Below are positions 1-64,000 of a DNA stretch of 64,000 nt, in pieces. The stretch comes from an uncultured virus (IMG/VR IMGVR_UViG_3300030376_003448). Its lineage: Duplodnaviria; Heunggongvirae; Uroviricota; Caudoviricetes. The position numbers and the translations under genes are program-made. Under the pieces are notes generated by a model. The model was given only the letters and a program-made list of their open reading frames with translations. It searched no databases and was not told where the DNA came from. Position 1 is the stretch's first letter. Every line of letters starts with the position of its first letter. The stretch lies in the IMG/VR virus record IMGVR_UViG_3300030376_003448; one strand, written 5' to 3'.

Positions 1-35
1 TCTTCGTATATCTGTTGTATCTCCTTTACTGCTTT

Positions 36-358
36 CATATTCTGTCCTCCTAATCTTTTTATTTAACTGTGTTGTTTTGTGTCACAAGCGTCATTTATAT
101 CCACTCTGAGAAAAATTTTGCCTCCCACAAAGTTTTATGGCTACTTATGAAAACGCCACCCACGAACAAACACCAATCCCAATCATGCCCTGTGGCATCA
201 TAACCGAAGCTATCAACCCCCACTATGCTTTCACTGATTATCATATATCCACCACTGATATATGCGCCCCTCCTCAATCTAGTCCAATGTTCTTCTTCTG
301 TCATATTATCTCCTCTTTTTCTTTTTATTTAACTCTATTTTTTTGTGTCGCAAGCGTC
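36..358 (-). promoter_or_regulatory. two copies of the early-cassette promoter module (core GACGCTTGYGACACA + GTTAAA TATA)
   Basis: TGTGTCACAAGCGTC at 78-92 and TGTGTCGCAAGCGTC at 344-358 on + strand; each is followed on the minus strand by GTTAAATA and an ATG about 28 nt after the TATA. Confidence 0.85.
95..304 (-). CDS. small hypothetical protein (early array cassette)
   Basis: 69 aa ORF bounded by copies of the conserved promoter module (344-358 upstream, 78-92 just past its stop). Confidence 0.75.
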   Translation of the reverse strand: MTEEEHWTRLRRGAYISGGYMIISESIVGVDSFGYDATGHDWDWCLFVGGVFISSHKTLWEAKFFSEWI

Positions 359-363
359 TTTTT

Positions 364-1005
364 CTATGCACACTTCCCACATATCACTCTAGGATATGCG
401 CTTGAGATATCCGACTTATGCACTTTTACGGCTTTGATAGCTGGAATTGAGGTTTTGCATCCAGAGCAAACGCCTTGAACGCCTCTAAGCATCGGGGCCA
501 CGATAGCGACCGCCATAGCTTGATTTATCCAATCAATATTGAGTCTTTTCTTGACCACTATCTGAGGCCCTAACGGTTTGAGATTTCGGCCCGCCTCCAT
601 GATTTTCTGGGTCTGGGATTTGGGCGCTCTGATTGGCGCTCGGCCGTCAATGTAGCGACCGTTGGATTCGCCGGTTCTGCGCTTTGAGTCGCCTTCTCCG
701 GCCTTCCCGCCCTTTTTGCCTCTAGTGGAGGCGATTGGGCATTTCTCGCCGTGTAGCTTGTGATTTCTACCCTTACAGGCTTTGTATCGGCATGGCTTCC
801 CGATAGTGATTTTTGGCACGATAACGGCCGTTTTTAGGTACTCGATTGGAACCCCTGCCAATCGGCACAATCTACGATACTGGGCCGTATGACCGCCTAA
901 TCTCCTTGAAGAATACTTGATGTGAGGAACGGCGTTCATTCCCTCTCGGTGAATCTTCATCTGGGCCTTGTGGTATGCTATCTTGGCATGTATTGTCTGC
1001 TTCAT
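364..1005 (-). CDS. basic hypothetical protein with Cys/His zinc-binding motifs
   Basis: 213 aa, K/R-rich; CRYKAC..H...C and C-terminal CSGC...CGKC; TATAAATA about 30 nt upstream. Confidence 0.65.
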   Translation of the reverse strand: MKQTIHAKIAYHKAQMKIHREGMNAVPHIKYSSRRLGGHTAQYRRLCRLAGVPIEYLKTAVIVPKITIGKPCRYKACKGRNHKLHGEKCPIASTRGKKGGKAGEGDSKRRTGESNGRYIDGRAPIRAPKSQTQKIMEAGRNLKPLGPQIVVKKRLNIDWINQAMAVAIVAPMLRGVQGVCSGCKTSIPAIKAVKVHKSDISSAYPRVICGKCA

Positions 1006-1132
1006 GAAATCGTCTAGTCAAAGGGTTGTATTTATAGTTTGAGGCTCCTAACCCCTAAATTAGCCCGTTTTGAAAAGTTTCTCCAAGATAGTCGTCTTAT
1101 GGGAATGTCGCCGTAACACAAAAATCCGTTCC

Positions 1133-1632
1133 GAGATGAGATGTAGGTTATTAAACATTTTGTTTTCGCTTGCGTTGTGATTTTATCGGTGTAGGTAGAA
1201 ACACTTACTGTGTCTTTTACTATTTACTTTCTTTTTGGACAGTTACTTTACTTTACTTTACTTACTTTACTTTTTCACAGTTACTTTACTTTTTAACACT
1301 TATTTTACTTTTTCACATTAAGTGTTGTAAAACTCAGTCGGTGTTGTAAAACTTACTCGGTGTTGTAAAACTCACTTAGGTGCAAAAAACTCACTAGATG
1401 TTACCTAGACTACCTAAGTGCAAAAAGCGCACCGACACACCAAACCCCATACCAGATGAGATGGGGGTTATTAAACATTGTTAATTAACATATGATTGAT
1501 TGTCGCCGGGTTTCCGAAACCCATGTTGAGATGAGATGTAGGCTTATAGTCATTGTGATTAGTATACTTGAGTTATATCGCCGGATTCCCGCACCCGGCC
1601 CCGTGTCTGAGATGAGATGTAGGCTTATAGTC
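1133..1632. repeat. four dispersed 24-27 bp direct repeats (G)AGATGAGATGTAGG(T/CT)TAT...
   Basis: copies at 1133-1159, 1454-1479, 1528-1551, 1609-1632. Confidence 0.85.
1243..1375. repeat. TTTAC microsatellite followed by three 19-bp-period GTGTTGTAAAACT iteron-like repeats
   Basis: (TTTAC)n about 1243-1312; GTGTTGTAAAACT at 1322, 1341, 1360. Confidence 0.85.
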
Positions 1633-1648
1633 TTTCGCTAAAAATAGT

Positions 1649-1846
1649 ATGACGCATGGACTCCCAAAATTGATATACAATGCCGGACGAATTAGGGTTA
1701 TGGCGACAACCATGAGAAGGAGTGAAGTAACATCGAAAGACTTGAACAAGTGGGGATATCCCCGTAGGGACCGAGGATATCGGTTCATCGGGTTCATTGA
1801 GGGTGAATCCCACTACTCATTCACCCCCCTAAAGGGGGTGAATTGA
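1649..1846 (+). CDS. small hypothetical protein (start may be 1700)
   Basis: ORF whose TGA stop overlaps the start of the next gene. Confidence 0.45.
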   Translation: MTHGLPKLIYNAGRIRVMATTMRRSEVTSKDLNKWGYPRRDRGYRFIGFIEGESHYSFTPLKGVN

Positions 1847-2259
1847 TGCCTCGATACAGTCCAGATTTAGGTGATATCATCCTAGGTGGTGCGACCTACT
1901 CAATCGAGGAGGAGGACGAGAACCCCGACGGTTCATTCACCCTCTCAAGGGCTACCCTAGAAGCAGGGTATCAAGTCGGCTTCATCCCAAGGCGTGACCG
2001 TGTTGATTACGATGTTCAATCATGGGCCACAACGAAAAGCCCGGAGGCATTGGAATATCTAATCTGGGCATGTGCTGAAAGGTTCAAGGGGATTGTTGGA
2101 TATGTCGGATTCTGGAAGGACTTGAACGGGGTGTTCCATGTGGACGCCTCCGAGCATTATGATACCCTAGGCCCCGCACTTCACTATGGCAGGGCATTGG
2201 GTCAGCTCACGATATGGGACTGGGCCGATGAGAACGCTATCGTGGTGAAGGAGGCGTGA
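1846..2259 (+). CDS. conserved viral protein, possibly SAM-lyase-like fold
   Basis: GGGGTGA SD; motif GY.VG...GFW.D..G..H.D.S....A..YG...Q..IWD; GC-rich hairpin downstream. Confidence 0.65.
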   Translation: MPRYSPDLGDIILGGATYSIEEEDENPDGSFTLSRATLEAGYQVGFIPRRDRVDYDVQSWATTKSPEALEYLIWACAERFKGIVGYVGFWKDLNGVFHVDASEHYDTLGPALHYGRALGQLTIWDWADENAIVVKEA

Positions 2260-2286
2260 TTAGTGGCTCATACAGGGCATGAAATC

Positions 2287-2311
2287 GGCGGGGGGTACTC
2301 TACCCCCTGCC
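2287..2311 (+). terminator. GC-rich hairpin after the plus-strand unit
   Basis: GGCGGGGGGTA-CTC-TACCCCCTGCC, 11 bp stem with one G-U on the + strand, between convergent genes. Confidence 0.5.
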
Positions 2312-2499
2312 ACACCCTAAGAGGGGCTATATGGGCTTCCATTGGGGTATTATGGGCATACTGGGTTCAATCCCGCATCCCTAGAGCCACGGTACTGCTT
2401 GAAATTCAATATCCGTGATTCAGATTATAATATCCAAAAATTAAAAATTATGCACGTACCTATACGCCCAGCACCTCACGAAATTTGTAAAATTTTTTT

Positions 2500-2745
2500 T
2501 CAAATTTTTTTCCACTGGCGCACCATCTGGGTCCTATGCCAAATGTGTCGCTCCTCCACTGATAGCTCACGCATGTATCTGAAAAGCGCACTACCATGTA
2601 ACTGCGACCACCTATCGGGAACATCTATATTCACCTTCCGGCAAACCTCGTCTGTCTGTCGCCAGTCATCGAAGTAACCTGTGTCATGTAGGCTCTTTAG
2701 TATGTGTCTGTACAGTTTCTTTCGCTTCATTGGTCCCGGCATCAA
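2500..2745 (-). CDS. small basic hypothetical protein
   Basis: 81 aa, start overlaps terminase stop. Confidence 0.65.
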   Translation of the reverse strand: MMPGPMKRKKLYRHILKSLHDTGYFDDWRQTDEVCRKVNIDVPDRWSQLHGSALFRYMRELSVEERHIWHRTQMVRQWKKI

Positions 2746-4250
2746 AATCCTCTCCTGTTTATCACTCTACCACCTACGCCAGACCTCTCACGGTTCAGAC
2801 CTTGTGTGCTTCCACCTAACCATTGTCCTCCCTTCATAGACTTCATAACCACTGGCATCTCCGGTGTTTTGTATGTGAATTGGTCTATAGCGTGTGCAAA
2901 GGCCATGACAGTATCGTTGTGCTTACCCAAGTCCACAATCACACCGTCACGCCAAGCATGAGTCTTCAGCTCATCAAGGATAAGCTCTACCATCCTCCTA
3001 GTTTCATCGTTGCCATAGGGGAAGTAAACCATCTCCCTCTCAAACCAGACTCTAAGCCTGTTGAGTAGCCCCTGCTTCAAAGTCCTGTTGCCTACCTTAC
3101 TAGCACGATAATCTACATTGACACCCTTCTGTGCCAGAAGACTCTTGTACATTTGCTGGAAACCTACGTCCTCACAAGCCAGAGGGCAAGAACCATACCG
3201 CTTACTCCACTCTATCAGCATGTCAGTCTGCTCGTTAGGTGGGAAATCATTACGCCTCCACATATTTACAAAGTGAATAAAGCCTTCTTCGTCCTGTCTG
3301 AGAACAACCATCACACTGTAATCCTTACCAAGACCGTGTGCAGGGTCAAACCCTATCATGTACTTGTTATTAGGAATAGGTTCAACCTGTAGTATAATAT
3401 CCAAGTCTAGATTCTTACGCACCATGTTCTGTGGAAAGACAGAGGAATCGTCATCAACGACACGACATAGGTACTCTTGTGCAAACTCTAGCTCGCCTAC
3501 CGCATCCTTCTGCTCTAGAAGAAACTTAGCACTACGATACTCCGGCCAGAGTGCCTTAGCCTCTACCTCACCATTACTAGCCTTCCACTCATCATAATTA
3601 GGTATAGCACTCCAAGACCCGCTTTTCCAAGACTTGTTACTCAACATCTCTGTATGGTACAGGTCAGTCATTGACATCGGCGTACCTACGACATAAAAGG
3701 AAGAACCGGGACTCAACATAGGGCTGATAGCCTTACGGAACCATTGTTGTAGAGTAGTGGGATTCATCTCATCGCTATCCACAAGTATATCATCGAAAGC
3801 CACACAAGCCGGATGCTCACCACGAATAGCAGACCCAACAGACGTAGCCATAATCCACGCTCCGTTAGTAAAGTGAATCTCAGTCTTGTTGCCCTTCTTA
3901 GGGTCAAGATACCTAGACAACTGAGGATGGGACTTCATATCTTCACGAATCTCCTGTAGCCTTCTGATAGCCGTGTCTTTACTAGCAGAAATCAACCAGC
4001 AAGTAAAGGGCTTGCCATTGGCCTTTTTCTCAAACAAGCATTGGTGCAATAGCTTTACCCTAAGAGTAGTAGACTTACTGTGGTCACGTGGAGCTATTAC
4101 ACAAACCCTATGCACTTCGGCATCTTTTCTATCGGAATACATATCCATCCACTCGCCAATGTGGTCGCCCCATGTGTAACCAAGCCACTCATAGAAATAC
4201 TTGACAGAGCGACGGCTACGCTCCATAGCCAAATCTTGTGTCAATCTCAT
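2742..4250 (-). CDS. terL: terminase large subunit
   Basis: Walker A-like APRDHSKST, Walker B VAFDD, coupling motif VGTP, EFAQEYLC, RNase H-like GFDPA and KHNDTVMA. Confidence 0.95.
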   Translation of the reverse strand: MRLTQDLAMERSRRSVKYFYEWLGYTWGDHIGEWMDMYSDRKDAEVHRVCVIAPRDHSKSTTLRVKLLHQCLFEKKANGKPFTCWLISASKDTAIRRLQEIREDMKSHPQLSRYLDPKKGNKTEIHFTNGAWIMATSVGSAIRGEHPACVAFDDILVDSDEMNPTTLQQWFRKAISPMLSPGSSFYVVGTPMSMTDLYHTEMLSNKSWKSGSWSAIPNYDEWKASNGEVEAKALWPEYRSAKFLLEQKDAVGELEFAQEYLCRVVDDDSSVFPQNMVRKNLDLDIILQVEPIPNNKYMIGFDPAHGLGKDYSVMVVLRQDEEGFIHFVNMWRRNDFPPNEQTDMLIEWSKRYGSCPLACEDVGFQQMYKSLLAQKGVNVDYRASKVGNRTLKQGLLNRLRVWFEREMVYFPYGNDETRRMVELILDELKTHAWRDGVIVDLGKHNDTVMAFAHAIDQFTYKTPEMPVVMKSMKGGQWLGGSTQGLNRERSGVGGRVINRRGF

Positions 4251-4369
4251 AATGGATGCAACTCCTTCTTACCACAATGAGGACAAACCCTGCTCTGTGC
4301 CTTACTTAGTAACATACGTGGTGCAGTCCAGCCACACGCCCAGCACTTAGCAGAAGTCCACTCACTCAT
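4247..4369 (-). CDS. 40 aa zinc-ribbon protein
   Basis: MSEWTSAKCWACGW...VCPHCGKKELHPL; overlaps both neighbours; below the ORF-track cutoff. Confidence 0.7.
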   Translation of the reverse strand: MSEWTSAKCWACGWTAPRMLLSKAQSRVCPHCGKKELHPL

Positions 4370-5807
4370 CATGTACCACCGGGGCGAATAAACTACCTGT
4401 CAATCCAAGATTTTTGTCAATCATGTACGCAGATAGGCCCGGTCTAGCCATAACGTAACCGTTACGACTGTGGTATCTGTCTTCACCAGCTAAACTGGGG
4501 AGTTGTACCACAAGACAACCGCCGACCTCTCTAATCTGTTGGTGATGCAAGTGACCGTGGAACCACAAGTGATTGGTAGTTACACCCCAATCTCTACGTG
4601 CTTCGTGTGCCATAAGGGAATGTAGCTTGTTCATCACCTTACCATCACCGTGAGTAAAACCAATTAAGTTGTTACCATAGGTAACATACTGCCTAATGTG
4701 TGGACTGACCGTTACTACGACATCATCACATGTATTGTAGTAAGCCTCAAGGTATAACATCAACATGATACTGGTGTGTCTGTCATGGTTGCCACCCATA
4801 AAGACTAGCTCGACATCGCTAACTGTGCGTAGCAAGTCAATGTGTTGTCGTGCAAGGTCGCAACCCTGCATAAGAATCTGTGCTGGTGTAGCCGCCATGT
4901 CCTGTGCAGTACCCTTAGTAGTCTGCCCAACGTCATTATCTACGTGGAACCAGTCAGAACCAATACCGACAAAGAATTTTTCTGGCTTGCTTGGTAGCCT
5001 AGCCAGTAGCTCCTCAGTCTTTGTAAGAACCCTATCTCTAGCCTCATCAAGATTGTAAGTGCTACCGACCTCATCTACCCAACCATACTTACCAAAGTGC
5101 AGGTCAGTAGGGGAAAGCACCACCGCATAATCTGTTGTATGCTTCATAGGCTTACGCTTGACACTAACAGGCTTGTGGTCAGCTAGTACCTCAAAGAAGT
5201 CTTTACTAAGTGTTTCACGCAAAATGTTGTACTGCTCTGCATCTTTTTCAATCTGCCTCCACTTTTTCTTCTCCGCCTTCTTTAGAATCTCATTCTTCCG
5301 TATGTCAAGGAAGTTATCTACCATGTCATCAAGGGTGTTAGCCATAACCTCCTCATCAGTGAATGGTTGCATAGCGTGTTTCCACTTGTTCACACGTATG
5401 TACTCACTTACCCAAGCGGCGGGCATGTCAAACTCTCTAGCCATCTCATCATATGTAAACCCACCACCGACATCTGAGTACGCTTGTTTCATGGCTCTGT
5501 GTTTTTCGCCCTCAACAATCAGCATACCATCATGTGAGTCTAGTAGTACAATGTAGTTATCGTTTGACTTATCGTAGTATATACGTGTGGTAGTAGTATC
5601 GTTAGCTTCGTAATCTACGTCATTCAGTACATTACCTTTGGCAATCCAACGTGCTATTGCATTTCGCCAAGCATCAAGACTTCTAGCTGGCTCTATCTCT
5701 GTTAGGAACCTAGCAAAATCTGATGCCGATGCCCAATGCCTATCGTTGGCAAACTTCTCTATTAACTTAGTACCACCAGTAAAATACTGTTCCCCTGTAC
5801 CGCTCAT
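4362..5807 (-). CDS. calcineurin-like metallophosphoesterase with N-terminal extension
   Basis: motifs DLHFG, GSDWFH, GNHD, HGD, GHLHH; start placed at MSGTGE, about 30 nt after a TTATAA box. Confidence 0.85.
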   Translation of the reverse strand: MSGTGEQYFTGGTKLIEKFANDRHWASASDFARFLTEIEPARSLDAWRNAIARWIAKGNVLNDVDYEANDTTTTRIYYDKSNDNYIVLLDSHDGMLIVEGEKHRAMKQAYSDVGGGFTYDEMAREFDMPAAWVSEYIRVNKWKHAMQPFTDEEVMANTLDDMVDNFLDIRKNEILKKAEKKKWRQIEKDAEQYNILRETLSKDFFEVLADHKPVSVKRKPMKHTTDYAVVLSPTDLHFGKYGWVDEVGSTYNLDEARDRVLTKTEELLARLPSKPEKFFVGIGSDWFHVDNDVGQTTKGTAQDMAATPAQILMQGCDLARQHIDLLRTVSDVELVFMGGNHDRHTSIMLMLYLEAYYNTCDDVVVTVSPHIRQYVTYGNNLIGFTHGDGKVMNKLHSLMAHEARRDWGVTTNHLWFHGHLHHQQIREVGGCLVVQLPSLAGEDRYHSRNGYVMARPGLSAYMIDKNLGLTGSLFAPVVHDE

Positions 5808-5880
5808 ATACCAGCCCTTTGTGTAAGGTGTTATAATCATTAGTATTTATTTTTTATTACTTTTGGGTTACAACAAAAAG

Positions 5881-6054
5881 AAAAAAACGCTACACTGAAA
5901 GCCTATAATTAATTTATTCTATTTCTTCTATAGTATGTCTGGTAGAAGCCCCTCTACTATCTCTACTACTACTATTAGTTACCGTAGGTAACTTCTCCAT
6001 ACTATAGAAAAAAATAAAAAATTAAGAAAGAATAGAGCAGTAAAGCGTTTAATT
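5881..6054. repeat. AT-rich palindromic element, copy 1 (divergent intergenic region)
   Basis: box A ACACTGAAAGCCTAT 5892-5906, box B AGAGCAGTAAAGCGTTT 6034-6050, internal IR TTCTATAGTATG/CATACTATAGAA 5926-5937/5998-6009. Confidence 0.8.
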
Positions 6055-6125
6055 ATTTCTAAAAAGCACCAAAATATAAAAAAGAATAACCCAATGATTA
6101 TATGACAACCAAAAAATGACGACGC

Positions 6126-7526
6126 ATGGCAGAGAAGCGTAGCCCATGGAATCTATTTGGCTTGATAGCTAAAGAAGAAAATAATAATCCAATGATAGAG
6201 AGAGCCAGAGAAGGCATAGTCACGGAAGACTTTAGAGCAATAGCAGGTATTCCAGACATAGTGCGTGATACCGAGCGATTGAGAAAGGACAGTAACCACG
6301 ACAACGAGTTTGACCTGTACGATAACATGCTGAAGCTAGACCCAGAGCTTAACGGTGCGGTAAGGGCGGTTTCACTAACTGCTAACAATTACGAGATAAA
6401 CTACACAACAGGTAGAAACGCCCGCATACGTGATGCGATAAGAGGATTGGTTGAAGACACTGTAGAGTTTGACGACATCATGATTAACGCCATGCGTAAT
6501 CTTATGGTCTATGGCAACGACATCAACAAGATAGTCGGAAGGCAGGGTGTGGGTATCACGCAAGTACAGAGCCTACCTGTCAAGCAAGTCACGATTGTTG
6601 ATGAAAGAGGCGGCCTCGGTAGCTACTTCGTAGCCGATGACGACAATCCAATCATCAACGCAGACATATACATGGTGCGAGAGGGGTCGCAGTATGAGAG
6701 AGCCATACCCTCAAAGGAGATTCTACACGTAAAGATAGACGCACGTTCTAACTGGTTTACCGATAACAAGCTACGAAGGACATATGGTATCTGGGGGGCA
6801 AGCAGATTTACTTCCCTCAAGCAACCCATACGCATGAAGTACAACAGTATGAACAACCGCATCAGCCTTGAAGACTCGATGACCAAGCAGTTTATCACAA
6901 TAGACAAGTCTGCTATCGAGCATATCCAAGACCCAGTGGAGCAGAACGATAGACTCAGACACATTATGGATGAAGTCATCAAGCTCTTTGAGGGACTAAG
7001 GGGCGACCAGATACCTGTACTGCCTCACTACGTTCAGTTACATCACGTTGATGTAGGTAACAGTGTGCCAAACAACACTGGCTTCCTAGACACAATCAAC
7101 GCAGACATAGCCGCAGTATTACAGGTCCCAAGAGTAGCGGCCGGTCAAGAGAAAGGTTCGACATTCGCCGCGACATACAACGCAAACCTATGGGCCGTTC
7201 AAGCAATATCCCGTATGCACCGCATACTTTCCGAGGCCGCAACAAAAATGTTTATGATTCACTTGGACCTTCTAGGTATTGAGTACAGGAAGCAAGACTT
7301 ACCCACTATCAAATTTGAAGCTATGGATAGCGAAACACCGCTAAACGTAATGCAGAAAGTTGTCTTGGGTTACAACTCCGGCATACTAACTCTAAACCAA
7401 GCACTAGACATGTTGAGCCTACCAAGCGTAAGTAATGTTGGCGACCAGAGAAAGGGCGGTGAGGGTGCATCTGTCGGTGAGCTACCGAGAGAAAACTCAC
7501 AACCCGGAGCCGTAGATATAAGATGA
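6126..7526 (+). CDS. portal protein
   Basis: 466 aa, first gene of head block; portal-like segments NLMVYGN, SLPVKQVTI, EILHVK, IAAVLQVP, GILTLNQA. Confidence 0.85.
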   Translation: MAEKRSPWNLFGLIAKEENNNPMIERAREGIVTEDFRAIAGIPDIVRDTERLRKDSNHDNEFDLYDNMLKLDPELNGAVRAVSLTANNYEINYTTGRNARIRDAIRGLVEDTVEFDDIMINAMRNLMVYGNDINKIVGRQGVGITQVQSLPVKQVTIVDERGGLGSYFVADDDNPIINADIYMVREGSQYERAIPSKEILHVKIDARSNWFTDNKLRRTYGIWGASRFTSLKQPIRMKYNSMNNRISLEDSMTKQFITIDKSAIEHIQDPVEQNDRLRHIMDEVIKLFEGLRGDQIPVLPHYVQLHHVDVGNSVPNNTGFLDTINADIAAVLQVPRVAAGQEKGSTFAATYNANLWAVQAISRMHRILSEAATKMFMIHLDLLGIEYRKQDLPTIKFEAMDSETPLNVMQKVVLGYNSGILTLNQALDMLSLPSVSNVGDQRKGGEGASVGELPRENSQPGAVDIR

Positions 7527-7645
7527 TAGTAACATATGAGAAAGTTTTTTACATACTCTTAACTCTACTGATTATCTTATCTTTCTATATGCACTCAAAG
7601 AAACCGACTAGAACATTTATTAAACGAACAGAGGGTGATGACAAT

Positions 7646-8056
7646 ATGAGTCGCATGAAGATGTCAAATCCTAACGAGTATCTGATGCTTACTTTCGGTA
7701 TAGCAGTAGTTTTGGCATGGGTCGTTATCGCCGCAACTGCTTCTTACTTCAGCATAGTCGAGGAGCGAGATATTACCGACTCACAACTAACTGTTATCGG
7801 TCTTCTAGGTGGTCCGGCACTTCTTGTCATAACATCTGTTCTTGACTTGTTCAAGAGCAAAGAAGGCGCAAAGATAAACATTCTACCAGACCAGTTAGCA
7901 AGCGACGTTACATCGGCTGAAGCAGTCGAGAGTCACACAAGAATGCTTGAGGAGTACAAACTAAAGCACGACTTAGATATGGAGAAAATGCAGAAACAAC
8001 ACGCATTGGATATGGAAGCATTTCAAATCACTAACGGTAAAAAGGGTGGTAAGTAG
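7646..8056 (+). CDS. membrane protein with two TM helices (ORF open from 7523)
   Basis: two hydrophobic segments then coiled coil; TTTATTAAA 30 nt upstream of ATG 7646. Confidence 0.6.
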   Translation: MSRMKMSNPNEYLMLTFGIAVVLAWVVIAATASYFSIVEERDITDSQLTVIGLLGGPALLVITSVLDLFKSKEGAKINILPDQLASDVTSAEAVESHTRMLEEYKLKHDLDMEKMQKQHALDMEAFQITNGKKGGK

Positions 8057-8361
8057 TGGCTCTCAAAATAACTATGGATAGTGATATCGGTCTAACAATG
8101 ACTGACGCACACGCAGTCATACAGTCGTTTATGATGAACAAAGCAAAGACCGAAGACGGAAGTAGTGTTTTTACAGTAAAATATTCGGGCTTAGTTTGGG
8201 TTGATGCTTCTAAGTACGCAAGCGACAAACAAGCAGTAGTTGGATTTCACTATGAGTTTGCCCTTGATGTAGATGCAAACCAAGACCAGTACAATTTACT
8301 AAAACAGTGTTATCTAAATCTAAAGACTCAAGAAGGCTTTACTGACGGGGTGGATGTTTGA
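8056..8361 (+). CDS. hypothetical virion-associated protein
   Basis: 101 aa, coupled to upstream stop, QCYLNLKT..GF...VDV ending typical of small phage proteins. Confidence 0.6.
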   Translation: MALKITMDSDIGLTMTDAHAVIQSFMMNKAKTEDGSSVFTVKYSGLVWVDASKYASDKQAVVGFHYEFALDVDANQDQYNLLKQCYLNLKTQEGFTDGVDV

Positions 8362-8532
8362 ACATGAGTGTTTGGTGTTCCTTCTGCGTAAGTGGCTCCT
8401 GTTTTGATTGCGAAGTTGCGAAGGATGAGTGACTATGCAATACGATGGACACCCTCTATGGGTGTTCGTCTTAAGATTGTTTGGGGTTGTAATTAACTAA
8501 GTTTAATAAGACAAACTGTAGGTAGCGAACAT

Positions 8533-9048
8533 ATGCCTACACGCCGGGATGGTGAAACTGAAGCTGCATTCATAAACAGGTGCATGGCAGATACTAAGAT
8601 GAACCGTGACTTTCCAGACCGTGACCAGCGATATGCGGTCTGTCTAAGCTACTCAAACAAAAAGGCAGACATTCGTTCTACACCTGCACCGAAGAAAGAC
8701 AGAATCAAGGGTAGTCCTAAGAACAAGCCCGGTTCTGCTAAACCCGGTGGTAAAGTCACATTCAGTGAAAAAGTTACTAATAGCCTAAAAGAAAAGGTAA
8801 AGAATCACAATGCCAAGTCAGACCGTAAGGTGACTCTAGGTATGCTAAAGGCAGTTTATCGTAGGGGTGCGGGTGCTTACTCAACAAGTCATAGACCGGG
8901 TGTGAGCAGGGCCGCTTGGTCTATGGCTAGAGTCAATGCTTTCCTAAGACTGGTTAAGTCTGGCAGACCCGCTAACTCTAAGTATGTACAAGATAATGAC
9001 CTTTTACCTAGAGGCCACCCAAGAAAAGGTAAGGGTAAGAAGGATTAA
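8533..9048 (+). CDS. basic head-associated protein (DUF5824-like LKAVYRRGAGA..SHRPG...W..ARV motif)
   Basis: recalled viral motif; TTAATAAGACA 30 nt upstream. Confidence 0.65.
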   Translation: MPTRRDGETEAAFINRCMADTKMNRDFPDRDQRYAVCLSYSNKKADIRSTPAPKKDRIKGSPKNKPGSAKPGGKVTFSEKVTNSLKEKVKNHNAKSDRKVTLGMLKAVYRRGAGAYSTSHRPGVSRAAWSMARVNAFLRLVKSGRPANSKYVQDNDLLPRGHPRKGKGKKD

Positions 9049-9074
9049 TAAGACACATCTAAAATTCCGCTACC

Positions 9075-11072
9075 ATGTCGTGCGGTTGCGGTTGTGGCGG
9101 AGAGGTCGTCGCATACGAAGACTGGAACGAAACAGATGTTACTGCGGCTGAATATCAAGGTCGCAAGGTAACATTGAACAAACCTTTTAGAACAAAGGGT
9201 GCAAGTAAGAAATTTGGTGTATACACCAAGAATGAAAAAGGCAACGTGGTTCTTGTAAGGTTTGGCGACCCTAACATGGAAATCAAAAGAGATGACCCTG
9301 CTAGGAGAAAGTCGTTCCGTTCCAGACATAACTGCGATAGTCCCGGCCCTAAGTATAAGGCTAGATATTGGAGTTGCCGTCAATGGCGTGACACAAGTAA
9401 GGTGGAAGCTATGGAAGAACCGTGTGGGTGTGGGTGTGCTAATGAATGTAATTGTGATGGAGAATGCGTGTGTGGTAACTACGAAGCTGCGGCCCCAACA
9501 CCAAAGAGTACGGAAACTCATTCTGAGTATATGTCAAGGTGTCAAGAGATGGGCAACAGTAAGGATGAGTGTATGAAAGCTCACGAAGGACACAAATTCA
9601 AAGACCAAGATAAATCACATGATGGTACTGACCACTACAAAGCAGAAATGGAATACGACAACCCCGGAGAAGCTATGGAACAAGCAAAGAAAATGGGTTG
9701 CGACAAAATACACACAATGGAGATGAATGGTAAAACTATCTACATGCCATGCCAATCCCATGAAGAATTCATGAATAAGAGAAAGGGAGATGTAGAAGTA
9801 GAAAGCTACATGAAGAAGAAGAACAAGAAGGATGAAGATGAATACAATGCTCTCCACAACAATGACCATGAGCCAGAGCCATACAAGACTCGCAAGATTA
9901 AGTATAACAGTAATTATGAAAGTGAGTGTAGACCCGGTTACGAAAAGAAAGATGGCATGTGTCAGAAGATAGCAGTTACTTTAGAGTTAGATATAGATGA
10001 GCTTGAAGCAAAGGTAAGTGCTGAAACCGGCAATATTATCTATGAGATAAGGGGAATAGCATTCCATGAGGGTATGAACAAGAACAAGTGGTCCTTGACT
10101 CCGGCTGGTGCAAAGTCCGTGGCTTCACAGATGGAAGGTTCTGATGTAACTCTCATGCACCCAAAGGCTAACGAAACCGGAGCTGGCTTTACTAGAAACA
10201 CAGAAGGAGTTGAAGAAGCAGCAGTCGGTACTATTATGGGTGCAACATTCTTTACTACTGAAGCCGGTTACGATGTAAGGTATGTAGCTAGAGTAACCAG
10301 AGAAGAATTATTCGCATCTATGGAAGATGGTTTGTGGAAGGAGAAGGGTTACGGAGTTTCTATAGGAGGTTCTGGCGTACCTATCTCGGCTTCGGAGGAA
10401 GGTTTTGTTTTTGGTGAGGATTTTACCTTTGACCATCTAGCTTTGGTCAAAAGACCTGCTTACAGTCGTGCAAACGTAGAAACCATAGAGAAGAAGAAAG
10501 TAGATGTGGAAACACCTATAGCCGAAGACAAATCGCAAATGTTTATAGGTCACTCATCATCTGAGCAGAATCAACCAACGGTGATTGCTATGACAACCGA
10601 AGAAAACACAGAAATAAATTATGAGGCCGAGATGGAGTCCGTTCAAGCGGCTCTTGTTCTCGCTAACAGTCGAATTGCAGAGTACGAAGCAGTTGAGGCA
10701 CAAAGAGTTGAGGACGAGCGAATGGCTCTAGTAACTAAGGCATCCGAGCTAGGAATGTCTGGTCACGAAGACCTTTCCACACCTACTCTTGAAACCCTCA
10801 TCGCTTCTTGGGAGGCCGCTCACCCAGAGCCAGCCCCAGTGGAGATGACCCCAGTAGAGTCAGTCGAGAAGCCTGTTGCAGAGCCAGCAGTAGCTTCCGA
10901 GGAAAGACCTACGGTTTCTAACTACCTTAACGGAAAGATGATTTCCAACGATGAGGCAATATACTCCAAGGCTTACAATGCGTGGGCATCAGCTTGGAAC
11001 AAAACACTCGCAGCAGATGAGAGGTCAAGAATGACCGCTCATAAGTACGAGGCATTAAAGGAGATGAATTAA
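9075..11072 (+). CDS. prohead protease/scaffold fusion with N-terminal Cys-rich accessory domains
   Basis: located between portal and capsid; NKNKW, LMHP, GVSIGG, FDHLALVKRPAY protease-like motifs; acidic coiled-coil C-terminus. Confidence 0.75.
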   Translation: MSCGCGCGGEVVAYEDWNETDVTAAEYQGRKVTLNKPFRTKGASKKFGVYTKNEKGNVVLVRFGDPNMEIKRDDPARRKSFRSRHNCDSPGPKYKARYWSCRQWRDTSKVEAMEEPCGCGCANECNCDGECVCGNYEAAAPTPKSTETHSEYMSRCQEMGNSKDECMKAHEGHKFKDQDKSHDGTDHYKAEMEYDNPGEAMEQAKKMGCDKIHTMEMNGKTIYMPCQSHEEFMNKRKGDVEVESYMKKKNKKDEDEYNALHNNDHEPEPYKTRKIKYNSNYESECRPGYEKKDGMCQKIAVTLELDIDELEAKVSAETGNIIYEIRGIAFHEGMNKNKWSLTPAGAKSVASQMEGSDVTLMHPKANETGAGFTRNTEGVEEAAVGTIMGATFFTTEAGYDVRYVARVTREELFASMEDGLWKEKGYGVSIGGSGVPISASEEGFVFGEDFTFDHLALVKRPAYSRANVETIEKKKVDVETPIAEDKSQMFIGHSSSEQNQPTVIAMTTEENTEINYEAEMESVQAALVLANSRIAEYEAVEAQRVEDERMALVTKASELGMSGHEDLSTPTLETLIASWEAAHPEPAPVEMTPVESVEKPVAEPAVASEERPTVSNYLNGKMISNDEAIYSKAYNAWASAWNKTLAADERSRMTAHKYEALKEMN

Positions 11073-11073
11073 G

Positions 11074-11499
11074 ATGGTACAATACGGAGCATTAGACCCA
11101 GTTGCATGTGCAGACATACAGAACACCTTCGCTAGTAAGGGACTTCTAGTAAAGTTTGACGGAAGCGGCGTAATGATAACTGCAAGCGTCACTGACAAGC
11201 CAATCGGCGTAACAATCAGTGAGTCCTCAAGAGGAGAGGACGGAGAGCTTGAGGCAGCAGGTACAGGTACAGTGGCAATCATGCCACTAAGCGGTGTACA
11301 GATGATGAAGTGTGTCGGAGGAGGCGCACTCAAGACCGGAGAGAGGCTTTACGTTTCTCAGACATCAGAAGCAGACGGCCACGTTCACACAACGGCATCA
11401 AACTCCGCAACATTCGTTGGAGTTTACATGGGAGCAGACAACACAACCCCAGCAGCCGGTGACTTAATACCAGTCCTTTGTGCTACGGTGGTGGCATAG
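11074..11499 (+). CDS. capsid decoration/cement protein
   Basis: 141 aa beta-rich small-residue protein (PIGV, G.RLYV, FVGV..G, AAGDLIPV) directly before the capsid gene. Confidence 0.65.
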   Translation: MVQYGALDPVACADIQNTFASKGLLVKFDGSGVMITASVTDKPIGVTISESSRGEDGELEAAGTGTVAIMPLSGVQMMKCVGGGALKTGERLYVSQTSEADGHVHTTASNSATFVGVYMGADNTTPAAGDLIPVLCATVVA

Positions 11500-11529
11500 A
11501 ATAATTAGAGGAGATAAGAGGTGAAAAAT

Positions 11530-12438
11530 ATGAATCAGACATTGGAAGAAATACTAAACGTAGAGGCCGCTACTGGCCCATTCGCACCCGGAGATGCCGT
11601 TCTTGAGCAGACTCTCCGTGACTTTATCCAGCTACAATCAAACACAATCGCTATCGCAACCGACCTAGTTGGTGTACGAAGCGTACCTTGGCTATCATTC
11701 ACATGGTACACAGGAGTTGTGGGAACATTCTCATACCCATTGGACGATGTTGCACTAACTGACCCAACCAACATTGGAACTGCTAACTACAGTACCAAGC
11801 TAGAGAAGGGACAGGGACGATGCACTTTCCTCGACGCAGTAAGGCTAAGAGGCGAGTCCTTTGAGAACATTGACAGGCAGCAGCTAGGAATCGTTAGAGC
11901 TAGGGCTGACACAATTGACAATCACATACTAACAACCTTAGTAGGTGGAGCAGACAACTCAGTCGCAGCAACCGCAGTCTTCGGAAGCGGTTCTGCTGAT
12001 GAGGAAGGCGACATTCTTGGAGCTATGGATGACATCTTTGCTAACGCAAAGGTTTCTGGCAACGAGCCTCTAGCTCTTGTCCTTCCAGCCGACAAAAGAA
12101 GTGCTATCCTAAACACAACACTATACGGAAACGTCGTTGAGTCACTAGGCGACCACTTGAGGAGAATCGCAAACCTAAGCATTTACTACACCAGAGATTT
12201 CGGAAGCGGCAACGCACTAGGCAACGACGCTATCCTTATGGTTCCCGGTGCTGAAACTGCTGAATTCTTTACCTACAATGGACCCGGTTTCCAAGAAACT
12301 GAGCTAACCAGACTCCCCGGAGTAGGGTTTGACTGGCTTCTAACTGGCTACATGGGAAGCGTTATCCACGAACACCAAGACGGTGCTTCTGCTAACAAGA
12401 CCCACAGGATAGTCAAGCTAACCGGAGTACGCTCTTGA
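11530..12438 (+). CDS. major capsid protein (HK97 fold)
   Basis: about 302 aa after scaffold and decoration genes, GAGGTG SD, biased codon usage, C-terminal RIVKLTGV. Confidence 0.8.
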   Translation: MNQTLEEILNVEAATGPFAPGDAVLEQTLRDFIQLQSNTIAIATDLVGVRSVPWLSFTWYTGVVGTFSYPLDDVALTDPTNIGTANYSTKLEKGQGRCTFLDAVRLRGESFENIDRQQLGIVRARADTIDNHILTTLVGGADNSVAATAVFGSGSADEEGDILGAMDDIFANAKVSGNEPLALVLPADKRSAILNTTLYGNVVESLGDHLRRIANLSIYYTRDFGSGNALGNDAILMVPGAETAEFFTYNGPGFQETELTRLPGVGFDWLLTGYMGSVIHEHQDGASANKTHRIVKLTGVRS

Positions 12439-12455
12439 ATAAGGGGCGTGTCTGA

Positions 12456-12884
12456 ATGGCAGAGAAAAAGAAGAAGGCTTCTACTAAGAAGGCCACTCCT
12501 AAGAAAGTGGCGAAGCCCAAGGCAAAACCAAAGGCGGCTCCAAAAGGGCCATCTAAGGCATCCTTGGCTTCGTCACTCAAGGAGAAAGGTATTCCTCTAC
12601 CTGTTTCCGGCGAAGCATCTGATATGGAGCATCGCCTAAAGCATTGGAAATCTGGTATGGGTTACATGGTAAGATTGCATAGAAATGCTGGTGGAAGGTT
12701 CAAGGACCATCCCCTGTCATTACTTGACTCACCCAGAAAGGCTCTTTATTGGCTACCAGATAGCGAGATGGCAGAAAAGATTCTCGCTACACGCAGAGTT
12801 GTAGTAGTAGGTCGAGTAAGCGAACCTTCAAGTAACATGATAGTTATTGATGTTCCATCGGACTACGATACAAGATTTGCGTGA
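12456..12884 (+). CDS. hypothetical protein with K/A/P-rich N-terminus and HeH-like motif
   Basis: KKATPKKVAKPKAKPK followed by LASSLKEKGIPLPVSGEASDMEHRL. Confidence 0.65.
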   Translation: MAEKKKKASTKKATPKKVAKPKAKPKAAPKGPSKASLASSLKEKGIPLPVSGEASDMEHRLKHWKSGMGYMVRLHRNAGGRFKDHPLSLLDSPRKALYWLPDSEMAEKILATRRVVVVGRVSEPSSNMIVIDVPSDYDTRFA

Positions 12885-12895
12885 GGTGTTAATAA

Positions 12896-13378
12896 GTGCC
12901 ATTTGATATGGGAGAGTTGGTTGTAGATGAAGGTGCAACCGTAGGCGACACAAGCATTTCTCCTAGAGTTATTAGGGACCTACTAAACAGACCTAGAGGT
13001 TTGAATGCCGCTACTATCATAGAGTATCTTAACATTAGAATAGCAGAGATTAACAAGAAGTCCAGAGAGTCTGGTTATGTTGGTGTCACTACTAACGCAC
13101 CTACTACGGCACTAAGAGAATCAGCTATTAAGTTTCTAGTATGTTGTGACTGTCTAAGGGTTCTCATAGACACTATACCAGCAGTAGTGCCAGAAAAAGA
13201 ACAAGGTACATCAGATATCAGATTCAACAAGCAGTTGGCTTCATTTGAGAAGCAAGCGGCACAACTTGTCGCACAAATAGAGGAGAAGGGTGGTACGGCT
13301 TTCTATACAAAGGCTACAACTGCCAAAGTGAGTGGTACAACAAGCGGTCAGTTATCCGGGTCACTCAATTATGAGTGA
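12896..13378 (+). CDS. putative head-tail adaptor
   Basis: helical 160 aa protein downstream of capsid; positional inference. Confidence 0.5.
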   Translation: MPFDMGELVVDEGATVGDTSISPRVIRDLLNRPRGLNAATIIEYLNIRIAEINKKSRESGYVGVTTNAPTTALRESAIKFLVCCDCLRVLIDTIPAVVPEKEQGTSDIRFNKQLASFEKQAAQLVAQIEEKGGTAFYTKATTAKVSGTTSGQLSGSLNYE

Positions 13379-13387
13379 GGGAAATAA

Positions 13388-14572
13388 ATGGCAGAAGTCA
13401 AATGGATAGGTAGCACAAGCACAGACCCCACTACTGCAAGTAACTGGTCTACTGGTAATTTACCTACTGCTAGTGATAGTATGATTTTTGATGGTAGCGC
13501 ACAAGCAAACTGTCAATTTAATGGGACCTTTCCTAATACTGTTCATGATATAAAAATAGCATCTGATTGGAACACAGACTATCAGATAACTACTGGCGGT
13601 GCTTCTGTAATAAATGTAGGTGGGTTTCTATCTATTGGTGCAGAAAATGTTATCAACGCTTCTCACTCACTTACTTTTAATTTTACTGGTTCTGCAAGTG
13701 TGCCAGCCTATGTTGGTGATGGTGGTGCTACAACATCAGCGTTTGTAAATATGAGCCTTAATTCTGGTAGTGTTTTTACCAGTGAAACAAGCAGAGCAAA
13801 CACTATCTATAACTTTGATGCTACTTCTACTACTATGGTAGATGGTGTTTATCCTCAACTTAAAGGTACTGGTATAATAAAAACAAAAAAGATTTACAGT
13901 GATGCCTCAAGAACGGCATTCAATACATATGGTTCTGTAGATATGTGGACTATAATCACAGACCTAAAGTTTGAGTCAGAGAAGTATGATATATACGATT
14001 ACGAAAAGGTATTTTTGTTTGAGGGTGGTTTTACTGCTCTAGGAGAAAACTTCAAGTTTGGTCACACTACTGCTAAATTCAAAACATACAGAAGCTCTGG
14101 CACAGGCTCCGTAGTATTCCCAGTCACAGGTGAGCTTAACAGTGCGGCATTTGGTAATGATACCACAAAAGTATTCAACACACAATATCACAAGGTAGTC
14201 ATAGAGGCTAATGATAACACGGCTAACTACTGGTTAGTAAGTGACGGTAAGGTGCTTGAGTGCAACGAGCTTGTGATAAACGACGGTGGTAGGTTCTATG
14301 CTAATATGGCTGGCAATAACTCAGTGGTAATCAGATGCACAAGAAGGCCAACAGTGATAGGTGATTGGAATTTCAGACAGGTAACAGAAGGTATCTACGA
14401 AAGTATAGGTGGTACTAATGTTCTTCCCGTCACTCACGGTGGTACTGGTCTTACTACCGTTGTACCCGGAGCTATTCTGTATGGTGACGGACAAGGCAAT
14501 CTAGTAGTGTTAAGTCCGGGCGGAAATGGTACAACACTTACTATTAGTGGTGGTGTTCCTGTATGGAGTTAA
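13388..14572 (+). CDS. virion structural / fibre-associated protein
   Basis: W.G..STD...ASNW N-terminus, LPVTHGGTG and G..LTISGGVPVW fibre-type motifs. Confidence 0.65.
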   Translation: MAEVKWIGSTSTDPTTASNWSTGNLPTASDSMIFDGSAQANCQFNGTFPNTVHDIKIASDWNTDYQITTGGASVINVGGFLSIGAENVINASHSLTFNFTGSASVPAYVGDGGATTSAFVNMSLNSGSVFTSETSRANTIYNFDATSTTMVDGVYPQLKGTGIIKTKKIYSDASRTAFNTYGSVDMWTIITDLKFESEKYDIYDYEKVFLFEGGFTALGENFKFGHTTAKFKTYRSSGTGSVVFPVTGELNSAAFGNDTTKVFNTQYHKVVIEANDNTANYWLVSDGKVLECNELVINDGGRFYANMAGNNSVVIRCTRRPTVIGDWNFRQVTEGIYESIGGTNVLPVTHGGTGLTTVVPGAILYGDGQGNLVVLSPGGNGTTLTISGGVPVWS

Positions 14573-14636
14573 GGAAACTGTAATAAAACATACTTAAAAT
14601 AAAACAAATGCGGGCGTAGCGTATAGGAGGGAAAGA

Positions 14637-17600
14637 ATGCCACTAACTGACAACAAGAACATAATCCTTGGCGACGAATCCGACAGGACCAGCGTTACAC
14701 CGCACACCGCTCAACTCTTAAAGGATGCAGACGCAACCTATCTTTTCTATGGTGATGGTACTACCGTAGGTGGTATAGCAGTAGATGTAAGGCCATCCGT
14801 TACTAAGACAGGTACTTACACCTTTGTCAGAAAAGACGAAGGTAGACTTGTTATTCTAAACACAAGTAGCGACATAACATTTACTATCCCTACTGACGCT
14901 AGTGTTTCTTTCCCAGATGGCGACACTGAGCTTCATGTAATAAACATAGGTAGTGGTACTCTAACACTAGCCGGTGCTTCCGGCGTTACTCTGTCTGGTA
15001 CTACAAGTTTAGGTCAGTACAACAGAGCTACTGTTAGAAAGGTAGCCGCAAACTCATGGGTCAATACATCATCAGTTGGTGTTACTGGACCCACCGGTCC
15101 TTCCGGCCCTACCGGAGCCACAGGCCCGACTGGGCCTCAAGGTGCTACCGGACCTACCGGACCTGCCGGTTCAGATGGTAGCGACGGCTCAACAGGACCT
15201 ACGGGACCAGCAGGTCCAACTGGACCTACGGGACCTACGGGACCAGCGGGAGCAGATGGGTCTGACGGCAGTACCGGTCCTACGGGACCTACAGGGCCTT
15301 CTGGTCCATCGGGGCCTCAAGGAACACAGGGACCAGAGGGACCAACCGGACCGACTGGACCTACCGGCCCCACTGGACCAACCGGCCCTACGGGAAGTGT
15401 AGGACCAGAGGGTTTGGTGTTTGAGGGTGCTTGGAATGGTGGCACATCTTATTCTATAGACGACGCAGTTACACACAACGGTAACTCTTTCATAGCCACC
15501 GCAGCACACTCAAATCAAGAACCACCTAATGCATCCTACTGGGCCGTTCTTTCTGCTAAGGGTGACACAGGACCTACTGGTCCTAGTGGCCCGACAGGAC
15601 CTACAGGTCCCACAGGTCCTCAAGGCCCAACTGGACCTGCTGGTTCTGATGGCTCCGATGGAAGCACCGGACCTACTGGCCCAACAGGTCCTAGTGGCCC
15701 CACTGGACCTACTGGCCCAACCGGACCCGCAGGGGCAGCCGGAGGATTTGGAACTCCTAGTGCCAGCACTGGACCAATAGGTGTAAGCGCAAGCGGTCCA
15801 GACTCAGCAAAGGTATTTGCTTTTACTATTCCAGCCGGTGCAACCGGACCTACAGGACCAACTGGACCCACAGGACCGACAGGTCCTAGTGGCCCTGCCG
15901 GAAGCGATGGTTCAGATGGTGGCACTGGACCTACAGGACCCACTGGACCTACTGGACCTACAGGTACGGCAGCAGGGTTTGGAACACCTACTGCTAGTAG
16001 CGGTCCTATAGCAGTTTCTTCTTCCGGGCCGGACACGGCAAAAGTTTTCGCTTTTACTATTCCTACCGGAGCTACGGGGCCAACTGGACCTGCCGGACCA
16101 ACAGGGTCACAAGGACCAGCAGGTTCGGATGGCGCAGATGGTAGCACCGGACCAACAGGACCAGCCGGTTCTACAGGACCGACAGGACCTTCGGGACCAA
16201 CGGGGCCAGATGGCCCAACCGGACCAACTGGTACTGCTGCTGGCTTTGGCAGTCCTAGTGCTTCAACAGGACCTATAGGCATAACTGCCAGTGGTCCAGA
16301 TACCGCCAAGGTGTTTGAATTTTCTATACCCGCAGGGGCCACTGGACCCACTGGTCCCACAGGCCCCGCCGGAGGTACAGGTCCAACTGGACCTACCGGT
16401 CCTCAAGGTTCCACAGGACCCACTGGACCAAGCGGTCCCTCTGGGTCAGATGGTTCTGATGGTAGTGATGGAGCAGCCGCCGGGTTTGGTACACCAACTG
16501 CAACTACGGGACCAATAGGAATTACTGCTTCTGGACCAGATACCGCAAAGGTTTTCGCATTCAGCATACCGTCTGGTGCAACTGGCCCAACTGGGCCTAC
16601 GGGACCGACGGGGCCTACAGGTCCTACCGGTCCGACAGGTTCTCAAGGTACACAAGGACCAGCAGGTAACGATGGTTCAGATGGAAGTGACGGCTCTGCT
16701 GGTGCGGCGGCGGGATTCGGAACACCAACGGCCTCAACAGGACCCATAGGAGTTACTGCTTCTGGACCAGATACTTCTAAAGTGTTTGCTTTCTCTATAC
16801 CCCAAGGTGCTACGGGAGCTACGGGGCCTACGGGACCCGCTGGTGGGACAGGCCCCACAGGACCTAGTGGACCTGCTGGCTCCGATGGTAACGACGGTAA
16901 CGACGGAGCGGCCGCTGGATTTGGTACACCATCAGCTTCTACAGGACCAATAGGTGTCACGGCTTCTGGACCAGACACGGCCAAAGTATTTGCTTTCTCT
17001 ATACCTGCTGGCGCAACTGGACCTACTGGGCCGTCCGGCCCCACAGGACCGACTGGACCTACGGGACCACAAGGTTCCTTTGGCGGTGCTACATTCAAGT
17101 ACGACTTTAGCACAACAACGACAAACAGTGACCCCGGCGCAGGTAAGATAAGGTTCGATAATGCCACACAAAACGGCACTACCGGTATCTACATAGATGA
17201 TTCCGACCTAGACGGGTCAGATATACAATCCTTCTTAAGAACAATAGACGATTCTACTTCTACCATAAAAGGACATGTAAAGGTAAGCAACCTTACAGAC
17301 CCATCACAATTCACACTACATACAATATCCTCTCTCAGTGAGCAATCGGGTTACTTCGATATAACTGTCAGCACAGTGGATTCATCTGCTACATCACCGT
17401 TTAGCGATGGCGAAGATGTATCAGTTACGTTTGCTAGGACTGGTGACAAAGGAGATACAGGTTCTACTGGCCCCACAGGGCCGACTGGTCCAACCGGGCC
17501 ATCTGGCCCCGCCGGGTCTGATGGTAGCGATGGGTCAGACGGAGCAGACGGAGCAACCGGACCTTCTGGTCCGACGGGACCTTCTGGTCCAACTGGTCCA

Positions 17601-19859
17601 ACTGGTCCAACAGGTTCGGCGGCTGGCTTCGGTAGCCCCAGTGCCTCTACAGGCCCCATAGGTGTTACTGCATCCGGTCCAGACACTGCTAAGGTCTTTG
17701 CCTTCAGCATACCTGCGGGTGCAACAGGTCCTACAGGACCGACCGGACCAGCCGGACCAACAGGTCCCGCTGGTTCAGACGGTTCAGATGGGTCAGATGG
17801 AAGTACGGGTCCAACAGGACCTACAGGCCCAACTGGTCCCGGTGGCGCAGCCGCAGGGTTCGGTACACCTACCGCATCTACCGGTCCTATTGGTGTTACC
17901 GCTAGTGGGCCTAATGCTTCTAAGGTCTTTGCATTCTCTATCCCTGCTGGTGCTACAGGACCAACAGGACCTACCGGTCCTTCTGGGCCTACAGGACCTG
18001 CCGGAAGCGACGGCTCAGATGGGTCAGACGGTAGTACCGGACCCACCGGCCCTACCGGACCGACAGGTCCCAGTGGAGGCACAGGCCCAACAGGACCTAC
18101 TGGAACCGCAGCAGGTTTCGGTACGCCGACGGCAAGCACTGGTCCTATAGGGGTAACGGCAAGCGGGCCAGCTACCGCTAAAGTATTCGCATTCTCGATA
18201 CCAGCAGGTGCGGCAGGTCCTACTGGACCAACTGGACCTACAGGCCCAGCAGGGTCGGACGGAAGTGACGGTTCAACAGGGCCTACTGGACCTACCGGTC
18301 CAACGGGTCCGACAGGGCCTACTGGTCCCGCAGGTAGCGACGGTAGCGATGGAGGTACAGGACCAAGCGGTCCTACAGGTCCAGCCGGTCCCACTGGTCC
18401 TACTGGACCAGCCGGACCAACGGGACCGGACGGTGCAGTTGGTGGTGCTACTTTCCATTATGATACATCTTCACACACTAACGATTCTGCTCCGGGTGCT
18501 GGATTCTTTAGATTCAACAACTTTAGCACTCAAACATCAGCCACTATTCTTTACATAGACGACGATGATAAGAATAGTAATGATATATCTTCCTTCCTTC
18601 AAACTATTGATGACTCTACATCTACTATCAAGGGTCATTTGAAGATTAGTAAGAAATCCGACCCATCAGACTTCTTGTTATTTACTATCGCTTCCTTAGT
18701 TGATGCGACAGGTTACTTCAAAGTTACAGTAGCCAATGTTGCTTCATCAGCATCAAGCCCATTTTCGGGTGACGATGATGTGTTTATCACCTTTGCTAGA
18801 ACAGGAGATGCGGGTGCGACAGGGCCAACTGGCCCTGCGGGTCCTACTGGTCCTACCGGACCAACTGGTCCAGCCGGAGATGACGGTAGCGATGGTAGTG
18901 CCGGACCAACTGGTCCTACCGGACCTACAGGACCGACAGGTCCTACCGGACCAGCAGGTCCCAGTGGTGGTACGGGGGCTATTGGCGGCTTAGATGATGT
19001 AACAATGGATGCAACTAATTTCACAGATGGACTTCTCATACAAACTAATAGTGATGGTTCAGCCCCGACAACGGGAACATTAAGTTCGGCAAATGACAAT
19101 ATAGGTATCGGGAAAAATGTATTCTCCGCATTGACTTCCGGTGATAACAACTTGTCTTTAGGAAATAATTCTGGTGATGCAATAAATTCTGGACATAGAA
19201 ATGTGTTGCTAGGACATAATGCAGGTAGTGGGGTTACAACCGGAAACAAAAATACGGTTGTTGGTGCAAACGCTATGGAAACAGGTGGAACCGGAGCGGT
19301 TGGTAATACTGTTGTTGGTTTCGGAGCCATAGGTAGTGCAGGTAATGGTGTTGATAATAACACTGCTATTGGGTTTCAAGCACTATCATCTACAAGTGGT
19401 GATAACAATATAGCAATAGGTTATCAAGCCGGTGATAATATCACCTCTGGTTCTAACAACTTAGTCATAGGAAGCATTGATACTGGTAGTGCAACAGGTG
19501 ACGGCCAAATACGCATAGCGAATGGCGATGGAAGCGTAACATGGATAGCCGGTGACGAGAACGGAATCAAGGCCCACAAGATTAAGGTCGTACCCATAAC
19601 AGGAACAACACAATTGACAGACGCACAATCCGGTTCCTATGTCTATGTCACAAGTAGCGGAGTACCAACCCTTCCAGATACCGCCGAATTAGGACAACAA
19701 TACACGATAATAAACAACAAGGGCTCGCAAATAACCGTTGGTCTTGGTTCAAATGGCTCTGGTGGAAATAATACTCTCATAGGCACTGCGACCGTGGATG
19801 ACGACAAGGCCAAGACCTTCGTAGCAGTAGCAACTAACACATGGTTCGCCATAGGGTGA
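14637..19859 (+). CDS. collagen-like fibre / adhesin (GPT repeats)
   Basis: 1740 aa; long Gly-Pro-Thr tracts, nine AAGFG.P.A.TGPI...SGP..AKVF.F.IP modules, CBM5/12-like segment, YadA-head-like N..IG repeats. Confidence 0.9.
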
Positions 19860-19863
19860 TTGA

Positions 19864-20442
19864 ATGGCTTCGATAATGATGGGTGTCGCTGGTTGCGCTC
19901 AACAGGCTTCTGGTGGTGTAAGTGCGCCTACGGCGGCTTTAATCGCCACATCTTCTTCGGGCAACTACGCCAAAGCGGTGACAATACATGACGTTACCGG
20001 GGCTGCTTCGATATACGAGGAGGATGGAAGTAATTTTAGCGGTGACGCTCTTACCAAGAATGTATCTGTACTTCAGTTAGCATCAACCGGCACATCTGCT
20101 GAAGTGCTTGCGTTTGGTGGTTATTGTAGAGTAACAGGAACGGCTGCGACCTCATTCCAATGGAACGTGACCGTAACTGGCACATCATTAACGGCGGGTT
20201 CTGCCTCAACGTCGGGTACTGCTGCCACCGCTCAAGACGTAACAGACCCTACTGGCGTTAGTGGAGGAAACTATGGTGAGATGGGCGAGGGTGTTCTCAT
20301 TCAATATGGCGGGTCAAAGGCAGGTGTTACCTACCCCTCCATCGGTGATTCCATAGATATAGAAATTGATTGTTCTGCTACTAATGCTGGTGGAACCGTC
20401 AATGCCCCAACACTCAGTATTACCATAAACTATGTTGAATGA
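19864..20442 (+). CDS. G/S/T/A-rich structural protein (fibre partner)
   Basis: beta-rich composition, follows fibre gene. Confidence 0.6.
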   Translation: MASIMMGVAGCAQQASGGVSAPTAALIATSSSGNYAKAVTIHDVTGAASIYEEDGSNFSGDALTKNVSVLQLASTGTSAEVLAFGGYCRVTGTAATSFQWNVTVTGTSLTAGSASTSGTAATAQDVTDPTGVSGGNYGEMGEGVLIQYGGSKAGVTYPSIGDSIDIEIDCSATNAGGTVNAPTLSITINYVE

Positions 20443-20486
20443 CACTAATACATACCTGTTAAATATACTAGGCGTGATTTGATATC

Positions 20487-21038
20487 ATGATGCAACACCC
20501 AAACTGGCTTCTTTACGAGGAGTTTCTAGATAAAGCCACTTGTGAAAGATGGATAGAGGCTGGTAGACAGACAGAGCCAGAGAAGGCAAAGACCTTTGAT
20601 GGTAACGAGGGTCACAGAAAGACACAGATACGCTGGCTACAGAACAACGACATGTACAGGGAGATGCACGACGTATTCAAGCACATAGCTTTGGATGCCA
20701 ACCAATACTTCCAGACTATGATAACTGTTCTTCCTCCGCTACAGTTTACTGAGTACGCAGATGTCGGACACAAGTATGACATGCACCATGATGTAGATAT
20801 CAACAGACAAGATGGTAGACACAGGAAACTTAGTATTGTCGTACAACTAACCGACCCAGAGCAGTATGAGGGTGGTATTCTTTCCTTCGCACACACACAG
20901 AACCCAGACCCAAAGGCTTTGATAAAGCAGGGTAGTATCATATGTTTCTTATCCTATCTAGAGCATGGCGTTAGCCCTATTACCAAAGGTTCTAGGACTA
21001 GCCTTGTAGGATGGTTTGAAGGACCCAGATGGAGATAA
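20487..21038 (+). CDS. 2OG-Fe(II) oxygenase (prolyl-hydroxylase/PKHD-like)
   Basis: HHD (HxD), RKLSIVVQL, YEGG, distal HGVSP and RTSLVGW 2OG-binding motif. Confidence 0.9.
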   Translation: MMQHPNWLLYEEFLDKATCERWIEAGRQTEPEKAKTFDGNEGHRKTQIRWLQNNDMYREMHDVFKHIALDANQYFQTMITVLPPLQFTEYADVGHKYDMHHDVDINRQDGRHRKLSIVVQLTDPEQYEGGILSFAHTQNPDPKALIKQGSIICFLSYLEHGVSPITKGSRTSLVGWFEGPRWR

Positions 21039-21070
21039 TATCTATATGTCACTTTTACTCATTGTAAAAT

Positions 21071-21433
21071 ATGAGCGATAGCGATGCCTTTGCTAATTTT
21101 TTCTTCGCCGTAGTGGTACTAGGTTTGTTCCTATCCTTTGGCTCAATACCCTCTACTCCTCCCGGTACAATGATAGACCCGACATCTTGCTATGAGATAG
21201 AGGGTACTGTTCTACACAAAGACATAACCCAGCATGGTAATAGAATATGGGTAGAGTTGTACTACAAAGAAGAAACAAACGGGTACATAGTATATGTGTC
21301 TAACAAGACATACAACAAGTATGATGTTGGTTACACATATGAGGAGTGGACTTGTGACCTTATCCAGTATGTTTCATATCAAGATACAATAGATGAGCTT
21401 ATAGAGTTTGGATTATTGTTACCATCCTCTTAA
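21071..21433 (+). CDS. membrane-anchored hypothetical protein
   Basis: N-terminal TM helix, beta-rich domain. Confidence 0.6.
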   Translation: MSDSDAFANFFFAVVVLGLFLSFGSIPSTPPGTMIDPTSCYEIEGTVLHKDITQHGNRIWVELYYKEETNGYIVYVSNKTYNKYDVGYTYEEWTCDLIQYVSYQDTIDELIEFGLLLPSS

Positions 21434-21458
21434 GTATAACTTATGGTTTAGTCGAGTT

Positions 21459-21641
21459 GTGTCTGAGGAACGGATAAAACGCAAAGGTAAAATTGTGTAT
21501 AAACCGCCAGAAAAATCATATACTAATGTGAACATTGAAGAAACACCTCATGGGTTCAAGGTATATCGGGTAGGAGCAACGAAACCTTTTAGCGTCATTC
21601 CATTTTCCGCAGTAACACAGATAATATACGAGCGTGAATAA
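21459..21641 (+). CDS. small hypothetical protein (GTG start assumed)
   Basis: ORF open 21408-21641, overlaps next gene. Confidence 0.5.
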   Translation: MSEERIKRKGKIVYKPPEKSYTNVNIEETPHGFKVYRVGATKPFSVIPFSAVTQIIYERE

Positions 21642-22032
21642 AATGAGTGGAAATAATACGACGGCAGATATTTGCTATAATGCACTAAACGAAACCATAG
21701 AATGCGTAGCCGAGTCATCATCAATACTAGATGACATAGAGGTTGTACTGCTTGCAGTAGCCGCACTTCTTGGTATTGCTGCATGGGCCAAACAAAAGTA
21801 TGCTAAGATGATGGAAGACGGGGAGATTTCCCTTGATGAAGTCATTGATTCTATGGGCGAGGTAAAGGAAAAGGTTGCAGAGGCAAAAGAAGAAGTAGAG
21901 AAGATTGAGAAGACTCTTGACTCTCACAATGTTGCCGAGCTAAAAGCTATGCTAAAGGAAGCAGGTCTTTCTGTTAGCGGTAAGAAAGCTGACCTTGTTG
22001 CCCGCCTAGAGGCATACAAGGATGGCGAGTAA
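21634..22032 (+). CDS. membrane protein with C-terminal SAP/HeH domain
   Basis: TM VVLLAVAALLGIAAWA; SAP signature NVAELKAMLKEAGLSVSGKKADLVARL. Confidence 0.75.
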   Translation: MNKMSGNNTTADICYNALNETIECVAESSSILDDIEVVLLAVAALLGIAAWAKQKYAKMMEDGEISLDEVIDSMGEVKEKVAEAKEEVEKIEKTLDSHNVAELKAMLKEAGLSVSGKKADLVARLEAYKDGE

Positions 22033-22272
22033 GTGACTAATGTAACTGACATACGATTAGATAACTTGGAGCAGACTGCCGAAAGGCATGAACGACTTAT
22101 TGAACAAGTAGTACAATCGCAGATAGACATGAAGACCGGTCTTACTAAGGTTGCTACGGAGTTAGAAATAACTAATGGTTTGATAGGTTCCTACATGGCT
22201 AACATGCAAAAGATTATCTTTACATTAATAGCAGTAGTGGCCGGAGCTATGGGTCTTTCTACTCAGATGTGA
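22033..22272 (+). CDS. coiled-coil protein with C-terminal TM (XhlA/holin-like architecture)
   Basis: RLDNLE...coiled coil then IIFTLIAVVAGAMGL. Confidence 0.6.
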   Translation: MTNVTDIRLDNLEQTAERHERLIEQVVQSQIDMKTGLTKVATELEITNGLIGSYMANMQKIIFTLIAVVAGAMGLSTQM

Positions 22273-22276
22273 TATT

Positions 22277-22435
22277 GTGGATGCAGATGACTGGTATAGA
22301 TGGTGTACTGACATAACAGTGCGTGTGCAAAATGTTGAAAAGTCACTCTTGAAATATAACAACTTGCAGAAGCGTATGCTTTATGTTATGATTACAGGTT
22401 TTTTGGTGGTTTTGAGTTATGGCATCTTATTGTAG
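22277..22435 (+). CDS. 52 aa coiled-coil plus TM protein
   Basis: GTG-start ORF MDADDWYRW...MLYVMITGFLVVLSYGILL fills the gap between neighbours. Confidence 0.5.
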   Translation: MDADDWYRWCTDITVRVQNVEKSLLKYNNLQKRMLYVMITGFLVVLSYGILL

Positions 22436-22949
22436 TAGTGCTGATGTTGGGTCCAGATTGGGCCTAAATAGCGCACAGAGAACGCAAGCATCCTCCCGTT
22501 TAACAACAGGTATTCGCAGGGCTTCTATAGATATAGACCAGATGTTCAGAGATTATGGTAGAGATGTACCATCTAAGAGTATAGCTGAATCTACTACCAC
22601 AGGTACTCTTAGTGCCGGAGGCACATCTATAGCACTGGCAGACTCCTCTGCTTTCAGCACTATAGGAAACGGTAATGTTGATGGTGATTCTTTTGTGTGG
22701 ACTGGTAACAGTGCTAACACTTTGACAGGGGTAACTGGTCTTAGCCATGACCATGCTTCGGGTGTAACAGTACAGGAAGGAGAGATGGCTCATGTATTGA
22801 GAGAGATATGCGCTGACTTGTCTGCGGCTTACTATATGGAAGATGAAGGAACCTTTCAAAACACAGGCGGGTCAGAACGTGGGTCCACACTAAGGGAACG
22901 TGGTGAGTTTAACCTAAAACGATTGGCTCACTTGGGTAGTGTGGATTAG
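22419..22949 (+). CDS. head-tail connector/adaptor-like protein
   Basis: N-terminal YCS.ADV..RL and LREICADLSA motif typical of neck adaptors. Confidence 0.6.
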   Translation: MASYCSSADVGSRLGLNSAQRTQASSRLTTGIRRASIDIDQMFRDYGRDVPSKSIAESTTTGTLSAGGTSIALADSSAFSTIGNGNVDGDSFVWTGNSANTLTGVTGLSHDHASGVTVQEGEMAHVLREICADLSAAYYMEDEGTFQNTGGSERGSTLRERGEFNLKRLAHLGSVD

Positions 22950-22957
22950 GTGGGATA

Positions 22958-23656
22958 ATGGCTACAAAATCACTTAATTATGTAAGGGTTCCTTATACAC
23001 ACCCCGGATTTCCCGATATAGATATTGATGGTCCAGTAGAAGTATTTAGAAAAAATGCAAAAGAAATGCTAGATGAAGCTAGTTTTGAACTAGACAGACA
23101 TGTACAGACATTAAGAGTAAAGAATGGTCCACAAGGCTCCCAATTGAGAAAAAGAAGGAATGCCGTAAGAGCAAAAAAAAGTAGGGACTCTAACATAGAC
23201 TTTGAATTTTTCTTTGATAGGGCCGCTTATGAAACTTTATCTAGAGAAATAAGAGATAACCTAGCATCACACTTTGATTCGTTTATTGGTGATGTTGTTT
23301 TAGAAAAGGCAAGGAAAGACGCTAGTGATAAGATAAGCAATATGGAAAGACGTTTCAAAGGTAAACTCAATCCTACTGAACCAGCAGATGGTGACTTTTA
23401 TGAAACTATAGCTGAATCTTTGGAATTCACAAAGGGTGATGTAGGCACTAGGCAACCTAACCAGTTTACTCATTACTCTGCTGGTTCGTTTGATGATTCG
23501 GGTAAACTTAGCGGTGTTACCGGTAGTAGGGGAGCTAACCTAATAGAGTTAATAGGTACGGGTCCGTATGAACAATTCTTTAGCCCCTTTGGTGGTACGA
23601 AAAGACTTGGGAAGGGTACTGTCTTTCAGATAATGGGTAACTTAAAGGGGCAATAA
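22958..23656 (+). CDS. putative neck/tail completion protein
   Basis: 232 aa between adaptor and tail genes; positional. Confidence 0.45.
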   Translation: MATKSLNYVRVPYTHPGFPDIDIDGPVEVFRKNAKEMLDEASFELDRHVQTLRVKNGPQGSQLRKRRNAVRAKKSRDSNIDFEFFFDRAAYETLSREIRDNLASHFDSFIGDVVLEKARKDASDKISNMERRFKGKLNPTEPADGDFYETIAESLEFTKGDVGTRQPNQFTHYSAGSFDDSGKLSGVTGSRGANLIELIGTGPYEQFFSPFGGTKRLGKGTVFQIMGNLKGQ

Positions 23657-23657
23657 T

Positions 23658-24719
23658 ATGGCAGTAGCTACGAAGACACAGTATTGGGAAAGTAGAATGA
23701 TGGGTGAAAACCCTGCGTCTTTGACTGGTACATTCAACGATGCTTGGACTACTGCTGCCGGTGGTGGTACTGCTACTGATGGTAGGTGGGTTATCACCAA
23801 TGGTGTGTATAACATAACCCCAACTACTAATGACTACACTCTTGTAGCCTGTATTGAGTACACTACTGCCCCCGATGCTGGTGAGGTTCTTATGCGGTTG
23901 GATAACGGCACACATAGAGTAGAGATAAAATCTACAGGTAACTCTACTTCCCTATCCTTAGTCGGAAGTAGTACCGTAGCCATAAGCAATCTTGATTTAT
24001 CTCTGGCGGAAGACAACCCAGTAGCTACTATTATTAGGCTAACTTTAAATTCATCTGGTGCGGCCAAAGCATATGTGCATGAGATAATAGAGGATGACGA
24101 CGGTACTGCCGTTTCCTATAGTGTTACAGGCACGTCTGGGTCCGGTAAGGACGTTAGGTGGGGTAACACTACCGGGAACGTAAAGTGGGCCTCTGTACAC
24201 TACTCCTCGTTTGGTGTTTTCACGCCGGAGGAACTTCTTTTATCTGACTTTGCACAAGATACGCTTGCCCGTATGGGTATTGGTATAGTAGAACAAATTA
24301 AAAATAGTGCAAGACCATACCTAAAAACACAGGTAGCTGATTCATCTATTGTTTATGGGTATGATATCTCATCACAAATGCTAAACAGACTGGCAACCCC
24401 TACTGTACATGTTCTAGTTGAGCAGTTGTCTTCGCCATCGTTTGAGTCTTTGGGTGGTGCTAAGATAACACAAGAGTATGATGTTAGGGTGTTTATTACG
24501 GTCAAGGGTACAAACTATGAAAACTCCTACCGTTCTTGTTTAAATATTATGGGTGAGGTATTCGATGAGCTATACACCAACACAGGTGTACAGGGTACAA
24601 CTGATAGTATAATATCTTATCAAGCCCAGTTAGATTCTAAGATGGATAATGATGAAACAGTGTGCGTACATGTGCTAACCCTTACATATATGCGTAGAAT
24701 TGATATGCGTCACCGATAA
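23658..24719 (+). CDS. tail terminator-like protein with N-terminal beta domain
   Basis: immediately upstream of tail tube; C-terminal P.VHV...YDVRVFI pattern. Confidence 0.5.
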   Translation: MAVATKTQYWESRMMGENPASLTGTFNDAWTTAAGGGTATDGRWVITNGVYNITPTTNDYTLVACIEYTTAPDAGEVLMRLDNGTHRVEIKSTGNSTSLSLVGSSTVAISNLDLSLAEDNPVATIIRLTLNSSGAAKAYVHEIIEDDDGTAVSYSVTGTSGSGKDVRWGNTTGNVKWASVHYSSFGVFTPEELLLSDFAQDTLARMGIGIVEQIKNSARPYLKTQVADSSIVYGYDISSQMLNRLATPTVHVLVEQLSSPSFESLGGAKITQEYDVRVFITVKGTNYENSYRSCLNIMGEVFDELYTNTGVQGTTDSIISYQAQLDSKMDNDETVCVHVLTLTYMRRIDMRHR

Positions 24720-24770
24720 GAATGTTAATAAGTCACACCATCCGTAGAACAATCACATAGAGGTGTAACT

Positions 24771-25817
24771 ATGGTAGAGTTTCTAAACAGATATGTGTCA
24801 ATACAAAAAGAAGCATCCTACGGAACCGAGCCAACCGCAGGTACAGGCAACGGGGAAGTATTCGGAGAAGTAGATAGCGAATCGTTTGCTACAACTTATG
24901 ACTTACTAACTAGAGCAGATATTTCAAGACCTATAGCGGCAAAGTCCGTTACTAGCACTGAGCGTTCAGAAGGAGATGTTTCTCTAGCAGTACAGGTAGA
25001 TGATTTCGTAGGCAACATGCTTTACGCTTTCTTTCCACAAGACACATACAGTAACCCAAGCGGTTCAATTAACAAGCACGTTCTAACTGAGCCTTCTCTA
25101 ACATCAGCAAGCGCAGGTGTTTACCCATCATTTACTATCCGTGTAGGTAGAGAGGAAAAGGAACACACATACACAGGTATGATGGCTAATACTCTAAGCA
25201 TCAGCGCAAACGTCGGTGAGTACGTAATGATGAGTGTCGGATTCTTGGGTAAGTCTGAGTCAGCAACCGCCGCACTAGCGACCGCAACATTTGATGGAGC
25301 CGCATTAGACGCACTTCACTTTGCTGATGGAACAGTTAAGTTTGATGATGGTACAAGTAGCGCACCAGCCGCATCAGCAAGCGTTAAGTCAATTTCTTTT
25401 GAGGTAAATCTAAACAGAGATACTGACAACGCATACGCTATCGGTAGCTCTACATATGGTCGTGCGCCACCAGCACAACGCAGAGAGATAAGTGGTACAA
25501 TAGAGTTTAACAAGGTTCTCTATGGCGACCAATCTCTTGATGAGCCAGACTATGACCAGCTAGTAGCAGCCGATGGTCTTGAGTACAACGACGGTACAGA
25601 TGCAGTTATGACACTAAAATTCCTCGATGAAGCCGGAGCAGACTACATAGAGATAGAATTCTTCAAGCTAAGATTTGAAGCACCTACCGCTAGTGTTAGT
25701 GGTAGAGATACCAACACAATGAGTGTAGGGTTTGTTGGTCTTTATGATGATAACCTAGGCGGTATGAGGGTAACTGTAGAAGGACTTACGGTTTCCAACG
25801 CACAATACGACGCATGA
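24771..25817 (+). CDS. major tail tube protein
   Basis: KEASYGTEP N-terminus, PSFTIRVG, YTGM..NTLSIS, REISGTIEF motifs of siphoviral tube proteins. Confidence 0.8.
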   Translation: MVEFLNRYVSIQKEASYGTEPTAGTGNGEVFGEVDSESFATTYDLLTRADISRPIAAKSVTSTERSEGDVSLAVQVDDFVGNMLYAFFPQDTYSNPSGSINKHVLTEPSLTSASAGVYPSFTIRVGREEKEHTYTGMMANTLSISANVGEYVMMSVGFLGKSESATAALATATFDGAALDALHFADGTVKFDDGTSSAPAASASVKSISFEVNLNRDTDNAYAIGSSTYGRAPPAQRREISGTIEFNKVLYGDQSLDEPDYDQLVAADGLEYNDGTDAVMTLKFLDEAGADYIEIEFFKLRFEAPTASVSGRDTNTMSVGFVGLYDDNLGGMRVTVEGLTVSNAQYDA

Positions 25818-25826
25818 GGTGGTTAG

Positions 25827-26012
25827 TTGTACGAAGACTTAGCAAAGGATTACGACTTGGATGAGGTTTCACTAGAAATCTTGAAAGCACAAGGGTCAAA
25901 GAGTCAAGCACTAAAGTACCTTAGAAGATTTCCTAAGAAGGTAGTTAAGAAAGTAGCACCAAAGGTAGCACCAAAAGCAGCTCCTAAGATAGTAAAGAAG
26001 GAAGAAGAATAA
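25827..26012 (+). CDS. small protein with KVAP repeats
   Basis: 61 aa, GAGGTG SD, TTG start. Confidence 0.5.
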   Translation: MYEDLAKDYDLDEVSLEILKAQGSKSQALKYLRRFPKKVVKKVAPKVAPKAAPKIVKKEEE

Positions 26013-26065
26013 CAAATTCCTTAAATATACTATCTAGTATTGGAGATTAGAGTGAGAGTGAAACT

Positions 26066-26416
26066 ATGCCTGTAATGAAAAAGGAAATAGAATTAGATGA
26101 TGGACGAAAGATTTGGGTAAGACAAGCATCCGGTATGGAGCGTCTTAAGATTACCAACATACAGGGTAAGGCATTTAGAAAGATGTCCCACGCTGGCGAC
26201 CCTAGTGATTGGACTGACGAACAGAATGAAGAATTCGTAAATATGTTAGATGAAATGGGTGGCGGTATAGAGCAGCAGATGTCTGCTTGGATTCCTCCCT
26301 GCATTCTTGATGAAGATGTGGATTACAACCTACTTACCTTTGAGGAGTTAAACACTATCCTACAGTTTGTACGTGGCGACGATGAGGAGGGAGTAGTCCC
26401 TTTTCAGAATTCCTAA
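26066..26416 (+). CDS. tail assembly chaperone (gpG-like)
   Basis: acidic 116 aa between tail tube and tape measure; ends in slippery C CCT TTT. Confidence 0.7.
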   Translation: MPVMKKEIELDDGRKIWVRQASGMERLKITNIQGKAFRKMSHAGDPSDWTDEQNEEFVNMLDEMGGGIEQQMSAWIPPCILDEDVDYNLLTFEELNTILQFVRGDDEEGVVPFQNS

Positions 26417-26724
26417 TGGTCGCACCGAGCCTCTGCATGGCCTTTAAGGGAACACTACCGTCTGACCTATGGCTCAAGTATTCGGTAGAAGGTGGTCGTC
26501 ACCTTATGGAAATGGATTTGATTGTAGCTGCAAACATCAATGATAAAATAACTGAAGCTACAAAGGATGCTAAAAATAAAGATGTAAAGGGTATGGTTGC
26601 TAGGCGCAACCAGAAGCGTGAGCAACGCAAACTATTATCAAACAATAATGAGCTACTCGACCTGTTGAGAGAAAGCGGGGTCCCTATAGTGAATGACCCA
26701 AAGAGTAGTGGTGACGGGGAATGA
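26416..26724 (+). CDS. tail assembly chaperone extension (gpT-like, -1 frame)
   Basis: in the -1 frame of the upstream gene and open from the slippery site at 26398. Confidence 0.65.
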   Translation: MVAPSLCMAFKGTLPSDLWLKYSVEGGRHLMEMDLIVAANINDKITEATKDAKNKDVKGMVARRNQKREQRKLLSNNNELLDLLRESGVPIVNDPKSSGDGE

Positions 26725-29594
26725 TACTAGCAGATAGTCTTATTTTTTCTTTTACCCCATTAGTATTATTCGCTTGTGCGGTAGCTATGATAGTGCTTCG
26801 TGCAGGTGCTTCAAGAATATTCTTCGACATCGTAGGTACGATGCAAGCTGAAAAACTAATCAAGGATTCTAAAGCAAACGCTACCATTATGGAAGCTCTT
26901 TATCTAGATGCTTTAGCTGGAATACAAGAAGGCTTCATGGAGTTAGGTGCTGGTTTCAGTGCTATGATGGATGACGTAATACCTATAGGAAAAGAAATAG
27001 GTGAGGCTGCTAGGCAGTTTGAAAAATTCGTAAGCACAGGAGAAGATATAGACGAGTTAAATGCACAAGTTATTGACATAGGACACTCATTTGGTTTTTC
27101 AGCAGACCAAGCCTTTGATGCTGCTGCTAAAATGGCGCAACTAGCGGGTGTTCTAGGACCCGGTTCTACTGCCACTGGTACTGAAGTTGGTATGGCTTTT
27201 GGTATGATTTCTGGTATGTCTACAGAGGCGGCTATGCAGAGGATGGTGAATCTTCAGCAACAGACTGGGTTTATGACAAAGGGTATAGATGAAAACACTA
27301 GTGCTACTATAAGAAACAATATGATACGTGAGAATAGCTTCCGTATTATGGACCAACTAAACTCAATTGAGAATACTTCGGTTGCTACAATGTCCCAACT
27401 TACTTTCGTCATGAATCAATTCGCCGCACAAGCTAATCTTGCTGGTGAAAGTATAGCAAGTATGGCTGCTATGTCTGCGGTTCTTGTTGAATCTGGTGAG
27501 GAACAAGGTAAGGCTGGTAGAGCTTTGCGTATGATATATGCTAGGTTAGGTGCTGATACGGGTGGTGCTAGAAAGGCATTGGAAGAATTAGGAGTTGCCG
27601 TTGTAGACGCTGAAACTGGTGCTTTGCGTCCACTTTCAGATGTGCTTGTTGATTTACAACCTGCATATCAAAACATGACTGGCGAGCAAAAACAAAACCT
27701 AGCGCAAACTGTAGCTGGTAACGTGCATTATACCAGACTGATAAAACTACTTGAGGGTACAAGTAGAATGCAAGATTTACATACTGAAGCTATGGTAGGT
27801 GCATTCCCAGCTCAAGAAGAAATAAACAGGCTTCAAGAAACTAACCTATTTAATTTAGAGCAGATGGAAAACAAGTTAAAAACAGTTAAGGGCGTATTAG
27901 GAAATGAGCTTATGCCAACTATGACTGAAAGTACAAAGACACAGATGGTATTTTTCGATACAATAGCTCAAGCGGCACATCATGATGGTGCATTGTTTAG
28001 TCTAGGCAAAGCACTAAGTATTACTACTAACGGATTTTTTAGGTTAGCTGAAGTGATGCGTAGTATAGTGGGTCCCTTTGCACAACAGATACTTTCGGTT
28101 ATGCACTTGAGAATAGCCACTGAAACACTTCATCACGTAAGACGTGCTATGAATAAGGAGGATATGTTTCATACACTCACAAGGAAAGCTGAAACTCAAG
28201 AGATACAAAGACAAGCTGGTATAGTTAAAAATAGTTTGTTACCTGTAACCAAAGAAGAATTTGAAAGCAGAAAGAAAACAGTACGAGAATATGAAAGACA
28301 GATAGCGGTTCTCAAAAGAAAGAATCAATTGACTGACCAAGAAAAAGATAGGTTAAAAATGTTAATCAGATTAAAGCGAGAACACAGAATGGATATCTCA
28401 AATGCTACAGTAGCAACACAGGAACATGCTCTCGCTATGCAAGCCGCCGGAAACGCTACTAATCTATTTAGTATGGGTCTTGGTGTAGCTGGTACTAGCT
28501 TGATGGCCTTTGGTGGCTCGCAAAGAATGATAAGAACAGGTATGGTTCTGAATACCTTTGCTATGATAATACAAACTGCAAAACTAGCGGCTTCTACTTT
28601 AGCAACCACAATGGATAGTATAGCTAAAGCAAAAAATACAGGAATAACTATGGCTCAAGCGACTGCCGCTCAATTTGCGGCGATAAGTAATACGGCACTA
28701 GGTACTTCTTTCTTTTTCTCAGCGGGTGGTGCAAAAGCTCTATTGACGAGCTTAGGTCCTATAAGCCTAGTGTTATTAGCTTTAGGTGGTATAGCACATC
28801 ATATTGCTGGTAGATTTGATGATGTGAACAACACTATTGATGATACAAATAATTTATTTACTGATATGGCTGGTACAATAGATATAGTAAATACTATGAG
28901 TATGGATGAAATACAAGCAAGTATTGACGCCGCAGACGCATCTATAAACAACATAAAGGAATCAGAAGACTCTCTTACTAAAGCAATACTAGATGGCCAT
29001 GAAGCCGAAAAGAAAAGATTTGAAGATGCTAAAAAGATGAAAATACTACAAAGCCCAGAAGCTAAAAATTTAGCTTTACTTATGGATGAGGCAAATAAAC
29101 TGTCTGATGAAAAAGGTCACATATTTTTCTTTACGGCTGAAGGAATAAAAAGAGGTAAAAGTAAAAGAGATAAGGCATTTGATAATTTAGAAGATGAATA
29201 TGGTAATTTGTTTAATACCTTAGATGATATGGGTATTGATTCTTCAGCAGCATTAGCAGAATTCAACATAGCAGGTTTAGAAGGAATGGCTAATAATGTT
29301 GGTGATTTTACAGATAGCATAGGTGGGTCTTTCAGTGAAGCAGAAGATTCCATGCACAGTTTCAACAATGCTAGAGAGGAGTTGTTCTTTGGCTTCTCCT
29401 CCTCTAACCTTACAGGCGACTTAATTAGACAGGTTCAACAACAAGGAGTAGAAAACCTTATTACTAACACAGAGGTAATCATGACTAACAACTTCAACGG
29501 CATGACTGTCCCAGAAGTAGCAGACCAAATTTTAGAGGAGATAGAGAGTAGAGCGAACCTAAGTGGTATATCACTTTCTATGTCGGCGGCATAG
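26721..29594 (+). CDS. tape measure protein
   Basis: 957 aa Ala/Met-rich helical protein; G..AGRALR.IYARL, ALEELGV.V.D..TG.LRPL TP901-type core. Confidence 0.9.
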   Translation: MILADSLIFSFTPLVLFACAVAMIVLRAGASRIFFDIVGTMQAEKLIKDSKANATIMEALYLDALAGIQEGFMELGAGFSAMMDDVIPIGKEIGEAARQFEKFVSTGEDIDELNAQVIDIGHSFGFSADQAFDAAAKMAQLAGVLGPGSTATGTEVGMAFGMISGMSTEAAMQRMVNLQQQTGFMTKGIDENTSATIRNNMIRENSFRIMDQLNSIENTSVATMSQLTFVMNQFAAQANLAGESIASMAAMSAVLVESGEEQGKAGRALRMIYARLGADTGGARKALEELGVAVVDAETGALRPLSDVLVDLQPAYQNMTGEQKQNLAQTVAGNVHYTRLIKLLEGTSRMQDLHTEAMVGAFPAQEEINRLQETNLFNLEQMENKLKTVKGVLGNELMPTMTESTKTQMVFFDTIAQAAHHDGALFSLGKALSITTNGFFRLAEVMRSIVGPFAQQILSVMHLRIATETLHHVRRAMNKEDMFHTLTRKAETQEIQRQAGIVKNSLLPVTKEEFESRKKTVREYERQIAVLKRKNQLTDQEKDRLKMLIRLKREHRMDISNATVATQEHALAMQAAGNATNLFSMGLGVAGTSLMAFGGSQRMIRTGMVLNTFAMIIQTAKLAASTLATTMDSIAKAKNTGITMAQATAAQFAAISNTALGTSFFFSAGGAKALLTSLGPISLVLLALGGIAHHIAGRFDDVNNTIDDTNNLFTDMAGTIDIVNTMSMDEIQASIDAADASINNIKESEDSLTKAILDGHEAEKKRFEDAKKMKILQSPEAKNLALLMDEANKLSDEKGHIFFFTAEGIKRGKSKRDKAFDNLEDEYGNLFNTLDDMGIDSSAALAEFNIAGLEGMANNVGDFTDSIGGSFSEAEDSMHSFNNAREELFFGFSSSNLTGDLIRQVQQQGVENLITNTEVIMTNNFNGMTVPEVADQILEEIESRANLSGISLSMSAA

Positions 29595-29602
29595 GTGAGT
29601 AA

Positions 29603-32600
29603 ATGGTAAGGACTGTAACACAGAAGTACCAGATATGGCTTGCTGGTTACTACGATGACTTCAATGGGGCTAGGGCTATACCAGATTACAAGAATACACC
29701 GTCAAGCACTAGCACTTACACACACTTAGCTAGTCACTATGGCAACCCGTTAAATGGCGAGGCATTCCTAAACCCCAGATACAGGTGGTCTGTAGAGGAA
29801 AGAGCTATAGACTCCAACAAAGTAGCTGGTAATTCGTCAAGGGTATCTGGCACTAGCCCAGTAAATAATTTTTTAATGAACGATGGTTTGTTTGAGTGGC
29901 TTACCTTTGATGATACAAGACTAGGTAAGGATGACTACGAAGGTAGAATACACTTACAATATCCAGACGGACACGTTGCTAACAGATACAAATTCAACAA
30001 CGACTCAAACTACGGTAGTGACTTCTATCAGAGATTTATCAACGGACATAACAGTGACGCTTCTTACATAGTCCCTGTTGGTGACAATGACGCATCGTTT
30101 GGTAGGTCTGATATGAAAAGATATACTGAGGCTAACTATGAGGATAAGAATGGAGGTATAACATCTACTACTGGTAACTTCGTACAAAGAGCGCACCTTA
30201 CCGGTGTCTGGATGGGTGAGCAGTTAGAACAGGCAGACATAGCCGATACGACTCCCTCTCAGCTTTTCGCAGAGTTGAAGTCACCTTCTGGTCAGCCGTT
30301 TCTTTGTGTACAGACCGTTAGGAAACACATAGACAACGACAGTGCTAGTGTACCAGCTATCATATACGACGGACCACTCAACACCAGACTTGACGGAGAT
30401 ACGTTTACTGCAAGAATAGCAGTACGTGGTTTTATGGCCTCTAATACTATAGCAGTATGGGATGACATGAAGGTAAGGTTTGAGATTGGTTTTCCTCTAT
30501 CACAAGCAGGTATCTTAAATGATGAGGGTTACACCGGTGCGGCGGCTATAGACTTTACACTAGACTTGGCAGACATAAGCTATGATACACAGGGTCTACT
30601 GTACAGTGGTAGTAGCTTACAGAGCTACACCAACGACAACTCTTGGATTGATGTTGATTTTGTCTTTGATTATAGTAACAATAAATTTAAGGCGTACCAC
30701 AACGGCACAGAAATAACAAGCGCAAACGCAACCGCAGGTTCCTACATTAGCGGATATGCGCTATCTGCCACCGCATCTAATCTATACGGCTACCAGATAA
30801 GCATAGAGTCAGATGAAACAGACGGGACCTATGGCTACGTTTCTTATCTGATGTTAGATAGAGCTGGTTTGGTAAGGTATCTTACCGATGACTTTACTTC
30901 TAGTGATGAAGCACTGGTAGATAAACTTAGCGTAAAACAAAGTAACAACGGTATATCTTCCTGTAGTGTGAAACTACATGATGACCCAGCACTAACTGGT
31001 GGTTCTTTAGGTAATGCCGCAACAGACTATCTACTTAACCTACGTGGTCTTTTTGTTTCCTCTACGCCTATAGATTGGAGCCTGTTAGTATTTGCTGACA
31101 CGGATAACAGAATAGATAGGCCGGTATGGAGAGGCACTGTAGATACATTTAGCATCACACAGAAAGCTAGAGGCAGGGAGTTAGATATAACTGCTAAGGA
31201 TTCCTTAGATGCACTCAACAATCAGATACCATTGTGGGACGTAGGGCAGAAGGCGCAGAACGAAACAGGCGATGACACTACTTACTGGTCTTACTCAGCA
31301 CAGGGATTCAGAGATGCTATGTATCTAGGGGCAGGTAAGCTAAAGTTACTAAACAATGATGTAGGGTTTGACGCTGATAATACTTTTTTGGAAACATCAA
31401 CACAAAGAACACAGTTAGGTTCTGGTCATCCTATACAGATGTATAACAATGAGAATACAAACACAGGACCAAACAGTATAGAAGATTTCTATGAGGGTGT
31501 AGGTATAAGAAGCATACAAGAAAATCGTTCTGCTTCAGTTAATAATATAGACATAAGACTAACTTCTGTATTGCATGGTCTTACTGGCGGGGAAACAGTA
31601 AGCATACAAAACTCAAACAACCATGATGATACAAGCGTCACCGTGGTAACGGCAAGTGCTAGTAGTGCTACGATAACTGTATCTGGTTTAACATACTCAC
31701 CAGAATCAGCCGAAATACTATACGCTGGACCTAGAAAAATAGCTAATGGGGCTAGTAGTTATGTAAATGATGATGGTACTGTAAATGATGAAGGTAACAA
31801 TAGTGTCGGTTTCTTAAATTTATTACCACAAGGTACAACCGCATGGGATATTTATAGTGGTTTTAACCCACATGCAAATTTATACACTGGGGAAAATGGT
31901 CCATACTATCTTAATTTTATTTTTAGTGCTGACCCGAATTTGAAAATAGGCGACAAGTTTACGATGAATAAGAGAGATAAATCTCACGCTTTATCGGGTG
32001 CTTCTGCTGGTATAAAAACGGCATATGAACAAATTCATAGAGTAACAAAAATAACTAAATTTAGAAACTACTTTACTGTAGCTAACTATACAGAAGATTC
32101 AGTGTTTTATTTTATAGAAACAGATACTAGGGGCGGAGTACCCGGTTCAGACCATTATGGCGATATATCTGTTGATGGTGGTTTATTAGAACCCACACAA
32201 AGATATGAGTGGACTAAAGAGCAAGGTATTTTATCTGGTGCTTACATTAGTGGGTCTAACCACGTAAAAGCAAAGCATAGAGCTATACACGCAAGATGGA
32301 TGAGGGACTTACCGGAATCTCTTTGGTTCAAGTATCATTACGGTTTGGTAGAAGAAGACCCCGTTAATAACTCATTAGCGCAACAACACCTAAACTCTCA
32401 GACTATTGCTCGCACAACTGGTAGCATACCCAGCACCAGTATCATAGTACCACAAACTACATACGACAATATTCCTAGTAGTGGGGTAGCAGAAATATGG
32501 ACTAACCCCAGTGCTGGAAGCCAAGTCTTCCAAGAGAAGTTTATCTATCAAGGAAAGTCTAATGTTAGTGGTACTTATAGATTATTAGGTTGTAAGTATA

Positions 32601-35600
32601 TTAACAATATTTATACGGTAAGTGGTAATAACTATGTGTTAAAAGTACAGAGTATTAGTAGTGACTACAAACACATTTGGTTGTTATGGTCTGATATGAG
32701 GAACAATGGTCTGGCAAATGCCGATGGGTCTTTTAGAAAGAAAAGCTTTGGTTTGCAGTACCCTCTGTCTGAGAATTATGACTTTGATTTGTTCTACATA
32801 GACCAAGTGGATGCCGAAGGAAACATAGACAAGTTTGCCTCACTAAAAGCTGGTGATGATTTAGATATCTGGAATCTGGATTCTACTGCTGACCCCTGTA
32901 CTGGTGGACCATTCTCCAAACCAGTAGATTACGCAAACTCGGAGTCATGCACTATTGCTTTGGCTAACACCGCTGACCTTAGAGTTTCAGATGTCGCACA
33001 CGGTCTTTCAGTTGGTGACTACATATACATCTTTAATAGTGCGGCGCATGATGGTCACTATCAAATAACTGCTAAAACTAATGATACATTTGATATAGGT
33101 AGTGCATGGACCACTGGTGGTACAGGAGATACTGGTAATAGTGGTGGTATATTCTATGCCCCAATAACAGGCTCTCACAAGGACTTGACAAAGTACCAAG
33201 ACTGGGAGGACAAGGCTGGCTCTTTCTTAGTCGTAGACTCATCGCCTTTCTTTAACCTAAACACACACACTAACGGAGGCAAGACGGGGCAAATAGCTGG
33301 TGGCTCTACCGACCTAAGCGATTATGTTGCTACTAGGCATGGTTTCCCGGCTCTTATAGACAACTACTGGGCAGAGGCCCTACCTTCCTATCAAACTGTA
33401 GATGATGGCTTCAGAGAACACCCTAACCAAGACAAGCTGATATCAGACGCACAGATATCACCAGAGGGTCTGATACAATATGATTGTGGTATCACAGTAG
33501 ATGATGCTACTAAGTACGATGATGCTGGTATAGGTATTATCAAGGTAGTATATGATAGAAACTCAAATGAGAACGATACCACACAATACTTCTTTTCTTG
33601 GAAGAATAAGTTAGAAACTCTATATACCAAAACTGGCAACAACTCTGGTAGTCCGGATGTAACTTGGGAGGGAATAAGTGCCGTTACTCTTTCTCATGGT
33701 AGTGGTACTCATGAGGCTTCTGGTGTTAGGCCGGGTATGATTCTCAAGAGAACAGATGGCACATCGGGTGCTATAACAAGGCACACCGTACTAAGACTAG
33801 GTGACGCAACAAATGTCGGTGAAAGAACCGGTGCTAACACTGATACCACTATCATAGTCAGCAAAAAAGATGGTGATATGGATAATGGCACTACAGTTAC
33901 TTGGGCGATAAACGACACGTATGAGATACCTGTACAACTGGGGCATATACAGATTATAAATGATACTTACAGTGACCTTGCTTCGTTTAAGACATTTACA
34001 TTAGAGGAAAGAGAAAGAGCTATACAGGTTGGTATTGATTCGTCTTACGATGGTACTTGGGCTACAATAGGTAATAGAAATCTATCTTTTACCACAAACG
34101 CTGATTTGGAAACAACACCATCTAGATTTGAGGTACACGCTACTATCACATCTTCTTTTATGCTAAGACTAATGATGCACATAGATGGTTATTATGAGGC
34201 TAAGAATAGTGGTACTTACTTCAACAATGACAAGTTTAGATTCCTATGGAACGCAGCCATCACAGATTCTTGGTTGCCGTCTGCTAAGGTCCCTTGCATC
34301 TTTGACATCAACAATGTCCCAGTGACTTCGATGATGACTACATACAATGACACAAGTAGCAACGATAGCTACGGGTCGGTGGTAGATAGTAGGGGTAAGA
34401 GCTTAGGCAGTCTGATAAAGGACTTAGGTAAGAAAAGTGGGTACGGCACTACAAACTCAATAAAGACTTCCTTCTCTGCTTTAGTGGGTCGTGACAACAG
34501 AATAGAGTTTAGACCTAAATATAACTCCGGTGTATCACTAACTAGAAGCAACAGTATGATATCCAAGATTAGTGCAAAGGTAGCTGGTCAAGTAACAAAC
34601 GTAAGGGTTTACTACAACGACAATCAATCATTCGTTGATTTCCCTGCCACTAATCTAACCGACACTACAAGATGGAAGATATTAGAGCATCCCAAGATAA
34701 GGAGTAGTAGAGAGGCATTGATTGTTGCACAACAACAATACTCTACTTACAGTAACACCGCTCTTAGTATGAATGTCAGTCCTATCATGGAATCTGGTGC
34801 TGAGAATAAGATGATTGAAACTGGTAGGTATGGGTACATCGCAGACCCATACATAGCCCTTCGTGGTACTAACGACAATGTAGCCAACTGCACAAACTGG
34901 ACCTACTTGGGTACTGGTGGTGCTTTGTTCCCCGGTATGGTAAACGGTTTGCATGGTAACATGAGTACAAACGATGCGTCTGCCCGCAACGATGACTCTG
35001 TATCTAGGTATGGTATCAGTCAAGACACAGGTACTGGTGATGTATCATGGGAAACAAACTACTACTGGTATGGTAGTAACTCTATATCCAATGCAGTACA
35101 GATAGTGCATATACCTAACAGTGTGCCGTTTGTAAGCGATAGCAGTAGCGAGCCTCTTAGAATATGGGTTGATTTGAAAAATCAAACAGGAACAAGAATA
35201 GACGAATCAGAATTTACTGTACATATAGCAGATTACAGATTCAACGCCACGGCTACAAAGGACTTACATAGCTCACAGTATAGTAACAACACATCATCCA
35301 AAGACGTAAAACACAGTGGGTACTATGAGATAGATGTGCCTCAGTCGTACTCGTCTTCACAGGGCAAGATAGTTTTTTCTTTCAACGCAGAATATTGTAG
35401 GGCTTTACTCAGACGTAGATGTGGCGACCCATCACAAACGGCACACGGCTCGGCAAACTACATCTTGGATAGTAGTGTAGACAACGGTAGCGGGTCTGTA
35501 AATGCAAACAGTATATTCCCTATAGGTATGAGGCCATACACAGAGATGTACGGTGGTTTCCGCAACACAAGAAAAGAGTGGTACGCACCTAGAATACAGA

Positions 35601-36646
35601 TATGTAGGGACCTGTCGTATGTACCAGCTACCTATGTGTCGGTTACAGATTTGGGTCTTGAGATGAATGCACAAACTATGGTCATAAAGGATATAACTTG
35701 GGGAGCTACTTCAAGTGATGTAGATAACCTTCAACTTGCTTTAGAAAGAGATGAGTCACTTTCGTCACAAAGATTGATGGATTATCTTTTGAATAAAGAT
35801 ACTGATGGGTTACAACAAGGTGGTGGTGGTGGTAATGCGTCTGGCAACCCAATCTACGGTGGTACTGTCTACATACCCCCACATAATTTCCCAACCATAG
35901 ACCTAGACCCAGATGCAGACCAACAAGTAGGTGATGGTTATGAGGATTTTGATGCAGACTCTTTTGAAACTGATGATGGTATGGCTATAGGCAAGATGTC
36001 TAAGAAAAGCTACGGCAACTTAAAGGGTAGAATGAGTTTACCGGGCGATAACCTATCTGGTGGTGCAACATTCTCTGTCTTAGGGCAACAGAAGCCAGCC
36101 GTAATACCGTCCACTATGCGAGGCATAGAGGGTATGGACGTGGATATATCCATTGTCGGTGGTACTGCGTCAAGAACGGCAGACGGTTTTATCTTCGCAG
36201 GTAAGGGTCTACAAGCCGCAGATGAAATAATAGAGTCACAAGAAGTTTCACTTGAAACATCATTCGTTGTGCCAGATGATATCTTGAGTAATAGAATGAG
36301 CATACAGGCTAATATCACACACTCTCCACTATCGGCTTCTGGCAAAAAATGTGCGGTGTTGTTTGTAATAATACATAATGAAAAGGCAGGTGTTACAGTT
36401 AGTAATGAGGTAAAGATATATACAGGTACTAGCAATCAAATTATTGACATACTACCAGAGAAAGCCATATCTGGTCTAAGAAAGTCTGGTAATAGAATAA
36501 TGGTAAGAATAACTAGGAAGCCGGGTACGGGTAGCGATACGGCAGATGCCACAAGTGTTTTACTAAAGAGTCTAAGTGTCAAGATGCAGAGGGCTTCGGC
36601 TAACACCGGGTCTTCAGCAGACAAGTTTTCTGCGAGCAGAACCTAG
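29603..36646 (+). CDS. giant tail tip/baseplate protein
   Basis: 2347 aa beta-rich, directly after tape measure; VWRG.V, ITAKD and VTNVRVYY hub-like segments. Confidence 0.7.
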   Translation: MVRTVTQKYQIWLAGYYDDFNGARAIPDYKNTPSSTSTYTHLASHYGNPLNGEAFLNPRYRWSVEERAIDSNKVAGNSSRVSGTSPVNNFLMNDGLFEWLTFDDTRLGKDDYEGRIHLQYPDGHVANRYKFNNDSNYGSDFYQRFINGHNSDASYIVPVGDNDASFGRSDMKRYTEANYEDKNGGITSTTGNFVQRAHLTGVWMGEQLEQADIADTTPSQLFAELKSPSGQPFLCVQTVRKHIDNDSASVPAIIYDGPLNTRLDGDTFTARIAVRGFMASNTIAVWDDMKVRFEIGFPLSQAGILNDEGYTGAAAIDFTLDLADISYDTQGLLYSGSSLQSYTNDNSWIDVDFVFDYSNNKFKAYHNGTEITSANATAGSYISGYALSATASNLYGYQISIESDETDGTYGYVSYLMLDRAGLVRYLTDDFTSSDEALVDKLSVKQSNNGISSCSVKLHDDPALTGGSLGNAATDYLLNLRGLFVSSTPIDWSLLVFADTDNRIDRPVWRGTVDTFSITQKARGRELDITAKDSLDALNNQIPLWDVGQKAQNETGDDTTYWSYSAQGFRDAMYLGAGKLKLLNNDVGFDADNTFLETSTQRTQLGSGHPIQMYNNENTNTGPNSIEDFYEGVGIRSIQENRSASVNNIDIRLTSVLHGLTGGETVSIQNSNNHDDTSVTVVTASASSATITVSGLTYSPESAEILYAGPRKIANGASSYVNDDGTVNDEGNNSVGFLNLLPQGTTAWDIYSGFNPHANLYTGENGPYYLNFIFSADPNLKIGDKFTMNKRDKSHALSGASAGIKTAYEQIHRVTKITKFRNYFTVANYTEDSVFYFIETDTRGGVPGSDHYGDISVDGGLLEPTQRYEWTKEQGILSGAYISGSNHVKAKHRAIHARWMRDLPESLWFKYHYGLVEEDPVNNSLAQQHLNSQTIARTTGSIPSTSIIVPQTTYDNIPSSGVAEIWTNPSAGSQVFQEKFIYQGKSNVSGTYRLLGCKYINNIYTVSGNNYVLKVQSISSDYKHIWLLWSDMRNNGLANADGSFRKKSFGLQYPLSENYDFDLFYIDQVDAEGNIDKFASLKAGDDLDIWNLDSTADPCTGGPFSKPVDYANSESCTIALANTADLRVSDVAHGLSVGDYIYIFNSAAHDGHYQITAKTNDTFDIGSAWTTGGTGDTGNSGGIFYAPITGSHKDLTKYQDWEDKAGSFLVVDSSPFFNLNTHTNGGKTGQIAGGSTDLSDYVATRHGFPALIDNYWAEALPSYQTVDDGFREHPNQDKLISDAQISPEGLIQYDCGITVDDATKYDDAGIGIIKVVYDRNSNENDTTQYFFSWKNKLETLYTKTGNNSGSPDVTWEGISAVTLSHGSGTHEASGVRPGMILKRTDGTSGAITRHTVLRLGDATNVGERTGANTDTTIIVSKKDGDMDNGTTVTWAINDTYEIPVQLGHIQIINDTYSDLASFKTFTLEERERAIQVGIDSSYDGTWATIGNRNLSFTTNADLETTPSRFEVHATITSSFMLRLMMHIDGYYEAKNSGTYFNNDKFRFLWNAAITDSWLPSAKVPCIFDINNVPVTSMMTTYNDTSSNDSYGSVVDSRGKSLGSLIKDLGKKSGYGTTNSIKTSFSALVGRDNRIEFRPKYNSGVSLTRSNSMISKISAKVAGQVTNVRVYYNDNQSFVDFPATNLTDTTRWKILEHPKIRSSREALIVAQQQYSTYSNTALSMNVSPIMESGAENKMIETGRYGYIADPYIALRGTNDNVANCTNWTYLGTGGALFPGMVNGLHGNMSTNDASARNDDSVSRYGISQDTGTGDVSWETNYYWYGSNSISNAVQIVHIPNSVPFVSDSSSEPLRIWVDLKNQTGTRIDESEFTVHIADYRFNATATKDLHSSQYSNNTSSKDVKHSGYYEIDVPQSYSSSQGKIVFSFNAEYCRALLRRRCGDPSQTAHGSANYILDSSVDNGSGSVNANSIFPIGMRPYTEMYGGFRNTRKEWYAPRIQICRDLSYVPATYVSVTDLGLEMNAQTMVIKDITWGATSSDVDNLQLALERDESLSSQRLMDYLLNKDTDGLQQGGGGGNASGNPIYGGTVYIPPHNFPTIDLDPDADQQVGDGYEDFDADSFETDDGMAIGKMSKKSYGNLKGRMSLPGDNLSGGATFSVLGQQKPAVIPSTMRGIEGMDVDISIVGGTASRTADGFIFAGKGLQAADEIIESQEVSLETSFVVPDDILSNRMSIQANITHSPLSASGKKCAVLFVIIHNEKAGVTVSNEVKIYTGTSNQIIDILPEKAISGLRKSGNRIMVRITRKPGTGSDTADATSVLLKSLSVKMQRASANTGSSADKFSASRT

Positions 36647-37332
36647 TAGTTTTCTCGTAACTTTAATATGTCTTTGGCTCTTTTTCTGCCGATGCCGGGA
36701 ACACTCATGATTTCTTTTTGGGTGGTCCTTGTTCTTAGTATCTTAGGTATGCTACCAAACTTCTCAAGCAGGTCCTTAGCCATATCTGGCGTTATACCAC
36801 GCACAGTAGAGAGGACGGCTATACGTGGGTCTAGTTCTGCATTTTTTACTGACTTGTGTAGGTGCGGTGAGTGCTTGGATAACTGCATACCCTGTTGTGT
36901 GTGATTGACTACCAGCCAGTCTGTAAAGTCATCCATCGTGGTTAGCTCCATATATCTTATTTTTGGGAACCGTTGGTAGAAGGTAGTCTTGAATTGTTGT
37001 ATGACCTTCCTCATTCGTGCCATCTCCATAGCTACCTGTCTAGCATTTGGTCTTCCTCCGGGTATGTAGGGCTTCAACTCTGTCCCATAGACTACTAGCA
37101 TGGGGTTCTCAAACTCCTCCTGTAAGTCCCTTAACTGGGCTACTATCGTGCGTGTGCGTCCGAAGCCCATGATGGACCTGTATAGGTCGTTTATCTCCTT
37201 AGCCTCCACACCCCAACTACCTAGTATATAGTCGGCGGCCTGTAGCCTACATACTTTTACCTTTTCTTTACCCATACGCATGAGTAATTTATTGACGACT
37301 TTGGGATTTTCCCTGTCGTCCACCAGAAGCAT
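36643..37332 (-). CDS. ERCC4/XPF-family structure-specific nuclease with HhH domain
   Basis: VDDRE, ADYIL, VEAKEINDL; C-terminal LLEKFGSI and VPGIGRKRA HhH. Confidence 0.9.
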   Translation of the reverse strand: MLLVDDRENPKVVNKLLMRMGKEKVKVCRLQAADYILGSWGVEAKEINDLYRSIMGFGRTRTIVAQLRDLQEEFENPMLVVYGTELKPYIPGGRPNARQVAMEMARMRKVIQQFKTTFYQRFPKIRYMELTTMDDFTDWLVVNHTQQGMQLSKHSPHLHKSVKNAELDPRIAVLSTVRGITPDMAKDLLEKFGSIPKILRTRTTQKEIMSVPGIGRKRAKDILKLRENY

Positions 37333-37366
37333 GAAACTTCTACACTCTAATACATATTTAAGGAGA

Positions 37367-37522
37367 TTACCAGCCTTGACTATGATATATCTCGTCTTCT
37401 ATAATCATGATGTGTGTTTTACAGGACACACAGTACCTTTCCATAGCCGTGTGCAAAGACCACTCTCCTTGACAACATAGGCATTTATCTAATTCTTCAC
37501 TTGTTACTCCTTGTAGCATCAT
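37367..37522 (-). CDS. 51 aa zinc-finger protein
   Basis: CLCC...CVSC; fills the gap between primase and nuclease. Confidence 0.55.
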   Translation of the reverse strand: MMLQGVTSEELDKCLCCQGEWSLHTAMERYCVSCKTHIMIIEDEIYHSQGW

Positions 37523-37523
37523 T

Positions 37524-38522
37524 TTATTTCCTCCTTACTCCATCGTGCGCCCAACAGGGTCCGGCATCTACACAACATTTGGTAGGTATATGCTCGTAGT
37601 CAATCATACTAGCTACGTGGAATCGTGTGGTACTCTCATTGTAATCTCTCCAATTTAGTTTTGAGATAAACTTAACTATACTCTCTATAGAATCGTTCCT
37701 TTGTTGTGGTGTGAGTGTGGATGGGTGTGCGAACCAACGTAGATTGTCTGCTAGATGTAGAACCAACGCTATCCTAACGTCATGCTTAGGATTCTCATGG
37801 CTCATGGCTTTTTCTAGACAGGGTGGTATCGGTATAAGACCGGCACTTCCTATCTCTCCGTTGAATTCTCCTGTAGAATATACTTCTTCCTTCTTGGGGT
37901 TGTCTGCTATCCACTTTCGTATATTGAAACCACGCTTGGGTGCTTCTCCTCTGAACGGGTCTAGGTGTGATAGCGATTGCTCTGGCCTCTCTGGTATGTT
38001 ATAACCCAAAGGGTCACGCATAAACTCGGTAGTGTCTATATTTACAGACCATCTACCTCTAGCCGGGTTGTATGTGTCTGGCACTCTAGTTAGTTTTTGT
38101 GGGAACCCAACACCATCTAGTGTCTTAAGACCACTAGCCATGTTTCTTTGGTATCTGTCTAGGTGTCTTGATATCATAGTTCCTTTCAATGGAGTGTCAA
38201 AGAATTGATGCACATGGAAACCACGACCAGTGAAGACTGTTCTCACATCACCAGTCAGCTTGGAAACTAAGGAGGCCACGTCCTTTTTTACATCTTCAAG
38301 TGTGCCATCCTCTAACATATCAAAGTCCCACCAAGCCCTATCCATCACTACAGATTCTACGTCCATCTTCCAAGACCTTCTTTCATCCCTTCTCTCAAAG
38401 GAGTATAGAGATGTGTAGCAAGACGCCTTACCATTTACTTTTGTGATATAAGTATCGAAGTCATTTCTACTTTCACATAGAGTGCGTCGAAGACCTATCT
38501 CTCTTGGGAAAGTCAGAGGCAT
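37524..38522 (-). CDS. archaeo-eukaryotic primase, PriS catalytic domain fused to PriL-like C-terminal domain
   Basis: DFD, TGRGFHVH, RVPDTYN; C-terminal IPPCL...H..R..L and Cys cluster. Confidence 0.85.
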   Translation of the reverse strand: MPLTFPREIGLRRTLCESRNDFDTYITKVNGKASCYTSLYSFERRDERRSWKMDVESVVMDRAWWDFDMLEDGTLEDVKKDVASLVSKLTGDVRTVFTGRGFHVHQFFDTPLKGTMISRHLDRYQRNMASGLKTLDGVGFPQKLTRVPDTYNPARGRWSVNIDTTEFMRDPLGYNIPERPEQSLSHLDPFRGEAPKRGFNIRKWIADNPKKEEVYSTGEFNGEIGSAGLIPIPPCLEKAMSHENPKHDVRIALVLHLADNLRWFAHPSTLTPQQRNDSIESIVKFISKLNWRDYNESTTRFHVASMIDYEHIPTKCCVDAGPCWAHDGVRRK

Positions 38523-38526
38523 AATA

Positions 38527-38694
38527 TCACTCCGTCTGCTGACTTCCACATTCACAGGCCCATACAATTAGTTTTTCTGGTAAAGAACCTTCTTGTCCAT
38601 TCACACGCCACACTTCCTCTGAGCCTTCCCATCGGTCACTAGAGCCACAAGCAATACATGTCACAAACACTTTAGACGCACCTGCTCTACTCAT
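38527..38694 (-). CDS. 55 aa zinc-ribbon protein
   Basis: CIACG...CECG; ATGA overlap with upstream gene. Confidence 0.65.
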   Translation of the reverse strand: MSRAGASKVFVTCIACGSSDRWEGSEEVWRVNGQEGSLPEKLIVWACECGSQQTE

Positions 38695-39542
38695 AATCCC
38701 CACTCCGTAATTCCGTTCAATTCAGCCTCACAGTTAAGTGAGAAATCACACCACATAGGGCAGAAATAGTCGTTCCATTTCATAGGCCACTGGTGGGAAG
38801 TCAAAGACTCAATAGTGTCATATAATGATTCCTCAAAGGCATTATAGGAACGCTTGGAAAACGGTTCCAACAAAGCAAACCCACGTTCTGCCCCTAACCA
38901 CATGGTCTTACCCCTCTTGTTACCCTCATTTAGTAGCTTATCTCCACCGTCCTCTGGTATCTCATAGTCCGGGCAGACGTATAGGAAATGTGTTACCTCA
39001 TCATAACCCAACATACCCAATAATCTACTGTAATATACCAATTCCTTTCTTGTTCTGGATAGTTTAGAAGTACCCATGTTACCAGTTTTTAGCTCTACCA
39101 ACACAAGACCCCCTGTTTCTGGGTGTCTGAGTACACCATCAATAAGACCTACCCAAATTATAGGATGACCATTGAATTCTTCATATACTTCGTGCTTTAC
39201 TTCTGCCTCTACTACGTCAAAACCACCTATATCGTAGGCTATTTGGTGTAACATTAGGTTGAGAGAATCAACACCCTCGTCTTCCTCTACTCCCTGCTCT
39301 ATAGCGGTAGGTATTATTTGGTCTGGTCCTTGTAACAAACCGGCTTCCATGACGTTGTGTATCTGAGTACCACGTATCATCTGCTCTGTAGCAGGTGGTC
39401 TTGGTATATCAGCGATGTAACGCCAGTAAAACTGTCTGGGACACATTATGTAACCCATCAAAGATGACTTACTAATCCTATATACTTCCGCACCTATGGG
39501 GTTGTAGGACGATAAAGAAATCTGCTCTGGTGTCGCTCTCAT
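38691..39542 (-). CDS. Cas4-like PD-(D/E)XK exonuclease
   Basis: SKSSL..Y..CPRQF, RGTQIH, GLIDG, ELKTG, C-terminal C...C....C Fe-S ligands. Confidence 0.85.
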   Translation of the reverse strand: MRATPEQISLSSYNPIGAEVYRISKSSLMGYIMCPRQFYWRYIADIPRPPATEQMIRGTQIHNVMEAGLLQGPDQIIPTAIEQGVEEDEGVDSLNLMLHQIAYDIGGFDVVEAEVKHEVYEEFNGHPIIWVGLIDGVLRHPETGGLVLVELKTGNMGTSKLSRTRKELVYYSRLLGMLGYDEVTHFLYVCPDYEIPEDGGDKLLNEGNKRGKTMWLGAERGFALLEPFSKRSYNAFEESLYDTIESLTSHQWPMKWNDYFCPMWCDFSLNCEAELNGITEWGL

Positions 39543-39546
39543 ATTC

Positions 39547-39702
39547 TCACTCCTTAGTCCCTGTAGTGTACTCTACCTCTGCATCACACCCGGAGCATGT
39601 AAGGTATGTCACCATACCTTCACCTTCACCGAATACTTCTTCCTTAGTGAAGTCACTTTGCCAAATCAGTTTGCCACCACACCACCAACAGATGTCATTC
39701 AT
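39547..39702 (-). CDS. 51 aa zinc-ribbon protein
   Basis: CWWCGG...CSGC; ATGA overlap. Confidence 0.65.
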   Translation of the reverse strand: MNDICWWCGGKLIWQSDFTKEEVFGEGEGMVTYLTCSGCDAEVEYTTGTKE

Positions 39703-39995
39703 TCTTCTTCCCCAGAAATACCATCATCCCAATTCTCAAATGTGGTTTGTTCTGTTCCGAATATATTCTCACCACAATGAGGACACATATCACTCTTTTC
39801 TATACCCTTCATGTCGGGTCTTAGTAGGTCCTCTTTACAGTTAGCACATATTATTCTCTCTATCTTTCCTTCTTCTTCCAAATGGGTATAAACTAAAGTC
39901 TGTAATCTCATTAGGTCGCCCCCCATCAATTGTAGTATTCTAGTTACCTCAGTAGCTAACGCCTTAACATCATCTTTAGTTGCCTTCTGACTCAT
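39699..39995 (-). CDS. zinc-ribbon protein
   Basis: CANC...CPHCG; start MSQKAT 30 nt after TTTATAA. Confidence 0.65.
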   Translation of the reverse strand: MSQKATKDDVKALATEVTRILQLMGGDLMRLQTLVYTHLEEEGKIERIICANCKEDLLRPDMKGIEKSDMCPHCGENIFGTEQTTFENWDDGISGEEE

Positions 39996-40030
39996 ATATT
40001 TCTCACCCCTAATCACGGTTATAAACAATT

Positions 40031-42262
40031 CTATATCCACTGTATATTTGACAACCCATTCTTAGCATTTACTAAAGGTTGAGAATCCCACTTAGCTAAT
40101 TCGTAGTAAGGTAGTATTTTCTTTATGATAAATCTATCAGTCATTTCCTTTGAGCCTATCTCTGTTATGCCTTCTATGTCCGAAGGGTCATCAAATGCAA
40201 TATACTTACCGTCTTTATTCAATGTTACTAGGAAGAAAGAACCGGCACGATAACCTTTACCTAAGAATTCGTTAGCCCACGCCGCCCCTGCGGAGGAGCC
40301 AGACAACACTTTGTACTTAGATAAGTCACGTTCAATCTTACCCTTCATACATAATTCTTTTAAGTCTATTTTACCCCCCATTATGCTAGTAATTAGTGAT
40401 AAATTACGCTCTGTGACGGCCTCCTCTGTTTCCTCTTTTAGAATACCAGATATCGTGTTTTCCATAGCCTTTTTCATTACAGGTGGCATACGAGATTGCT
40501 TCATCTCAATACCTTTAACGTAAATGTTCGGCTCATGCCACTCACCATCAGTCCAAGCCACCCGTCCTGTGTATCGGTTCTTAGCTACCATGATAAGACG
40601 ACTGCACCACTTCTCAAATTCTACCTCTATAGGAGCCATTCTCTCATTTATAATCGGCATAGCCTTGATACCGTCGTCTGGGTATGGTATCTCACAAAAC
40701 ACCGAGTCGGTATGTCCGTATATTACGTTGAATCCTACCCTCTGTGCCTCTACCATCAGCTCACCTAGAGTCTGCCTAGATGTGTATGTGATGGCCGCCG
40801 CTATATCTGGGTGATACATACCATACTTTGCGTCACCACACACACCATACATTGATGCTACTATGGTTTTGGCGGCGAATTGCATACAATCCCACTTTCT
40901 TTTTTCTGGCCCATCACTGACCATCATTTTTATCTTAAATTCATTACGCATCTGGGTCATCTTATCCATCTGTCTGACTAGAAGACCCTTTGTGTCCTGT
41001 GTGAAACATGTACCGTTGCCACAATCTTCACCCTCTACGTCCAGTGTGTCCCAAGATATGTTGTACTTAGAGGCATTACTATGATACATCGCTTTTATAT
41101 CTAGGATTCCTACGTTATCATACACCCCCGGCTCTACATCTAGAATATCAGCACCTTCGTAGTCCACTTTAGCAAACTGTGGTCTAGTAGGTATTCTCCT
41201 GTCAAAATCTGGGTCTGTTAGAACCAGTTGAGAAAACATCTTTGTGATGAAAGGCGTAGAGCGTAGGTCACACTGTACAATATGTTGTAAGGAAGTGTAG
41301 TAATCTAGTGCGTTTACGGCCTCATCTAGTTTAGGTAGTAATCTTACGTCTTGTCTGCAATAATGAACGTACAAAGCAGGGTCATCCCACCATGTTTCAT
41401 CGTGGCCCTTCTCTAACTCTACTTTCTTTTCCCCTAATATTTCGTAAGCCACGTCATCCAATTTGTAAGAAGGCAACTTACCGTTCTTTAGCTCCCATAA
41501 TTTAGAAACTGCGAGCATCAAATCTATACAGTTTCTACCTACTATGGGTTGCGCCCAGTCTTTGTACTCATACCTCAGTTGCCTCATAGGTGATAGTAGG
41601 TTTTCTTGAAGACCACACACTCTGCAACGCTCTATGATTTGCTTTATGTCTGCACCGACCACGTACCACCCAGTAATTATGTCTGGGTCTTGTTTTCTCA
41701 TGTGTTTGATAAAATGTATGAGCATAGACCTCTCGTTCTCAAAAGCCAATGCCGGTGTTTCGTACTCGTACTCTCCGTACTTGTGATGTGGCTCGCCTTG
41801 ACCTTCTTTCAGACCTTGTGCCGACGCCTTAACAAACCAAACATATTCTTTATCAGTAAAGTTATCATATACTACTATTACCCTAAGTTTATTTGTTGTT
41901 GGCGACCACTCACAATCCATGTACCAAGTCCTATGCCTATAGTTTTCTATAGGTTCGTTGCCATCATTTATGTAGTCCGATAGGACACGGTTGGTATATG
42001 GTATATTTGCCTCCCATGTGTTCCTTTCGTCGGATATTTTCTTGATGTCGAAAGGACTAGCGCAAACTATCTTGGTAAGTTTCTCACCGTACAGACCGAC
42101 GTAGCCCCTCTCTCTCTTTACCACTGTATCTAGGTATTTATCTTCATCTGTTCTCACGAAGCAGTAAGGCCAGTAACCAGTAATACTTTTTTCGTATCTT
42201 GAACCATCTTTGTTACGGCCTCTGACAATAATATCTCTGCCTCTACCACGCTCTATAATCAT
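40031..42262 (-). CDS. polB: family B DNA polymerase
   Basis: Exo DCE, GW....D, YCRQD; polymerase DIKAMYHS, K...ASMYG, YGHTDS, KNRY, VKG.E. Confidence 0.95.
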   Translation of the reverse strand: MIIERGRGRDIIVRGRNKDGSRYEKSITGYWPYCFVRTDEDKYLDTVVKRERGYVGLYGEKLTKIVCASPFDIKKISDERNTWEANIPYTNRVLSDYINDGNEPIENYRHRTWYMDCEWSPTTNKLRVIVVYDNFTDKEYVWFVKASAQGLKEGQGEPHHKYGEYEYETPALAFENERSMLIHFIKHMRKQDPDIITGWYVVGADIKQIIERCRVCGLQENLLSPMRQLRYEYKDWAQPIVGRNCIDLMLAVSKLWELKNGKLPSYKLDDVAYEILGEKKVELEKGHDETWWDDPALYVHYCRQDVRLLPKLDEAVNALDYYTSLQHIVQCDLRSTPFITKMFSQLVLTDPDFDRRIPTRPQFAKVDYEGADILDVEPGVYDNVGILDIKAMYHSNASKYNISWDTLDVEGEDCGNGTCFTQDTKGLLVRQMDKMTQMRNEFKIKMMVSDGPEKRKWDCMQFAAKTIVASMYGVCGDAKYGMYHPDIAAAITYTSRQTLGELMVEAQRVGFNVIYGHTDSVFCEIPYPDDGIKAMPIINERMAPIEVEFEKWCSRLIMVAKNRYTGRVAWTDGEWHEPNIYVKGIEMKQSRMPPVMKKAMENTISGILKEETEEAVTERNLSLITSIMGGKIDLKELCMKGKIERDLSKYKVLSGSSAGAAWANEFLGKGYRAGSFFLVTLNKDGKYIAFDDPSDIEGITEIGSKEMTDRFIIKKILPYYELAKWDSQPLVNAKNGLSNIQWI

Positions 42263-42412
42263 CAGACCATCTCTACGGCGTTTCTATCCATCTTCATATG
42301 GTTACAGTTTTCACACTCCCATATATCTCCTTCCTCTACAGAGTCATAGAAAACAAATGAGAAGGTAGCACCACACATTTCACAAGTCATCCACGGAAAC
42401 TTTCTTTTCATG
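42262..42412 (-). CDS. small zinc-ribbon protein (start approximate)
   Basis: CEMCG...CENC. Confidence 0.55.
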
Positions 42413-42433
42413 TTTATCACTACCCTATTACGC

Positions 42434-43282
42434 TTATAAATTAGATGCTTGGAAGATGTAGTCACCATCCCCCAGAGATATTATCATGGGGTAGCCCATA
42501 CCAGCATGGGTGAAGTCCCACACACCTATGGTTATGTCATGGGTTAGGTTAGCAAAGATATGCTCAAGCCCACCGTTATAAGTAGCAGTAAATGGTTCTA
42601 TAGTACCCGTCCTAATCACTGGTATTTCGGAGTTAGTTTTACCTTTAAGCTCTTGACCTACACTTATCATAAGTTTTGGTTCGTTGTACTCTATCCTATA
42701 CTGGTTAAACTTCTGCCCATTCATAGAGTCACATCTAAAGGCTTCATACAGGGTTGTCGTGTTTAAGTCTGAGAAAACCCAACTACACTCTAACATAGTA
42801 CCGTCGTTAGCGGTGTAGGTTAGCTCATCTACATTTATCTTATTAGCAAGAACACTAGACTTCTCCTCCCATTGTGCTATACTACTGGGGTTATGTGGGA
42901 AAGCCTTCGCTTCTTTACTAGCTGATAGTGTAGTCTGTTTGTTGGTAGATTTGAAAGTAACTTTATCATTCTTTGGTTCGATGTTAAGAACACCACCATG
43001 ATACTTCAAGACACCTAGAGTGGTATGTATATCAGTGATTACCACTTCTCCCTCACCACTACAGGGTATAGACAAACGCATGATAGATGTCTGCCCGTCT
43101 TTAACTAGGGAAAGAAGGGAAAGCCTACCCTTATTTGCTTTTAGGATAACACTATGTACCTGTGAGATACTTTTACCGTCAATAGTTTGTTTTCTCTGGG
43201 CTAGGTTTAGAAGCCACTTCAGAGAGTCTGTTTCTACTATTATCAACCTAATCACTCTACCATGAAAGGAAGACCGTACCAC
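42434..43282 (-). CDS. DNA sliding clamp (PCNA/beta-clamp-like); true start probably slightly downstream
   Basis: about 270 aa with repeated beta-alpha pattern, FTATYN...L, YPMIIS...YIFQA ending; next to PolB and near RFC. Confidence 0.6.
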   Translation of the reverse strand: MVRSSFHGRVIRLIIVETDSLKWLLNLAQRKQTIDGKSISQVHSVILKANKGRLSLLSLVKDGQTSIMRLSIPCSGEGEVVITDIHTTLGVLKYHGGVLNIEPKNDKVTFKSTNKQTTLSASKEAKAFPHNPSSIAQWEEKSSVLANKINVDELTYTANDGTMLECSWVFSDLNTTTLYEAFRCDSMNGQKFNQYRIEYNEPKLMISVGQELKGKTNSEIPVIRTGTIEPFTATYNGGLEHIFANLTHDITIGVWDFTHAGMGYPMIISLGDGDYIFQASNL

Positions 43283-44202
43283 TCTACGTTGCCATTCTTT
43301 ACACGAAGAACATCGTGTGTGCTACCAACCTTCTCTATGTTGTTACCCTTCATCTCCTCGATAGTGGCTCTTACAACCCACTCACCGTCTTGTAGGTTTC
43401 TGTCGCCCTCGACACCTGCCGCCGGGTCTGCTTTCTTCATGTAGCGAGATAGGAATACCTGCTGAGAAAACTTCCTCATGGTTCCCTTCTCCCACTCTGG
43501 TCTGAACCCTACAGTCATGAGTACCTTCTTACCTGTACCATCATCCATGTACTGTGACACTGGCTTTAGATGGAAGGTGAAATACACCTTAGCTACATTC
43601 AAACTGTGTAGTCTTGATAGGATATTTCTGTAGAGTCTGTTGCGCTCTCTCCACTCCTTCTGGTTGAAGGTATCTCCTTCTTCCTCTATGATACCCCTAG
43701 CTAGTAGCGATGCTCTCATAGCGTGTTCGCACCACTTTAGGAAGGTAGAACCACCATCGAATATGACACCGCCAATACTATCGGGCGACTCCTTTACTAT
43801 GTTGGCTAGGATATTAACATAGTATGATGTCTTATCTAACAATGCTTTGTAATCTACGTTGTTGTCTTCATCGAAGATTGACTCATCTGTTTCATCATGA
43901 AGTGGAAGTACCACTATGTTATCTTTACCGGGATAGACATAATCTACAGTAGATTTAGCTGAGTTATCTACATCAAAGATATAGATGGTCTTCCCTTCGT
44001 TAATCTCCTTATCTAATAGGGAAAGAGCAAGACCGGTCTTAGCGGTGTTCTCATGCCCAACGAAAGCACATCTATGTGTCACGGCATTCATTGAGTTATT
44101 TGTGAATAACTCCCTGTAGTAAGCCTCATCGAATCTAGTCGTAGGCTCAACGGTCTTTGTTGTCTTAGCTTCTTTTGTCTGTGCTTGTGTTCCCCAGCTC
44201 AT
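43252..44202 (-). CDS. RecA-fold AAA_24/Sak4-like recombination ATPase
   Basis: Walker A variant GHENTAKT, IFDVDNS, Walker B VIFDG, YFTFH. Confidence 0.7.
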   Translation of the reverse strand: MSWGTQAQTKEAKTTKTVEPTTRFDEAYYRELFTNNSMNAVTHRCAFVGHENTAKTGLALSLLDKEINEGKTIYIFDVDNSAKSTVDYVYPGKDNIVVLPLHDETDESIFDEDNNVDYKALLDKTSYYVNILANIVKESPDSIGGVIFDGGSTFLKWCEHAMRASLLARGIIEEEGDTFNQKEWRERNRLYRNILSRLHSLNVAKVYFTFHLKPVSQYMDDGTGKKVLMTVGFRPEWEKGTMRKFSQQVFLSRYMKKADPAAGVEGDRNLQDGEWVVRATIEEMKGNNIEKVGSTHDVLRVKNGNVEWYGLPFMVE

Positions 44203-44232
44203 ATCTATCCCTCAAATTATTATGGTTATAAA

Positions 44233-45762
44233 CTACTCGGTCGGTGCTATGATAGCGCAATCAGTCATCAATACCAAAGAAGCTATTGACACCGCACTCT
44301 CTACACTGTTCAATACTACCTGCATCGGGTCAAGAACACCATCCGTTTTAGCATCCTCTAACTCACCAGTTTTACCGCAAATGTAAAGACCTTCATTGAC
44401 AAGTCTTGAATCACTAGATGGGAATGTTGTAGCACCAGTATTCTCTACGATAGTATTGAGTGGTGTTTGCATAGCTTTCTTGAACAACAATCTGACGGCT
44501 AAGGTCGTTGCATCCTCAATATCCATACTTTCAGCATACCTCCATAGTGTCGCGCCCCCGCCGATGACTACACCGGACTCAAGAGCGAGCTTACAAGCAT
44601 TGACCGCATCATCCACTCGCTCCTTAGTTTCTACCTGCTCTACATCGGAAGCACCTCCAACGTAAATCGTGGAGATGCCTGTGGTCATACGGTCTATCCT
44701 ATTCTGTGTCTGCTCTTTTACCCAGTCGTTTTGTTCGTCGTCCAACGCCTCTGTCAGCTCTACTACATGAGCCGTAGGATATACCCGTCCTACGATAGTA
44801 GTGGTATTAGAAGCTGAATGTAACTTCTCGCACTCTCCTAGCTCCTCGCTAGTAGTCTTTATGATAGACTCATTTAGAGATGTCTTGAATAACTTACTAC
44901 CTGTGAAGGCACTGATGTCTTCCAACCACTCTTGTTGTTGTTGTGACATACCGGGTACTTTTACGATACAAACAGATACTTTACCCTGCACTATATTTAC
45001 CAAAAGATTCTGTAGCATCTGTGGGTTCACGTCGGGACAAAAGACAACCAGTGGTCTTCCTTCCTGTATGCTTGTTTCTAACGCCGGTACTAACATATTG
45101 AAGCTCTCTATACGCTCAGTAGTAGTTAGTATTAGTGGATTAGTAAACTCACACTTACCTTTCCCAGAGTTAGCCATGAGAGTATGAATCATACCAGAGC
45201 TTATCTCTAGACCATTACTCGTTCTGACATAGGTTTCTTGTGTGGGTGACTTCTCTATAGTGATACCACCACCAGTCTTTACTACATCAGCTATCAAAAC
45301 ACCTAGCTCTCGGTCATTGTTAGATGCTATGGTAGCAACATCTACTAGGTCGAAATCTGTTATTGCACTTTCTTTGATATACTGTGTGACATCTTCTAGA
45401 CAGTCCTTTAACGCATCACGTATTACTAAAGGGGAAGTACCGTTCTCCATAAGAGTGAGAGAACCATTACACAATGCCTGTGCTATCAATGTGGCTCCCG
45501 TAGTACCGTCGCCAGACTTCTCCTGTGCTTCCGATGCGACCTCTTTCAGTAGGTCTATACCCATCTGAACATACGGGTCTTTATCTGTTACTGCTCTCGC
45601 TATGGTAACACCATCGTTGAGGATGACTGGCATCCCCATAGGATTCTGCACGATGACTGTTCTAGCTTGGGGTCCGAATGTTCCCTTGATAGAGGATGCT
45701 AACTTATTAACACCTTTGAGTAGCTTACTTCTAGCTTCTGCTCCTGTGATTATTGTTTCCAT
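44233..45762 (-). CDS. groEL: chaperonin GroEL (group I-like)
   Basis: TFGP, NDGVTIA, GDGTT, GRPLVVF, VKVPG, VGGASDVE..E.KERVDDA, GGG, GVLDP. Confidence 0.92.
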   Translation of the reverse strand: METIITGAEARSKLLKGVNKLASSIKGTFGPQARTVIVQNPMGMPVILNDGVTIARAVTDKDPYVQMGIDLLKEVASEAQEKSGDGTTGATLIAQALCNGSLTLMENGTSPLVIRDALKDCLEDVTQYIKESAITDFDLVDVATIASNNDRELGVLIADVVKTGGGITIEKSPTQETYVRTSNGLEISSGMIHTLMANSGKGKCEFTNPLILTTTERIESFNMLVPALETSIQEGRPLVVFCPDVNPQMLQNLLVNIVQGKVSVCIVKVPGMSQQQQEWLEDISAFTGSKLFKTSLNESIIKTTSEELGECEKLHSASNTTTIVGRVYPTAHVVELTEALDDEQNDWVKEQTQNRIDRMTTGISTIYVGGASDVEQVETKERVDDAVNACKLALESGVVIGGGATLWRYAESMDIEDATTLAVRLLFKKAMQTPLNTIVENTGATTFPSSDSRLVNEGLYICGKTGELEDAKTDGVLDPMQVVLNSVESAVSIASLVLMTDCAIIAPTE

Positions 45763-45764
45763 AA

Positions 45765-46043
45765 TTATACCTCCAATAACTCTACTTCTTCAGTAGATAA
45801 CACCGCACCAATGGCACTATAATGCGCCATGAGTGGCGATGTAGGATTGGAAGGCTCTACCTTGTTTAGCTCTGTGGGGTTTACATTTAAGCTAACTATA
45901 TCTGCTTGGTAAAGCTCGATGGGAACAAACCCGCCGACACTTAGAACGACATAAGGCGCATCAATTACTAGGCCGTAGTCGCTGACTTCTTCGTGCTTTG
46001 TCACAAGAACAAACTCACCTAAAGCCTTCCAATTCCTTTCCAT
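45765..46043 (-). CDS. groES: co-chaperonin GroES-like
   Basis: 92 aa immediately upstream of groEL; KALGEFVLV, GLVI, VLSVG. Confidence 0.6.
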   Translation of the reverse strand: MERNWKALGEFVLVTKHEEVSDYGLVIDAPYVVLSVGGFVPIELYQADIVSLNVNPTELNKVEPSNPTSPLMAHYSAIGAVLSTEEVELLEV

Positions 46044-47231
46044 CTATGCTTCCCACCCGTCGGTTACTTCCTCGTCGGTGAAGTCGGGTGTGACCATCTG
46101 TTGCACTTCATCAAAGGCCCACCAACCATTTACGGTCATGCGGTCTTCATCTTCCCTACTTCTCCAAGCCTGTCCGTGTATGAGTAGCTTAGTACCCACA
46201 CCGAAGGATGGAATCTCGTCGCAATAAACATCTATCGTACCTGCCATAGATGTGATGTCAATGTCACCACACACTAGGATAGCACCGCCCTTATCTCTTG
46301 GGTCTATGTGTATTACTTCTGTGACAGTGGCACAAGTCCTGTCCCACCATCCGTCAGTACCGTTGTGTGTATCGTAATACTGCCTAAGAGCCGATAGGTT
46401 AGGTAGCATATTCTCATCCCCAATCAACCCACCTAGAATATCTACGGGGGAACCACTGAAGATGTTAGCCAAGTCTGTATTGATTGTAGGCACAGATACA
46501 TCTGCGTTAAAATAACACCTACCATTCCTACCAGTCTTTAGTGGTATAGTAAGTGGTGTGAATGTTGGGTACTGTCTGTCTGCTGACTTACCACTACCAC
46601 TGACCTTGATTAGTGATAGCTCGTTGTCGCCATGCTTTCGTCCATAGAACAGACAAGTCCTCTCCCTCTCGTCCTGTGGGCGAGGCGCACCGTACTTGAA
46701 GTTGGCATCGCCACTAGGGAATGTTGGGTTACTCTTGTCCCACACCACATAGAAGTGTGTGTTAGCATCTAGTTGCATGGTGTGTTTTGGTAGAGCTGAT
46801 ACGTCGCTCTCTGCGCCGAAGCCAAACATCTCGGCGGAAAGCCTAGTGTATGTACCATCGTGGTTGTCCTCAAACAGAATAACGGAACCACTGTTTACTA
46901 GGGCCATTCTAACTTCCTGTGGTGCTGAAATCATCTGATTCTTCATCTTGTTGTATAGAATCTTACCCCACTCCTTCGGTCTTGGGACAGAGATAAACAT
47001 ACCCTCGTATGTATCTGCACCTGCTCGACGCATCCTAGCATTCTCGCTTGTGATGTTTCTACCTGCTACTCTAAGAGCTAGGATAAAACAATCCTCGTCC
47101 GAGCGACCCGCATTCTTCCATGCTGGTCCCTGCTCCGCAAGAACCTCATCGGCCCTCGCTCGCACCACATCGGGTGCGACATTCAGTGTCTTGGCTATAT
47201 TGTTCAACATATCGTCACTCATTTTTTTCAC
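46044..47231 (-). CDS. putative OB-fold ssDNA-binding (RPA-like) protein
   Basis: helical N-terminus, beta-rich body, acidic aromatic tail DEEVTDGWEA; replication-block context. Confidence 0.45.
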   Translation of the reverse strand: MKKMSDDMLNNIAKTLNVAPDVVRARADEVLAEQGPAWKNAGRSDEDCFILALRVAGRNITSENARMRRAGADTYEGMFISVPRPKEWGKILYNKMKNQMISAPQEVRMALVNSGSVILFEDNHDGTYTRLSAEMFGFGAESDVSALPKHTMQLDANTHFYVVWDKSNPTFPSGDANFKYGAPRPQDERERTCLFYGRKHGDNELSLIKVSGSGKSADRQYPTFTPLTIPLKTGRNGRCYFNADVSVPTINTDLANIFSGSPVDILGGLIGDENMLPNLSALRQYYDTHNGTDGWWDRTCATVTEVIHIDPRDKGGAILVCGDIDITSMAGTIDVYCDEIPSFGVGTKLLIHGQAWRSREDEDRMTVNGWWAFDEVQQMVTPDFTDEEVTDGWEA

Positions 47232-47271
47232 CTGTTACAGTTTCTTTCGCTTTTTATTACGGATATAAACA

Positions 47272-48162
47272 TTACGTTATCATCATCCTTACATAGTTGG
47301 CCTTGACAATATCCTCATCAACACCGTCTATAATATCTCTCTCAGCAGTAATCGAAGCGTCAATAACTTGGAGTCTTTTAGTCAAACTATTACTCCACCC
47401 GTCTATGGCACTCTGCATTACATTCCTTACTATCTTTCTGATATCCCCATCTAACATCTTCAAAGAAGTATCGAAGTCTTTATCATTTATACATAGTGCG
47501 AGGAATAGTTCTGCGTTAAAGTTTCTTTCAGTGAGGGAGAGAAGGAAGTCGTGTGCCGTGTCTGCGTCGTCCGGTTCTATGGAGGCAAACGCTTGTAGAG
47601 CATTGATAGCATTTCTTAGGTCGCCCTCATGAGCTTCGCAAATAATATTTAGTTGCGAGTATGTTATGCTTACACCTTCTGCCCCACAAATGTATTCCAA
47701 TCTTCCTTTCATAGCTTCTTTACTTATGGGTAGGAAGTGTATCTGCAAACACCTTGACTTAATCCAGTTACTTACTTTACTGATATCATTACATGCTAGT
47801 ATGAAATAACCGTGAGCGTTTTCTATAACACCTTTGAGAGCCGACTGTGCTTCTGGTGTGAGTTGGTCTGCCTCATCCAAGAGTATGATTTGATTGCGGT
47901 TGCCAGAGCTTGTAAGTGGTATAAGCTCCTCCTCTACAAATGCTATACCCCTAGTCTTTTTAGAAGAAGCATTGAATGTATGTATCGGGTAGTCTAGCTC
48001 GTTAGCTATGACGTGCGCTAGTGTAGTCTTACCACGACCCGCTCCCCTACTATGTAGTAGTAGATGTTGCATACTAAGTGTAAGATAGTCTAGCTCCTTA
48101 GCACCACCCACTAACTCATTGAAAGTCTGTGGTCTGTACTTGTTAGCCCATAGTTGGTCCAT
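47272..48162 (-). CDS. rfcS: replication factor C small subunit (clamp loader)
   Basis: WANKYRP, G.GKTT, NAS..RGI, LLDEAD.LT..AQ.AL, SRC, GDLRNAINALQ. Confidence 0.92.
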   Translation of the reverse strand: MDQLWANKYRPQTFNELVGGAKELDYLTLSMQHLLLHSRGAGRGKTTLAHVIANELDYPIHTFNASSKKTRGIAFVEEELIPLTSSGNRNQIILLDEADQLTPEAQSALKGVIENAHGYFILACNDISKVSNWIKSRCLQIHFLPISKEAMKGRLEYICGAEGVSITYSQLNIICEAHEGDLRNAINALQAFASIEPDDADTAHDFLLSLTERNFNAELFLALCINDKDFDTSLKMLDGDIRKIVRNVMQSAIDGWSNSLTKRLQVIDASITAERDIIDGVDEDIVKANYVRMMIT

Positions 48163-48192
48163 GAAGTATGCTCAACAATTACGCATATAAAC

Positions 48193-48534
48193 TTACACTT
48201 TGTTTTCAGTTATGTAAGCAACACCACTATCGTACAAATCTATTAGCTCTGCGTTTGATGGCGTACCCATAGGTTCGCCCGTTGTTCTTTTTACCATGAG
48301 AGAAAGGACGATGCCAGACAGAACACCACGAATAAAATCGTCCGATAGCTCTAACATTTCGTCTTCAAATTCTTCTTCATCGAATGCTTGTAACAGGAAA
48401 CTTCTGATTAGAGAAGCGTCAAACATATTTTCTTGGGTCATTATTCTACTAAAGTCCAAGCCTCTGTTGTTGTGCATCATAGCTGAAACAATTGTGTGAA
48501 TGTCATCACGCATTTTCCCTACCATTGTAACCAT
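48193..48534 (-). CDS. hypothetical protein
   Basis: 113 aa ORF in operon. Confidence 0.6.
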   Translation of the reverse strand: MVTMVGKMRDDIHTIVSAMMHNNRGLDFSRIMTQENMFDASLIRSFLLQAFDEEEFEDEMLELSDDFIRGVLSGIVLSLMVKRTTGEPMGTPSNAELIDLYDSGVAYITENKV

Positions 48535-48549
48535 ATCCTAGATGTAATA

Positions 48550-48948
48550 TTAACCCTTTCTAATACAGTGAAGACACACCTTTGATTCTGGCGGGAAAAC
48601 ACGTATCTTTCCACACTCGCATTGTACCGCCACCGCCCTCTGCTTAGGAGTCATAACCGTTGGACTACGGGTATAAACTATTTCATCTCGATGTTGTATT
48701 AGGGTACGGTCAATATCATAGACCAAATGCTTTGCCTTTATCCCAACGGCGTTCTCCACCATCTCAGAACCTACTGGTATTATCTGTGGATTCTTCGACA
48801 ACAAAGCCGATAGACTGTGGGGAGAAGGTACTGCACGTACATTTTTCTCGGAGGATAGCTTCTCTGCCACGCCCTCCTTTGTCATAGCACCATGCTCCCA
48901 TAGTATGTCTACTATAAGTCGCCGGACCCGACGGTTATTGGCACTCAT
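48550..48948 (-). CDS. winged-HTH protein with C-terminal zinc ribbon
   Basis: IVDILWEHGAMTKEGVAEKL; CECG...CLHC. Confidence 0.7.
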   Translation of the reverse strand: MSANNRRVRRLIVDILWEHGAMTKEGVAEKLSSEKNVRAVPSPHSLSALLSKNPQIIPVGSEMVENAVGIKAKHLVYDIDRTLIQHRDEIVYTRSPTVMTPKQRAVAVQCECGKIRVFPPESKVCLHCIRKG

Positions 48949-48971
48949 GTATAAGTGTTAGTGTTTAGGTA

Positions 48972-49190
48972 TTATAAGTCGTTCCCAACGTCTGCCCATA
49001 AAATAGCATCTGCGAAAGAATTCTCCTCATATTGATAGGGTGTGTCGCAAACATTGTGTTTTATAGGTTTTTCCAAAGCTACCCACTCAATTTGCGGAGA
49101 TACTATTATCATAAAGAGTTGCATAAACGGGAATAACAAACCCAAAAACAAAAGGAATACTAGAAAGAAACATACTTCCACTAGAGCCAT
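48972..49190 (-). CDS. small membrane protein
   Basis: N-terminal hydrophobic stretch. Confidence 0.5.
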   Translation of the reverse strand: MALVEVCFFLVFLLFLGLLFPFMQLFMIIVSPQIEWVALEKPIKHNVCDTPYQYEENSFADAILWADVGNDL

Positions 49191-49840
49191 GACAAAGCCT
49201 TCTGTTTAGTGCGCTTCATACCCTTCGGTATGTCGCCACTATCCCTTACTTTGTTGGCTACGGTTATAGAGTTTTCCAGAATGACCTCCCAATGCTGGTC
49301 AGTGCTTCTGAAAATCTCTGGTCGTTCTTTACTTTTACCCTTTTTCTTAGGCCACTTTACTCTGGCTCTGCTAGGCTTGATGCCGTATATTAGTGATGCT
49401 TTAATGTATTCATCTGGCAAAGTGTAGAGTACCTTTGCTATTCTTCTCCAAACATCTATGTCATCCACGTTCTCCTTCAAGAACCAAAGTAGTAGTTGTG
49501 TTGGTTGCTCTTTGTATAATTCTTTTACCCTATCTCTATTACCCCAGTTGAGCAAAGCACGAACCAAGACAAAGGCATCGTCATTACTTTTACCTTTAAG
49601 GTTATCATCCACCACACACAAATCCTTAGCTTTCTTATTGAGCTTCGGCTCTTTATCTGTCACCACGACAAGTTTGTTCTTTATGACGGGCGACCACTGG
49701 ATGACATCATCAGAAGAAAACTTATCGGAGTGTAGTATGTAGGTAGTTTCTTTTAAGTTTGGAATACTATCAAGGTTGTTATACATTAGGATTTCATTGT
49801 CGCTTCTGAATGGAGTTGCATCCTTTGTAAAGATAATCAT
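49181..49840 (-). CDS. hypothetical protein (possible degenerate clamp-loader subunit)
   Basis: LLLWFLKEN segment and C-terminal PIP-like QKALSWL. Confidence 0.5.
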   Translation of the reverse strand: MIIFTKDATPFRSDNEILMYNNLDSIPNLKETTYILHSDKFSSDDVIQWSPVIKNKLVVVTDKEPKLNKKAKDLCVVDDNLKGKSNDDAFVLVRALLNWGNRDRVKELYKEQPTQLLLWFLKENVDDIDVWRRIAKVLYTLPDEYIKASLIYGIKPSRARVKWPKKKGKSKERPEIFRSTDQHWEVILENSITVANKVRDSGDIPKGMKRTKQKALSWL

Positions 49841-50097
49841 TCTTGTTCCCTCACAAACGGGTCATGACCGTAGATGTAGTCCTCTACTCTTTTTAGCTGA
49901 CTGCCCGATAGATTCCAGACATCACATATAGATGTCTTAGGTACTTTGTATTCGGCATGATACCATTGGATTCCCTTCGGTGTTATCAAAGCCATGACCC
50001 CATCTTCTATCATAGCCTTTATCAGCTTAGGTATTTCTTCCTTAAATATAGGACGTGTGGCAAAGTATCTAGTGGGTTGCACTCTCCACTTCTTCAT
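49837..50097 (-). CDS. hypothetical protein
   Basis: 86 aa, overlapping start/stop with neighbours. Confidence 0.6.
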   Translation of the reverse strand: MKKWRVQPTRYFATRPIFKEEIPKLIKAMIEDGVMALITPKGIQWYHAEYKVPKTSICDVWNLSGSQLKRVEDYIYGHDPFVREQE

Positions 50098-50714
50098 TCC
50101 ACGACCTCGTAATCAACATCAATAGGTGTGGTTAGTAGGTTTAGTTTTCTCTCCACATCATCCAGTAGTTTAGGTTGGTCTGCTAAGGTTTCCACAAGAA
50201 TCCTACTGACATCACTGAGCTGATTGTTTACTAGCAGTAGTTGGGAATCTACACCTATCTCTTTTTTGAGCTGGCCTACTAGCTTGAGCGATGCGTTGGC
50301 CTGTGCTATCAACCTAGAGGCATCAGCTACAAACTCTGATGTGATACCTCCTTCTGCTTCCTTACGCTCCTCTAGCTCGTCCAAGTAATTTCTGATTCTA
50401 ATTACTATGTCCTCTGCTGAGTCTAGCGTGTTGATGGATTGGGAACGTGCTTGTTCCATGTGCATAGCTTCGGTAGGGTCATACTCCATGTGTGAATCCA
50501 TGTGGTTCATCACTGTCCCATCCGGCCAGTTATATTTAGCTTCAAGATAACTAGGTGATGCTTCGTCATTGAACACCTGCTTCTCCAATTCCTTTCTGTC
50601 TTTATGGTCGCACATCTCACAACCACCCGACAGAACCCATCTCAATACTTCTATGGCAAAGGCATCGTTCTCAGTGGCAAGCCTTCTCTGTATCTCTATC
50701 TTTGTCTTCATCAA
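50094..50714 (-). CDS. CxxC-H/H zinc-HTH protein with coiled coil (TerS-like architecture)
   Basis: CEMCDH...HMDSH then helical region. Confidence 0.6.
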   Translation of the reverse strand: MMKTKIEIQRRLATENDAFAIEVLRWVLSGGCEMCDHKDRKELEKQVFNDEASPSYLEAKYNWPDGTVMNHMDSHMEYDPTEAMHMEQARSQSINTLDSAEDIVIRIRNYLDELEERKEAEGGITSEFVADASRLIAQANASLKLVGQLKKEIGVDSQLLLVNNQLSDVSRILVETLADQPKLLDDVERKLNLLTTPIDVDYEVVE

Positions 50715-52033
50715 TTACCACCCCACATTATAGGCTCACTAGCTTCTGATACTGGACCGAACCTACAAATGACTCCCTTACGACCACGCCTTTTAACACT
50801 CGGTTCTACTTCGCTATACCAAGTCTGACCCTCTAGATTTTCTATCAACCATCGCTTTGCACTTTGGTAGTCACCCGCAGTTATCATACGACTAATCTCT
50901 TTTAGTAGTTGCGACTTGGGTACGTCCTTCATCCAGAAGGTGCTACGCATAAGCTCAAGGTCTGCATCCATTACTCTCCTTCTCTGAGCTAGAGATTGGT
51001 TGAGTATAGCCTCTAGCTTCTCATCTAGTTTTATGATTAAAGGTTCTCCTCCACGATAGGTAGGTTGCATCATGGCGTAGCCTATACACATTCTTCTGAA
51101 TAGGTCTGCCTCAAAGGAACGCACATCGGGTCTGTCTATCCACTCCATGATGCCGTCATCAAACAAGATACCCGTAGGTGGATTCCTAACGGCTTCGTGC
51201 ATTCTGTTTCTTATCCATTCTTTTATCTCAATATTAAGATTGGCAACGGCCACCCTCTCATCCTTCTGCATGTTGGCCTGTGCATGTTGGGCCAATTTAT
51301 ACTGCCTCTCTTTCTCTGGGGTCATCTCTATGTCTATGATGAAGAACCTTCGGTCTAGTCCAGAGTCAAGCTCAAACCTAGCGGGTTGTGTACCCGCCCA
51401 TACTGTGTATCGTGTGGTGTATCTAACCCATCCGTTACGCATGGCCTTCTGTACCCTGCCGTTGTCTAGGCTTGTGAGCAGTTGATTCTTCATGTCTAGG
51501 CTATGGTCCTTCTTAGACGCATCAGACATAGATGAGAATTCCTCAAAGCCGAGGAAGCCACCACACATCTCTCTAGCGATAGGTCGCCCTGCTATCTCAC
51601 CCTCATCATCTACGGAGCCAAACATACCTGCCTCTGTTATAGAGTTAGCACCCATCATCGTCCTCATACCCTGCCCTAAGTCGGCGTTGGAGTTGTAAAC
51701 AAGACCTGTTCCTTCTGCTAGGAACATGAGGATAAGAACAGACTTACCACTACCCTTAGCTCCTCTCATCAGTATGTGTATGCGTGTGTCTGGTAACTGT
51801 GACATGGGGGTGTAGAATGGTACGTTGTTGTGCCTCAGTGGACAGTTTTCTATGATGAAGTCATTCTCCTCATCTACTAACGGACTGTCGGGGTCGAAGT
51901 CACACCGGCTACATTTGTTTAGGGCATTGAATATGTGACCCCCGATACTACACAAGAAGATAGGTATTTTATCCTCGACATCAACGAAGTAGTTACGTCG
52001 TGCAAACTCAATAGTTTTATCGAAAATATTCAT
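50711..52033 (-). CDS. MCM-like AAA+ helicase/ATPase
   Basis: HILMRGAKGSGKS, TEAGMFGS, GGFLGFEEF, LDRRF arginine finger. Confidence 0.75.
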   Translation of the reverse strand: MNIFDKTIEFARRNYFVDVEDKIPIFLCSIGGHIFNALNKCSRCDFDPDSPLVDEENDFIIENCPLRHNNVPFYTPMSQLPDTRIHILMRGAKGSGKSVLILMFLAEGTGLVYNSNADLGQGMRTMMGANSITEAGMFGSVDDEGEIAGRPIAREMCGGFLGFEEFSSMSDASKKDHSLDMKNQLLTSLDNGRVQKAMRNGWVRYTTRYTVWAGTQPARFELDSGLDRRFFIIDIEMTPEKERQYKLAQHAQANMQKDERVAVANLNIEIKEWIRNRMHEAVRNPPTGILFDDGIMEWIDRPDVRSFEADLFRRMCIGYAMMQPTYRGGEPLIIKLDEKLEAILNQSLAQRRRVMDADLELMRSTFWMKDVPKSQLLKEISRMITAGDYQSAKRWLIENLEGQTWYSEVEPSVKRRGRKGVICRFGPVSEASEPIMWGGN

Positions 52034-52842
52034 TGTTGATTACCCCCTATATGTTCCGCCAGTTTTAGTGCTTCCATCATCTCACTGTAATAAACAGTGT
52101 CATACTCAAGACCATGAACATCATACATGTAATCTAGCAACCTGTCTGCTTCTGATATGTTTAGGTAAGTGGTGTTGTCGTTACCACATAGGACTAACCA
52201 AACTCCTCGGATTGGATTCGTACAGAAGGAGTTGAACAAGCTACACATAATCCATGTGGGTGACGGCACTATAAGTTGTAGGTCATCTATGACTTCCCCG
52301 TTTGTTAGGTACAATGCTTCGTCCTCCGGCTCTTGGTAATTATACACAATCAATTCGTTTGGTGGTATCTGTGGTTGGTCATCGAAGATGAAATTCTGCA
52401 TGACGTGTGATGTCAGATACACCAGCTCATCTACTCCTCTTTTACTGCACTCCATTATGATGTCCCTCATCACTGGATAGTTATAGAGCCATGCTTTAGT
52501 CTGTTCTGGTGACGGTGTGTAGGCGTGAGATATTCTTAGGATAAAGTAACGTCGCCCATCCAAGTTACGCATCTCGTACAATCTCCATTCTGGGAAGGTG
52601 GGTAGTGGCAAACTGTTCATCGGCTCTACTTGGTGTAGCTTTGAGAATATCTTACAGACTGGTTGTTGTTCGCCCACAAGACTAGCACCGGCCACAAAGG
52701 AAGCGTAGCCCGCCTCACCTTGATAATAAACTACTAGAGTAGTAGGCTCCACTTGGTTTGGGAATTCAAGGACTCCATTGAGTATAGTTTCCTCCGTCCA
52801 TACAAAGTCAGTGTCGCCGGTAGTTGATATTACTTTACTCAT
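52030..52842 (-). CDS. PAC2 (proteasome assembly chaperone)-like protein
   Basis: LVVYYQGEAGYASFVAG, GVDELVYL, EADRLLDYM....GLEYD resemble PAC2 fold motifs. Confidence 0.45.
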   Translation of the reverse strand: MSKVISTTGDTDFVWTEETILNGVLEFPNQVEPTTLVVYYQGEAGYASFVAGASLVGEQQPVCKIFSKLHQVEPMNSLPLPTFPEWRLYEMRNLDGRRYFILRISHAYTPSPEQTKAWLYNYPVMRDIIMECSKRGVDELVYLTSHVMQNFIFDDQPQIPPNELIVYNYQEPEDEALYLTNGEVIDDLQLIVPSPTWIMCSLFNSFCTNPIRGVWLVLCGNDNTTYLNISEADRLLDYMYDVHGLEYDTVYYSEMMEALKLAEHIGGNQQ

Positions 52843-53170
52843 CTAATCTCTCCTTTATCTTTTCTTGTAGGAACATGGGAAACTTCTTGATTGGTTTTCT
52901 TGAAGCTATTGCCCTACTTACTGCATCATCTAAAGGACGTGCATCCCATACCCCTAGTTTCTTTTCTTCTCCAATCTTCTCAAACAATACCGATGCCCTT
53001 AGTACGCAACCAAGAGATACGGGAGTAGTACCGTAGTTATACCCGAACCTGTTTGAGTAGCAATCAGAGTTGTACCAATCGCATATGTCCGTAGATGTCA
53101 TCGGGCCGTTCTCTTGTAGATACTCATAGACTTTTGATTGTAGTCTTTTGGTCTGCCCTCTACCACCCAT
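52835..53170 (-). CDS. winged-HTH protein
   Basis: VYEYLQENGPMTSTDI; start MGGRGQ 28 nt after TATA of a promoter module. Confidence 0.7.
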   Translation of the reverse strand: MGGRGQTKRLQSKVYEYLQENGPMTSTDICDWYNSDCYSNRFGYNYGTTPVSLGCVLRASVLFEKIGEEKKLGVWDARPLDDAVSRAIASRKPIKKFPMFLQEKIKERLDE

Positions 53171-53228
53171 ACCCTGTCCTCTCCTGTCACGGTTATAATT
53201 ATTTTTGTTACCTGTCACAAGCGTAAAA

Positions 53229-53370
53229 AATTAAAACGCTTTACTGCTCTCCATATTTTTATTTCTTTTATTTCTTCAAAGGTGTTTTAGAATTACTTTC
53301 TTCTTTACCTTAACACACTATTGAATTAATTGAAGAATTAGTAAATAGGCTTTCAGTGTCACGGTTTTTT
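53229..53370. repeat. AT-rich palindromic element, copy 2 (inverted relative to 5881-6054)
   Basis: AAACGCTTTACTGCTCT 53234-53250 and ATAGGCTTTCAGTGT 53345-53359 are exact reverse complements of boxes B and A of copy 1. Confidence 0.8.
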
Positions 53371-53401
53371 ATTTATGTGATATCGAAACCAACAAAAAGA
53401 A

Positions 53402-53602
53402 TTAGGAATCTATTTCTTTCTTTCTGTGATAAAAGTCATATTCATCTAACTGTAAAGTCATACCATTCTCACCACACTCGACTATATCAGATAGTACAAC
53501 GTCACCTTTCCATTCAAAGGCTACAATTACAGGCCAGTGTCCTTTACCTTCGTCCATCATTTTCTCGCATATTTCTTTAAGCTCGTCTATTGTCATCGTC
53601 AT
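53402..53602 (-). CDS. small hypothetical protein
   Basis: MTMTIDELKE..., starts just after upstream stop. Confidence 0.6.
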   Translation of the reverse strand: MTMTIDELKEICEKMMDEGKGHWPVIVAFEWKGDVVLSDIVECGENGMTLQLDEYDFYHRKKEIDS

Positions 53603-53603
53603 A

Positions 53604-54425
53604 TTAGTAACCCCGTAATGCCCACGTATAATATTCTTTCTGTAACTTAGTTTTATCGTGGAAATCATTTAACCTATCTGCGTTTATCATTTTCTTTTCA
53701 ATGCTTTCTGGTAACTTACTAAGCACATCTTGACTAAACTTATCTAAGCTAGAGTGAATTCCTTCAAGGACATCACCAAGCTCTCCCGCCTCTATTGTGT
53801 GAACCCACCCTACTACCCTGTGGTATTTCTCCACAAGCATAGTAGCACCGGTAGGTGTTTCTATCGTACCCCAAATGTAGGTATTGTTATTGACAGATAA
53901 TATATTTATCCTAAACTTATAGAGTCTTGTGTGTCTAAGAACATTATCTTTTGTGAAGCGCATATACGGGTACATTCTACCTTTGTAACTTATTCTAGGC
54001 AACCCATCCTTCTCGTAACCGCTTAGGTAATTAGCGTCTATGAAATCATATGTTGTTTGAAGATACTTACTACCGGTATCTGATGTGAGGATATTTATTA
54101 TCGAGCCTTCATCATGCCATACATCTATCTTCATCTTTGGTTGGCTATCTATGTAGCCTTGTAGGATTTCCTTTAGCGGTGGTCTGTGGGTTGGTAATAC
54201 ATCATAGATGGTCTGCATCATTTCTTTGTACTGTAATGTTGGGTCTATGCACTTCAAGAAAGCGAAAAGGATATGCCGGTCCTTTATCTCGTACTGTTTG
54301 TTGTGTTGTGATAGTAACACCATAGGGTGTTTTCTACCATTACTTTTAACCTTATTATACTCTCTAGCTTCTACAACCTTCAAGCCCTTAAGACTTAGCG
54401 ACTTGTATCTACTGCTCACTGGCAT
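53604..54425 (-). CDS. hypothetical protein
   Basis: 273 aa ORF. Confidence 0.7.
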   Translation of the reverse strand: MPVSSRYKSLSLKGLKVVEAREYNKVKSNGRKHPMVLLSQHNKQYEIKDRHILFAFLKCIDPTLQYKEMMQTIYDVLPTHRPPLKEILQGYIDSQPKMKIDVWHDEGSIINILTSDTGSKYLQTTYDFIDANYLSGYEKDGLPRISYKGRMYPYMRFTKDNVLRHTRLYKFRINILSVNNNTYIWGTIETPTGATMLVEKYHRVVGWVHTIEAGELGDVLEGIHSSLDKFSQDVLSKLPESIEKKMINADRLNDFHDKTKLQKEYYTWALRGY

Positions 54426-54663
54426 CTCTCCACTGTTTGTTTTTTGCTTTCACTCTGTTAGCTTTGCTCATGGTAGTCTTGAATTCCTTTACCATGTACT
54501 GAGGAGTCTTCTGCTTGAAGGAGCCTATACTCATCCACTTGGTACAGTCTTCTACTAACTGCCTAAGCTCATTGACTTCTTTGTTATTGGTATATGGGAA
54601 TACCTCGTTGGCTTTCTCAGCCTCCTTTTTTTTATCCTCAAGATAATCCGTGTACTTCCTCAT
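54409..54663 (-). CDS. hypothetical protein
   Basis: 84 aa, ATGA overlap. Confidence 0.6.
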   Translation of the reverse strand: MRKYTDYLEDKKKEAEKANEVFPYTNNKEVNELRQLVEDCTKWMSIGSFKQKTPQYMVKEFKTTMSKANRVKAKNKQWRDASEQ

Positions 54664-54929
54664 ATCTCCGCACCTTCTTCATCGTAGTAGTATCTGTTTA
54701 CCTTGTATGTTGTAGTACCAAACTGACTTAGTGTATCGCTTAACTGCTCTCTGACATTACCCTTCCTTATACCCTTCATACCTCTAATCAGATTACTGAT
54801 ATGCCTAGCATTACTGATGTACTTTTTCCTCTTGGGGTTCATCCTCTCTAGAATCTGGTCTGCCGTAAGACCGTCTGGATTCGCCTTGAGTGTCCTTATT
54901 ATCTCGTTTCTAACTCCCTGCTTTCTCAT
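54660..54929 (-). CDS. winged-HTH protein
   Basis: IIRTLKANPDGLTADQILE; start 28 nt after TATA of promoter module. Confidence 0.7.
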   Translation of the reverse strand: MRKQGVRNEIIRTLKANPDGLTADQILERMNPKRKKYISNARHISNLIRGMKGIRKGNVREQLSDTLSQFGTTTYKVNRYYYDEEGAEI

Positions 54930-54963
54930 AAAATCCCCACTCTTTTTGTATGTATAAGTATTT

Positions 54964-55263
54964 CTATTCTGATTCGCAAGCGTCGTCTGGATGCACACCA
55001 TATTTTGCTTCGTGTGCGTTGTTTATTATATCTATTAAGTCTTGGTCCTTGATAGCTTTATTAGCTATGTTCACATCGTTTATCAAACGCTGAACATAGA
55101 CACTAGCATCTAGTAGCTCCTCTTGGAGATGCACTAACCACTCTGTAATGTTAAGGTCTTCTCTTTCCATAGTAACTCCGTACTTGGTTTTACCAACCTT
55201 AGCTCTATGCCTTATTTTCCATATTACTTTTTCCTCAATACTACTCAATCTTACCACGTCCAT
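54964..55263 (-). CDS. all-alpha NTP pyrophosphohydrolase (MazG-like) family protein
   Basis: R..VG..KYG.TM.R.DL...WL.HLQEELLDA.VY. Confidence 0.65.
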   Translation of the reverse strand: MDVVRLSSIEEKVIWKIRHRAKVGKTKYGVTMEREDLNITEWLVHLQEELLDASVYVQRLINDVNIANKAIKDQDLIDIINNAHEAKYGVHPDDACESE

Positions 55264-55591
55264 TGTTGTAATTCTCATAATGCTTATCGTAATCCTTTTG
55301 ACTACAAGTAAAAAGGTACGAACCATTTGGAGAAGTCTTATGCTTCTTGAACATCTTGTTCCTACATAACTTAGCTAGGAATGAGTGATAGTGTATAGTG
55401 CCTCTTTTATTACGGTAAAGGTTCCCATTTTTGTAGGTCATATTCTCAAAGATATTTAGAGCGGTGCATGGTTTATCTTGTTCTATCAACCAACGACCCG
55501 CACACTCAAAGGCTCTAGCGAACCGTGTCTTTCTGGCATTGATACCGTTCAGCTCTTTCATCTGTTCCACCTGTCCCGCCAACAACCGCAC
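55241..55591 (-). CDS. hypothetical protein (likely start MKELNG near 55561)
   Basis: ORF track; wHTH-like pattern. Confidence 0.55.
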   Translation of the reverse strand: MRLLAGQVEQMKELNGINARKTRFARAFECAGRWLIEQDKPCTALNIFENMTYKNGNLYRNKRGTIHYHSFLAKLCRNKMFKKHKTSPNGSYLFTCSQKDYDKHYENYNNGRGKIE

Positions 55592-55629
55592 TGTCTATCG
55601 TTGTGATGCCCACACAATAAACACTTCAT

Positions 55630-55782
55630 TTATCTAGCCTCCACATCTGGAATCCAGTCGCCGTTCTGGTACTCGTCGTAGCAACAATCGCACACGACAT
55701 CACCCCACTCGTTGAAGAAGTAGATGGTAGTACCTTCCCCATCTTCAATGGCGTTATCACAATCCTCTAGCTCACAAATCAT
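55630..55782 (-). CDS. 50 aa acidic zinc-finger protein
   Basis: CELEDC...CDCC; ATGA overlap. Confidence 0.55.
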   Translation of the reverse strand: MICELEDCDNAIEDGEGTTIYFFNEWGDVVCDCCYDEYQNGDWIPDVEAR

Positions 55783-55919
55783 TCTTCCTCATCTTCCCAC
55801 TTCTCTACAAGACCAACGTACTTCTCTCCATCAGGAAAGTACACAGTGATATACAGATGACCCTTCTTGTGGTAGTCATCCACTGTGACTGTTGGCTCAT
55901 TCTCTGTGTTAATTGCCAT
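55779..55919 (-). CDS. 46 aa acidic protein
   Basis: MAINTENEPT...; AGGAGG SD and promoter module upstream. Confidence 0.6.
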   Translation of the reverse strand: MAINTENEPTVTVDDYHKKGHLYITVYFPDGEKYVGLVEKWEDEEE

Positions 55920-56122
55920 ATCTATGCCTCCTAGTCTTTTCTCTTAACTGTTGTCCTGTGTATCGCAAGCGTACATATTATTTTCTTCTAACAATCTGTA
56001 ATCAGCTTCGCTCAATCTCTTGTCTACCTGTGTCTTTCTCCAACGACCTAGTACGCCGTTGTTTACTCCTCTTACATTCTTTCCCTTGTTGTATCTTCTT
56101 CTCATTCTTTTTCCTGTGCTAC

Positions 56123-56646
56123 TCATTGTATCATCTCCATCGGCCACCAATCGGGGGCATCTCTACCCTTCTTCCACTGGGCGAATCTACTTTTATCGTG
56201 AATGTAGTAGTCACGATATGCGGTGACGGCACACTCGTTTTTGTAATCATCGGGCATGGCCTGTGCAAATGGCGTTAGCTCTCCTTCNNNNNNNNNNCTT
56301 CTGGTATCAAGTGCGCCATGATGTATAGATGCTCTATACCCTTCTCGCATGAATGAACCTTGTCGAATCTCTTGGTATACTCGTCGCATAGCATAGCACC
56401 GTGGTAACAAGCCCATAGGAAGTTAGACCTAGAATCACCCACCCAACGGGTACAGGGGTGATTGTGGTAGCCACCACGTAGCGGTGTGCCTTTACTTGTT
56501 AGTGGCATCATGTCGGGTGTAGCACCGTGACGGATGACGGCGGAGCCTAACTGTTGGTAAAGCTCCACGACCATCTTAGGAACGTGCTTGTCACAGTACA
56601 TCTTTGCTGACTGTATCGGGTCTTCATCTAGTATGAATATGTTCAC
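56123..56646 (-). CDS. pyrimidine dimer DNA glycosylase / endonuclease V-like protein (interrupted by an N gap)
   Basis: MNIFILD.DP..SA...CDKHV.KM..E..Q.L, HNHPCTRW, AQAMPD.YK, AYR.YY..K. Confidence 0.8.
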
Positions 56647-56915
56647 TGTATCTCCTCCAAATAATCTCGTAGGTATAGTCCTCGTCTTACAGGCTTCTCT
56701 AGTGCCGGGTCTTTATCAAGTTTGGGTTCCGATGTCGCAAGCGTGAGTATTAACTTTTTGTTATAGATTTTTTCGTAGTTTGCGAAGCACGTCGGACACT
56801 CTGGTAGCTTTGCGTACTCGGCATCGGTGACGTACTCACCGGACTCTGGTACAGGCGTACCACAGAGCCTATCATGATGTCCTAATGAGATATGCTTCAT
56901 CATTCTAAGTCCCAC
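56643..56915 (-). CDS. small zinc-binding hypothetical protein
   Basis: H...LCG...CPTC. Confidence 0.55.
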   Translation of the reverse strand: MGLRMMKHISLGHHDRLCGTPVPESGEYVTDAEYAKLPECPTCFANYEKIYNKKLILTLATSEPKLDKDPALEKPVRRGLYLRDYLEEIQ

Positions 56916-56958
56916 TCCTCAAAGACCCACTCGTCTGTTTCAATCCTTACTACTAGCT

Positions 56959-57192
56959 TCATGCTTCTTTCTCCTTGTAATCTGGATGCTCCTCTGGTAG
57001 TAAGTGCCTTCTTCGCTCCATCATATTGACAAGCAGTTTCGTCAGTTTCTTAGCTCCCTTGTCGAATCTTTCCTCCGCTTTGTTTTTTCTTGGACCTACT
57101 ACCATAGTTTCTTTTACGATAGATATATCTATGTCATCAAGGATATGTTGTAGTATCTCGTACTCAACATGGGGTATTGTTTGGCATCTCAT
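56959..57192 (-). CDS. hypothetical protein
   Basis: 77 aa, ATGA overlap. Confidence 0.6.
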   Translation of the reverse strand: MRCQTIPHVEYEILQHILDDIDISIVKETMVVGPRKNKAEERFDKGAKKLTKLLVNMMERRRHLLPEEHPDYKEKEA

Positions 57193-57356
57193 TCCTCATC
57201 ATCTCCGTGGTCCCAAAGGATTCGCTGACACAATGCGAGTATCAATGTTCGGTATTGTGCTTCGATATCTGATAGGTCATCATCGTCCCAATTCTCGTAG
57301 CAATCAAGAAGGTCGCCGTATGTATTCTCAAATCTGCAATAACTCATATTACTCAT
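57189..57356 (-). CDS. small acidic phage protein (MSNMSYCRFENT family)
   Basis: recognisable NMSYCRFENT..DL.DC motif. Confidence 0.6.
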   Translation of the reverse strand: MSNMSYCRFENTYGDLLDCYENWDDDDLSDIEAQYRTLILALCQRILWDHGDDEE

Positions 57357-57789
57357 GGCAACCACACTCCCCTGCCTTGTGCATGTTGTATGGCATACCG
57401 TGGTTGCACACATCATAGACCCCGGCTTTCTTCCTATACTCATGAGCTTTCTCTGATATTCTCCATGCCCTAGCCTGTCTTCTCCTCTGTGGCTCGACAA
57501 TGAATTCTTGTTCTAGGCTTTCAACGTAGTCTGAAAACTCCTCCTCTGTGATTGTTGATGTAGTCCAATCATACCTGTTCTTCTTAACATTCCAACCCGG
57601 TGTTTCTGGTCCATCCATAGATGAACCCATCTCAAGCAACCACTCATACAGATTCATGTGTCTGTGGTCACTTGGGTATGAGTTACTGTCATCCATGTAA
57701 CTGACAAACCAGCTTAGGTAGTCGGCCTCCCTCTCAATATTCGTTCTTACCCTCATGGGGTTCTTCTCCTGTGTCGCTTTTTGCTCCAT
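57349..57789 (-). CDS. hypothetical protein
   Basis: 146 aa, starts 28 nt after TATA of promoter module. Confidence 0.7.
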   Translation of the reverse strand: MEQKATQEKNPMRVRTNIEREADYLSWFVSYMDDSNSYPSDHRHMNLYEWLLEMGSSMDGPETPGWNVKKNRYDWTTSTITEEEFSDYVESLEQEFIVEPQRRRQARAWRISEKAHEYRKKAGVYDVCNHGMPYNMHKAGECGCHE

Positions 57790-57967
57790 GATACTCCATC
57801 GAAGCCGTACCTTTAACTGTTCCGTTCTGTGTCACAAGCGTCACCATTCGACTTGTGACCCGACGACGGGGGTAAGTTACTATTACCGTTATTCTTCTTC
57901 TGACCTTATCCAAAATCTCTTTCCACATACTCGACACCTTGACTCCCCGACTACTCTAGGGCATACC

Positions 57968-58093
57968 TTACAATCTGACATAGCCGTTGCCTCTACAATA
58001 GTCACAAGCATCTTGTTCCTTTTCACCTGTCATAGCCGTGTAGTGTATTGTGAAACCTCGGCCTCGACAAGCTGAACAAGTTACTTTTACCAT
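57968..58093 (-). CDS. 41 aa DnaJ-type zinc-finger protein
   Basis: CSACRGRG...CDYCRGNG. Confidence 0.65.
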   Translation of the reverse strand: MVKVTCSACRGRGFTIHYTAMTGEKEQDACDYCRGNGYVRL

Positions 58094-58101
58094 AGTATTA
58101 C

Positions 58102-58302
58102 CTACTGTGGGATAACTCCATCCTCTCGTAACTGGTCGTAGTTATCCATCCATGATTTTAGTACCTTATGGGCCGTCTTTCTGTCTAGGTCACAATGCTC
58201 TACTAGGTAGGGCGTAGCACCAAACATGTTGGTTGCTCCCGACTGCCTTAGCACCTCAAGGAAGATGTAGTGTTCTCTCCACTCTGGATTGTAAGGCATC
58301 AT
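58102..58302 (-). CDS. small conserved phage protein (LR.SG.TNMFGA motif)
   Basis: FLEVLRQSGATNMFGATPYL. Confidence 0.7.
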   Translation of the reverse strand: MMPYNPEWREHYIFLEVLRQSGATNMFGATPYLVEHCDLDRKTAHKVLKSWMDNYDQLREDGVIPQ

Positions 58303-58493
58303 ATCATCTCCATCATGTAGAGCATATCTTGTATCTTATCAGTTTCTTTTGTGGTAAATATAGTACCCGAGGACATGTGTATGTCATACGCCCATCTGTC
58401 TTCCGAAGGTATCTCGTACTGAACAATGCCACATATCTTACTTACATTTATCATAGTAGTACCGGCATTTGTCGTTAGCTTGATGTAAGTCAT
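58299..58493 (-). CDS. small hypothetical protein
   Basis: 64 aa beta-rich, coupled to neighbours. Confidence 0.6.
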   Translation of the reverse strand: MTYIKLTTNAGTTMINVSKICGIVQYEIPSEDRWAYDIHMSSGTIFTTKETDKIQDMLYMMEMI

Positions 58494-58853
58494 CTACTCG
58501 CCCCCCTTCTCAATAAAATCAATACAAGTTATGGCGTGGGTCAATGCCTCTATCCAACCTTGATTGATGTAATCACCATTTTCATCGTGATTCTCATAAT
58601 CGCCTATGGCTTCTTCGCAATCCTCTAATGTATCTTTTAGCTGAAGCCTTAGACTCTGCATGGGAGTCATGGCGGGCTTTGGTGTGCCTACCTCACTAAT
58701 CATGTCCCAGTTTCTTTCTAGGTCACGCTCTGTGAACATGTCATAGGCATCTGCGTACCAAAAGTTAGTACCACAGTCGCTAATATCCATTCTCTCAATC
58801 GTTATCTCTCTGTTGTTGTGTTTGTTTCTGTATGTTCCGTACATGTTTCTCAC
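58494..58853 (-). CDS. hypothetical protein
   Basis: 119 aa, downstream of promoter module at 58895. Confidence 0.65.
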   Translation of the reverse strand: MRNMYGTYRNKHNNREITIERMDISDCGTNFWYADAYDMFTERDLERNWDMISEVGTPKPAMTPMQSLRLQLKDTLEDCEEAIGDYENHDENGDYINQGWIEALTHAITCIDFIEKGGE

Positions 58854-58915
58854 TTATCCTTTCCTCATATCCTTTACTTTTAACCTTGTTGTTCTGTGTC
58901 GCAAGCGTAATCTAC

Positions 58916-59311
58916 CTACATACACCCCGCCCAAAAATCAGCTTCGTACTCATCTGTTTCTCTGTTCCAGTGCATTAGGTATAGCTCACACGGCCATGAG
59001 TGACCCCACACCTGTAAGAAGGCGACTAAGCAGGGTGATAGACCTGTGACGTATAGGTTTACCCTGTTGGGTATTTCCCTATCATGTTCCTCTTTTATGA
59101 AGCCCATGTTCTTCTCTAACCACTCATCTACTACCCGCTCGTTACCACTAAAGTCCAACGGGTTCTCCACTACCTGCGGGAACACCGAGTCAGTCACGTC
59201 CGGTATCGGATGTCTAGAATCGCACAAGGCGACGTTATGCATCCTGTATTCTCTCATCATTCCATCATCTTCCTCAAAACCATATAGGTATATCTCGTCC
59301 ATTGTTGTCAT
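58916..59311 (-). CDS. hypothetical protein
   Basis: SRH.IP, VNLYVTGLS..L, LMHWNRET..Y motif seen in phage early genes. Confidence 0.7.
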   Translation of the reverse strand: MTTMDEIYLYGFEEDDGMMREYRMHNVALCDSRHPIPDVTDSVFPQVVENPLDFSGNERVVDEWLEKNMGFIKEEHDREIPNRVNLYVTGLSPCLVAFLQVWGHSWPCELYLMHWNRETDEYEADFWAGCM

Positions 59312-59342
59312 CTCCTAAGTTATTTTTACTGTAATTGTTGGT

Positions 59343-59394
59343 GGGGTAGCCGGACGAAAATGAAAAGCAAACAAGAAGGAATGCCGACTACCCC
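59343..59394 (-). terminator. 11 bp stem with 30 nt U-rich loop after the DUF932 gene
   Basis: minus strand GGGGTAGTCGG...CCGGCTACCCC (one G-U pair). Confidence 0.45.
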
Positions 59395-59407
59395 GATAAG
59401 TTTCTAT

Positions 59408-60394
59408 CTAAGCCACTATGCGGGCTACTGCCTCCCTCCAAGCTCTGTCCTTGGTTCTCATGCCGGTCCCTAGTAGGGCCGACTCGACTCTCTTTTCATT
59501 GACCTTCTCACCCTTTCGGTCATAGACCCATGCGTGGTCTAGGTACTCGGTCACGGTGTTGAATGACTGCCATGCCGTACCTGCCATGCCTCCGGTCGTG
59601 TTATTCTCGGTCTTCTCAAGCTCTAGGAGTCTGTCAAGCGTGTTGTTTCCTCTGGTGGTAAGACCTAGAGGGTTGTCCGTCTTGTGTATCAGCTCCTCGT
59701 CTGACTTGAGGCCCATGGCGTCAATGTAGTATTGAATCCTATCACCTATCTCCATCTCTACTTCCATGAGCTTCGACGCTTGTGAAGCAAAGTGGTGATT
59801 CAAGTGGTCGGTGATTTTTAGTGCCTCTATTGCTTGGTTGATTCTCTCATCAATTCTTGATGAGTGACGGCATGAGAGGCTTCTGGGGTTGATGCCCGCA
59901 TCCCTCATCATGCTCTCTAGGTATGCGAATTGGTTGGTGCATTGCACTCTCTGGTTTGAGGGTATGAACCTAACACCCGAAGAACCATCGTGTGACCATA
60001 TGCCGTATATGTATTGGTCTATGTCATCCATCCCGGCAATCGTGAATCCTTCGGGCATTATCATACTAACATAGCCCTTTCTGCCTCCGTCAATCATGCC
60101 TATGCGGTCATACTCAACCCTGCCTTCGCCCACTAAGCGGTCAAAGACCTTTAGCACATCGTTGTTTTGATATACTTTGTAGGTACTGCCCACGTTACCG
60201 AGGGGTTGTCCTGTGTCGTCCCTGTATGTAACACTGTGGCCCTTGTGGTGTATGAAATCCCCTCGGTGGTTCATGTACCCCGCCGGGGCTTTCTGGACTG
60301 TGAAGTCCAGCCCCGCATTTGCGAGGACTTCTTCTGCCGTCGTTCCTTCTGCCTGTTGCCCTAGTAGGGCGTATGCCGGTAATCTACCTGTCAT
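59408..60394 (-). CDS. DUF932-family phage/plasmid protein
   Basis: AGLDFTV, LG.VG..Y..YQN, SHDGS, RVQCTNQ, RHS, GTAWQ.FN.VTEYLDH. Confidence 0.85.
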   Translation of the reverse strand: MTGRLPAYALLGQQAEGTTAEEVLANAGLDFTVQKAPAGYMNHRGDFIHHKGHSVTYRDDTGQPLGNVGSTYKVYQNNDVLKVFDRLVGEGRVEYDRIGMIDGGRKGYVSMIMPEGFTIAGMDDIDQYIYGIWSHDGSSGVRFIPSNQRVQCTNQFAYLESMMRDAGINPRSLSCRHSSRIDERINQAIEALKITDHLNHHFASQASKLMEVEMEIGDRIQYYIDAMGLKSDEELIHKTDNPLGLTTRGNNTLDRLLELEKTENNTTGGMAGTAWQSFNTVTEYLDHAWVYDRKGEKVNEKRVESALLGTGMRTKDRAWREAVARIVA

Positions 60395-60476
60395 ATTATC
60401 TCCTCTCCTTCATTCCTTTTAACTCTACTGCTTTGTGTCACAAGCGTCCTTAACAATTCTTCTTCCTTTATTCTAC

Positions 60477-60692
60477 TCATGATAATACCTCGACATCATC
60501 CTCATCCTCTCCGCCCACTGTTTCCCAATGGACGAACACCGGTGGATTGCCCGTAAAGGAGCAGGTGATTCTCTCGGCTTCCGCCAATCCGGTGACGTAG
60601 CCCACGCCTTCGACGTGATACACTCCGATAACCTCTGTATCGTAATCATCGTGCATCTCCCTCCATCTTCTCAATTGTAGCTCACTGTGCAT
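60477..60692 (-). CDS. small acidic hypothetical protein
   Basis: 71 aa, AGGAGG SD. Confidence 0.55.
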   Translation of the reverse strand: MHSELQLRRWREMHDDYDTEVIGVYHVEGVGYVTGLAEAERITCSFTGNPPVFVHWETVGGEDEDDVEVLS

Positions 60693-60694
60693 TT

Positions 60695-60955
60695 CTAATC
60701 CTCCTTTAGTAAGTCCAAAGACTTTGGGGGGCTAAGGTCGAGGGCGTACATCTTCAACCCATCTCTAGGGGCAACCAATCCATTCTCCATTAGGTAGTCC
60801 CATGAGAATGAACCGAGTATCTCCTCTATGAGCTGGACTTTTGTCATGTACCCCAACCCAGAGAGCTGATACTCTGTGTCCGTCATCGGGACACCGTTCC
60901 TCTTTACTTGGCGGTCTAGTGCTTTCCTTTCATACATCGGCTTGTTCTGCTTCAT
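60695..60955 (-). CDS. hypothetical protein
   Basis: first gene after promoter module at 60995. Confidence 0.7.
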   Translation of the reverse strand: MKQNKPMYERKALDRQVKRNGVPMTDTEYQLSGLGYMTKVQLIEEILGSFSWDYLMENGLVAPRDGLKMYALDLSPPKSLDLLKED

Positions 60956-61010
60956 ATTCCTTCCTCTCCTTCATTACTTAAGAACCCGTCGTTCTGTGTC
61001 ACAAGCGTCA

Positions 61011-61388
61011 TTACTCCTCATCCCACTCGGATTCTACCTTTCTGAATCTTGGCATCCTATCGTATACTAACTCAAGTAGTACCCGGTGCGATTCAGCATC
61101 TCCGTCAAAGCATTCCATACTCTCTCCGGTCTGCCATCTGGTTAGATAGGTTAAACACAATCGCTTGATTTCTTTTGCCGTAATTCTAGAGGGGTGGTAT
61201 GTGTTATGCTCCCAATCCCATATCCTTTGAATGGCTTCCGACCTACTGTGAGTATCGTTGATGTTTAGGACGTACCCTAATATCATGGCAACATCTTCAA
61301 CATCTACTGTTTCCGGCTCCGGTCTTATTGTCATCCTGACCTGCCCGTTCTTCCTCATGGCTATTGTGCCGTGTCTGCCCACACTCAT
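61011..61388 (-). CDS. hypothetical protein
   Basis: 125 aa, AGGAGG SD, stop abuts next module. Confidence 0.7.
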   Translation of the reverse strand: MSVGRHGTIAMRKNGQVRMTIRPEPETVDVEDVAMILGYVLNINDTHSRSEAIQRIWDWEHNTYHPSRITAKEIKRLCLTYLTRWQTGESMECFDGDAESHRVLLELVYDRMPRFRKVESEWDEE

Positions 61389-61389
61389 C

Positions 61390-61524
61390 CTAATTCCTCC
61401 TATCTACGGTGTTCATCCACGCTTGTATTACCTTTACCACAAACGCCCCTTCGTCTATCTCGCCGTTGTCATATTCGTCTATCAATCTCCAAACATACTG
61501 TTTTACATCTGTCATCGTTGTCAT
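61390..61524 (-). CDS. 44 aa hypothetical protein
   Basis: MTTMTDVKQYVWRL..., downstream of module at 61576. Confidence 0.5.
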   Translation of the reverse strand: MTTMTDVKQYVWRLIDEYDNGEIDEGAFVVKVIQAWMNTVDRRN

Positions 61525-61592
61525 CTCCTTGTTCTTATCCTGTCCTTTCTTTCATTCCTTTTAACTCTGTTGAATTGTGTCGCAAGCGTCGT

Positions 61593-61778
61593 CTATGCCT
61601 CCCCAAACCTCGCTTTAGCTTCGGCTTCGGCCTCGACCCTAGTGTGGCCCCATGCGTAATTATCCTCGTTGTACCCCATCATCAACCACTCAATCAAATC
61701 ATCCTTTGATGTGCCAATCTTGTAAGGCTCATCCGGCTGGTATCTATACACGACCCACATAGGCCATCCCTTCTTCAT
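61593..61778 (-). CDS. small hypothetical protein
   Basis: 61 aa, stop abuts module. Confidence 0.6.
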   Translation of the reverse strand: MKKGWPMWVVYRYQPDEPYKIGTSKDDLIEWLMMGYNEDNYAWGHTRVEAEAEAKARFGEA

Positions 61779-62114
61779 CTACGCCACCTCCTCTTTGACA
61801 GTGTGATAAGCTGACATTGATGCGGGCCAATTTGTGTGCCTCACGTATGAGTCAATGTCCTGACCTCTCCATAGGTCATATGCGTCCCTTTGAGCGTACC
61901 CATCTCTTGATTCCTCGGCCTTTTCGTACATCAGCTCAATGATTCTTTCGCAGTGTTCTGCGATGAATCTAAGCTCGTTGGCTTTGTGGGATAGCTGGTC
62001 ATTCTGTATTGCCATAATTTGCCAATGTCTTTTGGATAGCATCTTTCTGTTTTCGATGCGCTCCCTCATCTTAGCGTTCTTTGTCGGGCTTGTTGTCTGG
62101 TTTCCTTCTTCCAT
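61779..62114 (-). CDS. hypothetical protein
   Basis: first gene after module at 62154. Confidence 0.7.
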   Translation of the reverse strand: MEEGNQTTSPTKNAKMRERIENRKMLSKRHWQIMAIQNDQLSHKANELRFIAEHCERIIELMYEKAEESRDGYAQRDAYDLWRGQDIDSYVRHTNWPASMSAYHTVKEEVA

Positions 62115-62138
62115 ATTGTGTCCTCTCCTTCGTTGTAT

Positions 62139-62381
62139 TTAACTGCTCTCATTTGTGTCACAAGCGTCATCGGCTATGCCGTGATAATCGCTACCTATAC
62201 CGAACAGGCTTTCCATGTGTTCCCAATCTCTTAACTGCCTCGCCTCCATGTAATCCTCCATTAAGATAATCTCATTATCCCCATCAAGGAACAGGCTTTT
62301 GCCATCGGTCCATTGTATCACTGTGTATAACCTCTTAGGGCCGTTTTCAATTTCGTATGTTGCTTCATCGTAATCTTTCAT
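62139..62381 (-). CDS. acidic hypothetical protein
   Basis: after module at 62421; reads through the next module. Confidence 0.65.
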   Translation of the reverse strand: MKDYDEATYEIENGPKRLYTVIQWTDGKSLFLDGDNEIILMEDYMEARQLRDWEHMESLFGIGSDYHGIADDACDTNESS

Positions 62382-62439
62382 ATTCTATCCTCCTTATCTT
62401 TTTATTTAAGTCTGTCTTTTTGTGTCACAAGCGTTGTTC

Positions 62440-62784
62440 TTACTCCTCCTCAGAGTTTGGTCCGGTGGGCCAATAATCTCCATCGTCCTCCTCATCGGCG
62501 GGCCAATCTTCACCATAGACACAGTAGTCTTGATTAAACATAGCTTGAAGGCTTGAGATAAGCGTCTTGACCTGCTTGGGTGTGAGGAATGCGTGAACGT
62601 GGTCGTTACCTGCGTTTATGCCTATGAAAGCCATGTGTGGGCGATAGCACCCCCTCTTTAGGTATAGCTCGCCACGGCCATTGAACACCGGGTCGTGCAT
62701 GGGTTTCTCGTCGGCTACCTGCCTTCGCCAATTGTATAGGGCCACCTTTACATCGGCATCCTCAATGAATTCTGTACCCATCAA
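62440..62784 (-). CDS. hypothetical protein
   Basis: 114 aa, acidic tail. Confidence 0.65.
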   Translation of the reverse strand: MMGTEFIEDADVKVALYNWRRQVADEKPMHDPVFNGRGELYLKRGCYRPHMAFIGINAGNDHVHAFLTPKQVKTLISSLQAMFNQDYCVYGEDWPADEEDDGDYWPTGPNSEEE

Positions 62785-62945
62785 TTCAGCCCCCTTGAAA
62801 CCCAGACTTCATCAATCAATGCCTTAGTATCAGCATCCCCTAACTGATACACCTTATTCAGCACTCTCTTGTATACAATCAATTCTTGTAATCTGGTTAC
62901 AATCAATTCTAATTCTTCTTTCGTGTTTGCTTCTTTGTTGCTCAT
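62781..62945 (-). CDS. 54 aa hypothetical protein
   Basis: MSNKEANTKEELEL..., first gene after module at 62985. Confidence 0.65.
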   Translation of the reverse strand: MSNKEANTKEELELIVTRLQELIVYKRVLNKVYQLGDADTKALIDEVWVSRGLN

Positions 62946-63007
62946 ATTGTGTCCTCTCCTTCATTCTATTTAACTGCTCTTATCTGTGTCACAAGCGTCG
63001 TTCTCTC

Positions 63008-63328
63008 CTACCAATCCCTAATTATGATTGTTGAATCCTCTGTGCGTCCGTTCCAATTGTACCCACCCGCTTCAATGACGATGGTGTAGAGGTCGATATC
63101 CTCGTCCTCATCAAGCCCGTAGGCTTTACGTACTTCGTCCTCGTCGGCGTACTCTGTATACTCGCAACAGATGGCGATGACATCAAGCTCAAGCTCAATG
63201 CCCCATTCTTCTTCAAGCTCTGTTAGGTACTCATACAGGGCTATTCTTCCGGGGCGGGTGAAGTTATCCTCTCGGTTCATATTCACAAATGCGTCTACAA
63301 ATGTTTGTTCGGTTACTGTCTGTTTCAT
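63008..63328 (-). CDS. highly acidic conserved phage early protein
   Basis: F.DAF...R..NF...G..ALY.YL...E....ELDVIAICCEY.EY. Confidence 0.75.
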   Translation of the reverse strand: MKQTVTEQTFVDAFVNMNREDNFTRPGRIALYEYLTELEEEWGIELELDVIAICCEYTEYADEDEVRKAYGLDEDEDIDLYTIVIEAGGYNWNGRTEDSTIIIRDW

Positions 63329-63627
63329 ATTGTGTCCTCTCCTTCATTTCTTTTAACTCTGTTGTTCTGTGTCACAAGCGTCATCTACTTCTTACTCCAC
63401 GTCCTCTTGAGCCTCTCTGCTCTAAACTGTTCGTCCTTGATTTCCCTCTTTAGATATTGGCCAATCTTTCTCGCAAATTCTGTGTTTGTGCTTCTTCTTG
63501 AATANNNNNNNNNNTTCACAAATGCGTCTACAAATGTTTGTTCGGTTACTGTCTGTTTCATATTGTGTCCTCTCCTTCATTTCTTTTAACTGTGTTGTTT
63601 TGTGTCACAAGCGTCATTTATACTCCT

Positions 63628-63816
63628 TCAAAAATACTCATCCTTCAATGCCTCTAAAGCGCATGAACGGCAATATCTATTTCCGGCGTACATTCCATCA
63701 AGCTGGATATAGAGTCTTACTGCCTCTTTTCCGCAACCCATACAACACTCGGTCATAAATAGCTCCAAATCCATAGCTTTTTTTAGGCTCATCTTCTTTC
63801 TTGTTTCTTGGTTCAT
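63628..63816 (-). CDS. small zinc-finger protein
   Basis: CMGC...CRSC; single-gene cassette between modules. Confidence 0.7.
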   Translation of the reverse strand: MNQETRKKMSLKKAMDLELFMTECCMGCGKEAVRLYIQLDGMYAGNRYCRSCALEALKDEYF

Positions 63817-63872
63817 ATTGTGTCCTCTCCTTCTTTTTATTTAACTCTGTTGTTCTGTGTCACAAGCGTCAT

Positions 63873-64000
63873 CTACTTTTTGCTCCACGGATGTGTGCCG
63901 TTCTCAACCTTCCTCTTGAGCCTCTCTACTCTAAATTGTTCGTCCTTGATTTCCCTCTTTAGATATTGGCCAATCTTTCTCGCAAATTCTGTGTTTGTGC
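63873..64000 (-). CDS. 3' end of a cassette gene (partial), near-duplicate of 63385-63504
   Basis: ...TEFARKIGQYLKREIKDEQFRVERLKRKVENGTHPWSKK stop. Confidence 0.55.
   Translation of the reverse strand, partial: TNTEFARKIGQYLKREIKDEQFRVERLKRKVENGTHPWSKK

What the first reader, a model, noticed from the sequence alone, without database searches (positions are those of the whole stretch)
53168..64000. Repeat-delimited gene-cassette array: small genes or short gene groups each carry the same 45-55 bp promoter module
Seen: 15 copies here plus 2 at 78-92 and 344-358 of a minus-strand module [upstream stop]-GACGCTTG(T/C)GACACA-N10-GTTAAA(A/T)-...-AGGAGAGGACACAAT-ATG. The core contains the palindrome TGTG-N-CACA, the TATA-like hexamer begins about 28 nt before the ATG, and the module often starts 1-6 nt after the previous stop, so units are self-contained cassettes of one to a few unrelated small genes. 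Copies are best conserved near the window ends and decay toward the replication block (53213, 54974, 55963). Known: archaeal TATA boxes lie about 26-28 nt upstream of the start site, and activators bind just upstream of BRE/TATA. Inference: a regulon under one dimeric factor whose repeats also act as homology for cassette gain, loss and shuffling, an integron-like accessory array with no integrase. The Sak4-like ATPase and Cas4-like exonuclease are candidate recombination enzymes; the wHTH genes at 52835 and 54660, both under the module, are candidate regulators.
Basis: partly seen in the sequence, partly recalled or inferred. Interest (0 to 1): 0.88.

Follow-up and report, generated by a model that had tools for sequence, protein, structure and literature searches.

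The report
Box-tagged promoter array, marine archaeal virus
A marine archaeal virus puts the same short DNA tag plus promoter in front of its small accessory genes, swaps and reorders some of those genes by recombination between the repeats, and probably controls them all with one previously unrecognised zinc-binding protein whose presence and sequence track the tag across related viruses.

Summary
The repeat is real: 17 minus-strand copies (one a scaffolding duplicate) versus 0.12 expected, in a magrovirus-like genome. The conserved element is not TGTG-N-CACA (1 of 98 copies) but ACGCTTGYGA, about 25 nt before a TATA lying 28-29 nt from the ATG (63 of 83): a leaderless archaeal promoter with an upstream box. 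Relatives show cassette loss, insertion and reordering with chimeric modules switching at different sub-sites: homologous, PeSL-like, not integron-like. Breakpoints are not significantly enriched at modules overall (20 of 36, p=0.11). Proximal copies are conserved, not decayed. New: the array's first gene (364-1005, Cys/His-rich, no known family) tracks the box. All 4 of 17 near-complete genomes with this box array carry it; divergent homologues come with variant boxes; one nested relative lacking it lost the box at 7 of 7 orthologous promoters but kept TATA. The wHTH-like genes do not track the box. Similar regulons are in print for crenarchaeal and haloarchaeal viruses, and this scan noted similar arrays in other archaeal viruses. 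New variant of a known kind.

The parts
364..1005 (-). Lead gene of the array (w3), 213 aa, basic, three to four Cys/His clusters; candidate box-binding regulator; own promoter has a TATA-like hexamer about 30 nt upstream but no box
   Evidence: no Pfam/PHROG/PDB match (10, 11, 71, 102)
304..357 (-). Module 1 (box, TATA, ATG at 304); heads 69-aa gene absent in L020
38..91 (-). Module 2; its gene runs across the window ends into 64000-63874
63816..63869 (-). Module 3; heads 62-aa gene 63816-63628, absent in L020
63561..63614 (-). Module 4, haplotype with gene 63816-63628 (as in L028)
63505..63514 (.). 10-N scaffold gap joining two haplotypes; 63385-63504 repeats 63874-64000
63328..63381 (-). 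Module 4, haplotype without that gene (as in L020); chimera of modules 3 and 4 with switch at offsets 23-30
63008..63328 (-). Gene w8 (phrog_9974, unknown function); its cassette sits at different positions in relatives
62945..62998 (-). Module heading 62945-62781 and 62781-62440
62381..62434 (-). Module heading the gene starting at 62381; cassette absent in L013, L024; skipped by a contig joint in two runs
62114..62167 (-). Module heading 62114-61779 and 61778-61593
61536..61589 (-). Module with no ATG at offset 54: short leader with its own SD-like site follows
60955..61008 (-). Module; L027 carries an extra module-headed gene inserted here
60394..60447 (-). Module heading DUF932 gene 60394-59408
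58855..58908 (-). Module heading 58853-57889 gene group
57788..57841 (-). Proximal module, 53 of 54 identical in five relatives
56691..56744 (-). Proximal module inside the 3' part of the upstream ORF, ahead of the pyrimidine-dimer glycosylase gene (56646-56123, split by N gap 56288-56297)
55919..55972 (-). Proximal module; the gene after its ATG is replaced or lost in relatives and varies within runs
54930..54983 (-). Proximal module heading w36 (54929-54660, weak HTH hints)
53171..53224 (-). Last module, heading w40 (53170-52835, DUF3860-like) and the co-oriented replication block down to 36643
1165..1174 (-). Centre-inverted box variant (ACGC-AA-GCGA) upstream of the lead gene; L019 has the standard box at the matching place

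Best explanation
The window is a near-complete, circularly permuted magrovirus-like genome. Each module is an archaeal promoter: an upstream box (ACGCTTGYGA-NRCA, about -54 to -41), a purine-rich BRE region, a TATA at about -30 to -23, and a start site on or next to the ATG, so most mRNAs are leaderless; the SD-like stretch lies upstream of that start and could only serve read-through transcripts (anatomy shown, transcription inferred). The box is the binding site of a virus-encoded factor, most likely the Cys/His-rich product of the array's first gene (364-1005), made first from a plain TATA promoter and then acting on the 16 boxed promoters, including the one heading the replication block (co-variation shown, binding inferred; activator rather than repressor about 60:40, from the box lying upstream of BRE). 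Because selection keeps many similar 55-bp modules in tandem, ordinary homologous recombination between them deletes, inserts, moves and homogenises the distal cassettes (outcomes shown, enzymes unknown). Shuffling is a by-product of the regulon, as with T4 PeSLs, and does not explain the proximal gene turnover.
For: Virus type: PolB, GroEL-type chaperonin, clamp loader, ERCC4, TerL; this gene set matches passages on magroviruses in PMC5434244. Promoter: TATA-to-ATG 28-29 nt in 63 of 83 non-redundant modules with a scored TATA; in the 9 without that ATG a pyrimidine-purine step peaks at 28 (6 of 9); the same spacing recurs with other boxes; no sigma-70 excess (17 vs 21.6). Regulator: homologues in all 4 of 17 near-complete genomes with 7 or more same-strand copies (G001, G002, G011, G023); divergent homologues with variant boxes ACGCTTAAG (L174, L179, L181) and GCTTGCGTGG (G012, G013); distant Cys-rich lead genes with AACTCACGAT, AACTCACCAA, AACTGCGT. 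G005 nests inside box carriers in two trees (100/100 DUF932 clade of 7; 100/99 sister of G010), lacks the gene and lacks the box at 7 of 7 recognisable orthologues of the 10 L144 sites while flanks and mostly TATA persist. Recombination: L020 vs L028/window, 99% identical, differ by two whole cassettes with joints inside modules; 11 hybrid-type modules (about 9 independent) switch at offsets -3..14 (7), 23..30 (1), 36..56 (3); w8 cassette out of order in 6 of 12 relatives; distal modules closer to their own genome's consensus (44-52 of 54) than most are to orthologues, T at offset 7 in 11 of 17 window copies vs 0 of 12, 0 of 10, 1 of 12 in three relatives; contig joints and loose ends at modules in public runs.
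Against: No transcript, binding or structural evidence: the lead protein has no Pfam, PHROG, PDB or fold match. The loss test rests on one genome (84% complete). Kin share both gene and box, and host lineage could co-vary with both; host genomes could not be searched. Boxes ACCTTACG (G016, G029) and TAGTCGCA (L138, L139, L141) have no detected homologue of this gene; similarity of the box-B lead gene is one 24-column finger (probability 72%) and that of the box-C gene is architecture only. G014 lacks the gene yet has 6 scattered same-strand hits to the loose pattern (control 2; none in its array region). The G009 promoter of w40 lacks the box although the gene is present. Novel adjacencies with a module: 20 of 36 vs 15 of 34 reference junctions, p=0.11; junctions broken 13 of 15 vs 11 of 19, p=0.13; within-run variants also lie away from modules (56235-56493). 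All relatives are metagenome assemblies and could be misjoined at repeats.
Confidence: 0.62

Rival explanations
1. The box is read by a host transcription factor; box type follows the host lineage, and the lead gene co-varies only through shared ancestry or host shifts.
For: Host Sta1 is implicated in viral transcription (passage of PMC5569661); HF2 repeats work as promoters without viral factors (PMC8707807). Box types are clustered on the trees. Some boxes have no detected lead homologue.
Against: Box sequence changes step with lead-protein divergence (three related boxes with three related proteins); G005 lost gene and box together while staying close to box carriers; the full-module scan of metagenome contigs returned almost only virus-like arrays, though it was too strict to exclude a looser host motif.
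Confidence: 0.2
2. Same regulon, but the lead protein is a repressor that shuts strong early (possibly anti-defence) promoters down, like Aca8 proposed for rudiviruses.
For: Most archaeal virus regulators are repressors (PMC5569661 passage); repression through virus-specific consensus sequences is proposed in PMC11065993 (passages); G005 persists without gene and box and keeps its TATA boxes; boxes also lie upstream of the lead gene in several relatives.
Against: The box ends about 10 nt upstream of the TATA at a fixed distance (offset 25-26 in 65 of 83) and fixed orientation, not over TATA or the start site, which fits recruitment of TBP/TFB as by Ptr2 or TFB-RF1. This rival shares most of the best explanation and differs only in sign.
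Confidence: 0.3
3. Integron-like system: the box is a site-specific recombination core acted on by an unrecognised recombinase (possibly the lead protein).
For: 7 of 11 switch windows include the box; cassettes change order.
Against: 4 of 11 switch elsewhere in the module; the box is simply the longest shared stretch; no integrase among 71 scanned ORFs; boxes persist at fixed promoters with no rearrangement; strict spacing to TATA; no module hairpin (10 of 11 with z above -1.6).
Confidence: 0.05
4. The order differences are assembly artefacts at 55-bp repeats.
For: The window itself glues two haplotypes at an N gap; run data are contigs only, joints with 30-letter sides.
Against: The same orders recur in separate contigs (L013 and L037; L030 and L035; w8 before w14 in L019, L024, L031); modules at novel joints have lineage-specific sequences rather than copies of window modules; distal modules share a median perfect run of only 17 nt.
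Confidence: 0.08

Closest known systems
Virus-specific consensus regulatory sequences heading early/anti-defence genes of crenarchaeal viruses (Bhoobalan-Chitty et al. 2024, PMC11065993; abstract and 12 passages seen)
   Same: Small unrelated genes near a genome end share one regulatory sequence around BRE/TATA; the sequence differs between viruses, and lineage-specific regulators (Aca8, SMV2 gp37) are proposed.
   Different: There the regulators are proposed repressors under the same motif; here the candidate is a Cys/His-rich protein at the head of the array, the box lies upstream of BRE, and it also heads the replication block. The main text has no occurrence of magrovirus, Poseidoniales or recombination. 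Anti-defence function is untested here.
PeSL cassettes of T4-type phages (Arbiol 2010, PMC2839356, 12 passages; Comeau 2014, PMC4122927, abstract)
   Same: Repeated promoter modules in hyperplastic regions; homologous crossovers at varying positions inside the module; ORFan gain, loss, replacement; the integron comparison is already made there.
   Different: PeSLs are sigma-70 promoters with a terminator stem-loop and form mini-circles; these are archaeal promoters with an upstream box, no hairpin, and circles were not seen.
Class I intergenic repeats of halovirus HF2 (PMC8707807; introduction, results 3.2-3.7 and discussion read)
   Same: 56-58 bp repeats with TATA and an upstream conserved motif, early-middle genes, proven promoters; viral CxxC proteins are speculated as regulators.
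   Different: Seven dispersed copies at conserved positions, no shuffling reported; upstream motif mutations did not change reporter activity; no regulator identified; unrelated sequence.
HGTV-1 upstream motif (as reviewed in PMC3950731, passage; the original PMC3737338 is not held)
   Same: Archaeal tailed virus with a conserved TATA-containing motif before most ORFs of one arm; regulation and PeSL-like shuffling were suggested.
   Different: Contains an inverted repeat; shuffling was suggested, not shown by comparison.
T4 MotA box / P2 Ogr-type activators (search listings; Ogr named as activator in passages; mechanisms recalled)
   Same: A phage-encoded factor recognises a private upstream box to switch on a promoter class.
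   Different: Bacterial RNA polymerase, unrelated proteins; only a functional analogy.

Membership tests
Integron | Tyrosine integrase (IntI) beside the array | tested here: not met
   No integrase or recombinase family among 71 ORFs in PHROGs and Pfam; several large ORFs stay unassigned
Integron | Fixed crossover point in a folded attC-type site | tested here: not met
   Switch windows at offsets -3..14, 23..30, 36..56; no module hairpin
Integron | Mostly promoterless cassettes read from one promoter | tested here: not met
   Each unit has its own box and TATA
PeSL (T4-type) | Sigma-70 early promoter | tested here: not met
   17 sites vs 21.6 in shuffles; archaeal TATA instead
PeSL (T4-type) | Terminator stem-loop in the module | tested here: not met
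   10 of 11 modules fold no better than shuffles; one (298-388) z -3.2 with a different pairing
PeSL (T4-type) | Indels and replacements by crossover inside the module | tested here: met
   distal third only, overall enrichment p=0.11
PeSL (T4-type) | Excised mini-circles | not testable with these tools
   Only contigs available; the one backward joint (64000 to 62375) is explained by the module at 38-91 lying outside the laid stretch
Archaeal virus consensus regulatory sequences (PMC11065993) | Shared sequence around a BRE/TATA core upstream of small genes in one genome | tested here: met
Archaeal virus consensus regulatory sequences (PMC11065993) | Virus-specific sequence outside the core | tested here: met
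   At least eight box types in relatives
Archaeal virus consensus regulatory sequences (PMC11065993) | Early expression and anti-defence function of the genes | not testable with these tools
   No isolate or RNA data; named genes are DUF932, a pyrimidine-dimer glycosylase, phrog_9974
HF2 class I intergenic repeats | Alpha/beta/gamma motifs of haloferacalesviruses | tested here: inconclusive
   Motifs quoted in PMC8707807 differ from this module by eye; no alignment was run
Magroviruses | Archaeal-type replication block, chaperonin, nuclease beside TerL | tested here: met
   no named magrovirus record in the phage collection, so host is inferred

The most novel reading that the evidence does not exclude
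Magroviruses share a genome-level switch not yet described in archaeal viruses: the first gene encodes a new family of multi-zinc-finger transcription activators whose specificity co-evolves with a private upstream box, turning on both the accessory array and the replication block (an archaeal counterpart of MotA-type middle activation), with at least eight protein-box pairs in nature and a natural null mutant; the boxes double as recombination linkers that let cassettes move.
Probability: 0.35. Interest if true: 0.75.

Novelty: new variant of a known kind. Interest (0 to 1): 0.56.

Why it matters
Viruses of Marine Group II archaea are uncultured and their gene regulation is undescribed in the papers I could search. 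The box gives a way to list co-regulated accessory genes (candidate anti-defence or host-takeover genes) in any magrovirus genome, supplies comparative evidence that promoter-repeat shuffling, suggested earlier for a halovirus, really happens in an archaeal virus, and nominates a testable protein-DNA pair: a small protein family (31 representatives at 50% identity) without known fold, with natural specificity variants. Described archaeal virus regulators are mostly repressors (PMC5569661), so a dedicated activator would be notable.

Tried and rejected
TGTG-N-CACA palindrome: rejected. Decay toward the replication block: rejected. Sigma-70 promoters and intrinsic terminators: at or below shuffle level. 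Structured RNA: no Rfam match. wHTH-like genes as the cognate factor: homologues in box-B, box-C and box-less viruses; PDB hints E 0.05-1 only. Gene 61388-61011 as regulator: missing from box carriers G002 and G009 regions, no family. Sak4 assignment of 43252-44202: no match. Folds of the lead protein (pTM 0.30, 0.43): no match with E up to 0.001, VIA best Z 7.7 on the N-terminal helical hairpin only; the VIA job on the second model never finished; Atlas hits under 0.9. Host motif search: no Poseidoniales genome handle obtained. Expression: no RNA holder listed, which is no evidence either way. HSP-end counting (16 of 67 in modules covering 13% of the array) mixes divergence, N gaps and masking edges and was not used as a test; head/tail clustering merged A-rich heads and was used only for its sequence table. 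In one search I dropped eight tiny or uncertain ORF calls, merged five families by shared 5' ends, used 12 of the fetched close contigs (some redundant, e.g. L030/L035), and the module at 56744 was not counted as a junction module. ACACTAGTGT in G005 is not a replacement box (also in box carriers L142, L143, L146). Pattern hits L007, L008, L010, L012, L016 were left out as unrelated singletons. Literature: 'magrovirus + repeat + promoter' 0 papers; 'Poseidoniales + virus + intergenic + motif' 1 unrelated listing; term searches in PMC5434244, PMC11706807, PMC10160649 found no promoter or repeat description; supplements were not read and most subscription papers are not held.

Full report
1. Setting. 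The window encodes TerL, portal, tail tube and tape measure on one arm and PolB, a GroEL-type chaperonin, clamp loader, ERCC4 and a PD-(D/E)XK nuclease on the other, matching passages on magroviruses (PMC5434244). No named close record exists in the phage collection, so a Poseidoniales host is inferred. Relatives align across positions 1 and 64000: the genome is circularly permuted, and the array runs from the lead gene at 1005-364 through 1/64000 down to 53170.

2. Observation. The 10-mer ACGCTTGYGA occurs 17 times on the minus strand, all in the array, against 0.12 expected. Two copies (63614, 63381) flank an N gap and represent two haplotypes found separately as L028 and L020; one genome has 16. 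Proximal copies are distinct but conserved: 48-53 of 54 identical to orthologues versus 23-30 of 54 to the genome consensus.

3. Promoter anatomy. Of 154 non-redundant box sites, 83 have a scored TATA, 65 of them at offset 25-26; 63 of 83 have an ATG 28-29 nt after the TATA start, and in the 9 without it a pyrimidine-purine step peaks at 28. By established archaeal spacing, and the -26 TATA start measured for HF2 (PMC8707807), the start site falls on or just before the ATG. Transcripts are therefore predicted leaderless; the SD-like stretch seen in 82 of 105 ATG-bearing modules lies upstream of that start and would serve read-through RNA. There is no sigma-70 excess, hairpin or Rfam match. Transcription itself is not shown.

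4. Shuffling. L020 and L028/window are 99% identical yet differ by two whole cassettes whose joints lie inside modules; the L020 modules are clean chimeras switching at offsets -1..7 and 23..30. In 85-93% relatives the w8 cassette is out of order in 6 of 12 contigs, and L027 has an extra module-headed gene at 61008. Eleven hybrid-type modules (about nine independent) switch at three different sub-regions, as PeSL crossovers do (PMC2839356). Distal modules are homogenised within the genome, and a C-to-T change at offset 7 is shared by 11 of 17 window copies versus 0 of 12, 0 of 10 and 1 of 12 in three relatives; gene conversion is likely, parallel mutation or selection is not excluded. Contigs of four public runs show joints at 62168/62461 and 63622/63813 and lead-gene ends joined to two module types (short sides, one run may be the window's source). 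Against: modules mark 20 of 36 novel adjacencies versus 15 of 34 reference junctions (p=0.11); distal 14 of 17, proximal 6 of 19; one backward join lacks a module. The region is hypervariable throughout, and modules explain the distal rearrangements only. No integrase was found.

5. The box across the group. It is present in viruses with TerL down to 68% identity. Others use the same layout with other boxes: ACGCTTAAG, GCTTGCGTGG, AACTCACGAT, AACTCACCAA, AACTGCGT, CACACTCTTASTG, ACCTTACG, TAGTCGCA. In several near-complete genomes no repeated box was found in the 10 kb examined.

6. Candidate factor. The lead gene is basic with conserved Cys/His clusters, a small family (58 and 31 hits) without Pfam, PDB or fold match. 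Of 17 genomes at least 90% complete, the 4 with this box array all carry it; of the other 13, two carry clear homologues and the related box GCTTGCGTGG, three carry distant homologues with other boxes, eight have none detected. A divergent subfamily sits directly before ACGCTTAAG arrays in three contigs. G005 lies inside box carriers in both marker trees, lacks the gene, has no box within one mismatch where its sister has 10, and at the 7 recognisable orthologous sites keeps flanks and mostly TATA but not the box. This is one genome, 84% complete, but the TerL-to-DUF932 stretch is continuous in it. Counter-cases: boxes without a detected homologue (G016, G029, TAGTCGCA group), G014's scattered loose hits, one unboxed w40 promoter in G009.

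7. Mechanism. Shown: repeat, spacing, chimeric modules, reordering, gene-box co-variation. Inferred: lead gene read first from a plain TATA promoter, its product binds the boxes and modulates 16 promoters including the one ahead of the replication block; recombination between modules is a by-product. Overall 0.62 for a viral lead-protein regulon plus homologous shuffling; sign about 60:40 for activation; host factor 0.2; site-specific system 0.05.

8. Known systems. Closest are the virus-specific regulatory sequences of crenarchaeal viruses with proposed cognate regulators (PMC11065993, passages), HF2 class I repeats, the HGTV-1 motif (review passage) and PeSLs. It works like a PeSL array but fails PeSL membership (no sigma-70 promoter, no stem-loop) and integron membership. 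I found no description in magroviruses (supplements unread). This scan noted similar arrays in other archaeal viruses, none by sequence; the short notes shown do not mention a co-varying lead gene.

9. Verdict. Real and well supported as a repeated promoter with partial shuffling; concept known; the protein-box co-variation with a natural loss is the new, testable part. Interest 0.56.

Noticed in passing
window 1060-2500: Non-coding stretch before the lead gene with tandem repeats (1224-1402) and four TATA-like plus CATCTCATCT motifs near 1620, 1545, 1475, 1155; in several relatives these carry the box. Possible genome end, origin or immediate-early promoter cluster.
   Followed up: partly
window 56288-56297: Second N gap splits the pyrimidine-dimer glycosylase gene; runs show indels and alternative sequence around 56235-56493.
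   Followed up: partly
window 59330-59400: GC-rich stem with a U-rich loop after DUF932 (z -1.65); possible terminator or processing site.
   Followed up: no
window 55777-55903: The gene after module 55972 is replaced by other sequence within the same runs and in relatives.
   Followed up: partly
L138, L139, L141: Box TAGTCGCA clade: leadered promoters, a 436-482 aa gene at the head of the array, and genes resembling ArdA anti-restriction proteins (resemblance recalled, not tested).
   Followed up: no
L126 (G007): Box CACACTCTTASTG modules are leadered, with the SD-like site after the predicted start.
   Followed up: partly
L127, L140, L142, L143, L146: Repeated palindrome ACACTAGTGT followed by ATCCAAATCC in a long non-coding region upstream of the array.
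   Followed up: no
L124 (G004): Twelve GGTTACAAAAG repeats upstream of the array, no promoter box found.
   Followed up: no
L130, L006: Second paralogue of the DUF3860-like gene w40 inside the array.
   Followed up: no
L019 2213-2766: Second copy of a w10-like gene behind a w12-like start: duplication inside the array.
   Followed up: no
window 50711-52033: MCM-like ATPase motifs by eye without database match; 73-90% conserved in relatives.
   Followed up: no
window 14637-19859: 1740-aa collagen-repeat tail fibre.
   Followed up: no
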